A stretch of 64,000 nt of DNA from Tubiluchus corallicola (taxonomy: Eukaryota > Animalia > Priapulida), in assembly GCA_030141605.1 (NCBI GenBank), contig JAQGDQ010000945.1, positions 1-64,000 on the forward strand. Direction: 5' to 3'. Positions 1-64,000 of the stretch are shown here, in pieces. Numbering within the stretch: position 1 is the stretch's first letter; the number at the start of each line of letters is the position of its first letter. The notes below the pieces were generated by a model. That model was not told where the DNA came from. It saw nothing but the letters and a program-made list of their open reading frames with translations, and searched no databases. A program made the position numbers and the translations under genes.

Positions 1-80
1 GAGAGTGAGAGAGAGAGAGAGAGTGAGTGAGAGTGAGAGTGAGGTGAGAGGGAGAAAGAGAGGAGAGAGAGGAGATGAGA

Positions 81-152
<72 letters not shown>
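1..152. repeat. (GA)n microsatellite in a COASY intron
   Basis: Near-pure GA run, with GT/GG interruptions in the first 85 bp; it explains the spurious RE-repeat ORF 5..283. Confidence 0.97.
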
Positions 153-154
<2 letters not shown>

Positions 155-565
155 TTACACATTACATGTCGAGACCCCAGGAAAAATACATTTCCAAAAA
201 ATACGAGTTTTGTAACTTTTTTTGTAAAATTTTCATTCCTTTGTTTGGAGCATTGTTCCTGCATTGTAGACTATGTATTATAGGTTCAATTTTATCTGTA
301 CAGTATGCTATAGACATTTGTAGTAACATTTCTATATTGTGTGCCAAAGATAATGCCTGGGAAAGCACAAGGTGGAGATGCTAAAATGTCTTATTTGGCC
401 ATTTGTTCTGTTTACTGTTATTAGGAGTGATGGATGAAGTGAGAATTTTATATAGAAAATCTTTGCATGATGGTTTAATGATAGGGGGAAAATGAGTAAG
501 ATTCAAAATGATAGTTTTTGGCCATTTGTTGATGTTTTTTATAATAGCCATGTATTTGTTTTCAG

Positions 566-3500
566 AAAAAGTTTTGCGTGAACTGATACAGCCATATGAT
601 TTGAGAGTGAAGGAGTTGAGGTCGTTTTTACAAGATGTCGATCCAACACTTCATTATAACTTGGAACGTCTGACAGATCCATTTGGTCCATCCACAATCA
701 TGCCAGAACTTGAGTGTATTGTAACAAGTGAGGAAACATCTAAGGGTGGTGCAAGAGTTAACGAAGTCAGAAGGTCAAAAGTAATTCAGTTTTGCTGAAA
801 GTTTATTGATCACAGAAACTTTTTCCTAATCTTCTTCGTACTGCTGCACTTTTAGCAAGATACTTGGAGTTGAGGAAGGGTTGCCAAAATAAATGTAAAA
901 AAGAAATTATCTATATATAAAGGTGTTGATAAAAACAGGTGTAGTGATTAATGCCTGGTAATAGAGTCAGAATCGTTCTTTCGGTATCTGTTAATTAATT
1001 GTGAAATGCAGAAATAGCCATGACAGATTATAAAAGTATCAAATAGTTTTAAGATTGTCACCAGTCTTGAGCCTGGGTTTCACAGAGGTTTGCAATTTTC
1101 TTAAAATTTCTGAAAGTCCAACAGCTTCCAAATATATTTGAGAAGTTCCCCAAAATGTTCGAAAAACATTCGCGGGTTGTTGCCAAGATGTTGCTGGCTT
1201 CGGCAAAAAGTTTTCGAGTGTTTAATGTTTGTCGCTGGCTTTGCAAAACTCCCCACTTTATCAAAACTTCTCTAAACTGTAACAGTTGTAAAGTTGTCTG
1301 CACATGCGCCAGACCACTCAAATATGTCATCAATTATTCGTCAAGAATTTCAAAATACGCAATTACTTGAGAACATCTTGAGATGCTTTTGACAACTTTG
1401 TGGCTATTTGACATTTTGGAGAATCTTAGTTGTTCCACACATTTTTCTGTAAAAATTCTGTCCGGTGGTTGCAAAACTAAATTCTATAGTTTGACACTCG
1501 CGTGAATATCATGCAACATTCGCCTTGCCGCATAAGTGTCGCACAAGTTGCTAAACACAGGCAAACGTGTCATATTACATTCTTGTCTGAGAAAAAAGCT
1601 CAAAATTTGCAAAAATTTGGTGAAAAATATGCATGATAAATTTATACTGGGCTACCATGCTTTAAGTTTTTCTGCTGCTGGTCTGTGTCAGCTTGTTAAC
1701 TGTACCAATTTTGTTTTACAGGGCCTTTCAGAGTTAGCACACCATAGTATTAGCATGGTTAGTAAAGATGGGCCCGTGGAGGATTCTGCACTGAGTTCAT
1801 CCGTTCAGCGTAAACATTTATTAGGAACTTTGATCAGTTCACCCAAGGTAGGTCTGATAAAAATTACTGAGAAGAGTACTTTTTATAATATGTACTTTTG
1901 CCAGTAATGATACAGGGAGAAAAACTGTTTGCTTAATGCTTAACACGTATCTACGTTGTTTGTAAATGATATACTGCTATAATTATTTTGCAGTGACATT
2001 GCAATATTATGGAATGTCTACCACAAAAATTTGCATTTCTTAATCAATAAATATTTGTTTTCTTTTGTAGTCACAGTCACTCATACCTGATATCTGAGCA
2101 AGTCTTCCTTAACCCACAGTCACAAAATTTTTACTAAACTCCATTTTTGAGATATGTTGTGTAGGATGAAGCACGAGTGTTTACGCAATTTTTAAATTAT
2201 TTACTAATTTTTGATTTAGGCTGTTATATATAAACCATTCATTGATGGTTGCTCTACATGTGTATGCATAAATTAATGTAATGTTAAGACAAAATGGAGC
2301 CTTGATGATTTGTTTCTTCCAAATGTAAAGGTATACTGCCAGCTTCAAGTGTTATTAAATTTTCTAGACTTGCACCAATATAGATGATGTTAATTAAATA
2401 TATAGTTATTATTGTTTGCCATTTTAGAATAATTCCGAAATACGAAAAACACCATATGTGATTGGACTTACTGGGGGAATTGCAAGTGGAAAATCAGAAA
2501 TAGGAAAGCGCATGATGAATTTAGGTGCTGCATTTATAAACTGTGATAAACTTGGACACGAGTCTTACCAGCAAAATCAGCCGGCTTACAACAAAATCTT
2601 AGAGCATTTTGGTCTTGACGTCATGACCAGCAGTGGAGACATAGACAGAGGTCGTTTAGCAGCAAAAGTTTTCGGCAATAAGGTTTGAAAATTGCACATT
2701 CGTTATCATTTTAGCCAGGAATGCAGTTTGCCATGACAGTAAATAGAGTATTTTGTGTTTACTGTGTTTTTTGACAAGTTGAATGGAATTTAATGCTCAC
2801 TACCATGTTAAAAGATTATTTAGTTATGCTTCTTCTGCTTGAATGAGTGCACCAACATATTTTTTTTTAAAATATTTATTGAATTCATGGGTCCGAATTA
2901 TTCTTCTGTTACGTGAACTTGGAAACAAAATTTCCACCTCATAATTTACTGAATCTTTTTGCAATTCTTTTTAGGCAGAAATGGATAAACTAAATTCTAT
3001 AGTTTGGCCTGAGATAGAGAAGTTGGCAAAGCAGGAGATTGCTAAATTGGACACTTCCGGGTATGACATCATTGTGTTAGACGCTGCACTGCTCATTGAG
3101 GCTGGATGGACAAGTTTTACTCATGAAGTTTGGGTAACTTTTGTGCCAAAATATGAGGTACAATGAGTCTCACAACAAAATTTTAACCAAAACTTAAAGA
3201 TCAATGTTTTACTTTGCGTAATGATTTTGTGAGGTCGTTTAGTTATATCACAATATCATACGTCACATAATATCATAAGTCACACAACACAATGCATGTT
3301 GCAAGTTAACTTGTAAGATCTATTGCTATGTTAATAAAGCACTTCATACAATACACCTTTTTTATAACTTTAATTAGTAGTTAAGTAAATGAATTATACT
3401 TGCATTACAAAATGTTTATGATTTTTCATCAATTCAAAATCCGACATGACTCAAAATACCAGCCAACTAATTTTTCACCAAAGAACTGTATGCCCTGATG

Positions 3501-4195
3501 CTAAATTTTTCTTTATTGTAGGCCGTAAGACGAGTAATGGAAAGAGATGGACTGAGTGAAGAAGAGGCTGAATTGCGTCTTAATGCCCAAATGTCAAATG
3601 AAGACAGAATAAAAGTGGCTAATGTGGTTTTCTGTTCTCTGTGGGAGTATGAAACCACCACTAGACAGGTAACATTGCAAAGATTTTTGATGAAGTATAA
3701 CCATATGCTGCATTCTTTAGAAACGCCGTTTGTACATATTTCTTAGCACTGAAGTTTTTCATATAGTGCAAGTTATAAAGTGTAGAATTGTAGTAAAAAA
3801 TTACACAGTAAATATTCTCCTGGCAAATTTCTCTTTTAATATGCAAATTATGGAAAATACTGCATTATGGAAAATTGTAGTGTGATACTACCAAAAATAT
3901 GCAGTATGAGAAATGTTATTTATTATATGTAATATTTGCCAAAATTTCTCATGCTGTTGTAGCATTTGTAATACACACTTGTAAAAGTGTTCAGTACTTG
4001 ATTTTGGTTTTGCGAGATAGATGAAATATTTTTTCTGTCAAAATTATTTGTTTACTGTAGATGTCACGCAGAAGTAGGCTATTGTTTTGTTAAAACCTTG
4101 ACCTGTACATGTTTGATTAATTCTGTCATGATTTGAAATTTTTTCTCTAGGTGGAAAAGGCTTGGGAAAGCTTAAGAGAGCGAATGTCCAGTTAA
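566..4195 (+). CDS. COASY: Bifunctional coenzyme A synthase (PPAT + dephospho-CoA kinase), 5'-partial, last 6 exons
   Basis: GT-AG exons 566-780, 1722-1847, 2428-2682, 2975-3157, 3522-3668 and 4151-4195 join in frame. PPAT motifs DPFGPS, IVTSEETSKGGARVNEVR and LSSS. DPCK P-loop YVIGLTGGIASGKS, CDKLGH, IDRGRLAAKVF, LNSIVWPEI, DAALLIEAGW, RLNAQMSN. Ends SLWEYETTTRQ-VEKAWESLRERMSS*. Upstream exons lie outside the window. Confidence 0.95.
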
Positions 4196-5423
4196 CTTGT
4201 AGGAGCAATTTTTTGTGTAGAACAGATATGAGATGTTTATGCTTCTGATTTGAAAAGAGATGCTTTAAGACAAAAGTAAATAAGTTTGGATACTTAAGTA
4301 AATAATAATTATCTGGGTGCAATTAGTAAGACATTGTTTCCTTTTTTATAGATTTTCATAGACTTAAAACATTAATATACAGCAGGATTGAAAAATGGGT
4401 TATTATGAGAATAAAGATGTGTGGAACACAACATTTTATCAACTTCTTTATTATTTGCTTCATAACTATGCCAGGTCCTTTGTTTTGTTTTGTTAATTAA
4501 TTAGTTTAAACATTTTTAAATGTGATCTAGTTCACTTTTATGTGATAATGTGCAGGTAAGCTGTACAAGTCTTATTGTATGGATAATTTGTGGCTTGTCA
4601 ACTCCTTTTGAAGGAGTCTAAACAATGATGTAATGTTATAGGAAAGAAAATTGTCAGTTTTTAAATTATGTTGCAGATTTACTTGATGTAATTATTTAAT
4701 AGAGAACATGTCCAAATAGTATTTAGATAAGTTCAGTTTTAGAACTTTTTAACTATCATTTCTGTAATTATTAGATCTTTTCCATACTTTTAATTTATAA
4801 AGTTTTTAGTGGAATGTCTAAAAAAGATGACATCATTCATTTTTGTTTCTGTATTAATACTGGGTTGATGTTCTTTGTGTATGGTCTCTAAAGATGGTAA
4901 CTGCGGGCCAACTAATAGATATACATGAAACGTTGCTGTCATCATCTACTGCTGTGTGAAATTTGCTAGTGACTAGGCTTATAGCATGCTACTTTGAAAA
5001 ATTGAAACACCAGACGGCAAAATACGCTATCTTTTTTGAGAGACTACTTATCAATATCGTTTCTAGATTTCCTGGTTAAGCTAATCAGATCAGTACAAAA
5101 GTGGCAATGCCAATGCTATACTGCCAAAATGCTTAAAACTGGCTTCCATGAACATGAGTATTAGGAAGTATTTTTCAGATTAATATTTGCTGTATCAGCT
5201 ATGACACGAAATTTGCTCAGAAGTTGACCAGTCACGTGATGTATGTGAAAACTTTCATATTTCTAATGGTGGCAGTATTTGTGAATATTAGTTGTCTCAT
5301 TAACTACAGTCAACCTCAGATATAAGGGACACGTCCGGACCGGAAAAAATCATCCCTTATAGCCGAAGTTGAGTCAGACCGAGGGTGTATCTAAACCTGT
5401 ACTTTTCTGTACTTTTACCCATA

Positions 5424-6529
5424 CAGTCTAGTCTCGTTATCTCGCCACTGTCCGTCTAGGGCAAATTTTTGGCGAGAGGCGAATATGGCGAGATAACGGG
5501 AATATAACGAAGTTAGTCTATATGTATATACATAATAGTTGATTAACATAGTGTTCCTCTATGTACATATAAAATATATTTCGCATTATGATACTAAACA
5601 ACATTAAATCAGAAATGAAAAAATGTCAAAAATAATCTTAGAATGTTACTTTTTTATTTAAAAAACCTTTTTCGAGTATACACTTAAATGCAATAAACTT
5701 AGCAAAAGATTTAGAAATGTTCACAAATGAGTTACGGATGACTGAAATAATTCAGAAGAGACGACTGTTTCATTGATGATACACGCAAGCAGTCAACGCG
5801 ACGTTTAATCAAACACAATCCTTGAATATCGTCGCTTGTGACTCTGTCAGACTGTTCAAAGTATCGCATCAGTGTGTCGATAGCTGCTGCTGCCTGGTCA
5901 TTCGATACATGAAATGCGTCATCGTCTTCATCGCAACTGCTCGTGTCATCTTCATCGCTTCTGCCCGCGGCCTAATTCCGCACTAAATACAGTAGCAATT
6001 TCCTGTTGTGTCTTTGAAGAATTATTCGTATGATAAATACAAATTTCCTTTTTTTGTTCAGGATTAAGAGAAAACAGTTTTCGCTTCAGAGACATCATGT
6101 AAAGTTGCTCACACTTTGTGGAAACTCAAACTTAAACGCAGCTTTGGTGTTATAGAGTAAGGATATCAGTGACGCTTTAGTTTCTCTGCGCATTAACCAA
6201 CCACAGCACTCCTAATCTAATCCTGGTGAGACACACACTAGATTAATTATGTTTGTCTATCGAGTACAGCAGCATTGTCTACATACCGCAGTTATATTGA
6301 TCGACATGCGGTATATGTATTGATCGATTCACCTCTGAGTTTGTCTGTTTGGCGACATAATGAATATAGTTTACATAAGCACTCATTCTAGCATGACGTG
6401 GCAAGGGCGAGAAGCGAGGGTGGCGACTTAACGAGGTAAATATCAAAGCAGGAAATCCGTCCTGGTACTTTCTATGGCGAGAGACGAGTTTGGCGGCATA
6501 ACGAGGGGCGAGATAACGAGGCTAGACTG
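5424..6529 (-). mobile_element. Tigger/pogo internal-deletion derivative nested inside the outer element
   Basis: 23-bp TIRs CAGTCTAG(T/C)CTCGTTATCTCGCC with 1 mismatch. TA TSD at 5422-23 and 6530-31. Subterminal GGCGAGATAACG repeats. Transposase remnants on the minus strand. Confidence 0.9.
5732..6098 (-). pseudogene. Tigger/TIGD-like transposase remnant (N-terminal CENP-B-type HTH joined to the C-terminal tail; DDE core deleted)
   Basis: From 6098: MMSLKRKLFSLNPEQKKEICIYHTNNSSKTQQEIATVFSAELGR. After a junction near 5968, in another frame: SDEDDTSSCDEDDDAFHVSNDQAAAAIDTLMRYFEQ...KQSSLLNYFSHP*. The acidic tract and KQxxLxxYF ending are typical of pogo/TIGD proteins. Confidence 0.82.
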
Positions 6530-7384
6530 TATTTTTATGCATTATTGCTACACATTCAGTGCAAACGGTATGTAGGAAGCTCCCAGATGCGAGATGTATG
6601 TGACCGCAGAAACTGAGCTGTTCGAAGGTCGAGTTTGCAAAAAAATTGAGGTTAAAAATCGATCAATTTCGCTTTGATCATAGGCTCCCTTATATGCGAG
6701 GTAATTTACCTGGGTTTCTATTACTCGGGACCTGAAAATATCGTCCCTTGTAACCGAAAGTCCCTTATATGCGAAGATTTCTATAAGGAAAAACGTTACG
6801 AAAAATTGCGACCGGTGTTGACCATAAGCGAGTGTCCCTTATAAGTGAGTACCTTATACCCGAGGTTGAATGTATATGCTAACAGAACTGGCAAATTATA
6901 ACTGTAATAAAACAAGGCTGTAATACCAAGACCATAATTTACAGTGCTACGGTCTTACTAGAGCAAAATAAACGATTTTAGTTTATTGTAATTATTAGAA
7001 TTTTCCTTTTGTTTGTCGTTTGTAACTTTGAAAAGATTTACCAAAAATAAAAAAAACAAGAAATAATTCAGAATTTTAAACACAAATTACATATTTATAA
7101 ATTTTATTTTGAAAACCATAATTGATCAAAATTATACCATTACTTTTTTATCATATTTTGTGACCATTCACTTTTTTCGTTTTTTGCAAATCTACACACA
7201 GTCAGACAGTGAACAAACAGCAATTGCAATTTCTTAAGCTTTGTAGAATTATTTAATATGTACTTTGCTATGACTGCAGTCTGGCAAAGTTAGTCACTTT
7301 CTATATAATTTTTTTCTTAGATAGCATATAAGTTTGACTTGAACTATTGGTCGAAAGATTTGCTGATTTAAAGATTGTGGATTA

Positions 7385-8030
7385 GTAGTGATTTCGGTGC
7401 CCCTATTTTGAATTTAAGACGGCAAATCAAAACTATTCCTGTAAAGTTTCATGACGGTCTCTTATAAATTGGCACAGTTTTAGACTTTCTTGAAAGTGAC
7501 GTTATTGCCGCCATCTAGAATTCAAGATAGCAGATAAAAAAAATTCGACTCTTTTAATCAATGTGGACTTTGGTTTAACATATTTTTGCAAGTTTTATGA
7601 CAAATTGGCTGAGCCTATGCTTTTTTCAAATGTGATGTTATCACTGCCACCTTGAATTCAAAATAGCAGATCGAGACTTTGCCTCCATCAGTTGATGTGG
7701 AATTCACTCTAGTATGTTTCTATAATGTTTCACGATGATCCATTGCGAAGTGGCACAGTCTTATGATTTTTTTGAATTCAAAATGGCAGATGGAAAATTT
7801 GACTGTCATTCTGTGCAAAATTCCTTCAAGTACATTCCTATAAAGCTTCATGACAGTCTATTCCCGTACTGGCAGAGCCTTAAGCTTTTTTTCAAAAATA
7901 TTGTTTCATCGCCACCGTGATTTCAAAGTGATGGATCGAAAATCCGACTCCATCAGTCAACGTAGCATTCATTCTAGTATAAAGTTTCTTGACGATTCGT
8001 TGAAAATTCATGGAGCCTAGAACTTTTTTC
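7385..8030. repeat. Degenerate tandem repeat, ~5 units of ~110-140 bp
   Basis: Recurrent GCCATCTTGAATTCAAGATGGC-like palindrome at ~7400, 7508, 7646, 7773 and 7911, each followed by an AAGTTTCATGAC-like motif. Confidence 0.7.
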
Positions 8031-8308
8031 CATAAACTCGCATTCCAAAACAAGAAGAAAAACAGCATTCCTTGACCAAAAACTATTCAGTTTATGCTAA
8101 GAACCATATAATTAGTTGTTTAAATGTAATTCTTGAAATGAAGTAATACGAATCTTAACGTTTTGGTAGTAAATTATCTTGCTCAATGCAACTAAGATGG
8201 TATTTTTATAATACCATAATTCTACAGTCGTACACAAGCATAATAGAAATCTTGAGTAATGCTGCTGAGCACTTCGCATTTGTACAAAACAAAAGAAAAT
8301 GACAATGG

Positions 8309-11300
8309 TCACGTTAAGAGCCCCAGAGATTTTTTAACTAATTTTTCGGATATTTTCTTAAATTGTTCTCGGTCATCTCTCCAGATTTTTGCGGCATCAA
8401 CATTAGCAGCACTTTCATCATTCGGTTCTGAAAGTAAATGGTTTACATGCTTATATAGATGAATGAAAACTACCCCCGAAAACTAGAAAAATATCATAAT
8501 GCAATAATACATTGCCTAGAATAGTCACTCTATTGCAGTGGAAATTTGTATACAAAGAATATCATGACAAAATTATATTTGAATTTTATTTCATGCAGTG
8601 AAATAATACATAATCACATGCATATTGTGCTATCCCATTAGAAATATTATGAGTCACTATGAGCAGGAGGAAGGATCATTATGCCATTGGGTTACCTTCC
8701 AAGAAGTGCCGGAATTGACAATTAATTACGTACAATCAATTACATACGTATTACTACCTTCTACTAGTAAATTAATATCAGGATGAGTTCAGATTACTGT
8801 GATTAATTATACTAGTGTAGTGAATATTGTTTGATGCATTTTTAAATTGAAAAGGGCTAAGACTTTCATTCTTTTTATCAGGAGGAATTAATAACCGTAT
8901 TTTAATACCATCATATCATTTTGATGACTCTTTCATTATATTTGTTTCTAGCTAGTACATAGTTTTCAGCTGAACATCTTTCGTAAACTAGTGATCTGTT
9001 GTTTTGAAACTGGACAAAATAAGGATTGAAAAGCTGAAGCAAGAAGAGAATAATGATATTGCTACATGAAATGGAGACAATACATATCATATATTTCTTT
9101 CATCTAAGAGTGTAAGAAGACAAGTAGATTATATATGTAGGACAATCATATCTTACATGATATATTAGTTTATGTTTTGAGTTATTTGTAAACCTTCCAG
9201 ATTACTTTTATATACACGACCTCAAGACATGATACTATATATTAGATACTCTGATAGATTAGTGACAATTATAACAATTTTATAAGCAACTAAATGTGTT
9301 ACACAAGCACAGTTCTCCAATGTAGTACAGCTGTAGTAAATTTTATATGTTACTTTTAATATTAGCAATTTAGCTGAAGGAGAACAGAGTTACCTGCCAA
9401 CATGCTGACAACAGATAAAAGTATTTTTTCAACGCTTTGAACTGGACTCCACCGTTCTGCACTAGATTCATATCCCATTGGGTCATCTCCTGGTGCATGC
9501 AGTATAGATATACACACTCTGCCATCTGGGTATACTGTAATAAATAATGCAATCTGAAAGTGTATCACAATGCTCTCTTGATCACACAGAAACGTCAATT
9601 TTGTTCAATGCTGTTCAACGAGTTATGTTTGCTTGGCACCGGAGTACTGTGGATCAGTAATATTATGGCTACCAATTAATTAGCTACCTAGCTATTGCAG
9701 GTATTATTGGTAGCAGCTATTTTCAGTTGCTCCAGCCTTCAAAAGCTATACTGTGCTATCTGAAAGCACAAGTTAAATATGGACTTTCTCAAACGATTTG
9801 TGGAGTTTCCGTGCATCGGATTCAAAGTGTGAGGCTTAACTAAAAATGAAATATTTTTGCTATAGCAGCACAGTAATGAAGAGGTGACTTCATTTAATAA
9901 TTGTCTTTTAACGTTGAATGATAACTTATTTGGCAACAACAGTCAGGTATGGATTTCGAAGTATATTCTCTCACTTCATAAAAGTGTATGACTTCGATTC
10001 GAACCTTGCACTAATTTAAAAAGCTACCGTTATGCTATTGCTAATAAAAACTGCAGCACTTGGTGTAGTGCAGAAATTTCTTTATCTATTTAGCTGCTTC
10101 AATCCGTTCGTGTAGTTCAGAAAATTCCTTATAGCTGCTTCAACTTGTTTGTGCAGTTCAGGAACTAATCCTGCCCTATAAACTTTAAGTAAAATTTGAC
10201 AGAATGCCTGATGCCGCGTGGCTGATTGTCTGTTATGGCGTGTTCAGATTAGGGAGTTTTCTCGCTAAGAAGACTCCCCAAAATAACTCGCAAGCATGTT
10301 CAGACTACAGAGCAAAACAGCAGCAAGTCATTCTTCGACAGTAAGTGCAAGCTGACACTCACTTCTCTATTCGCTGGGAGAAACGTCAAGAGAAACTTGC
10401 CGAGGTGCTCTTACTAGAGAGTAAATCATCTTGCAGTGACTGTCTGAAAGTTAGCAATTTCTTGCCAACAGTAACTCGCAAAGCAGTTCGCACTTATAAG
10501 AGAAAACTCGCAATAGAATACTCACTAGTCTGAACGTGTCATCAGAGATACCAAAAATAAATATTTGTTAAGAGAAGTCTCTAATAGAAAGTGAGTCATT
10601 TTACAGTATTAGATGGGAATTAGGCAATTTCCTAATATAAGCAGTGAAGAAGTGAGCTGTTTCCTTATAATTATTGGTGTGGCGTCGTTGGGATTGCTGT
10701 CAACCATGCAATGGAGCTCACACTGTATCATACAAAATCTTTTAGTAGTATCTTATGTACTTAGCTAGCACTTGCTACAGGGCGATTAGAAGAAACGTCA
10801 TCTAGACAACATCATTTTGTTTTCCATCCTACTGAGTTAAAGTGCTAAGAACATGTTAGTACACTGACAATGTTTATTTTAAAGTAAAACTTAATTTTTT
10901 ATATGACTTAGTTACACAAAGAAGCAATCATATGAAAATACACTACTTAGTTGAAATATCAAAAGAAACTGGCATTAAAACACAAACAATTCTGTATTTA
11001 CTAATTATATGTCAACAATCAGAAGTTTCCTTTCCTGAACTTTAGCATTGCGAACTTGGCAATTACTTTATCAAAACCAATTACTTTTGCCAAGTCATGT
11101 TCAACTGATTAAACTGTAAGATCAGATAACCCTAACTGTAATATTGTGGACCTCAAGTAGTTTCTGATTAGTTTAATATTTGAAAAGCTTCTTTTACATG
11201 CCACAGAAACATAGATCGTGAGAAATAATTCTAAGCTGAGTGCAAGGTTTGGGAGAGATTCACAGTGAAGTCCCACTCAGCTATGAAGGTCAGAACGTCC

Positions 11301-13661
11301 ACTGCTGGCCATTTCTTTGCTTCTTCAGATTCAATATTTGCTGTTTTTAGGTGCCTTCATGATACACTTATATTTACTGTGTCACCCCCCAGGATGGTGT
11401 TACCCGGTGCGGACCGCACCCCCCCCAATAGACGCCATTGATTATTGGGATTTGGAGATTGCATCTAGGAGTATTTCGCTAGTTGTGGAGAGGTTAAGAA
11501 CTAATGACTCAAATGCATTTTGCACCACGAGTGCAATACATGTATATTTTACATGTTCTGTTGCAAATGATTGTATAAAAATGCAGAGCTACCACTATGC
11601 ACCCGACATCAGAAAACAAAAAATATATACTCAACTGTTTGGGTGGAACATTTCACAAGAAAACTTCATCTTAGGGGGACTAAGAGGGTAATCATGTGGA
11701 AATGTCAGAGTGGCTGGAAACACTCCGCCTTCAAAAAATGTCCGATCCGGCCCACTGCAAACACACGATACACAAAGTAAAATCAGCATTTTCAATTTAG
11801 CTTTCAAGAATATACACAGATTAAATACTTTCACAGCCCACAGTTAAATAAAGATTGGGCAACAGCTTTAGCCTCATGGTAGTCTATGAAATGAAATTAT
11901 CTGTGCCATTCTTCTTCCTTTAACGCTAGTCTTCCCTTCAAACTCTGGCTGGTTGCACAGACCATAAATAAGCACACAAGTTTTACTTATATGAATGGCT
12001 TAGATAAGCGAAAAAGAATATGCGTACATTTCTAAATACACTTACGTTATTAGAGCTTCCCATTCAAAAAAGTTTTCTTCGTCTACAGGTCCTGCAATAA
12101 TGCCATCTGGTGGATTCAATGTAAGCTCTAAAATTGAAAGTTTCAGTAAAAATGGGATAATTATAAACATAGTTACAACTAGGTGCAAATCACGTATGTG
12201 CTAATATTTAAAAAAAGTTGTTACAGATCTGTCAACTCTCACGGTTTTGGGGTGAGTTTCACAATTGTAACTCATTTCTTATGGTCACACAGTATAACTT
12301 TGCTTTCTCAAGGGAAATACAAAAATCAGTAAATTTTGATAATACTGAATAAAACAAAAAAAACATGAAATTTTTCTTTAGTTCATTTTGCGCCTTTTGT
12401 TGACTTTTATTTACTTCTTGAATTATCAGCTGCCCTTCTCCTTCCTGTACTCTTAGGTACCTTTTTTCGTCATCATTACAAAAATGTCTATATCTGCACC
12501 TGTTAACATATTTGCAATCACCATCATATTTACAATTCCAACACAAGTTTGTTTTTTCCTTATCTTCCACAGGTTTCAAGTAATGTCTATATATACACTT
12601 GCTTTTAAATTTGCAATACCTACTCCTTCTAAAAAAGAAACACAATTTTTGTTCATGTTCTCCTTGTTTGTCTCTATATTCACTTTCATTGAGCTCTTGG
12701 CACTCCTCATTTGTTTTGTAGTGCCTATGTTTGCATCTACTTTCAAACTTACAACACACACATTTTTGGCCACACACCCGCACAGTGGCTTATCAGTTCT
12801 GCTTCCTCATTTTGAGCCTGTTGTTCTTTTCCAGCTTCATCTTCTTCTCCCTGGTTCCTTTATGTTCTTTTTTCTGTGCATTTTTCCCCATATCTATTTT
12901 ACTCACCAGCAACTCTTCATGTGTGTCTGTTTAAGCCATTTACTGTAATTCGGCATTCTGCTGCTTCACTTATCAATTTTACTAGTTGTAGTCTAAGTTG
13001 TGCTGCAGCTTCTTTCAATTTCTGTATTACACTTTCATATTTTTTCCTCTATAAGTCATATTGAGCTAACTGATCAGTTTTCTTATTCACTTCTTGACAT
13101 ACTTTCTCTAAGTCGTTTTTTTAATTTCTCTACTTCTCTTTCTTTGCTTTTCACTTCTTTTTTAATGTTTTCTAATTGTAATGCATTCAACAGAGCTCTG
13201 TGTATTTTTTTAATTCATACATCTTCCTTTAACTCCTCCATTTCTTCTTCACACTTATTTATAACTAATGCACTTGCTGTGCACTGTCTGTGTAACTATT
13301 TCTCGCACCAGAAATAGTACATTCCATCTTCGCCGCTCTTCACTATTTTTAAACATTTACTGCACACTTCATCTACACATATTTTCCTTTCTTTTCTTAA
13401 TGATGATATTACCGCATTTTCATACAGCATTAGTTGAACGGCTGTGACAGTAGTTCCTATAATTCGCCCTTATTACAAATTCATCTATATGCTATTTTGT
13501 TCCCTATTTACCCAAAACCACAGAATTATGAAACAGGCCATAATGGATATCAGTGATGCCAAGATTAGTTTCGAGACATAAAAGTTAGAAACAAAATAAT
13601 GATATTATAGGAAATTACGTTTGTACTCAGCCATTAAACGTTTCAGTGCTGAGCCGGCCAT
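8309..13661 (-). CDS. UBE2G2: Ubiquitin-conjugating enzyme E2 G2 (Ubc7 family), 167 aa, 5 coding exons
   Basis: Exons 13619-13661, 12046-12127, 11636-11754, 9394-9534 and 8309-8427 total 504 nt. Translation [56 protein letters not shown]...[74 protein letters not shown]...GLLT*. HPN motif, catalytic Cys and the Ubc7/Cdc34 acidic loop are present. An acceptor just upstream of the ATG implies a 5'UTR exon near 13900. Confidence 0.97.
10236..10541. mobile_element. MITE, PIF/Harbinger-like, in UBE2G2 intron 3
   Basis: ~27-bp imperfect TIRs TGGCGTGTTCAGATTAGGGAGTTTTCT and TGACACGTTCAGACTAGTGAGTATTCT (reverse complement of right end). An inner GTTCAGACT copy lies at ~10298. Flanks TTA/TCA are an imperfect 3-bp TSD. 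Confidence 0.7.
11376..11440 (-). mobile_element. Isolated GC-rich terminus of a hAT-type MITE
   Basis: Minus strand reads CAATGGCGTCTATTGGGGGGGGTGCGGTCCGCACCGGGTAACACCATCCTGGGGGGTGACAC, a CAGTGGCG-type end. No partner TIR was found. Confidence 0.45.
12259..13430 (-). pseudogene. Decayed retroelement ORF1/gag-like gene: PHD finger + coiled coil + 3 CCCH zinc fingers, inside the first coding-region intron of UBE2G2
   Basis: From ATG 13430: ...[27 protein letters not shown]...EDV* is PHD-like, with stops where Trp codons are expected. An E/K-rich coil follows ([21 protein letters not shown]). ORF 12259-12783 has [31 protein letters not shown] and [20 protein letters not shown] (C-x8-C-x5-C-x3-H). 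Intronless, with stops and frameshifts. Confidence 0.7.
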
Positions 13662-16600
13662 AACATGTCAATGCCTAGAAGAAGTATAACAACAACAATG
13701 ATAAGCCACGGAGGCTGAACAAACTTAAATTTGTTATAAATTCTAAAACCGCTATAAGAAATCAACAACCATGTTTTCTTAGTATATATTTTTCTTTGAT
13801 AGAAGGCGCCACTTGAGCTGTGAAATAAAGGCAGTGAAATCCCCGTCGGTTCTCAAGCCACCTGTAGAGTTAGCCGACAGCTTTTGGTGTCTTACACCTG
13901 TAAAGTTTTTGAGGTGAAGTCTTGTAGTTGTTTTATGTCTTCTGTAATAAGCAAAAATCAAAATTTTTCGGATAACCTGATATGGAATTGATGGATTACT
14001 GAGTGTAAGTGTGTTTTACTCTATCAAAGTTAATCTATTGGGAAATTTTGAATGGTAAACCTTAATGCTGATACTTTTCATTGGTGAATTTTATTATTTA
14101 ACTGTGATATCAGCATAATAAGTCTTAATATTTATTTGTAAAAATAACTTTGCATAAAGTCTATTATGATTTTTTTCGGTTTATGAAGTATACTATAATA
14201 TACTGCTTTGCCAATGTACATTGTATGTATTTGTGCTAGTAAAATTGAATTGCAATTGCTAAATACCTACAGTACAGTTTGATTTAATGACGTTTTGGAC
14301 CTAGCTTTATTAAGTTTATCAGAGAAAGAGAAGTGAAACTTTAGTATTGTTGGCCTTGAGTTATTTTGCTTCGTTGATTACTGCAGGTTATTTTCTGTGT
14401 AATATGTACTTTTGTTTTCTGTATGAAATTGCTAATTTGGCCTATAAGTACTGGGGGGGGGGGGGGTGGCTCTACGTAGATTGATGCCATAGCAAAAATA
14501 TTTTTATTGCCCTCTTCTCATCAGTCAATCCCTCACCCTGCAGCCCCACGAAACTCGCAAAATTGAATTTTTCCTGTGTAATATTATAATAAAGTAAAAT
14601 GGTATCTGCAAATAGTTGAGGAGAGACCGTCAATAACCGTGTTATGGCTAGGTCTCTTAGACTTCGCAAGCAAGTTTCGTGTACATTAGGTTTAAACATG
14701 TATTACAGTACACTGAACTATTTACTATCAACCACGTGTGTTGATTGAACTTGAAATTTGGTTTACGGCCCCTTTGAACGTATGGGTCTTTAGAAGCAAT
14801 CAAATTTCTGCAATTTCTACTACTATGGTTTAGATTTACCCTAAGCCCTTTCGTCAGAAATTTTTGAAACTCTAACTCCTCTCTTTCACGTATACACCCA
14901 TTTCACTAGCTTCACCATCTTCACAATCACAACTCTGGTCTGTTTGCATATACTTCTTTTAGCGAATCTTTTTGATGTGCAACATTGCCAATTGCCAAGT
15001 TTTTTACCTTTCGTTTTCTGTATTTAGCTCATGAAAACTTCGATTCTTATAGGTTTATCTGCCATAATTACGTAAATTGTATGTAAACTTTAGCCCTTTT
15101 TTATTAAGGGAGGGATCATTACTATAACCACTTACATAGCTCTGCTGCTCTGGCTCTATAGTAGAAAATTCAGGCATAAGCAGTGTAATGTATGCCTGAA
15201 ATGACATAATCTTAGGAAACCAGATAAAGCAAAAGTAAGGTGTTTTGCTGCGTGAAGACATTTGCCAGCATCAATAAATCATTCATTTGACAGGAAAATA
15301 ACGCAATTAGTTCGTTTCGTTTAATTAAAGTGTTGTGCACTTAAACATACTTGATGTTATTACTTTAAATTTACTTATGCTGAACTTAAAAATTAAAGAA
15401 TTAGCTTTAGAATTTGACACCCTAGGCAACTGCCTAATTTGCCTAGTGGTATACCCGGTCCTATAATAGCAGAGTTTGCAATGTACAAAATTGTGTTACC
15501 ATTACCACTCCCTCGTACGTAGACTGTCACTGTTTTACAACATTGGCATTTGCGTATTGTTGCTGATCTTTATTAACTGTATTTTTTAGTGGTGATAAGT
15601 AACGTTTACTTGTACTTCCTTTTCAGTTTTATGAACTTTTAAGTAATAAATTTGCAGAGCTTTTTACCCTGTAGCTTTGCTTAAGTGTGTGTACCATTGG
15701 GCTTTGAAGAACTGAATAAGTAAACATTGTAATTTAAAAATTAACTCTATTGCTTATAATAAAGTTTGTAAAGGTTACACTCACATGTGCAGTTCTTTAC
15801 CTTAAGTTATCTAGGCTAGATTGCTCATAATAAACCAATGATGCTGTGGCTTGCAAAACTAGAACTTTGGGTCTTGTTACTTATATTTTTTCTTATATTT
15901 ATAGGTCATAGTACTTCGGCACTTAATACAATTTTGTATGGGCCTAATAGTGAAATGTCTCGCAGATGTTAATAACTGTTACATAACCCATTTTAGCTTT
16001 AAACGCTCATAGTTAGTCTCACAGTCTATGAGTCACAGAATTTTATTAATGAGAAACCAATACCACTGAGTTGCTTGTGGTGGTACTGGATTATTATTGC
16101 ATGTATGTCCATTTTATGTACTACCTGTGGTGCATACAGGTAATGTACAACAATTTCTTCTTGTACCAATGATTTTGTTTCAACTGCTGGTAAGATAGTG
16201 AAAATTTGTCATGCTAATCGTTCATATCTATTATTTAATCGAAGCAGGAGCGTTTAGAATTTTTTAGAGAAATGTTGATATTCGTCGGTACAAACACCTC
16301 AGGTATTGATACACTGTAAAACTTTTGTGTTTTATATTGTACCTTCTAGTCTGGCTTTTCTACTCAGAGAGTCTTGACATTTGATGAGTGAATGTTTACT
16401 GCTGACTCAATTTTAGCTTTTGTGTTCTTTCTCAGGTAGCTACACATTAATTCTATAATGCTGACCATATCATATTGTAAAATGCCAAATCACGTTGTTG
16501 CATATTTCTTGCCAAGAAAATTTCTAGTATTTTATGTGACGTTTTCATGATTTTCTTGATATATATATATATATATGTTACTAGAATGCGTATAAAAGGA

Positions 16601-17770
16601 CAAAATGAGCTAGAATGACAAGAAGTAACATCTTCACAGACTAAATGGTCTTAGTGGAAAAATGCTTGACTAAGCAAACTTTTCTGTTTGTTTCATCAAA
16701 TAAATTGCATATATGTGTGTTTGTGTGTGTGTGTGTGCGCGCGTGTGACCTAAAATCTAGAGCAAAATTCCACGAGTTTAAATATTTCGTAAATTTCTTT
16801 AAGGCAGTAATCTCTTGTCTGTTAAAATAGTTCCATATAGAATATAGAGTGGTTCCATATAGGTCCAAGCCTGGATAATGCATATTTCGATCATAAATTT
16901 ATATTGAATTTCTCCATTCAGTTATCATCACTAGTTAGTGTGCTTCATTGAATTCAGTGCTTTTCTGAAGGGAGTGGAGTTTCTGCATTGTACTTTAACA
17001 GTCATGATGGTAGTTGGTTGTTTCTTTAAAATATAAGGATGTTCTAGTAGAGCTTTAGAAAAGCAGGCAGCCAATTCACGGCTATAATTATTGGGGTTGG
17101 GGTACCATTATAGCAAAACATCCAACTGCTATCTTGGCTGTTGCAATTCCAAGTGAACAGTCCGATTAAGCCCAGAATCCTTGGTGATCGCTGCAGGGAT
17201 CATTAGGGTTCATTACATTAGTTTTTCACTTGAATTCACTTTCACTTCTTAGATTTCAAAATTCTGTGAGGTTTGGTCAAGCACACTCACTTTGAATTTA
17301 TTGGATTCTAAATGTCTTGGATCTACTCTCTGTGTGTGTAACACAGCTTAAGTTATAGTCAATTTCGTTTTATGCCGCGTACTAGATAACTCTATTCTTG
17401 CTTATTAGCCTATGCTAATACTCCCACTTCTCTTATCATATTTAGCAAAAGCTTAAGTTTCATCAAAAACCTTTTTCTTGCACGAATCATTCAGCTTAAC
17501 ATTTTCTGCAATAACACGCAAATGTTTTGGGGTTAACCCTTGGTTCTCATTGCTACAGAAAGTACATTGACTTGTTTGCTTTAAACACATAGCTTCATGC
17601 TCTATGCTACTTCTTACTGTTCAAACGCCAAACAGTTTTCCTTGCAGCCTGAGTAAATTTCGCACATGTACATTTCTCGAACAAGTGCATTCTGAACCAT
17701 TTGTGGAGTATATGGCTAGAAGCAAAATGAACAGCTGAATGATCACGATATAAAATAAGTTATACATGGT

Positions 17771-17891
17771 TAAAAAGTTAAGCAGCATCACGACCAGTTA
17801 TCAAAGGGTGAGTGACCATTGGGAAAACAGTTTCTCTGCAGTTCTGGTGGGTCAAAAAGTTAAGCAGCACCACGGCCAGTTATCAAAGGGT
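17771..17891. repeat. Direct repeat, 2 x ~38 bp
   Basis: AAAAGTTAAGCAGCA(T/C)CACG(A/G)CCAGTTATCAAAGGGTG at ~17772 and ~17855. Confidence 0.8.
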
Positions 17892-19087
17892 GTTTCGCTC
17901 GTTAGGGAAGGAAGTGTACACCCCTGGAGTTGCCCAAGACACCTTAATCTGTGCAGTGTCCTATCTTAGAGGATTATTGTTGATGTTGAGATATGTTCCG
18001 GTCTTCTCACTGACCACAACCATTCAGCAGCAACAGGCCTGTTACTCAGTACTAGATTCAGGCTAGCAGGAGAGCCAAGGATGCGGTGATCTATGGATAT
18101 TTGTGGGTCTTTCACGATTTTCCTTTAATAAAAAAAATGAAATGGTGTGCAAGTTTTACGCCTAATTAAAGCTCCATCCGTCTTGCTAAACGTCAGAAAA
18201 GCTCTGAACTTACTATTGATGAGAATTAAGAAATGCGCGTAGTGATTGTAGCAAGGTTAATGCGGTATTAAAATCATGATCAGAATGCAATCTGTTCAAA
18301 TGTCATGTAATAGAATACCCAGGTAAGCCATTTTTTATGTCGAATTTCAATTTATTTTGCTATCGTAAGAAAATTTCTTCGGCGGCTTTAGAAGACTCAG
18401 TCATACTTATAGTGTATTGTACGCTCTAATTATAGAAATATACAGCCAGAATGTTATCAGAAAAAATCCCAATTGCATACATAAACAGAAATTTTGATAT
18501 TGTAGTAACTCTTAGCTGTTTTTGCCTTTTACACATGCAACTTAAATGTGAGGTATTTCAGATCAGGAAGTACTGTACAAAACGGACTAAGGCTCCGTAA
18601 ATAGGCGATGAATTGTCATGAATCGGATTTTTGATTTAAGATCTTAAATTCAAGATGCAGCATTTCTTAATCCACGAGCTGGTCCCTTGACCAGTAGCCG
18701 AACTTGTTCAAAAAGAATAGTTGTTGCAGAAACGGAATTGGTAGTGAATTGTCTCTTTTTGCATAATCGTTAGGCAGCAGAATCTACGTAAAAACACGTT
18801 GTGGACCGAGCCCAAAGTTTTCTATCTGTGATATGTTTGGTTATATCCTACTAAATGCACCTCCCATGTCGCTAACGAATAGCTTATTTGATGTTCCGGG
18901 CCCAACTTTTCTTTAGACACAATTTTAATTGGGCTTTTTATGTGAGGTGTCAGAAAGCTTTTTTGTGGAAAAAAAGTGCTCTGTAAAGAATTTAAAATGC
19001 TGTCTCAAGGTCAAGGATTTGTTTATTTATTTTATGGAGCTGTAACCGTGGTAACTTTTTGCAGGTTTTTGAAGTGTCTAGTTGGAA

Positions 19088-22000
19088 ATGGGGCGCAAGG
19101 TCAACCTTGCGTATCTTAGGCCAGATGAGTGCGAGAAAATTCTCTCCGTCGTTCAGAAGGATTTAGATCTTCGAGAGAAGGAGACACAACGTCTTCGGTA
19201 GGTTTCGGTTCTATTCTGACAAAGTTATCATGTACGTCCATCTAGTTTTTGTATAGCGCCTCGTACTTACTCATGCAGTTAAATGTGTTTTACACAAATT
19301 TTCCCTTTCTTAGAATCAGTAAAATTATTCTTTTTATGACAGTTCTATAGCAGTGCTTTGAGTTAAAGTCATACTAATGTATTAACCTTAAACAAATTTC
19401 TGCATCAGTTGATTCTAGTCATGGCTGTTGACTTGTTGTGTATCAAATGACCCCATACTTGTACGCTGAGGCTTATATTAATGGTACTTGCGTCGTAAAT
19501 GCTGGTATTGTAGACATATAGCCTCATAACTTGATGAAGGTACCACTATATTCACTGTTTATTAATGATACTAGCAAACAAGCTTATTGATATGAACGAT
19601 TGCGTTTAAATGTGGCAGCTCATACAACACATATCATGTAGTTGTATGCTGAAAGAAAAACTGGTGCTTTGCATAGGCCACATTTAATAATGGAATGTAA
19701 ATATTCAATGTATCGGAATTAAATTGCATAAATCAGACACGAGTACAACTTATAAATTACATAAATTAGTTCCAGCTATTGCCGTTGCCGTATTACATAT
19801 GTGAACTCACCTTATTGAATTTGAATCACTCCCCAACTTTTTAGGTAACTTTTGCGTTGACCCACTTTGGCTTGTTCAGCTTTTGTTACGATTTCATAAT
19901 GAAACTTCTGCTGTCTGACTCGGTCTCAAATCGCCCAACCCTTTATTGTTATCATCATGTCACATTATGTTCATAATTGAATTACTTTAAATTTACTTGC
20001 CGATTAGGAAGCTAATTAAGCCTTTATTTTGAATGATAATTGATCAAAATTAAACCAAAAACTCTAAAAAAGCAAGATCAAGTCAAAGCATGTTTCCACC
20101 CGCGGAGGGCATTTATATCTGCTCTTTAGTAAAGAATAAATTATTTTTCTCTAAGTTATGCATGTGCACACACCGACTTATTTGGGGTGTGTTATGTTTG
20201 TGCACCGTTGTAATAATTATTGCGTTGTTTTGTGTGACCCAGTATTCGACACAATGGCTTAGTAAAACGAAGCATAGTGTCGAGTGCTTGTGCTGTATGT
20301 TTAAAAGGATTTTGCTACAAGCTTCTCTGTTCCCCCACTCACTGGTTTGTCCTTAATCTCAACACCTCTAGGCAAATACCTTGTGTACAGTAGCTGGCGT
20401 GGCTTGTGTTGAGAAGGAATGTATGTACCCCCTAGCGTAGGCTGTGTGAGCGATGACTAGGTTAGTCAAGTATTTAAGTTTTTATTCTGAACAGTAGCTC
20501 AGCCGGTTGAAGTAATTAAGCACTTTAACTGAAGTATTTTTACCAGTTTGCGTGTTAGTGAACAAATTTTTTTGTGAGATGCAAACACAATTTCATTTTC
20601 AAACAACAATTTTCTTGCTAGAGTAAGCGTCAAATAGTAATGAAAAAAGCAAACATATGCTTTACAAAGTAATGATAGTACAGATATTGTTATGTGCAGT
20701 AAGCATGCTAAACTCGAATTATTCAAAATCCTGACTTAGCTTTTTCGCTTTACTGTTATGATCCAAGCGTGATTACTCCAGTAAACAATTATAAGTCACT
20801 GGGTGTTTAAGGGATTTATCTGGAAATCATTTATTCGAAAGACGTTAAGCAGGAAGTCACTTATTTAAAATTGAAAGCAATTGTATCTAACTTCCCCTTA
20901 CAAGCCACTACCCGCAAGATTGACGCTCATGCTCATGATATTTTGACATTCTTAACGAACGTCATTTTAAAACTAATAAATTTAAAACTTGAGAAAGGCG
21001 AAAAAGCTGCATGTTTATTCACCTTGATAATGACCGACAACCTCCCGACTTTAAACCTTTCGTTTATGTAGTATTATATTGTTTTTCCGCCATTTCTTTT
21101 CTTATCATTATACATACAAATGTCAATCTTCGTGTTAAACATATAAATATGATTTTAACAGGCTGTAACAGCTCAAAAGTAGAGGTTTGTTGTTATTTTT
21201 TTAAACAAACAAATAATTTCAGTTTCAAATTGTTTCTTCAATTATCTTATATTTTTTACCCTCCAGTTGTCCTCTTTGAGGCTGTTTGTCTAACAGGCGT
21301 TGCTCAATGTTAGACGCTGAATTTTACCAGTTTGTCAACACCTCAGGGCTCTGTTCTTTCACAATCCTATGTTTGACATTGAATGGAGGCTGTAAATTGA
21401 TACTGGCGTGGTTTTTAAGTGCAAGTATTGATAAAGAATGTTAAATCGCTTTTTAAAAGTAAAGTTTTCAATCCCTCAAAAATTTCTCTCTCAAAAATTT
21501 TCTCTCTTTGTTAATCGAACTCGCGTCTTCTGCATTTCGAGTTTCTTTACACTACAGAAAAATTTGATCTTTCTAACACAGAACTTGACTAAGCCAGCTA
21601 CAAAAGGCATTTATAATCTTGATTTTAATAAAAGTTTATACACATTGTGCAGTAGTCAGATTAATAATATGGACTCTAGGTGTATTGCGAAGATGAACAA
21701 AATGCGTTTGACAGCTTTTACTTAAAGAAAATATTAAAGGGAACGATTTGCTAACGTTAATTTATTTTCATAGTATTCTTTAAAGGTGACTGGCTGTTTA
21801 ACAGTTTATGCTTTGGTGCTAGTCTTTTTGAATTTGTTTTCCGTGAAACGCTGAATCATTTATTTATAGATTATGATATTAATCGAATTAAAGATAATAT
21901 ACACTATGTTAGTGTCTGTATCTAATAACTAATTCCAGAGGGCGATACCAATGTTGTAAACACTGTATTGTGGTATACTGTGTTATTAGTGATTGGAAAG

Positions 22001-22515
22001 AAAAAGGGAGTTTATGCTGGCGCTTTCAAAAAACAGAGTTTTCTAAATTTTCAAAAGTCACAGTCAGTTGTGAGCCTTGTGAGTAAAAAAACACTTTAAC
22101 CTACAGGCTATAGCGAAGATCTCTTATTTGGTCTTGTACCAAATACCTGGGTTATCAATGCTAATTTCATTGAGGCCTAATAAGCTCTGTTTATTTACAT
22201 AGTAGTTGCTAGTTTGTGTATGGCAAACATACTAAACAAGATTAGGTAGCACTGTTGTCATTTACTAAATAATAGATATCTCACTGAAAATGTATGCTCT
22301 AAAAGTTATTATTACTATATGAAATGTTGGATGCCAGTAGCTGTGTGTAAATAAGGCACGGTATTCTACTGCTTGTTTGTTGGGTCACAGTGCACATTCT
22401 AACACGAGAATCATACGAAATGGTTCAAGTCACTTGATGAGTCATTGGTGGCTATTATAAATTTCATCTGTGACCGTTACAACCTCGTAGAATTTCCTGG
22501 TGGTGAATTATTAGA

Positions 22516-22554
<39 letters not shown>

Positions 22555-24442
22555 TATATATATATAATGCTATTCGTTGTTTTAATGTAATGCAATGCAA
22601 TGTAGCAATTTTTCATTAATTTTATCGAGATGTGATGTGAGATCACATAATGCAATTGCTGCACTTCAAGCTGCTGCAGATTAATAACGGGATGTGATAT
22701 GAAATGATATAATGCAATGCAATGCAATGTAACTTCATCTAATTTCAACATAATAGAATGCAGTATAACATAATTTATTGTAATTTAGTGTGAGTGGCCG
22801 TGTATTCACAAGAAAAGCGAAGTCACACTTAATTCACCGAGTGTAATGCAGTGCGTATGTTACGTAATTCAGTGACAATGCAATGCAGTTTTCATTGTGT
22901 CCTGTAATGCGTCCTGTAAATTAGTGTATATAACCTGACATGTAGTATTGACATGATGCAGTTATAAGGAAATGTACCAAATATAGCTTTGTTTTTGTAC
23001 TACAACTTTGTATAGTTATTTTAACATGCATTATTCAATAATTATGCTGCATATGTAAGGATGTATGTAACTTAGTATGCGGGGAAATTCTGGCTTGGAA
23101 TAAACAATATTACTTCTTATCACTATTACTACAATAGATAGGTAATGCATTGCAGCATGATAAATGCAGTGCAGTGTTATCTTGATATACCTTCACATCT
23201 CAGTTCAAACACCACCTCACATTTAGCTAGTTGTAAATGTTTTAAGATGTTTTTGCTTTATTTTTGCAGTGTGATCTCAAGGGATGTATCGCAGAAGCAA
23301 GCTGAAATGGGAGTCTTGAGTAAGAAAGAGCATTTTAATGAGAAACATTGCATGCGATGCTGTGCCACTTTTTCGTTCTTTTTCTGGAAGAAACAGCTCT
23401 GTGTAGAATGCAAGTATTTTGTGTGCAAGGAATGCGCCGCATGGGATAAACTGTGCAGTGTCTGGGTATGCAACGTGTGTGAAAAACAAAGGTACATTCG
23501 TTTTTATTAACTAGCCCAGCTAATTAATGATAATGGTTTTTCAGTTTAAAATTAAGGCAGATAAGTTTTCTGAAGTTTTTTTCTATATTCGTAATGTCGT
23601 CCAAAACACTGTTTTTTTCAATGTGCTAGCTGCTAGTAGCAAGTGTGCTTAGTCAATAAGACCTGCTATTACAAGTGTAGAAGTGTAGCAGATTTTTTTT
23701 GTTTTTCTGTTTCGTGCATTGTGAAACACATAATTCAGATTATTCATGCTTCAAGTGCTTTACATTTTGCACGGGATTTAATTTTATACACTTTGTATAA
23801 AGCTATAATTAAGTAAATTGCAGCACGGTAGTATACTTGTATATGTAAGATACACATACATATGCTGTATATGTAAGATGGGTCTTTTAAATGAAACCAA
23901 ATCATTTGTTTTTATCCCAATAAAAATATGTAGAAGATAAGTATAAATTAATTAACCAAACGAATGGGAAGGATGGCGAAAAAAAATCAATTATCGGATC
24001 AGCCACTCCAGCTTGCAACTTGTATTTAAATAAGACCCTGTAACTTTGATTTACAAATTTTTTTATTGTCGCACGCTTTTGTCAAGTTAAGTACACATGT
24101 ATCTGCACATTTTTTGTTTGATAGCAGAGTGGAATAAATAACAGAGCATCCCACATGTTAATCAGATAAGTCACTTTTCAGGTGGATATGTGGCAAATGC
24201 CGTTATCGTGAGGAAGCAGTTGGACCTCAAATCTCTATTCTTTTGAGTTGCAGTTAGTCGTTGCTTATAAAACTCAAGAATAATCTTGCTATATCTAAAA
24301 AAATGTTTAATTATTTTGTGCAGAGATCTGACATTGGCTGCCTGCGATTGGTTCTACTTCAATGTGCGGCAGAAGTTTCGACATTTTGGCAGTTCTAAGG
24401 TCATACGGAGTCTGTATAAACATGGAATTACGGGAAAAACTC
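19088..24442 (+). other. Rab-binding (SHD / FYVE_2-type zinc finger) domain exons of the MyRIP-like gene
   Basis: Three exons encode the SHD1 helix, four CxxC pairs and the WFY...F.HFGS.KV motif characteristic of MyRIP and melanophilin. Confidence 0.9.
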
Positions 24443-27400
24443 GTAAGTTATCAATAGTTTTCCAGCACTATTCAGTCATAAACTGCTTGTATGTTATAAT
24501 TAGTTGTTTTTTAACAATTTTTCTTAAATCTAGAATTATACTAATTTGCACTAAATGTAATGCATTCTGTAGTGCTGATGTTTTCTAGTGTTGCTGCCGT
24601 CAATGTTGCATGCAGTGACCTTGTTTTGGAATTGGACATTGTGCAGAAATCTTGTTATATTTTCTCACAGTCTTTGCTTCCACCGCCTCCACCCCACCCT
24701 GCCCCATTATTATGAACAATAAGCTTGCTTGCCTTTCTATTGTATAAACTGTATGAACCGGAAACGTTTGAACCATTTTTGGTCTCTAATGGGTTTAAGT
24801 AAGTAATAAATTATTTACAAAAACGACTGGATACTAGCTCAGTCTAACTCTAACACATATATTTTGTAAATTTTTTATAAATGTCATCATTGTCAGTATT
24901 TGTCCCTGATTTACAGGTAATGCTAAACAAACTTAAACTAATCAGCTCACCTGAGCTAGCCATGATTTTCATCTGTATTACTCTCAGATAAAATAGTTGA
25001 TAATCTGTTCCCCATGTATTCGGTTGAATTTTTTATCGGAGATTAGTGGTTATGTCTTGGATGTGAAATTCGCATGTGTGAAAGCAGTACCACAATTTTT
25101 TTCTATTCTTGTAATTATACACCAATAGTTGTTGCAGTTTCTAAAATTCTCAAACTGCTTAATCACCTGCACTTTGTTTTATGTTAGGACCCGCAATAGA
25201 AGCCAATGAGACATCAGATTCTCACCGAGAACAACTTAGTGAAGAAGAGATTGAAGTATGGGAGCACATCGAGCAATTAGTAGAACATACGATAGGTGAA
25301 GGACTACGTTACAGTCAAACCAGCACGATGTTTAATCATGCAGATTGTAAGTTTTGAAGATTTCTTTGATTAGAAGCGTTTTTGTCTGAAAGTATGGTTA
25401 CTTTTTTAAACGGTTGAAGCCCGACCTGAGCATAAGATAGTGAAGTTGGTGTGTCGACCAAATTGACTTTTTGAAGGGAAATTTCTGTTTTCAATGAGAG
25501 CTTGGAATAGACTCTTCAGAAGCTTATTGTTATAGCACACTGTTAATCAGCACCGCGTTTTCAGAAGGTGAACAAATATAGATTACCGAATTAATTTTTG
25601 CTTTTTCTTAGGTTTTCTTAATTCTTTTGTTTTAGTTTTTAACAAATAACCATTGATCATTGTTTCATAGAGAACAACAAATTTTACAAAATGTCATTCA
25701 ACATGGTTAAGATGCATCCAAGTAAAACCATAATGGCAGCTACAGATTAAATAATTATAATTCTTTTACTTGCTAATTAAAATTGTTCAATTATCAGCCA
25801 CACCTCAAGGTGCACAGAGATTGTTACTAGGGTATAATTATGAACGTCAAACCTGAAACGTTTCAAATACGTAGTTTCAGGTATGAAGAGGCAATTTTGT
25901 TGATTTTAACTTTTTATGTAGACAGTAGTTTACGTGCTGCTTTAAAGTAATTGGTTTTTTGGAGATGGCTTTGGTGATTTTACCCTTTTTGGCATGTCTA
26001 AATGTTGTGTGTGTCCAAAGCATCTTAGTTTGAGATGTGGGTCTGCTGATTTTTCTGTGTTGGCTATATGGAGTGTTCATTAATGTTATTTTTGCTGGTT
26101 TGCTGGGAATTTTTTGTGGAGCATCGAGAAACTCTGAAAGTCTGAGCATAATCTGTTTTTACTTTGAACATGTTAAATGGTCTTTGTTGGCTTGAGTGCA
26201 GCGTGCAAAGCCGACATGTTTGTATTTCATATCTACTCAACCCGAAATGATTTGTCATCAGAATTTGGCATATATCAGAAAAGCACTGTAGTTCCTTCAC
26301 CTAGGCTCATAACTTATGAATCCCATTGTAATTTATACACAGTATACACCAGTAGTGTACCACTAGTGCACTATGAGAAAGTTTGCTGGAATTCACCTGG
26401 CCTGCTTTAACATCACCACTTATATGACATCCAGTATCTAATGTATCCATGGCAAAGTGTGATGCCTATCTGGTTTTAAATAAGCTACACATCAGTTTGC
26501 TTGCTTAGTCCGTTTGGCAGAGACAGCAAACATTTGTAGATTGGATCGCTGTAATGGTTTGCATCTCAGTAATGGATAAACATTTGTAAATTCATTCAGT
26601 ATTTCTTTTATCTAAAAATTTAAATAGTTCCCAGTAACAACAATTTTTATGACTGCTAGAGGCTTTGGTGAGCGCTCAAGCCAAAAATCTGAAATGTGGG
26701 TAAGACTTCTTTTCCTTTTTTGTTTTCTGATATTTTTGGCTGCTTTATTTACTGCAGTAAGGAATGGAATTGCCACATGTTATGCATTTGATAAGAATTC
26801 TTGCTTTCTGAGTTCATGGAGGTGGATTTTTGCCTTTTTTCTTGCACTTTAGTTGTCATTGAAAATTCTCGGTTTTGGCATGGTTTTCTTTCACTTGACA
26901 GCTTCTTCTCAATGCTTAGCTGCTTGATACACTTCATTTGTTTATTATGTCAATTCCATCGTAATTTGATCGATCCAATGCAAGGTTGACTCGTTCCCGG
27001 TTAAAACCTCTTTCAGATCGGTACTTTGTGGAAACTAACCATAGCTGTTTAAAAGAAGTTTTATTACAGCTTTCACAATCTCTACTGTCTTCTATGGCAA
27101 GTAAGTCAAGCTGCACTGCGTTTGCAGATGTATACTTTCCTTTTCTTTTGAATCTTGAGGATATAGAAGTTTTTCAGTAAAAGTGAATGTGCATGCCAAA
27201 ATTGTTTTTCTGAAACTTTTTAAAATAAACTGCATTTAACTAAATAGTGTAAAGAGTTTTGAATTCCTAGAGTTTTACTAAATACTACTAAAGAAAAAAG
27301 CATTAATAGTTGTTGAATCTTTTTTTCTTACAAATTGGATAAACGGCTTGGTTTCATAAGCAAGCCTCAACTGTGAGAAAGAGAAAAAAGTTTCTCATCA

Positions 27401-30400
27401 TTCATTCTTTAAAATATAAACATATTTTTTAAAGTTCAAATTAGCATTTAACTTAGAAGTAGAAAGGTTCTGAAAATTGCAAATTGGCTAAGATTGGAAT
27501 CCAGAGCCTTGTGATATTAGGCCATATGATGTAGTCATTTGAGCTATCAATCTTCGTGGCTAAAGCACACTTTTGGAAACAAATGATTTTTAGAATTTTT
27601 AGTGTGCTAGCTGAGAGTCAAATGTCTCACTAAATTTTTATGGCTGCTACAATGTTGCATGGTGGCGTTGATCATAAAATAGATGCCGTAAAGCAACTAG
27701 AATACTTAATAATTTTTTAAACTTATGTTTCTTAAATTTCATTGGCTTTAAAGTGTTTATGAATTGCTTTAGGAGTGTCAGGATACAGGAGTTGTCACAA
27801 ACCCCTTAATTGTATGCACATTGTACACAATTCTGTTTTTGTAGAAATTTGGTATATAAAAATTCATTTGCATCTAACATAGACATAGACATAGACATGG
27901 ACATAGACATTTTATTTATCTCCTCATTTACACCAGAATACAAATAGATTATTATTGCATTAGTTATTAATTAAACAGGATAAATTATGCTTAAAGGAAA
28001 GAGTTAGAGGGTGCAGGAGAATGGGAGACCAATTGATCATCAAGTCAGCTACCCAACCTAACGTGCTACTTAGTTGCCAAAAGTTGTCAATGATTATGAA
28101 AAATAAGGGTTGTAATAAAAAATCGCTCCTTGAGCAGTCATTTAGGAAACCAACGATTCAGTATGATGCTGTTAAAAACTTTTTTGGTTTCCATAATAAT
28201 GCTCAAAAAAGCATTAATAATTGGAAAATTTAAAATAAGAAGTGAAATGAAAATTGTAATATATATTGCTACTGTATACTTAGTTTAAATGTAGTGGATA
28301 TTACATTCTCTGATAGTACTAAAATCATGCAACACGCCATACAAATATGCAAGTTTGCTTGCAACTAAGGCCTTAAACTGCATTTATACCTAATGAAATT
28401 AATATTAGCTGTTCATTGTGTGTTAACGAAATTGAAAGAAACTGTTTATGTGTGTTTTTTCTTATTAACCTGTTGCTTGTAGCTATTTTCTTTTGAGATG
28501 AAGCTTGAAATTTGTTATAAATGATGGTGCATGAGTAACTTTCAACCATGCATATCATTAAGAAGTTTTTTAACACTTTATTTTGTGTATATCTCTGGAA
28601 TCCCTATTTTTCTACTTTTTCTAGTTTAGCGCTAGTTACTACTGCACAGAATTTCAGAATTGAAATGTGACTTTAAGTTTTTTAAAAATTGGCTACTACC
28701 TAGAAGAACCATCTGCGTCAATTGACAACAACACATATTGCACATTTTAAATTATCACAAAATACTGACATCATAATGGTAAACGCAAATGTAAATCTGT
28801 GAACATATATCAGTGATTGTAAGTCAGCAACCTCTTTTGACGTCTTATTGCAGCTAGAAACTTGGTGATCTGAACTTTCTTGACAGTCAACTCTCAGGTG
28901 CCAGATGGCTTGACTCAGTGCAGGTCGCAAAACTGCGAAATCTGCCATTAGATGAATCATTATACTTGTTCTGTATAAACTGCTTCAATTTTATATGGAT
29001 TCAGTTAACTTTTTCAGGTATCATTGAATTTCAGCAATATCTGGCTGATAACTACCAGTTTTACTTTTGTATAGGAATGAAAACTGTGACTGCGTCAGTT
29101 GACGCATTCTGGTCTTTCTGAGAAGTAAACTTTTTCTGTCTTTCTAGTGTTAAGACTACTGTGTACCTAGGGACAATTGTGTACCTAAAATGAACTTGTG
29201 GATATTGTTTTAAAACCACGTTTGGAATTTTCTAGATGATGGTGTCGATGGAGTAGCTACACCTATGGAGAGGCATGCTATGGTGAAAGAGTTACTTCAA
29301 CAAATGATGAAGGATGTTGACAGATTACCTTTGATGAAGGTAACCCACATTCACGTTTCATGTAGCAGATGAGAGAATGGACTTTTGCACATTGTAGTAG
29401 GACTTTACTTATCCAAACTAACAACTACCCGAGCGTATTTGGATAATTGATTTTTGGCATAAATAATCACAATTAGAAAGCAGAAGCAGTGTAGTTTATG
29501 GAAACTGCTTGTTTCTGCATTGCATGCAAGATGTAACATATCATATTGGTCTCTTTCCAGAGATTGGGTATAAAGGTCATGGTACCTGATTTGCAAATTA
29601 TGTATCTTTTCATCATGTAGACCAAAATTCATAGGGTCATTGGATATTGATATTTATTTTAGTTTTTATTATGTGACTGGACAGTTAATGTTGTCACTTA
29701 CTTTTTTATTTTTAGCTAGTGGCTTTTATTTTAAGATCCTAATGAAAATTTGACAGAAATTTATTTCATTTAATCTCGTTTGGTCACCTCACATTTTTTG
29801 AGTGCAGTATTCATTGCTTAGAGAATAAGAAATAACACATACTGTTTGCATGCATTCTTTAAGGATGGAGAAATAATTGACGAAGATAAAGAAGAACTTG
29901 CTCAAACATATGAAGATGTTCTTGCTTCTGCTATTATTAATAAGGTAGATATTTGGTGTGTCATTTTTCTGCCTTGTTTAGAATGTTTTTAAAGCATGCC
30001 CACAAGGGTAAGTGAAAGAAATAGCAGTGTTAAATGCCGTTTTTTTGGTTTTTTTGGCAATTTCAGAACGAATGTTTCGGCTTTCTTGTCACATCTTTTC
30101 ATCTTTTTGGGTCTGATAAACAAGTAATTTAACAAAATTGGCTATATTTATTGTTACTTTTGGAAATTTTAAAGTAATATGACTAGGATAAGCGGTTGAA
30201 AAATTTCAACGGTCAGAATAGTGGCATTGCCATGCCCAAGCTTGTGAAAATTTTTTGACATTTTTGTTAACTTTTTTTAATGTTTACGTTGGCTCATGCC
30301 TTGATATGTTATGTATTCAAATTCGTTTTTGTTGTAAAGCCAGTAAGCAATGCTGTCCTAATACCAAATTTAAAAAAGTGGCTGTAGTGTTAATTTTAGA

Positions 30401-33400
30401 CATTTAGAGAAATGCAAAAACTCATAATAAGTTGTTAACTGGTGCATTATTTACTTTTAGATTGTTTATGATCATCAGTGTCGTGTAGCTAATTCAATGC
30501 ATCAAAATATAGAAGACGAGCAGCGACTGAACAAATGTTTAGAAATTTGTTGGCCACTTGGCGAAGTATGTGCTTAGCTGTTTTATATCATCTTCTCTTT
30601 ATAGATTAATAATGTGTGCAATTGGGAAAAAGGTATTGGAACATCTATTGTATAGTCATAATACTTTATCAAAACTCTAATTTATATAGTAGAGTTTATT
30701 CGAGAATGTGGTTTAGCTTGACAGTAAAAATACTATCATTTTCTCAGATATTTCTGTAACTTTCAATTTTCTTACATGATTAAATGATGTTTTGTGTTTT
30801 ACATGTGCTGTATGCTTGTTGAAGCACTTATTGTCACATATTGCAGCACCAATAGCAATTTTTTAAACCCAGTACTAAGGTGAATAAATTGTTGTGGCAA
30901 GACGGTAACCTAATTAATTATGAAGGATACTCATTTAGGACGAGATCTTGAATTCAACGACCACCCATCTGTTGGCTGACTAGACTTGGTATTGCTTAAC
31001 TTCGGTCACTAAGGAACACTGAACTTGATCAGTGAATCAGATTTAGTAGTCTTTTTGGCCAATTTTATTTGCCCTATGTGTAAAAATCATTAAGCCAATT
31101 TCACACATTTGTTCCATGATCTAGCAATTGGCAGAGGTGAAATAGTAGTGTATTTTCATTACATCGTTTTTGACTGTCAGTTAGGATTTGCAATTTTCTC
31201 ATGATATTGTTACTGCAAAATGCCAAAAAATGGTGTACTTAAATTACTTAAATTGTCTAATGTGGACTTTTGGTGACAAATGTTTTGTTACTGGTGGTAT
31301 ATTTTAGGCTGATGTCTCTGGTATGAGTAATGAAGATGGGATGGTTAGCTCACCCGTAGATGGTGGTATGGTTCTTGCACTTGATAGTGACGAGGAAGTA
31401 GATGCTCACTGGGAGGGACTCGATCATCTACAGTATCACACGGTAAATTTGCTGTTCTTCGTGTTATCACATCTTTAAGTTGGTTATTATATATGCAAAT
31501 CAATGATTTTCCAAAACCCTGAATAAATGATAGGCAACAGTGGCCTTCTTTTTGGGGCTGCAAACAACTGTTTACTCAATTTTTTAACTTTTTTGCACTT
31601 CAGCTGTGTTCTGGAGTACTAATAATGATTTATTTTATGATTAGCCATTATTTGCTACATTATGATTAAACAACAATACAGAATTTTGTTTTGCTGTGTC
31701 AGGTGGCTTACAGTGATAAGAAACTATAACAAGTAGAGAAATGGAAAAGTCTTTCTATAGAAAAATTACCTTGTTTTCTAAATGAATCTTGTGTCCATGC
31801 AGAGAATACCGTTGGCAACTTTTGCAGAATCTTCATTTTCTTAATTAATGTAGCTCGTTACTGTGAGTGGCTAATGGTCTTGTTCGGGGTGATATATATA
31901 TATATATATATATATACATACATATATATATAAACAGAACGGTCCTTTGAACATAGTCTCAGCTGTAAGTTTATAATGCCTCATATCTGCATTTTAAGAA
32001 GACCAATATGCTGGCACATTGTTTCAATTTGTTTGTGCGAATTCTATTATTTATATTCTTCTACTTGATTTATGCTCTGTTATAAAACAGGTCAGGCATT
32101 TTCATACCCTCCTATACCCTTTGCACTAGGTGGCATAGTCTGGGCGGTCGTGAGTTCAATACTGTGGCTGGGTTATATCAAATACTTTAAACTTTATACA
32201 CTAAGTCACTGCCTGGTGCGTGGTATTTAAGGTAAAAGCAGAGTAATTATAGTCTCTGTTATGTAAGTGTAGATTTGTTATTTAGAGTCGGCAAAAAAGT
32301 TCTTTGAGCTTATGTTGATTGTTAATCCAAAAGCCGATTTTGAATAAAGGTTATTATTATTATTATGATGATGATGATGATTATTCTAATTATTATTATT
32401 GTTATTATTACTATTATTATTATTAATGCAATTTAATTACAGGTGAAATTACCTGAGATACTGTGTAGTGATACTGAAGATACAGTTGGTGATAATTGGT
32501 ATTTTAAAAATGAAGACATTCTGCAAGCTTATAATCGACTTTCGGAGAGCAAGATTGCTGTTTCTCTTGATGAGTCAGTTTTTATGACCACTCCGTACGA
32601 GAGAGATGCCATCAAGCCAAAAATAGGTGAAAGGTACGACATGACATATACATAGATCTGTGCAGCTATGTGTTTACCTGCTTGAATTGGGTTTAGTGCT
32701 TGCTTTCACCTTTATGAAGTTAATATCAATGTGGAAAAATGGCAAAAATCAAAATTGTTGACTTTGATCAGAAGAAACTTACTTAATAGATTGGCTTAAT
32801 AAATTCCTTTGCTGTCTGCCTTTTGCTGGGGAAACTTACAAATTTAGAAACAGCCAAGTAAGCCATATTGGGTAGCACAGTATTCTAATTATTTAGCTAG
32901 TAAGCTAAATATAACTGACTTTATTTGCCTGGGACTTTTGATGATGTGCAGTTTTGTTGCAGAGATGTAGATGAGCTCTCTGAATTGTCTGAAGAAAGCC
33001 TCACCATTTTTGATATGGATCACAAAGTTGATGTTAAGTCTGCACGGGAATTTCGTGAGAACAACCTTGTCAACTATGGACGCTACAGGCAGGAAGTGGC
33101 AATGAGAAAAGATCTACAGCTGGAACTCGACCCGGCATACAGGTAATAAAGATTGTGATGTTGAAATGCATTTACAATAGAGGCTAATGTGTTATTATAC
33201 TTTGAGTAATAATTAAGGTGTTCAAGCTTTTTAAAAAAGCTTTTTACTAACAACAAAAAGGAGAATTACAAAGTTTTAAAAGAGACATGTGTAATATTAA
33301 CTTGGGGTTTTATTCATATTTCTGAGTTGCCCACATTGCCAAATCGTAGTTTGATACTTTTCACAGTGATTTTGAAAATAACTTCCAGTCATTTGATTAA

Positions 33401-36400
33401 AATTGCATGGATTACAAACAATTGAAATTCTGGTTAAATTAAATTTATTGATATTTTACACAATTTGATTTGGTGAATGGAGATTTGCCATCGGGTAATC
33501 GTCTAATTGGTCTCTTATGAGTCACCTGGTTTTTGGATTTTTAAAGTCATATAATCAACCGTATTGGAATATAGATTGTTGGTATCTGTTTAATTTGTAA
33601 TCTTATCTGTACAGTTTTTAGTTTTTGTGTATTAATTTTTTTAACTATGTTTTTGTGTTTTTACTTATGCATTTTTACTCTTTTATAAGATTGCCTAATA
33701 AATGAAATGAAATAACCAGTGGCGGCTCGTGTATAGGCACTGTGGAATTGCAGCACCCCCTATTTATACTTGTACATACTTGTAAATCCTTGTATGGAGC
33801 CAGAGCACGGAAGGAAATTTACTTTATATGTTTGTTTCGTTTTACACGGCACTAAAACAATGGTAAAAATTTTCTGAAGCAGCACCCCGACTGATCTTAG
33901 CTACGAACCTCCACTGGAAATAACTACATCATGTAAATATTACAAGCACACTTAGACCCAAAGTCTTTAAGATATTGATCTGTGTTCCGATTTTGGCATT
34001 TTTCGTTGTCGTTATACTTCCTGCGTCAAAACAAATTTCTGCGGTGATTATTGAATTTCTCCCATTAGACATTTGTTGACTTTTATAATGTGCACAAATC
34101 AATGGAAGCATGTTTGTATGTGTAATGCTGATTTTCATTAAAATTTCTCTCATACTCATTTATGTTTAGTGTCCTAAGTTTAGCAGAGCTGTGATCTAAT
34201 TTAAAGTTTTTTTGTTTCTGTTTTAATAAATTTTCTGGCTTTTTAGTGGTTATGATGATTATTTCATGGATGTTGCGTATCGTAAAGCAGAATTTGATGC
34301 TTTGCGAGCCGAACTCAGCGAAAGGGACAAGTTAACGTCGTTGGATACATCTTTAGATACACATCTCTCGGATGCTGATCGTCTAGAATCAAGTACCATG
34401 AGATCGGATGATTCTAAGAGGTTGTCGATCAGTTCTTCTGTGTTCGATGAAAGCTTGTTGGAGGATGCTAGCTTCACAAGAAAGGTAATGCATCTGCATA
34501 CTTATAATAGCCATCGCCACATACGCTATTTTTAATTTGAAATAATTTTGAACTGAATTCAAAATTGATGTTTGTGATAAGACAAATTTGTATTATTAAC
34601 CAAATAGTAGCATTAAGAGCAAAATTGTCCCAAAAATTTATTTATTTAAACAGTGAAAATGCTTAGTACATTGTACAGTCCTTTGGCACCCAAAGAAATA
34701 AGCAAAGCATCTTCTAGAAAAATGATGATTGTTAAGTGTAAATTTCAACTTTATGACATTTAAATAAATTCTGATGACTCTGAAGGAATATTTTTACTAA
34801 ATAATAAATATACTTGTTTTATTGCAGTCAGTTATTTGATAATAAGTTTGTAATTAATTACTATTTAAGTAAACCAGATATAGAGTTTAGCTGTATGGTT
34901 TAAATTTTTGATGCTAGTTGAATGAAATGAGCTTTCTTAAAGTTACAATAAAGGCTAGCTTCCTTCCTAAGTTAGTGACAAAAGCACTCATTTTATGAAC
35001 TTTATGATTTTTTCACTAATCTGTCATAATTATAATTGACTGTTATATGTATTTTGTTGTATTTTTCAGCCGCATACTGATCCCTCATTCAGGTTGAAGC
35101 CTAAAGATTGCATCATCAAAGCTGGTGATCCAGTCAGATTCAGGTCGAGACCCAAAGGAACTAAACCCATTGGTTTGTCTTTATTGCAGTTTTTAGAAGT
35201 AATTTAGGAAATTTCTAGCCCAGCTCTTTTCAGTGATATTGCTTCAGATATACTGTTAAATAAAACTAAAGTAAAACAATAGCAAGTTTCTTGGAGGACT
35301 TCAGAATAAAACAAATTACTTGACTATTTTTGAGCTTGATTTGTCTACTCTGTACTCGTCCACTCCTTAGTTGTCATGTTTTAGTCTTTTGCTACATAAT
35401 TATGGTGAATATGATGATTTTAGAGTGCCTGTTGTTGTTTTCACGCAGATGTATTTTGGTACAAAGATACGACTGAGCTGATGGGGGAACGCTATCATGC
35501 ATACTATGATGAAGGCGTACATTATCTTGAAATCTACGACACAAGCATCGATGATGCGGGTGAATATTTATGCGTAGCTGTCAACGAAGTTGGAGAGTGC
35601 AGCACTTATTTTGCTCTCAGTGTAAAAGGTAATGTCTTAGTTAAGCACTATGTATAGCACTTGGTGGAATAAGTGTTTAAAAGCGAATTTTGCATATCTT
35701 TATCTGCATGTATGTGCATATATTTGTGCACATTTTGTCAAGAATAAACTGGTTATAAACATAAAATTGCTCGATGCTAGGGATTTTATGAGTATGCAAA
35801 ATACTTGCAAGTCAGTGTTTGCTAAGTATGAATATTAAACACAAGGCTAAAAATGCAAGAATTTCACACAACTTCTTACATTTACTTCATGCTCATATGC
35901 TTTGCTGTTCAACACTTTGGCAAGCAGGTGTGGAAAAGTTTGGACAATTAAGAAATACTTGACCAAATAGATACTTTACGTTTCTCACATGAATGTTAGC
36001 ATAAACACTGACGTAGATATCTTTATTGGTATTATGTACTACATGTGGCTTACATGACATTTTTCTTTTATGTTTTGCACAAATTGCTAGTTACGCTGGT
36101 GTTTGTTATGTTTTGTAAACACACTGTTTACATTTGTTATTAATTTTTAGTGGTATGACCTATCTAGTGCTAAATGGTCCAGAAACGTTTTTTTTGTTTT
36201 AAGAAACCACCAGATTAAATTAAGAAACAGAATTGGTAATTTTCAAAGTTTTTTTTTTCAGAATCAGGCGAACAAGATCGACCGCCCATTTTCAAAGTTA
36301 AAATACGCAATCAAAAGGTTACTGAAGGTGGACCAGCAGAGTTCATGTGTATTGTTGATGGTTTTCCGATTCCTTCTCTGACGTTTTTCCGAAATGGACG

Positions 36401-39400
36401 CAGGATTGCAAACAGTGATCGTTACAGCATAGGTAAAAACAAACTTCTAGCAAAACAACATGTACAGTGTTGGTTATTGTGTATAATTTATCACAGAACA
36501 TAGAATAACGTAAGAATTTTGATGATACTATATGATCTGCCTTAAGCTAGGTTGCTCTGCTGTTATGGGACATCTTGAATAAAATTGAAGAGTTTTATTT
36601 AATCAGCAAGTGGTAGGCTTTTGTGAGGTTATTAAATTTTGGGAACCAGCATTAAAGTTAAATGAAACATAATTATAAATTGATGACAGATCCATTGTAA
36701 TTATGTTTCATTTAACTTTAGCGCTGGTTGGAGAAGCAGAAATGAACTATTTGGAACATTCTCAAAAAATTAATGGTCACATGCAAAATGGTGTTTGTTA
36801 TACTTCTTTTGTCACTAATTCAGAAATTGATTCTGTCTGTGTTGTATTTATATTGTATTTTTTTACTATTTCTTGTTTACTATGATAAATTCCACATATG
36901 TCCATTCGTGTAAATTGTTTCTCCAATTTTTTTATTTTATGTGCTCGAAACAATGTTAAACAAACAATAAAATAAACCAAAGACTAAGATCATTCAGTGG
37001 ATGACTACATATAAAAAAAGCGACAATTCGGGTAATATTCAAAGTCATGGTCTCTTTTCAGTGCGCAATTTAAGATTCAGTAATGGTGTTATTTGTCCTT
37101 TAAATGCACTTCTTCCATTGTTTAGAGAGCCTTGGTGGAGGAGAATGGACTTTGGTCATTCATCCTACAACGATTATTGACCATGTAGAATTCAAAGCTG
37201 TGGTCAAGAACAAGCTCGGTACAGCAGAGTGTAGTGCCACTTTGACGGTTGTTTCTAAAGGTAAATGTTGTAATACATAAAAGCATTGAGTTTAGTAAAC
37301 TGAACTCTTAGCAAACTAACTGATTGTTTTGGTGCAGTATTGTCAGCAGTCTTCCTGTTAGATGATTTTGTATTGGTTGCTCTTTTAGTTACTAAACAAG
37401 ACGGTATACCAATTCACCTGATGTACCCCTAATTTTAAACTTATTAATAGAGTATTAGTATGCCGAGTATTTCTCTAAAATGTGTATCCAAACCACGTTG
37501 TCAAAATTATCTTATTGATTAATTTGTTAACATCTAATAGCAAATTAGGCAGAACTTTAAGTGTTTTTGGTTTCACACTAAAAACCATGTTCTTTAAATT
37601 ATTGCATGATAAATTAGGTAAGATAGTCGACAAAGTAACTTTATTCTTAATAAGAAGGTACCTTATGGAAACAAAAAATTAATGAATTTCATGATTCCCT
37701 TCATAATGAATGGAGATTATGAATTTATTATAAAGATTTATCACACTAGTCTTTTGCTAAATGCAGTTGTTGTGCACTGTACATACATAATCTTCCATTT
37801 CTTGTTAAAGAAATTAAAAGTAAACTTTTGGATGACAAATAATGATGGTGGTTATTATGATTATAATGTTTACATATGTTGTCTATAGGTAGAAGAAGTG
37901 CATCTTTAATGGATCTGTCATCTAAGTTATATGACATGGAAAACAAAATGTTACGCAGCACGGAATCATTATTGTCTCTGTCTTCTGACAAGGTGAGACT
38001 TTGTAACTTTTGAAAGTTTTAACCTTTTAAGTATCAGCCGCGAAACTAAGGTTGCTTAATCGATGATGTTCTGCCTATTTCTGTTATGGTTATAGTTGTA
38101 GTTAATTAAACTGTTAATGATAATTATTTAGTATACAGAGTTACTCAGCTCCTCATTTGACAAAAATAATTTGCTTTGCTGTCAGGTAGTTGTAGGCATG
38201 ACCTATAACTATTGACCTATTGAAAATTTGTTGCTGTGATGCATTTATGATATCGGGATATTGCTAAGAGTCATACTGTACCTTGCATGTAGGAAAACCA
38301 CTATTAATGTGATGATAGTGATTCTTGTTTAATAATGTAGTCGTTCATAAGTCAGTATACTGCTTTTTGTCAGTACTAAAGTTTTGTGTTGGGGTTATCA
38401 AAAGAGCAACAGAATGCTATTTAACATGACTGGCATTACTTTTACCCATAGACCTCAGAAAAGTTCTAGTCGCTAGCCGTTTTGAGTTTTTGGTAGTTAG
38501 CTTTTTGACATTTCAAATAATACTTGTGACAGTCATTATTGTACTTCAAAAAAGTGAGCTGTCTCTACCATGTTCGGAAGTAACACTTCATTTGCAAGTT
38601 GACTAGCTATCCTTGTTTGGTGTATTGCACTGTATAGGGTTTGGTGCCTGTCTACCGACTGGATGGATTACAAAATCGTATTGTCAACGTAGTAGAGTCT
38701 GTCATGCAGCTTTGGCTTATCGAAAGGCTATTGCTACATTAAACTTCGCATATTGTTACTTTATTTTGTGGAAAATGTTAATAAGCCCTTTCTTCATTGG
38801 TTCCTAAACTCTGACAGTTTGCTCAAAGTACTCGGTTTGTTGCCACTTTTCAATATTTTATCCCAGACATTTCTAGATCTTCTTCAACATCTTGTAAAGG
38901 CAACCCTAGGCTGCTTTTCTGAAAAATCTTATCGAAAATTTCTCAGTTTGATACCATTTTGCATCAAGCAGAATGCTAATAAATACATCCTGTCATTTAT
39001 AAATTTGGAAGAATTCTATTCCTCTGAGTCCTGTATTTGTTCCTCATTTTCTAACTGTGGAATATGGATCTTTATCTTGAAGGCTACTGGGCTTGTTTAA
39101 GGCAATCTGCATAAAAAAATTAAAAAAATATTTCACAATTTTAGAGCCTTTTCAGCTATTTGTATCTCTAGAGCCTATATTTATTTTAGAACAAAATAGT
39201 CTGCCCAAAATAAATTAAAAATTTAAAAGTTTATTCTAGAATTTTCTTCATAGCCATTACTTTTTTGTTTGATTCCAGGGTGATTCACCAAGAGCACCAC
39301 CTAGGCGTAAGAAGAAACCCATTTCTGTGACTGACATACCAGTTTGCAAAGAGCTGCAAAGCTACTATGACGAGGTTTGATTTGTTAAATTTTACTGAAC

Positions 39401-42400
39401 CTTGTAGGGCATTTTTGATTTCACAATTGCATTTCTATGATTTGTTTTTTATTTTTCAGTTAAAAGCAGCTAAACAACAAGAACCTATTCAACAAGCAGC
39501 ATTAGAAGATTTCTATACAAAAGCTGATGCAGTGTAAGTGTTTTCACGGTATAGTTCCTTTGTCACTAATATGGATAATTTTCATGCAAAGTTGTTGCAT
39601 TTGCACTATGACATGCAGCTTTTGGACAATTCTGACTTTAACATGTAGATGTTAGAATTTATGAATAATTAATATTTGTTTTAGTATAGTCCTACTTGTC
39701 ATCTAATACTTGTTAGCTAATTAGAGTAATTTGTTTATATAATAATGATAACTGTAGTAGTAGAAGAATGTGAAAGATCTAGCCCATATTACAAACAAAT
39801 TCTCCTGTCCACTGTCAATGTGCACTATTTATTCACCAATATTTACAGACTTGTTTTTAGTTTTGGGTTAATGCTTTGCTTATTTATTATCATTACAAAA
39901 TTTTCAAGGTTTCTTCACTAAATTCGTCTCCTATCATTTCTAACTGATTTTCATGGGTATATGCAAATTAAAAAACAAATTAACCATTTAATCAATACTA
40001 GCACTAACACTAATACTAATAAAATTGCCACATTGTTTTCAAGTATTATTTCTAGAGCTTACTTAATTGCAAAACCTTTTTTGATGCTGAAACTTTATAA
40101 TTGTTTGTAAGTGGAGGTATTGCCTCCGTAGAATGTAAGTGCCTTATTTTTCTCAGCGACACTTATCTAGTAGCTTGTGTGACAAGCTTCTCAGACTGAG
40201 AATGTGTCTTAATCATTGTCATAACTCTCTGGAATGCAAGAGACCGCCTTTCATTTTCTCATTCGAAATGAAGGCAAGAAGTCGTTCATATTGATTTTAC
40301 TCATATGCAGTGATATGCTGAAGGAAGAGCTAGTTGCCAAAATAGAGCATTGAATTTCAGTTTGGCAACAGCCACTTTCATGACAACTTTTGTTCTGTTG
40401 CCTTTTCAGTACGATTGACTCGCCGAAGAAAGCAAAGGCTTTGCACTTGCCACCTGCTAAATCTGAACCTAGCAAACCAGAGCCAGTTTTAAAGCCACCT
40501 CAGTTGTCACCGATTGAGAAGTTGAAGCCAAGAGCAGATATGTCAAAAATTAGGCCACCTTTGAGAAGCAGAACAGCAGATGATGAGCAGATACCTTATC
40601 AGGTGCAGTACATCTCAATGTATCCATAACTGATTCATTTCTGATAAGGAAAATTTTTGCACTTAAGCTGTATGATATTTTCTGAAGCTTTAAAATGCCC
40701 TTTTGTTTTAGGATGCAAAACCTAGTCATTTTTAGAAGTGCTTGTATGCCTCTTTACTTCTGAGCAATTGGATCAAAGTTTTGAGTAGAAATTGTATTCT
40801 TTAGAGTGAGGATATTAGAGTGAAGGTTAAAACTCAAAATTACGATAACATCGAAGTGTATTATACTGTTATATAAGTATTAGGAAATAGTCATATAATA
40901 CCTTGATTCGGGTATCTAAATGATATGCCAATTTTACCACTTGAACCAATTACTAATTGAACCACTTTTGTTTCAAAATCCTGTCAATTTTTTATAGTAC
41001 ATGTTCCTTTTAAATAGTCATGAACACTTATTTAAAAAAATTCTTTCTCATTTAAATAACGATGTGAAGGTTATTTTGGTCTTTTAGTAACTTTCGTGTG
41101 GAATTCACACTGGTATAAACAATATTCTTGTTTTGTATAAATGCGGTTTTAATGTTAAGTGCAATAATTGTGAATATCACATGAGTTTGAAAATATTCAA
41201 TATGTAAAAATTGTTTCCCTGACTGTACTTTACCTTTTAATTACCTGTAATTTTAACTTTCTGTGAAGGTGTAAATGCTGTCTTGCTTATTTTATAGGAA
41301 TTTGAAAAGCAGTTTTATGGCGGAGAGAGCAACATACCTAAGCCGATTGTCGGTGCTGGTCTCAGACACGTCTTTGATGACGATGATCACATTCTTATTC
41401 AGCCAGAGGGTGACAGTAGAATAGACTGCGGGCTGAAGATTATCGACCCAGCGCAATACAAACGAGACTTCTATGTGAACAAAGTGCCCCAAACAGATCA
41501 AGATGTACTAAAGTCACCCCAAAAGAAGCAGGTGAAATAGTTTTGCATATTTACAAGGGCCATCCTCGGTACAATAATTAATGATGTTAGAAGACATTTA
41601 CATGTGTTTCACTTACAGGAAATCAAGAATCATAGATACATAATGCTAGCAGTGTTTATATAATTTGATCTGAAAACTGTGGGAATATTTTTTCCTCGAG
41701 AAATTTTTACTACTTATACCTACTCAATTGTGTTGAATATGAAAGCTATCATATTGCCAGGGTCACATTTTGTCAAAAGTTAAACAGCATGTGCATTTGA
41801 TGCTCTTATTGTTTCTGGAAAAAAATTCGTATCTACAATCATATGATAGTCATCATCATCATCTAGAAAGATTTTTGACAGTTTTTGCACAGACTGAAGG
41901 AAGTTTTACGACAGCTGTTTACTGTTTCAGTGAATAGTCATTGCATCATGAAAAGTACCATTTTTTATTTTTTAGGTGGAAAGCTCTATTAAACTGAAAG
42001 GTCAGGTAGCCGAAGAGGCTCCCTATACTCCCATTGCTTCAGTTACCCCACCAGCTGGTGCTACAGTTACATTGTCACCACAAATGTCTCCTCAAGTTCA
42101 GCAGATCTCTCTGTCACCTCAAATTAAGCAGAAGCCACATACCGGCAAGGTTATCGTTTCTCCACTTATCTCACCTGTACGCAAACCTCCACCTGACAAT
42201 GTTACTATTACTGCACCTGTGTCTAAAGTGCATAAGCCACCACCCATTGATGTGACAGTTTCTGCTCCAGTGGTGAAGGACTATCAGCCTGCACCAACTG
42301 ACATCACAGTCTCTGCACCATTATCCAAAAAACCAGATATTCCATCCCCATCTGATGATGTCATCGTTTCTGCACCGTTGTCTAAGAAACAGGGACCTGT

Positions 42401-45082
42401 GCCATCTGACGTTACTGTCTCTGCACCAGTGGCTAAGAAGCAAGAACCTGTGCAATCTGACATCAGTGTTTTTGTACCGGCATCTAAGAAGCGAGAACCC
42501 ACACAATCCGATGTTACTGTGTCTGCACCAGTGTCTAAGAAACGCGAACCAGCACCATCTGATGTTACTGTTTCCGCACCAGTGTCCAAGAAACATGCAC
42601 CAGTGTCTAAGAAACATGAACCAGTACCATCTGATGTTACTGTTTCTGCACCAGTGTCCAAGAAGCATGTGCCTCCAGAAGAAGGAGTTACTGTCACTGC
42701 ACCTATAATAAAGAAACCTCAGCAACCCGAAGTCACCATTTCAGCTCCACTAAAGCAGCCCAGAGAACATGCCATTCTCACAAATGGCTCTATGGGGTAA
42801 AACTTTTTTGCTATTATTTTTCTTTTTTAGTACTAATATTTACTTGGTTTACTACGTTTAATTGGTAGATGCTGAAAATTAGGGTTTCTTTTTGTATTTG
42901 GTGGCTGCTTCTGGGCTCAAAAAATTGCCTCTAAAAGTTTTTTGCAGTAACAAACATTAAAATACTTGTCAGAGTGAGCCTGATCCAGATCTCAGGATTT
43001 TCATGGAGTTTGAGAGAACTAGACTTTGATCCTGAGCAAGCTATACCTTGAAATTACTGTGCTTGTTATTAAATTAATAATGTATTCGTATTAATAACAT
43101 AGTCCTATTAAACAGTTGTTCCTGAACAACCTGCAGCTATGATTAACTCTTTATTTCAGGTTTAGGTAAATTTAAGAACAGAGAAAGCCTATGATTGCAT
43201 TGACATTTGTGTACTGAAAGTGCTTGCTTATGCTTACTTTGTGAAGATTAACATTAGCTTATCAGCGTTGTTTGTCACCATATGCTTTTATTGTCAGTAG
43301 TAGACTATCTTTCTTTTACTTTTGTGTCACTAGCTAAACTGATGTAAACTAACCTGTATTAATGAGTGGATGATCTCATAAACAGTTATGCGTAATTCAG
43401 AAAAAAATTATTGTCTGTATTTCATGTTTGTGCATTTAGAGGGGATTGAGTTAATTTCTTGTATATTTTGTGGAATAACCAGCTCATTAAACATCCAAGT
43501 CAGCAGCCATTAATATGTTTGAGCTTCGAAATTGATTCCAACTAGTTTTTTTAGTTTGCATTCGGTTCAAACCCAAAATTATAAATTCGAGTAATTCAGC
43601 ACTTCAACTGCATCAGCTCTTTATCATTAAAATGTTTTAAACGTCATATCATTAGCACTTCTGTGCTCAATTTTTAAACAAATTATTAGTGTTTTTACTG
43701 CAGAATGAAATCAAGTAATATGCATGATCTTTGTGAGAAACTTTTTATTAGTGATTCAAAAATTCGTTCAAAAATCTTTAAAATTGAATTCGAGTTCGAT
43801 TCAGATTCAGAAATACTGAAATTTGGTTTGATTCAAGTCACATATTCGATTCAAATTGAATTCACTTACTGGTAGAGAATGTTCACCCCTATCCATTAAC
43901 CATTTTTCTTAAGCTACCAATTTCACTTTCAACCATTCATTAACTAATCACTGATCCATTTGGTCCAGTACTATGTGAAAAACTTGTCTCCCTATTTGAA
44001 AGACTAATTGGTTCTCAATTTCTACAGAGAAGAGTCTATCAATGTTCAAACACCTTTTAAAGACAAAAATAATGTTAGACGAGAGAAGTCTGTGGATAAA
44101 TCACCCTTGCATCAACCTGAATCAGGCATTATAGTCAACACTGTTGTAAAAGGTAATTATTATATTTATTAGAATATATTTCACACAATGTAATTGGATA
44201 GGTGCCTACTAAGACCATAAATTTCAGGCTTGTATTTAGTTAATTGATGATAATTATTTGCCTTTTGAATGGCTGGAGCGTGAAGTATGAAAATCTATTA
44301 CTATTTTGTTTGTTGTAAAATGTTTTCCATACTTTTGTTTACAATATTATTAACAGCACATTTGCAGAAGTCATAATTTGATATATCATGTTTTTTTAGA
44401 TAAACTTCCCACTAATAAGTTTGAGACGACAAGTGACACTGATTTCAAAGTGAAATTGGCTCAGAAAAAGAAGTAAGTATATCTTGCATTCTGATGTAAA
44501 TACTCTGTTTTTTTCAAGGTCTGATTATTTTTGAATAACAAAAAACCTCTGAATTGTATGTGCAATTTTTACTACAATTTTTGCCCATTAAATACGTTTT
44601 TACATAATATTTGTAAAAATAAGTAACCATTGCTTACCTAAAAACAGCTTTTATTAATAAGATTGTATAATATATAATTATTTAAGACTGTTTTTATTTG
44701 TTCTGCAGTGATTTCAAGGAAAAACTAATCCTTGAACAACATTCATTATATTTTAACGCATACTTAGAAACTTTGAATTACCACGTAATATATGCACATA
44801 AAATGCCTTGCTTAAAAAGGCAAACGAAAGTTTAAATCATTCTTATCTCCCACCAAACACCTTGCTGCGGGATATCTAAAAAAATGATGTAAGCTGGTGG
44901 ACAGCACGAAGCCATGCATAACAAAACTTCAGCAATTCATCCACAAATTCTGCTATTCTACCTGATGAATTCTTTGTTTTAATCACTGGATCAATTATCA
45001 ATGCCTATGCCTTTAAAGCTTCCCAAGGGACTTGGCTTTTCCTTTAAAAAAGTTAGTAATGTTCAAAGATCTTTTCAAGCAT

Positions 45083-45131
<49 letters not shown>

Positions 45132-47318
45132 GCAATAAATGCAATTCAAATTTAAAATTGTATAGCAAACAGCCAAAATTATGTAGCAAATAAAATTTTC
45201 AGTAGCATTAGAATGCATTTGATAAGGTTACATGTTTTTGTATCTTCTGTAGGAATGATGAACTTGCCAATTTGCCCTCAGTCAAACAACTGAAATCAAA
45301 ATTTACAGAGCAGGATCAGCCAGTGCTAAAGGTACCAGTATTTCTTGTTGTAGATAGTATAGATGTGTATTGTTTAATAAAATAACCATTGGTTAAGATT
45401 TCATGTTTCCGTAGAATGCTAGTATTCAGTTTTAGTAGCAAATTAACCTGATTACCTATCAAACTTAAAAAGATTCTGGCATTTTTAAGAGTAAATAGAT
45501 AATAATCTTTTATTTTTCTACTAATGATAATAATTGTTTTTGTTTATGCAGTTGCACAGCATAACTGCGAGGGACCTATCTCGGGGCAACTTTGAGAGAT
45601 TAAGGCACCAGCGTTCTCCCATGAGCCCTGATCATCCTGCTGACATTACTGTAAATACTAGCAATCTCCAACAGATGCAGGGCAATGATTTGATGTTTAG
45701 TGCCCCTAATCTCACTCACAGCACTCCGGTGAAGAAAGAATCATCTAAATCTTATAAATTTGTAAAGACAAATCGTTTCTATCAGGACGACAAAGACAAA
45801 ACCGTGAGTCAGCCGGACTTGTCGTCTGTTGGCTTGCATGTACCAAAAAATAAGGACTTTCATCTCACTGCTAATAATAGTTTTTATTATATGGCTAATG
45901 ATCTGTCTCCACCAGTAACAGTGCCTTACCGTAGTGGTCAAGTAAACCTAAACACTTCGAGTCCTATTCTTTATGGTAGCCCCACTGAACAAGTAAAATC
46001 ATCTTCAATCAATGTGCAAAATCAACCTTTTGTCTCTCCTAATCGTCCTAATGATGTTCCAGTAATGACATCATCGACACCGGGTCTGATGTCAACTAGT
46101 CCAAACCGACGCGAGGTAAAGAGGACGTTCAGTAGCAGCCGTAAAACTGAGACAAAAACAAGGTCAAATAAGCATGGTGATCCTTCACTTCCTGTGCACA
46201 GCATGCCGGATTTGGTGCATGACTTTAGGGAGCCTAATGAACCAGGAAACTTATTGAATTCTCGAAAGAAATTTGACAGAGAAGATGACTTACCACACGC
46301 CATACTCGATAAACCTACAACAAGCTTGAAAACGACTAAAACGGAAATACATCGCAGTCCTGATGGAAAGAGGAAAACAGAAAAAGTTACTAAAGTGACG
46401 CGGACGACGACGACTACGACAAAGACAGTGAAGAAGCTTCTGAATGACAAAGGAGAAGTTGTGGATGCTGATGAACCAGTAGCAGATAGAGCAAAGCAAA
46501 CACATGACACATCACCGAAAGAAAACGTCAAGAATAATGTTGAACCACCACCAGATTACAATATCAGGGAAGTTGCTCGCACTCCTTCACCGGATTACGA
46601 AACTAAGAATCTCAAATCTCCTGATATCGATTATCCAGGGACGGAACATTTTTGGGACAGACAGGGCTCTACGAACTTGTATGCAGAACCTCAGTTTCGG
46701 CCAATTTCTCCTGAATATTTTGAGTCTATGGAAGAGTCTTCTCGATCCAAAGTTCACCGAAGTCAGTCAGCACGTGAGCCACGCCACGTGCGACCCGAAA
46801 AAATGCGATTGCGAGAATCATATACACCTGCTGCTAATCACCCAAGAGTGAACCAGCTGAAAGCTGCCAGCTTTCAGGACGTTACACATTCCAAAAATCA
46901 ACATCTCACTAGAAGTCATGGTGAAGAGGTTGACCGTAGCAGACCCAGGCCGGGGACAAATGAAATTTCCACCATCAAAGAAAACTACGAGATGGGAAAT
47001 GAAAGCAGGCCTTTTGCACAAGGCAATCACATAGCAGCAAGCAACCCGAATGTGACTCGGAGTGATTACCAGAATACCCCCCTTCACACAAACTCGATAT
47101 ATTCTAACCTATCTTCCAGTCAGCCGGATCTAAGCAATGTCCATTCCGTCAGACGTAGCCGAGAGGAACCTCTTCACTTGCAGCGAGTGAAGAAACGCAA
47201 GCAACCAAGCGCTGTACTTGCTAGAGCAAGCTTCTGGGATCAGAGAGTCGAACAGAAGAAAGTCTCCGATCAGGAAGCAGGCTTAGAGTACTATCCTCGA
47301 ATGGACCCAATAAATTAA
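19088..47318 (+). CDS. MYRIP: MyRIP/melanophilin (Slac2)-like Rab27 effector with two I-set Ig domains and a Pro-rich repeat array; ~1960 aa, 26 coding exons
   Basis: Phase-compatible GT-AG exons: 19088-19197, 23270-23491, 24324-24442, 25188-25346, 27017-27100, 29236-29339, 29864-29944, 30461-30565, 31308-31442, 32443-32633, 32963-33142, 34247-34484, 35070-35172, 35449-35628, 36262-36432, 37126-37260, 37889-37992, 39279-39374, 39460-39533, 40410-40602, 41298-41531, 41976-42796, 44028-44152, 44400-44472, 45253-45331, 45552-47318 (5883 nt, open throughout). SHD1: MGRKVNLAYLRPDECEKILSVVQKDLDLREKETQRL. Zn finger: HFNEKHCMRCC...CVECKYFVCKEC...WVCNVC. SHD2: DWFYFNVRQKFRHFGSSKVIRSLYK. The symbol reflects N-terminal similarity only. 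A likely 5'UTR donor lies at 18322/18323. Confidence 0.85.
22518..22900. repeat. (TA)n microsatellite followed by a degenerate (AATGC)n-like satellite
   Basis: TA run at 22518-22565, then repeated TGCAA/TGTAA/TGTGA pentamers. Confidence 0.75.
27877..28260 (-). mobile_element. Probable LINE 3' end with an (ATGTCT)n tail
   Basis: (CATAGA)x5 at 27878-27909 followed by TTTTATTTA, which is AATAAA on the minus strand. This layout is typical of CR1/L2-group 3' ends. No coding motif confirmed. Confidence 0.4.
30955..31040 (-). mobile_element. 5S rRNA-derived segment (SINE3-like relic or 5S pseudogene fragment)
   Basis: Minus strand GACCGAAGTTAAGCAA-N10-AGTCAG-N6-GATGGGTGGTCG matches the 5S internal control region CACCGAAGTTAAGCAA-N10-GGTTAG-N6-GATGGGTGACCG (recalled from memory) with the same spacing. 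The 5S termini are absent. Confidence 0.55.
32121..32424 (+). mobile_element. tRNA-derived SINE, copy 1, with (TTA/TGA)n tail
   Basis: B-box region GGTCGTGAGTTCAATAC. Body ATAGTCTCTGTTATGTAAGTGTAGATTTGTTATTTA...GTTAATCCAAAAGCCGATTTTGAATAAAGG then (TTA)n. Aligns by eye with copies 2 and 3. Confidence 0.8.
33717..33916. mobile_element. hAT-family MITE, 200 bp
   Basis: TIRs CAGTGGCGGCTCGT and CAGTGGAGGTTCGT (reverse complement). Perfect 8-bp TSD GAAATAAC at 33709-33716 and 33917-33924. Internal GCAGCACCCC repeated twice. Confidence 0.9.
35070..37260 (+). other. Two tandem I-set immunoglobulin domains (4 exons) of the MyRIP-like gene
   Basis: Ig1: PSFRLKPKDCIIKAGDPVRF...GTKPIDVFWYKD...YLEIYDTSIDDAGEYLCVAVNEVGECSTYFALSV. 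Ig2: PPIFKVKIRNQKVTEGGPAEFMCIVDGFPIPSLTFFRNG...WTLVIH...FKAVVKNKLGTAECSATLTV. Confidence 0.88.
42185..42760 (+). repeat. Coding tandem repeat, ~11 units of ~17 aa (51 bp), consensus SDVTVSAPVSKKxEPxP
   Basis: Directly visible in exon 41976-42796, including an extra 21-bp APVSKKH duplication near 42580-42618. Confidence 0.92.
45088..45130. repeat. (TA)n microsatellite
   Basis: Pure TA run; similar runs occur at 16558-16576 and 31891-31931. Confidence 0.9.
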
Positions 47319-50300
47319 GAAGTCATTACATTGTTCCTGTAATGTTTTAAAGGAAGCTTCTTGGTAATGTGTTTCTTTTGGCTGGCTAATTGGCTGTTTT
47401 CCAGAAAAGGAAATTGGATAAAAGAAAAAAAAGAGACAGTGTAAAATAGCTTTTTAAATGCCTGGTGGCTTGTCGTTTATTCCAAGGGAAGAATTGTAAA
47501 AAATATAGCATATTAATGCTAAAAATAGACATTTTCTATGGTAATACGTTCCTTTGTAATGATGTTTGCATTGATTTAACATGTGTTCTAATGAAATTGA
47601 TGTAATAATTGTAAATTATTTAATCTTGAAATTAATATTGTTTTCTTCTGTTTAATGTAAAACTACTGGTCTATAGTTATTAATTATGTGGTGCTAATAT
47701 ATAAATTAATTTTTCTGCAAGTAATATTAAAGTTTGTTTGGAGTACCGCAAGTCTGAATACAACCTAAATACACTATAATTTGTCAAATACACTTGTATT
47801 TACTTGTACGTGTTAATTGTGTTAATTCTACTGGTATATGTCTGCATTAACAGCCGCATGTCTATGTCTGAAAGTCCAGCATGTTTTATCATTTTTGGTC
47901 ATTTGTATATCAAATAAAAAATTCTGATCTAGTGTTTTTTCACTTAAGTGAAACCCTAACGTTTTGGATATTCAGGTCCATTTTTTTGTAAAAAAATTGT
48001 ACTGGTCAATGTAATTTTAGAACATGATCTGATTAGGTAGACCTTTTATATTTTGGCATTTTCCCAAAAAAACGTGACTAGCATCTGCCCAATTTTTGCC
48101 AAGTTTTGACAAACCATGCATCATGAAGGTTTTGAAAGAAGTTCTTTAGCTCTCTGAAAGAGGAGGAAATAGGTGACAATGCACTCACTGTTGGTTGTTT
48201 TTAAAAAGAGCTCACCTGTGTAAATTAGAACAATGCAGTTTTAAATTCCAGTTTGAGGATTTTTCTTTAGGAGAACTTATAAGATGCATGGCCATAGTCA
48301 TCACGCCATCATTGACAATGCCCAATGATCATAGCCCTTTATATTTTGCTATTTTATTTAAATTTGTATGACTACAACAGTGTACAAGTACACTCATCTT
48401 AGTTTGGTACACCTTGCATTATATGTAAAATGCATTCTATTATAGTTATGTATATTTTATTAATAGTTTAAGCAATTCTTGTGTGAGTAATTGTTTAATA
48501 ATGTTACTAAGTACTAATGATGACAGTAAGTCTGATAAGGTGGTTGTGTCAGTACATATTAATATTATTATTGTAACCTTTTTATGTTTACCTTTTTACA
48601 TCTTTTATTTCTTGGTTGTTTTATTCCTCCATTAACGTTTGAGCATAGTTTTATAAAGCGCATATTTGTTTATAGTGGTTATTAACCTACTATTTTGTTA
48701 CTGTGTGTAGCCGTTGTTATTGTTACATGCCTATTTTCACTAGTTTCTCTCATTTTAGCATAATAGTTTTTAATTTTGCTATTCAGTGCATAATATTCAA
48801 GAGAATCATGCGTTGTGTAAACGAGTAAAAGTGTTTTTGCATAGTTTTTACATTTATACATGCACTGTGTGTAGGCTTATACACACAATAATTAGGGTAA
48901 AGTGGGGAATATGAACTCCTTAAGCAAAAATTGGGTTTTGATCTACTCTCATTAGGCTTCAACCCTTGCAAGAGTGTTGTGCAGATGGCTGGGGCTGCCA
49001 GTTTATTATGTATTTCAACATTTATCGACTAATTATACAAATATTTGTAAGAGATCGAATTCAAAATTAACCAATCAATCAAATTACCTCAATCAGTCTT
49101 TTTTTGTATTTCGGCAATTTTGAAACTGTCACAAGTAGGATATCCTAATAACAACGGGCGGCTCGTGCGTCATGAAACTAAAGATTTGTTCTAGATGTTC
49201 TGTGAATCTCTTTTGATTACGGTTTTTGCATGAAACTAGCACGTTTTTTTTAAAACTGGTGATGCATGATACATACCTTGACCTTGTCACATTTCATTCA
49301 ATACTTTCTTCTTGGACAAAAATGTCAGTTCACTCTCTGATTTACTGTTCCATTGTGCCATGTTTTGCTTCCGCGCATATGTGTAGGTGATATCTTTTGC
49401 CGTAGCCTGCTGTCGACTTTTATGGGCTATGAAAGTGTAATGCTTGAAGTTGGTAAAATTAAATGTCTTTTAAGCTGGGAAAATTTAACACACCTGAGAA
49501 CCTTGACTTTTACGCGGAAATTCATCGTCTGTAATTCGGTTGCTCTATTAAGCTAGACTTAGTTATAATTGATTGATTTTACAGTCTAAAAATTAAAGTT
49601 TATGATGCACCAAAGCGTTCAGTGTCTGGAAGTGAGAATTGAAGAAAACGAATGTTGTCAGTGGTTCATGAAACCAAAGATTTTGTCGGGCCAAGCTGGG
49701 TGTTCCTGTTTTTTAAGCGTCTAGCGTGCAGCGTCTGTTCCTCAACCAGCTATTCCTCTGGGAATTATTATACGAATAAATAACATAAAAAAGAGAAAGC
49801 ACTGCAGAAATTTGATGTCACCCATTTTGTTTTTTCTAAGAAGAACAGACGCATTGATGTTGACATACCACTCAGTGAGCACTAGATGCTGGAGAACCTG
49901 GTGCATTAAAAGCAATGAATTGGCCCTTGACCTAATAATTTGGGGTTATCAGATGACCATCAAAGTAGACTGTTCCACAATTGCATGGTTATAACAGCAA
50001 CAGTGCAGTATTTACTTTGAGTTTGCTTATAATCAGCAAAAGTAACAATATCAAAAGCAAATATAAAAGTATGTTACTATTTACATTACATAATTATGAA
50101 TAAATTTTGATATTTACAGTGGTGTTTTGTTTTCGTTAAATTAAGATTTCCGAATGATAGAAATCGTAGAACCTTGTATATGTTATGATAATTATATAAT
50201 ATGCCACGTAAACTATCATTACAGATGGAGAACAGAAGCATCGAGTATAAAAGATGGCATTGGCAGCCGTGAGATTCAAAGTTTCAAATGTGAGCTTAAT

Positions 50301-51567
50301 TCAGAGTACATACTATAGCATGTTTTTAGGTTGGTACACAATGACACAAAAGCAGAAGCTCAGTAGGCCTAACGTGGCGTTAACCTGGCATTATCTACCC
50401 GCAGAATAGCTGCGAAATAAAAATCAATAGGAAATATCTGCAGAAAAAATAACGCATAATTAATTAATGTCTGATTAACGAGTGCATTGAAAACAATATA
50501 AACCAATTTTGTCTATTCCGCATCCCATAACGCATACGCATTCCGGATATCAGGTAAACGCCACTCAAGACACGTCGTTGCCCCACCACTAACACTACCG
50601 CCCACAACAAGAATAGCAAATTATTCGGACCCTCATAAATGTTTGATTTCTCTCCCTCTTCAGCAGGCAATAATTTGTCTAAATCAGATCCCAATAGATA
50701 AATCACGAAAATTTGCCGCGTGTTGATTCCTTTTAGAGCCATAAGTAATCAGGTTAATTACTAATTACTTTGCATACACGCTTAATTAACAAGATTCCAT
50801 GTAAGTTTTATGACCCTGTGATTCTGAGAGCTCTGTTTTATTAATGTTCGGCAACGCGAAGGATTGCATGATGATAGTAACAGTTCATGAGAAATTACGG
50901 CAGTGGTACCAAAGTGAATCAATGGCGGATATATTCGCCCGCAATTGGTTTGTTTTAGTTCGCGTAACGGGAAGGATATCTTTTCATTTTGAAAATTCTC
51001 TGGAATATTTAGCATCTAATGTTACCTGGAAAATATGGGCACAAAAAGGATGGTAAATGACAATGTGACTACCTTAAGGTGATTACTTTTCATGTGTTAT
51101 TTCTAGTGCTTCGACTAACGAAGTTATTATTAAAATAGAATCCGTAGAAGAAGGCATTATAAACAGTGCGCTAACTAAGCTTATGCAAAAAAGAATGAAT
51201 ATTGAAAGGCTATGAAAAAGTGAAACACTGTGGTTGTATATATAACACGTATTGCGAAACGAATTCTGTCTGGATGGAAGATGACGTAAACATCGAAGTA
51301 TTGTCATTAACACAGATTGACAAGTGATACGTATATGGTTTGTCTGCAAATAGTTGACTATTATGAAACGTACTACTTTTTCCATTTTCAGGCTATGGCA
51401 TATGCAGGAAAAATCGTAAAGAGCTTCAAGAGGAACAAGTCACACTAGGATGCCGTTTTTGTATCTAACACGTAAAGTTCTAAGTCTAAGCACAAGTCCT
51501 GAATAGTTCCTCATTACACGTAACAAAAAAAATTCAGGCGAGTTTTAACTGCACCTATAAGGTGATT

Positions 51568-54500
51568 ATGCAGTCAACAACGGGTCACAACGGCAAACTT
51601 ATTGATTTCTTCATTGTTGTTACTGTTTTGTCATTAACATGTTTTATTTTTATGTACGGTTTCACGGAAAATGATGTTTTCATTAAGGCTTCATCACAGT
51701 TAAAACATTCGGGGAAAAAACCGCGTGTGACATTATTCATAGCAGTAGCAAGTGCTTACAGAGATAGATTACATAGGAGAAACATCTTAAGAAGCACGTG
51801 GCTGAACGTCTCTAAAGCCCAAGATGTCAGTTACATGTTCTTTACGGATCACATCAACAACAAAGGCGAAGAAATTAATGAGTTCTACACTCGCGAACTA
51901 AAAGAAGAACAGTCTCTCTACGGAGATCTGGTGTTTACAGATGTGCCATCAGGTCTGAACAATGCCCGGAGATTATTATGGATTATGGATTGGGCTCTAA
52001 TGCGATATGATTTTTCTTACTTTTTAAAGGCCGACGATGATGTATTCATTTGTATGGAGAGACTTCTGTCTGAGCTTCCATTCAGACCTAAGCAACTTCT
52101 TTATTGGGGTTTTGCAAACTGCCGACGAAGGACAGGTAACTAATTCAAGAATAGCATGTAATTCTCCAAAGCACACATTGTTTATGACTTTTTGGTTAGA
52201 TAGTTCAGCGCAGTTGTAAGACACCATGCGTAGGTGATTAATTTTTGTTATTATTCGCCATGATTAATTACGTACACTTAGAGTAGGCGAGCCGTCAATA
52301 GTGTTGTTTTCCTGGTTACTTCTTCTCGAGAGTCGGTTACTGCTAATTCTTTCAGGCCAGAAATCCGACTCATATGCAAAGTCGAGTCGGTCGAGCGGCA
52401 CAGTTATATGGTAGGTCTTCTTACTGTTCTGAATTCTTTCAATGGACGCATCACACGCACATTCTGCATTTCAATGTCAGTTTTAATATCCTATTCAGCG
52501 TAGTTTTCATGGGCGGATTTAGGTTTCTCGGTAATATTTATACGAGGTTTGATCGATGGCTTCATAGAGTTGATCACATTTTTATCAGTAGCAGCAGCAG
52601 AATGTTTATTATCCTCAGTCATACTTGCTGATGGAGGGAAACTGTAACCGTCGCACTGTAAGTGAGGAATGTGCGCATTGAATAATTCTCCACTCTTGCA
52701 GTTTGACCTTGAGCTGACCTTTTCATGCTAGCTATACCAGTTGCAATTGTAACGCTGTTTTTCATGCAGTTTTGTACAAACATTTCGATTTTATTCAATC
52801 GATCTAATATAGAAATTTACTCCAGGTGAGACTGCTGGCACTCTGTCAAAGTCAGTTGCGAAAAATAGTAGCATACGCTATTCCTGATCAGCTTTCTGCA
52901 ATGCGGTAAACACGTCCCCGACATTTAGCCTTTTTTGCGGATTTTAGGAAAGTCCCCTTTCTGGTGATTGTTGTGCGCGATGATATTGCATTTATGTTGT
53001 AGTTGTAGCTACATTTATGTTGTCATCTTTGTAAAAGTTGCAGACAGTGGTTTTAGTGTCCTCGATTGTGTATTTATTCGTGTAATGAATGCTGCAGGAC
53101 ATAATGCACAGGGTTACCACTGGTTTCATCCTCGTCGTCTGACATGTTTCATCAATGGCTCTACACAATAGCCATTCAATCACCTGGCATCCTCGTTGAT
53201 TACCTGCAGTGAATTATCTGCACCAGTACTCTACATGGATACAGATTATAATCGTAATGGTTTTTTCTATTTCTTAAATTTAGGTCACACATTTGAATGA
53301 TAAACGTGCAGTGTCACTAGGCCTTGCTTCAAAATGCTTACACTCATACAAGTTGTATTTATCAACTCACGTTTAAGTTCTACATTTTTAGTAAATCAAC
53401 TGAAAGAAAAACAATAGTACGTTAATCGCCATGTTTTCTCACTGTCTGAGCATATTTTTCTGTCAGCTGATATCACATTAATGCAATCACCAATGTTTAC
53501 TAATGAATTGATTTTGACTTTAAAGCTCTGTTAGCAAGTATTTTGCTTGATCTTGACCTTGAATGATCTTGAAACATTATTTTCTGATAGACCATATGCA
53601 TTTATATCAGCCGGTAACACGTTTATGCCATTTTAAATGTAACCTAGTTGAGTTGTTTTGAGCAGCGTTTGGTGGCCACTTTGAATGTAAAGCCTTATAA
53701 CTTTTTCCTCAAAAATGAATTCCAGGGAATTTTGAATATGTTTTTTGGACTACTTTCTGGGGATTTTGAATACGTTCTTCTGGACGCTTTCTGGATGTCT
53801 GTGCAAAAATTCAGCTTCACATTATTTTTGTCCAGGTCATATGTTTTTTTTTTGGGGGGGGGGGAGAGTAATTTGACTGTACTATAAGTAAAGGTCACAT
53901 CTGCTAGGCATAGTTCGCAGGAAATGGTGCGACTAATTCTTTATTTATTTGATAGCCATTCATTTGTTTTAGCCAAAACAAAATAACAAAAAAGATACGG
54001 CACTATAAACTGACCAGGGAGGCCTTTACAAGGTGAGAAGACCACCGCATGACGTACAAGCCGCCCAAAGTAAAGTGCAGAGTTACATGGTGAATATAGA
54101 TAATAATGAAATGTGACCATAGCACTCTTTTACATGCATTATCACAAAAAGAAAAAACATGTCACTCCAATAGTCATGTCTGTTGCATAACTAACCGAAA
54201 AGAAAATCACAGTCACATTTATAATGTTTTAAAAGTATAGTTCACTCACACAACAATTGGTAATATTACAAGAGAAAGAATATGTGTACAAAAAGAAATT
54301 TTTAATGTATTTTTTAATCCTTGATAAGAATGGGTGAAAACATTATCAATAATTAACTGCGGAGTATTGGACACTAGTGCGTAAATAATATAATCATTTG
54401 AGTTTTCTTTCGGCGAAAACATGTACATGTTCATAAACATGTCGACGTACTGTATTATCTTTATAATGAATATTATACGAGTGAAAACCTGAACCGCTAA

Positions 54501-55732
54501 AAACAGGTATAGCGTAAAAATAGACGGACAGTAAATAATTATATAAATCAGAATAAAAATTTTAATTGTCTCATATTTACAGTATGCTGCTGTTTAAGTA
54601 TAGACATAGGTTTTTAGAAATGGTTCAGCATGCAGGCCAAAGCCTCACGCCAAAGCTGCTCGTTGCTTCGCAACAGGCGCTATATGCAGAGTATGGCCTT
54701 TTTCTGTAATTTAGTTAACCGATTATCATCCCAGTTATCACTCTATCCCTAATTCAATAAATGATAGTTTATTTTTGATATTATTTAAATTAGGATACAA
54801 AATATTAAACAAGCTCATTTACGGGTAGCGTGCGTTTATACCTGTTCGCTATTCCTTTAACTCGAAAATTTGACGGGCAAAAGCATTAATCCAAGTGAGC
54901 TGCTCATTTAGAAGAAGTCTAAGAAATGAAAATGTTTTTACTTGTTCCAGCGCAATACATTCAATAGACAAATTCAATGATAATTCGGGGTGAAAACCAT
55001 AAATCTGCTCAGCCACATTTAGAGACAATAAGTTCAACATTTCACTTGAGTTGAGATAATTTCTGAATTGCTATCAAATTGATCCAAATCAGGTAATAAA
55101 GATATCATCTGCAAACGTGAGCGTGTTAAAAGTAGAAATAGTCCAGTGTAAATCATTAAAATATATGATGAACACACCAACAACTTTTTGTACTGAGGTC
55201 CGTTTGTGACTTTCTAGAGCATATTCTCATTACTTTTGCAGGTGGTACTTTCATAGACGAACATTTTTTGTTACTGAGCGTAGATCTTGTGAAGGTTTTA
55301 TTAGCCCAACATCAGAGAAACGAATTACAGTGCACGGATTACGCCGGGTTTTCCTTGGGGTCGTGGCTAAGTTCCTGGGAACGAAAGACGCACAAGAAAA
55401 TTAATTTTTTTGCTGACAACTCTCGCCATTACTCGAACACTAAAACACATTTTTCCATAAGTGGTAGGAATATACAAACATATGCTGATCTGTGTGCTAA
55501 ATACGTAAGTGTTCATCGATGGTCTTTGAAAGAAGAGATAGGTCTAATATGGAGTACTAGAAGGAATACGGCGCATAGTTATGCTGTGCCTCGGTTAAGT
55601 GAAAAAGTGTGCAGTTGGAAAAAGAGAGGTAACTTTATCCTTGATCGAGAACAGCAGCGACAACCCTGTCAAACTGCTGTCTTTGAAAGTAAATCAGACA
55701 TATGGTTAGGATGGAATCCCGTCTGGACATAA
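51568..55732 (+). CDS. GT31-family beta-1,3-galactosyltransferase-like type II membrane protein, 352 aa, 2 exons
   Basis: Exons 51568-52135 and 55242-55732 joined by a phase-1 GT-AG intron (1059 nt). Signal anchor FFIVVTVLSLTCFIFMYGF. GT31 motifs LFIAVASA, RRNILRSTW, LKEEQSLYGDL, YFLKADDDVF (DxD), LYWG, LLSVDLV, LGSWL and VSVH. Confidence 0.88.
52300..53120 (-). mobile_element. Decayed non-LTR retrotransposon ORF1 (CR1/L2-group type) in the GT31 intron
   Basis: Colinear fragments in mixed frames: TVCNFYKDDNINVA; DVFTALQKADQE*RMLLFFATDFDRVPAVSP..ILDRLNKIE; KTYHITVPLDRLDFAYESDFWPERI. These fit the FY.xDEI..AK, FVA.DL.RLP and SF.V.VP...FWP.GI pattern of this ORF1 class. Confidence 0.65.
54860..55200 (-). 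mobile_element. Decayed LINE reverse-transcriptase fragment (CR1/L2 group)
   Basis: FIIYFNDL...FADD at ~55175-55104, then NLLSLNV and VKTFSFLRLLLNEQLTW, corresponding to LFLIYINDL, FADDT, NKLSLN and KFLGVxIDExLTW. Confidence 0.8.
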
Positions 55733-57732
55733 TGGAATAGAAGCATCACTTGACTCTAGTTGAGCAAGACAGAGCGTGGCAAAATGGCAGCAAATCATAT
55801 GCGGCATGGGATGGAAATTTAGGCTAGCATAGGGCCCTCAAGATTGGGGGCACTCAAGGTTTGGAAACATTTGTTGAAAAATCTGTTTTTTTCACCAAGG
55901 TTGTGTTGAAATATGTGCTAATTTGGTTTGCGATAAATAATAAAAGTAATATTTCTGACAAACAAAAGACAGCTATTCTAGTTCATGTCAGGAATTTGCA
56001 ATAAGTTTCCTTCAAGCTATGTAAATGTAGCTAAAATATATCACCAATGAAAAATATTCAAGACATTTGCAGGCGAGTTAGAGGATGCCTCTGTCTGATG
56101 AGCTCCATAATTTCATTAGCAAAGGTACCCCGAAAAGTCACAATCCGACCCTGGAAATACCACTTGGAAACAGATGAGAGGTGATCGTGTTTTGCATGGA
56201 AATACTGTTTGGAAGCAATTTCATGTATTGCTCGAATAACTAACGCACCATTGAAAGTAAGTCAGACACGACTTAAGACTTACGATGGAAATACCTACTT
56301 AGTAGCAAATATGGCTCTGCTGAGATGGTATTACCACATGGAAAGCAGTCACAATTTTGTTATAAGACGAAAACAACACACGAAAAAAAATCAAAGCTCT
56401 AAAAGATTTGGCAAAATACAAATACGACTGACGGATTAAGGCGTGAAAGTTCAGCTTTTCTTTATGCAAACTTAAAAGTTGCAGAATTAAACTATTAAAT
56501 CATGGTACAATAATTCTAAAACAAAAAACAAAATAGCCCGCTCTACACACATTAAAAATATTAGAAATATTTGTAATATTCTCGATATATTGCAGAATTA
56601 CTCTAGATATAATGCTGATCAAAATAAAAGTTAATCAGGATTTGTGAAGACCACAAATGGTAAAGGAAAGAAAAGGAAACAATCACACCAGGAATTTCGT
56701 TAGAATGGAACTCTCGCTATGAAAGTCAGCATCATCATCACCACTCGGAAACTGAAAAACAGCGATTTGAGAACGTCCTGGTTTTCAATTTGCAAACTCA
56801 CTTTGTAACGATTTAGCACAAACAAGGAAAAGTGAACCATCAAAGAAGAGATAAGCTAGTAAAATAAAAAGTATAAACACATGTTTCTGCGTGCTTAACG
56901 CTTCTATTAAAGCTCAGATATACAAGAAATAATTTGGCTTTCATCATTAGTGAGAAAAACTAATACGTAAGTTCTGTAATAATACAATTTTAAGAAGTGC
57001 AATTTAACTGTCTTAACACATCGCTAATATATGAGAAACTCAAAATAATAAATAAAAGTTATAACGACTTTGCAATTTTAGCTTTGGTTAAAACTGCAAT
57101 CATCATGTGCTAAGTGCGACAATGTGTAAAGCTACAAGTAAAAAAATGCAGATAAAAGTTAACGTACTGAAAATGCGCTTGAAGAGGCAAATTGTCCACA
57201 GAAGATGATATGAAATTTTAAAGAATTTTTTTTTACAGTTTAAACTTGTCAGTGTATGTATTATAATTATGTAATTGTTTTGTTGACGCACTTTGTGTGC
57301 AACGTGTCGTCGAGCTGGAAATACAGAAAAAACTTAATACCACAAACAAAAAAATTCACAAACAAAACTGTAACATTCGGTCCTATAAAAAAACATTACG
57401 TCATAACGTAGGTTAATTACACTTGAAAAATTGAAAAAGTTTTTACGAAAAATGATGGGACTAATATTTTGTCTGGGAGCTATTATCAATCGGACTGACA
57501 ATATTAAAAATTCTGTGAAATGTTGCTATTTGGAATCTTGAAATTGAAGTTGGCAGTGCTCTTCATAAGGGTCATCTCTGCTTCTCTTTTAACACCATTA
57601 CGCATGGTGTTAATGTGTAACAACACAATTTTCTGTAGCTCAAAATCTACGCAACATGATCTTATCTGGTTTTAAAGTGCAGTAGCATAACACTTGTTTA
57701 TTAAAAAATCAATAGCAACGCAGAATTCTTCG

Positions 57733-58600
57733 TTATCTCCGTCTATAGTATCTTCTCGTGTAGTGATCGTAACGCGGTGGATACGGATACAGCAATTCTG
57801 GATAGAATGGTTTGTGTACTCTGTCCAGAACATCCTTTATATAACCCCAAGGCGTCTTGATTTTGCCAATGTCAAACCGTTCTCCGTGCATGTATGGTTG
57901 TCCATTATCGTCGTAACTGCCTCTGCAGAGCACTATCATCTGAAAACGCGCGGAGAATTCAAATTTTTACTTGCAAATTACAATGAAGTGAATACATGAA
58001 CGTTTTTTCTTGTTCTGCTAACAATCACCACCTTTCCGTCATCATCAACACAACCACCGCCACTGCCATCTTCATTATCATGATGGCCAACATCAACATC
58101 ATCATTAAGATGATAAAATGTCCACCGTGTCTACTTCGAAGTTAGCATAATTTATTATAACCCTTTATTAGGCCTTCCAATAAGTAATGAAAAAGAAAAA
58201 ACGCAATAGGAGAAAAGGAAAAAAAATCAAGTGTTCTACAGAACAATAGAATTCAGCTCCGTTCGTCTATTGTAGCTGCACGAAGTTAGAATATAGTTAC
58301 ATGTAATCACTTAGAAAATCTAAAATCTAAAATCTAAAATATAAAAATAAAAAATATAAATAAAATAAAATATATAAATATAAAATTTAAAAATATTCGT
58401 TCAAATTAATAACGTATAACATGTTTAGCCTTGATTATAAATAGCAGTTAATCGACTAATAATAAGCAAAAAACTATGCCATCATCTCACTTACGTAAAA
58501 AATAAGCATTTTAAACTAATAGCAGTTACTTTTTCGAGTACCAGAGTATAGTGACCAAACTTACTCCCAAAAGGATTAGGCAAATTATCTTCAAGTTCAT
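57733..58600 (-). CDS. Small secreted Tyr/Arg/Pro-rich peptide, 80 aa, 2 coding exons, no recognised family
   Basis: Exon 58565-58600 (MNLKIICLILLG, donor GGA|gtaagt) joins exon 57733-57939 (acceptor ttttcag|ATG) to give MNLKIICLILLGMIVLCRG-SYDDNGQPYMHGERFDIGKIKTPWGYIKDVLDRVHKPFYPELLYPYPPRYDHYTRRYYRRR*. The splice builds a signal peptide. In-frame stop upstream of the ATG. AATAAA at 57697-57702, ~30 nt after the stop. Confidence 0.72.
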
Positions 58601-59313
58601 CTCGGATTATCGTTCTTGTATCAGCCGGCTTAGTACAGGCACTGCTTTAGCTCACAAACTCATAGCATCTGCAAAATTCTCCTGTACCTGAATAATTTCT
58701 CATTCACACTCCATTGCATGACCTAGTCCCGATGACATTTAAACTCTTCTACCATTCAAACTTACGAAGGTGTGAGGCTATAATTAGAGAAAATGAACAA
58801 TAGTCTGAGTTCAACCTATAGAGTAGTGCCTAATTGTAAAGGAGAGAAATATAGTAAAGTAATGCATGAACGAACAAGTGTACCATAACGATCACTCACA
58901 TCTTTAATAATTAGATATTCGGCAAATTGTATACCACTAATTTCAAATTCAAACTGCATATAAATTTAATAAGCAAAAGATTAATTTTAAATTAAAACTT
59001 AGCAAAAAAAAACTTAAAACTTGAAAACTAAGGATACACGGATAGGCACTTCAAGCGTAAATTAGACAAAATTATTTATTTACGAAAACATTTAAAACGA
59101 GAGTAACGCCATGACCGTTTTTGCACGTGATTATACCTGGTTGAGTGTAGTCCCAGTTCTACCAGTGTCTCAGCCCCTACCCCAAATGTCTTCCCTGCAG
59201 TTTCTGATTGTACAAAAAGCTATTCAGTGTTATGTATTGTGGCTCCTATGCCCATACGCTCCTTGAAGAATACCGGCTTTAAGAGGATAGGTGCACATCT
59301 ACCCCACATTGCC

Positions 59314-59762
<449 letters not shown>

Positions 59763-60949
59763 AAACTAACAGGTCTAAACACATAATACTTACAAAGGAA
59801 ATTGACTTTAATTCAAAGGAGGAGTTGAATGACACTAGAAAAACTGGCCAATATACAGTGTAATTGACCCTTTGACCGAGGTCACTGTTAACATCACCGT
59901 TTTCAAGGCCCCTTCCCGGAGTATCAACGGGAAATATCGCAATATCGCAAAGTAGAATAAAATTGCTTATATAATACTTTAGATTTTCACTCGTTTTGTT
60001 GCATGTCCTCGCAAAAGAACTGGAAATTGGTCACAGTCAAGTTGAGCACTCCGATCATTTGTTCTAAAATTCATTTTGACTATTTAATAAAAAATAATGC
60101 TAAAAATTTCCATTTACATACATACTTACAATCCTAGTTTAATCAGTAAGAAACAAAGCTAATCAATTAATCAATTTTGTATAAAAAGGACCGTAATCAG
60201 ACGAGGAAAATAATTAACACTCATTACGAGCATGTCAAAAATTTTAGTTTAATTTTGTCTAGATTATACTGCATATAATCTGCACGACAAGAACATTTTT
60301 AGCTTCACATAATTTTTGGACAAATTTCCTTATTTCCTTATACAGAGAAAAAGAATAGTAAATAAATGAATAAATAATGACTGTCTTTTTATTGCAGATT
60401 TAAACAAAGTTATCTGGTTATCGCCTTCTTTGTTAGTTTAGTTTAAACTTTATTTATTTTAAGTGAATTTACAAAACAGACTACGCGTAATACAAGTATC
60501 TTCACGATACCAGTGCTAAGTGCAAGGTGCTAATAAAACAATAATGGGCGTTACAACCAATCTAACACTTCTTTAGATCAAATAAGCGGCTCACATACAA
60601 TTTGGAGAAAATGCTTTAAGCTTCTATACTGAACTGAAGCTAAACAGTTTACATGTTAATTCGTAAAAACAACATTTAAATAACAGCAGTAATAATAAGA
60701 TACATTTGCAAAGTAAGTCGCTCAGTGAACATCTTATAGTGCGTTCTATTGCGACAGGTCAATTTAATAAACTGCTGTAATAATTTGTGTAGAATATAGC
60801 AAGATTCGTCACCAGTTTTGAATTTTTCAAATACTTTTGTGTATAGAACTGCGAGATTATAATTTTGTTTAGGCTTTACGCGTTACAATCTCTTTCTTTT
60901 TGTCTTATTATAATTATTGGTCCTGATTTTCGATGATTTACAAAACGTA

Positions 60950-61500
60950 ATTGCATGCAGACGCTGGGCGCTTTGGTGTATCATCTTAGGCTTTATACTA
61001 TAATAGCTTTTCTATAAAAATGAGACATGCCACACGCCAGAAGCACTACAACAGGTTCCTGAGACATTATTATACGCAACACGTATTTTGTTTAAGACTT
61101 GTTTATAGTCTTAAACTATCAGTCTTATACTAGTATAGCCTAGTGGTAATACGTCCGGTTTCCGTCTGAGAGGTCGTGAGTTGAATACTGCGGCCGGGGA
61201 ATACCAAAGACTTTAAAAGTGCTACCTGCTGTTACCTTGCTTGTCGCATGATATTTAGGGTAAAGCATATACAGTCGGCAGTTAATTGTTCAGCCACAAA
61301 CCGACTTTATAATTATAAGACAATATTATCAAATTTCGTCGTTAACATGGACGGGTTTTTCGATTAATGAGTTAATGCGTGCGTAGAATAGGTGCGTATC
61401 ATTTTTGTCGTCCGCATAGTCAGCCAAATCAGAACAAATTACATAACCTAAATATTTTTTCTTATGAACTAACACGCAATGTATGTGAAACCAAGGGGAC
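60950..61500 (-). mobile_element. Decayed LINE RT C-terminal region interrupted by SINE copy 3
   Basis: KKKYLGYVICSDLAD...LFYARINSLI (61480-61360) continues on the far side of the SINE as NKIRVAYNN...CSASG (~61095-61035). This matches the KYLG..I..DL.D..., YAR.N.L, LRVAYNN and CSAS motif order. Confidence 0.7.
61131..61320 (+). mobile_element. tRNA-derived SINE, copy 3 (internally deleted 3' half)
   Basis: A box TAGCCTAGTGGT, then TTTCCGTCTGAGAGGTCGTGAGTTGAATACTGCGGCCG and ATACCAAAGACTTTAAAAGTGCTACCTGCTG, homologous to copies 1 and 2. Confidence 0.8.
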
Positions 61501-62710
61501 AGTTCGCTGTTTCCAACAGTAACAACATTATTTAGTCCACGTGAAAGAAATTTCAAGAATTTACTTATGTTATGTAATTAAATTAGATATTATGTCTGGT
61601 AGCAAAATTATTACAACAGTCTAAGACAATTATTGCAACAATTATTACAATAGAGAAGATTTCCATACAAATCTCTTAACGTAAAGTGTGTAAAAATACC
61701 TCCAGTTAAATGTAGTCGTGGAAAAAGTAATAAAATGTGCTTAATGATTATTTTAAGATTCATTATTAATTTACTTTCTCCCAGGCTTATTTAATCGTTC
61801 TTTACAAACAGTGAAAGACGAATAGATTACACTTGAAGGCTTTTAATAAAATCCAGGGAAATTAACACGTGAGATGAACCGTAAAGACAAATGAAATGCG
61901 AGCAAATGTTTGATATTAAAACCGACTGTAGTGATTTGCAGTAATCTGTAATAGCCTGCTGTGAAATTTGGGGTAGACCTATAAATGTATTTCAATGATT
62001 GCAGTAATAATTTGTGGTGTGAGGCAACAAAGGTTGTACATAATGTGTCAGAAACACCGTTTCCGCGTCACAAACACCAAATGCTCTACCAGTCACGGAG
62101 TTTTTAGATCTGTATCTAATACAAATAGTCACACACAGCCAGAAAGACCACAGCGGATACTGGACTTTACGTGACTGCTTTTCGCACGTGGTCCCAGAAA
62201 ATCTGCATTGCCAGGATCCTGATTTATTATGCAATGTAAGCATAATATGTAACCGCCTTGTATCTATCTTTCGTTACCGTCTGCTAGCACATCAAAGCCC
62301 CGACTAAGCTCCTTTTGTTGTGTACATAGGCCCTAATTATGTGTTTCTAGTGACATTGAAGTCCCTATATGTTTTGTTGTGTCCATGTGTAGATATTGTG
62401 TAGATATCTAGATGTTGTGCAAAGGAGGCACAAGTGGACAAAGTCATTAAAGGGGAAGGAAAAGTTATTTTAAAGTACATCCCAGAGACTTTCCATACAA
62501 GGTTATATTATTACGAGGCAGTACGCTTACCTGATAGAAAGACTGTGTAACGGGAAAAAATCTTAATACTTTCTTAATACGTGAGGTAAAACGGCAGTGT
62601 ATCGCCTACACAGTGGCAACACTGACTCAGCAAAGAGAATTATTGATTTTACTGACAATATAAAGTAATTAAACCTTTGCTTAGCTAGCGAAGATTCCGC
62701 CTATTGTGGG

Positions 62711-63340
62711 AATTTTGTACGCCAGAGTCGCCAATATATGGTGTCCCCACCTAATGAGAGATATCGACATTATTGAAAACGTGCATAGGTTATTTCACTA
62801 GAAGATTGTCATAGGAGAGTCGTGAATTTCTTGCTATGTCTTACTATAACAGACTTTTAGCTTTGCATATGTTGTCAATAGATGAGAGAAAAATTCATTA
62901 TGATCTAAAATGAGCTACAATATTATTCATAGGAAAGATGACTTAGATGTAAATGAATCTTTTACTCGTGCTCTCAGAATTTCTAGGCGTCATTGCCAGA
63001 ACTTTATGTGAATGGATCTGTATTGTCTTAGTAACTCAACATTCGTTTACCAATAGAGTAGTCAAGTACTGTACTCTTTCTGAACATGTAAATGGGTCTC
63101 CTCTGGAAAATGCTGCTTCCAGTAAACTATTTAGTCAAACATTAATGATATTGACTTTTCACCACATTTATATTTTTGCAGGCGCATGTAAATAGTTATT
63201 TTACTCTTATTATCTCTTCCTTACCGTTTTAAGCTTATCTCGCTTATTATTGTATATCTTTTATTGTTTTGTGCAGTTAATTACATACCATTATTACACA
63301 GTTTATTACATAGTTTAATAAAAAAATAAATAAAAAAGAA
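62711..63340 (+). mobile_element. 5'-truncated CR1-type LINE (ORF2 C-terminus, 3'UTR, A-rich tail)
   Basis: Frameshifted FVR..., IWCPHLMRDIDIIENVHR, FTRRL, MSYYNRLLALHMLSIDERKIHYDL, YNIIH, HSFTNRVVKY. Ends AATAAAAAAATAAATAAAAAA. Confidence 0.85.
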
Positions 63341-64000
63341 GAGTGTGTTAGGAATGCTCTGATTATTTTTTACTTTACTCAAAATCATCTAACTTGTTTC
63401 AAACGATTTACCGTTAAAATGGCTGCGCCTAACAGTCACCATAGAGTTTAAATTTTCAAATTTTATGCAGCGTTACTGTTAACTCAAGCCGTATATGTAA
63501 GAAGACTGCATGTAAGTCTAATGCAATTTCAAAGTTAAACTTTATTTATGAAGAGTGTTTTTGTGTTTTAAAAGCGAAAAGCGAGAAGCGCTGTCTCGTA
63601 TCTTTTCCACAGAGTAAACAAAGCTGCTATAGGTATAATCATTATGCAAGTACGTAACTACATCTTGTAAGTCACCAAATAGATAAAATGCTAACGTACA
63701 ATGTTTGCCCTTTAACTTTATCACGATATTTTTAAAAGTTCCCAGGTTTCTGCCAAGGCCCTATTTTTCAGCATCCTTTTTAATTGCTATCTTATTATTA
63801 TTGCTAACTTTCACTATGAAAAATTGTATAAATTCAATTGTGCTACTGTCACGGATGTACAAGTGTAGAGCAGGATATGGCTGGCATCAGCTGTCTGTAT
63901 TGGCAGACAAGCTCACGAACTAAAAATGTGAAAGTCACCAGCATTATTATCTATTTGTACATAAATTGCATTTATTTTTATTTAATTGTGATTTTTAATA

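What the first reader, a model, noticed from the sequence alone, without database searches (positions are those of the whole stretch)
57733..58600. Hidden orphan secreted peptide rich in Tyr/Arg/Pro: candidate DOPA-type adhesive/structural or antimicrobial peptide
Seen: a 36-nt exon missed by the ORF track splices in phase 0 to the 68-aa ORF and completes a signal peptide (MNLKIICLILLGMIVLCRG). The predicted 61-aa mature part has no Cys, 10 Tyr and 8 Arg, an acidic start (SYDD) and a strongly cationic tail (YPYPPRYDHYTRRYYRRR), with a nearby polyA signal. Known: Tyr next to Arg/Lys is characteristic of DOPA-modified adhesive proteins such as mussel mfp-3/5, and an acidic-N/cationic-C layout occurs in Hydra arminin antimicrobial peptides. 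Inference: a lineage-restricted secreted effector. I recognise no homologue; the resemblance is compositional only.
Basis: partly seen in the sequence, partly recalled or inferred. Interest (0 to 1): 0.75.

Follow-up and report, generated by a model that had tools for sequence, protein, structure and literature searches.

The report
Orphan secreted tyrosine-arginine peptide gene
This is a real, spliced gene of an invertebrate (likely a priapulid worm) for a predicted secreted 61-residue peptide with a tyrosine/proline/arginine-rich tail and no detected relatives, which most likely serves as a cross-linked building block of cuticle, egg coat or glue, with an antibacterial role nearly as likely and neither tested.

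Summary
The gene is real. An RNA contig from a related lineage joins exon 2 at 57939 to a sequence matching exon 1 at 27 of 30 letters, and all 3 changes are synonymous. The Tyr/Arg frame looks selected: low amino-acid entropy (2 of 20,000 shuffles), the best codon score of three frames, and GC falls at its stop. No homologue was found in five collections. Tyr sits next to Arg/Lys no more often than chance (3 of 10; 3.5 expected), the 'acidic' N-part is only net -1, and arminins are confined to Hydra. The closest compositional analogues are mussel myticalin A (Pro/Arg/Tyr antimicrobial peptides) and low-complexity Tyr/Pro cuticle proteins; the membership tests for both fail. One caveat is new: in the relative, at least 29 foreign letters precede the tail, and in the tail's frame they begin with a stop codon, so conservation of the tail as protein is unproven. 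Best guess: Tyr-cross-linked extracellular matrix peptide (0.4); antimicrobial peptide (0.3). The scan had no note on this sequence, but noted compositional look-alikes in an oyster and a sea squirt. This is a genuine but ordinary kind of orphan. Interest 0.3.

The parts
58601..58700 (-). Probable 5' untranslated leader (about 100 nt); in-frame TAA at 58609-58607; a possible acceptor (TTTTGCAG) ends at 58669, so an upstream non-coding exon is possible
   Evidence: The relative's loose end is 136 letters, i.e. 36 coding plus about 100, but only the first 30 letters were shown; sequence. The extent is inferred.
58565..58600 (-). Coding exon 1 (36 nt, MNLKIICLILLG): n-region and most of the hydrophobic core of the predicted signal peptide
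   Evidence: 27 of 30 letters match the relative's spliced contig end; 3 of 3 differences synonymous (P about 0.03 if neutral)
57940..58564 (-). Phase-0 GT-AG intron, 625 nt, GC 0.30
   Evidence: skipped in the relative's contig record 8
57733..57939 (-). Coding exon 2 (68 codons plus TAA)
   Evidence: records 8 and 7 of X1 cover 57806-57939 and 57665-57799 without gaps
57919..57939 (-). End of the predicted signal peptide (MIVLCRG); predicted cut after Gly19 (Cys at -3, Gly at -1)
   Evidence: Hydropathy per residue; the (-3,-1) rule is recalled; SignalP was not available
57817..57852 (-). Predicted amphipathic helix, mature residues 23-34, net charge 0
   Evidence: AlphaFold2 single-sequence model H23-34, mean pLDDT 62, pTM 0.21; hydrophobic moment up to 0.75
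57736..57816 (-). Tyr/Pro/Arg tail, mature residues 35-61: Tyr 25.9%, Arg+Lys 25.9%, Pro 18.5%, Gly 0, net +5, pI 10.0; dibasic sites at residues 55, 59 and 60
   Evidence: frame test
57799..57805 (-). Point where the relative's contigs break and at least 29 letters absent from the window precede the tail
   Evidence: tables 7 and 8
57697..57702 (-). AATAAA, candidate polyadenylation signal (use not shown)
   Evidence: relative's contig runs past it to about 57480
57480..57732 (-). Probable 3' untranslated region
   Evidence: Record 7 lies on 57665-57732 and again on 57480-57501 at a collinear distance; GC 0.32-0.35

Best explanation
This is a spliced two-coding-exon gene for a predicted secreted 61-residue peptide that likely works as a small structural component of an extracellular coat (cuticle, egg or larval envelope, or gland secretion), where its cationic Pro/Arg tail would bind an acidic matrix and its clustered tyrosines would be oxidised into covalent cross-links. 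Shown: exon structure, splicing and transcription in a relative, synonymous-only change in exon 1, and a protein-like bias in the Tyr/Arg frame. Predicted: signal cleavage after Gly19 and an amphipathic helix at residues 23-34 that could mediate self-association. Inferred and untested: the tissue, the matrix, and the chemistry (peroxidase dityrosine as in nematode epicuticle and resilin, or tyrosinase quinone tanning).
For: Junction and expression in a relative. 3 of 3 synonymous exon-1 changes. The 5' part of exon 2 differs at 8 of 134 letters against 29 of 230 in two non-coding pieces (one-sided P=0.03). Tail frame: entropy P=2/20,000, codon log-odds +3.8 against -4.0 and -1.2 in the other frames, six Arg codons drawn from both the CGN and AGA families, GC falling from about 0.45 to about 0.32 at the stop. 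7 of 10 Tyr lie in the last 27 residues among Pro. Insect low-complexity cuticle proteins are Pro/Tyr-rich (PMC12426002 passages), Tyr motifs recur in cuticle and eggshell proteins (PMC2932725 abstract and section 6), and dityrosine is documented in nematode epicuticle (PMC9612446 section 17). Several hallmarks of processed antimicrobial precursors are missing: no dibasic site between the N-part and the tail, no amidation glycine, no paralogue in the 64-kb window. Earlier notes place the genome near priapulids, which moult a cuticle (recalled); not tested here.
Against: No GYR or YLP motif, chitin-binding domain or any Pfam family, and no tandem repeats as in epicuticlins. The Pro/Arg/Tyr composition meets the definition of myticalin group A, which are antibacterial. 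The taxon is only from unreviewed AI notes. No tissue, stage or proteomic data exist. The relative's contig may not translate the tail. Cleavage at the RR of residues 55-56 would remove 5 of 8 Arg and leave net -1. The ESM Atlas neighbours (76-77-aa arthropod hypothetical proteins, score 0.78-0.79) are at noise level and are not counted as support.
Confidence: 0.4

Rival explanations
1. It works like a linear Pro/Arg/Tyr-rich antimicrobial peptide (myticalin A type, by convergence): the secreted peptide, or a C-terminal fragment, would bind bacterial envelopes through the cationic tail and act non-lytically or through the amphipathic helix.
For: Arg 13%, Pro 11.5%, Tyr 16% in the mature part, each above the 10% that defines myticalin group A (PMC5577615 section 5). 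One PRY motif; myticalin A has PRY repeats. Myticalins A5 and A8 are broad-spectrum (passages). Small, Cys-free, orphan, with a structural difference between close lineages just before the tail, as fast-evolving immune peptides often show (recalled).
Against: pI 9.4 (tail 10.0), below the myticalin value of more than 11. No Lys-Arg site with an anionic C-terminal extension, no amidation glycine, no PRP motif. Net +4 is modest for seawater. No tandem paralogue in the window, whereas arminins and myticalins are multigene families. The predicted helix has net charge 0.
Confidence: 0.3
2. It works like mussel mfp-3/5: a DOPA-bearing interfacial primer secreted from adhesive glands, with Arg displacing surface cations.
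For: Size, no Cys, 10 Tyr and 8 Arg. DOPA adhesives arise in unrelated phyla (PMC4275877 passages).
Against: Tyr next to Arg/Lys is not enriched (3 of 10; shuffle mean 3.55; P=0.76) and Gly is low (6.6%, none in the tail), whereas Mefp-3's flexibility is tied to glycine. No sequence relation to any mfp. No evidence on glands or tyrosinase co-expression.
Confidence: 0.1
3. The Tyr/Arg tail is not a conserved protein part: the window carries a lineage-specific deletion, a divergent allele or an assembly slip at 57805-57800, and relatives end earlier or read the last 60 nt in another frame.
For: The relative's record 7 begins with 29 letters unlike the window. Read by hand, they start with a stop in the tail frame and are open only in the +1 frame, which stays open in the window until a stop at 57744-57742. 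They are 48% GC (hand count) and poor in pyrimidines, so they do not look like an intron end of this genome. Depth arithmetic on table 2 leaves no other record on 57432-58300. Record 7 (12 of 135 different) is not significantly more conserved than non-coding pieces (P=0.18).
Against: The tail frame is far more protein-like than the +1 frame (entropy P=2/20,000 against 4,388/20,000; codon score +3.8 against -4.0), though the tail was picked for its composition, so that P is post hoc. The stop is the first three letters of a contig. The 29 letters end in YAG with a branch-like CTGAT about 20 nt upstream, so a retained intron end, a paralogue, a repeat or a chimera is possible. Record 7 lies without gaps through the tail and 68 nt beyond.
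Confidence: 0.12
4. It is a pro-hormone-like precursor: convertase cuts at RR (55-56) and RRR (59-61) would release a 54-residue, near-neutral signalling peptide.
For: Dibasic sites only at the C-terminal end; residues 1-54 would be net -1; the N-part is conserved.
Against: No glycine before the dibasic sites, no repeated peptide units, no Cys, and no match to any Pfam family. The Tyr/Pro bias is not explained.
Confidence: 0.08

Closest known systems
Myticalin group A of Mytilus (PMC5577615; section 5 and passages read)
   Same: Signal peptide plus a linear, Cys-free cationic region with Arg, Pro and Tyr each above 10%; PRY motif; found by in silico mining; lineage-restricted
   Different: No Lys-Arg plus anionic C-terminal extension; pI 9.4-10 rather than above 11; one PRY rather than repeats; phase-0 intron inside the signal peptide rather than a signal in one exon; no sequence similarity detected; no paralogue in the window
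Low-complexity Tyr/Pro cuticle proteins of ecdysozoans: insect CPLCP/CPLCX (PMC12426002 passages), GYR/YLP-motif proteins (PMC2932725 abstract, section 6), nematode epicuticlins (PMC9612446 abstract, section 12 part 1, section 17)
   Same: Secreted, mostly disordered, Tyr/Pro-rich; short first coding exon carrying part of the signal peptide (Asu-epic-1 exon 1 is 55 bp)
   Different: No GYR, YLP or chitin-binding match in Pfam; no tandem repeats; much shorter; Arg-rich rather than Ala- or Val-rich
Mussel foot proteins mfp-3/mfp-5 (PMC13709183 and PMC4275877 passages)
   Same: Small, secreted, Tyr- and Arg-rich, Cys-free
   Different: Low Gly, Pro-rich, Tyr not preferentially beside Arg/Lys, Tyr clustered at one end, predicted helix in the middle; DOPA not testable here
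Hydra arminins (PMC10945409 and PMC11767717 passages; the original paper PMC2786370 is not held)
   Same: Signal peptide, charge rising towards the C-terminus
   Different: N-part only net -1; no processing site before the cationic part; arminins are confined to Hydra and form tandem clusters

Membership tests
Myticalin A | Arg, Pro and Tyr each above 10% in the mature peptide | tested here: met
   Arg 8/61, Pro 7/61, Tyr 10/61; definition
Myticalin A | Mature peptide pI above 11 | tested here: not met
   pI 9.43 whole, 9.99 for residues 35-61
Myticalin A | Lys-Arg site followed by a 35-75-aa anionic C-terminal extension | tested here: not met
   The ORF stops directly after RRR
Myticalin A | Conserved signal-peptide consensus and gene layout (whole signal in one exon, phase-1 intron in the extension) | tested here: not met
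   Different signal sequence, split by a phase-0 intron
Myticalin A | Antibacterial activity | not testable with these tools
   Needs MIC assays
Mussel mfp-3/mfp-5 | Sequence homology | tested here: not met
   0 hits in Pfam, in 1.84 billion representatives and in PDB sequences
   3 of 10 Tyr; shuffle mean 3.55; P=0.76
Mussel mfp-3/mfp-5 | Glycine-based flexibility (Mefp-3) | tested here: not met
   Gly 6.6%, none in residues 35-61; feature
Mussel mfp-3/mfp-5 | Tyr hydroxylated to DOPA and secreted at an adhesive interface | not testable with these tools
   Needs mass spectrometry and localisation
Hydra arminin | Confined to the genus Hydra | not tested
   Feature. The taxon was not determined here; unreviewed notes say priapulid-like
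Hydra arminin | Clear bipartite negative/positive charge | tested here: inconclusive
   Residues 1-22 net -1 (pI 5.4), residues 35-61 net +5: a gradient, but a weak one
Hydra arminin | Tandem paralogue cluster | tested here: not met
   No second copy in the 64-kb window by tblastn or blastn; the rest of the genome is not held
GYR/YLP-motif or chitin-binding cuticle proteins | Match to a GYR, YLP or chitin-binding profile | tested here: not met
   0 Pfam families at E up to 10 for three sub-regions
Nematode epicuticlins | Tandem 49-51-aa repeats with GYR and YGD motifs | tested here: not met
   61-aa mature part without repeats or these motifs; feature
Tyr-cross-linked matrix proteins (works-like claim) | Insoluble, dityrosine- or quinone-cross-linked in a cuticle or envelope | not testable with these tools
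   Needs fractionation and proteomics

The most novel reading that the evidence does not exclude
It is the founding member of a priapulid-specific family of tyrosine-oxidised glue or coat peptides, or of Pro/Arg/Tyr antimicrobial peptides convergent on mussel myticalin A, whose active tail is switched on, off or into another frame between close lineages by an indel at one hotspot just before it.
Probability: 0.12. Interest if true: 0.6.

Novelty: new member of a known kind. Interest (0 to 1): 0.3.

Why it matters
If the taxon call holds, it would be a sequence-level candidate for cuticle, envelope, glue or defence chemistry in a phylum for which my four searches (listings only) showed no such peptide. 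At 61 residues without disulfides it can be synthesised and tested directly. Small secreted orphans of biased composition are common in animal genomes, however, and the same scan noted look-alikes in an oyster and a sea squirt, so without function data the gain is an annotation rescue: a real gene that ORF-based calling misses because its signal peptide is split by an intron.

Tried and rejected
Whole genome: not held, so paralogues and tyrosinase or peroxidase genes outside the window could not be checked. Run search: 1 run listed, share of words 0.00, 'no RNA holder listed'; that run nevertheless laid 13 of 70,053 records at 85% likeness. The laid stretch was 45000-58300, so exon 1 was seen only as a loose end, and the letter differences in exon 2 were among the 49 of 89 rows not shown; dN/dS for exon 2 could therefore not be computed. 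No contig lay on 51216-55655, which holds most of the neighbouring glycosyltransferase gene; this is no evidence either way. Homologue searches, all blank: 5.8-billion collection near length and longer (2 candidates, none at E up to 10), 1.84 billion representatives (exon-2 product only), Pfam, PDB sequences, exact look-up, metagenome contigs (191 pattern matches, 0 confirmed), earlier findings by sequence. ESM Atlas: top scores 0.79 and 0.78, noise level; no named cluster. Taxon from the neighbour gene: one search gave 19 candidates and none at E up to 1e-10; one search gave only generic Galactosyl_T clusters; so the taxon is unresolved by my own tests. Structure: single-sequence model with pTM 0.21, too weak for a fold search, none run. 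Two short motifs from the relative's foreign letters were not found in the window with up to 1 mismatch. Repeats around the gene: only chance-level AT-rich pairs. One search had one exon-1 difference entered one place off and printed a false non-synonymous change; one search corrected it. Rejected: chance ORF or artefact (junction in RNA contig, synonymous changes); the +1 frame as the window's coding frame; membership of mfp, arminin, myticalin or epicuticlin families (membership table). The original arminin paper was not held. No supplements were opened; myticalin alignments and MIC tables were not seen.

Full report
Observation. The coordinates hold. On the minus strand an ATG at 58600 opens a 36-nt exon ending at a GTAAGT donor; a 625-nt intron (GC 0.30) ends in TTTTCAG; exon 2 runs 57939-57733 in phase 0. 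The product has 80 residues. An in-frame TAA three codons upstream fixes the start. Residues 5-17 are strongly hydrophobic apart from one Gly, preceded by one Lys and followed by Arg-Gly. This fits a signal peptide cut after Gly19 by the recalled (-3,-1) rule; SignalP was not available. The predicted mature part is 61 aa: 10 Tyr, 8 Arg, 7 Pro, 0 Cys, net +4, pI 9.4.

The gene is spliced and expressed in a relative. One public run was listed (X1, contigs, RNA by guess, same species label). Laid on 45000-58300 at 85% likeness, 13 of 70,053 records fit, all under 95% alike, so X1 is a related lineage and not this strain. Record 8 (276 nt) lies on 57806-57939, and its loose end behind 57939 matches exon 1 at 27 of the 30 letters shown; chance expectation is 2e-7. 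All three differences are synonymous (about P=0.03 if neutral; one search had one place mistyped, corrected). The 5' part of exon 2 differs at 8 of 134 letters, against 29 of 230 in two non-coding pieces beside the neighbouring gene (one-sided P=0.03). The positions of the exon-2 differences were among 49 rows not shown, so dN/dS could not be computed. Contig depth cannot rank expression.

The tail frame looks selected in the window. For the last 21 codons, amino-acid entropy is reached by 2 of 20,000 stop-free base shuffles, against 4,388 of 20,000 for the +1 frame. A codon model from 1,035 window codons scores the three frames +3.8, -4.0 and -1.2 bits. Arg uses CGT, CGG and AGA; Tyr uses TAT and TAC; GC falls from about 0.45 to about 0.32 at the TAA. 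The test is post hoc, because the tail was chosen for its composition.

Record 7 (374 nt) lies without gaps on 57665-57799 (12 of 135 different), but its first 29 letters are unlike the window. Records 8 and 7 share no end overlap, so at least one piece between them is missing, and the depth table leaves room for no other laid record there (hand arithmetic). Read by hand, the 29 letters begin with a stop codon in the tail frame and are open only in the +1 frame, which in the window ends at 57744-57742. They are 48% GC and pyrimidine-poor, yet end in YAG with a branch-like pentamer about 20 nt upstream. An insertion, a retained intron, a paralogue, a repeat or a chimera all fit. Record 7 is not significantly more conserved than non-coding DNA (P=0.18). 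So conservation of the tail as protein is unproven. Record 7 also runs about 220 nt past the AATAAA at 57702-57697, so use of that signal is not shown.

No relatives. Blank results: the 5.8-billion collection at near and longer lengths, HMMER over 1.84 billion representatives with the exon-2 product, Pfam, PDB sequences, exact look-up, metagenome contigs. ESM Atlas neighbours are at noise level. There is no paralogue in the window; the genome is not held. These collections may lack this animal altogether: the neighbouring glycosyltransferase also found no close relative. So 'orphan' means undetected, not proven absent. The neighbours are a Galactosyl_T gene converging on it and a FYVE_2 Rab-effector-type gene; neither suggests a functional link. 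Several unreviewed notes on this genome call it priapulid-like; I could not test that.

Anatomy. Residues 1-22 are net -1; residues 23-34 form a predicted amphipathic helix of net charge 0 (mean pLDDT 62, pTM 0.21); residues 35-61 hold 7 Tyr, 5 Pro and 6 Arg plus 1 Lys, no Gly, net +5. Dibasic sites occur only at residues 55, 59 and 60, with no Gly before them; a cut at 55-56 would leave a net -1 peptide.

How it likely works. My best reading (0.4) is a small matrix protein: secreted, held by its cationic tail on an acidic matrix, then fixed through tyrosine oxidation. The basis is the clustered Tyr among Pro, the lack of precursor-processing marks, the single copy in the window, and precedent: Pro/Tyr-rich low-complexity insect cuticle proteins (PMC12426002 passages), Tyr motifs shared by cuticle and eggshell proteins (PMC2932725 abstract and section 6) and dityrosine in nematode epicuticle (PMC9612446 section 17). 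Every functional step is inferred. The main rival (0.3) is a linear antimicrobial peptide: the composition meets the Arg/Pro/Tyr criterion of myticalin A, whose members A5 and A8 are broad-spectrum (PMC5577615 section 5 and passages), but pI, precursor layout and gene structure do not. The DOPA-primer reading (0.1) loses its stated support: Tyr is beside Arg/Lys in 3 of 10 cases against 3.55 in shuffles, and Gly is low (PMC4275877 and PMC13709183 passages). The arminin reading fails on charge and, if the taxon notes are right, on range (PMC10945409 and PMC11767717 passages). A non-conserved tail (0.12) and a pro-hormone (0.08) remain.

Novelty and verdict. No family claims it, and four literature searches on priapulid antimicrobial, adhesive, cuticle and orphan secreted proteins listed nothing like it (listings and abstract starts only; subscription papers are not searched). 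The kind, a small secreted orphan of biased Tyr/Arg/Pro composition, is well known, and this scan has noted look-alikes in an oyster and a sea squirt. Verdict: a real gene, correctly spotted; a new member of a known kind; function open; interest 0.3.

Noticed in passing
window 51571-52135 and 55242-55732 (+): Two-exon Galactosyl_T (GT31-type) gene converging on the peptide gene. Exon 1 matches PF01762 (E=1.9e-11); exon 2 has no Pfam match at E up to 1 and reads TDYAGFSLGSW where GT31 enzymes usually show an ED-containing catalytic motif (recalled), so it may be an atypical subfamily.
   Followed up: partly
window about 23142-47318 (+): Large FYVE_2 (Rab-effector-type) gene region with a Pro/Val/Ser repeat ORF (41976-42797) and a 594-codon ORF (45534-47315); X1 contigs lie on the latter with 24 of the 40 listed changes synonymous. 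That these ORFs belong to one gene was not tested.
   Followed up: partly
window 58669-58690 (-): A TTTTGCAG acceptor-like site 68 nt upstream of the ATG, followed by two very short upstream ORFs; an upstream non-coding exon or a trans-spliced leader is possible, since the relative's contig has about 100 letters before the ATG that were not shown.
   Followed up: no
window 59334-59525: Long ATT/GTT microsatellite about 730 nt upstream of the ATG.
   Followed up: no
window 59460-59736, 32138-32425 and 61142-61264: A dispersed repeat of about 290 nt (76-78% identical copies) flanks the upstream region.
   Followed up: no
window 55860-55930: A short stretch between the glycosyltransferase and the peptide gene is matched by two X1 contigs with loose ends on both sides, likely a small repeat shared with other transcripts.
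   Followed up: no
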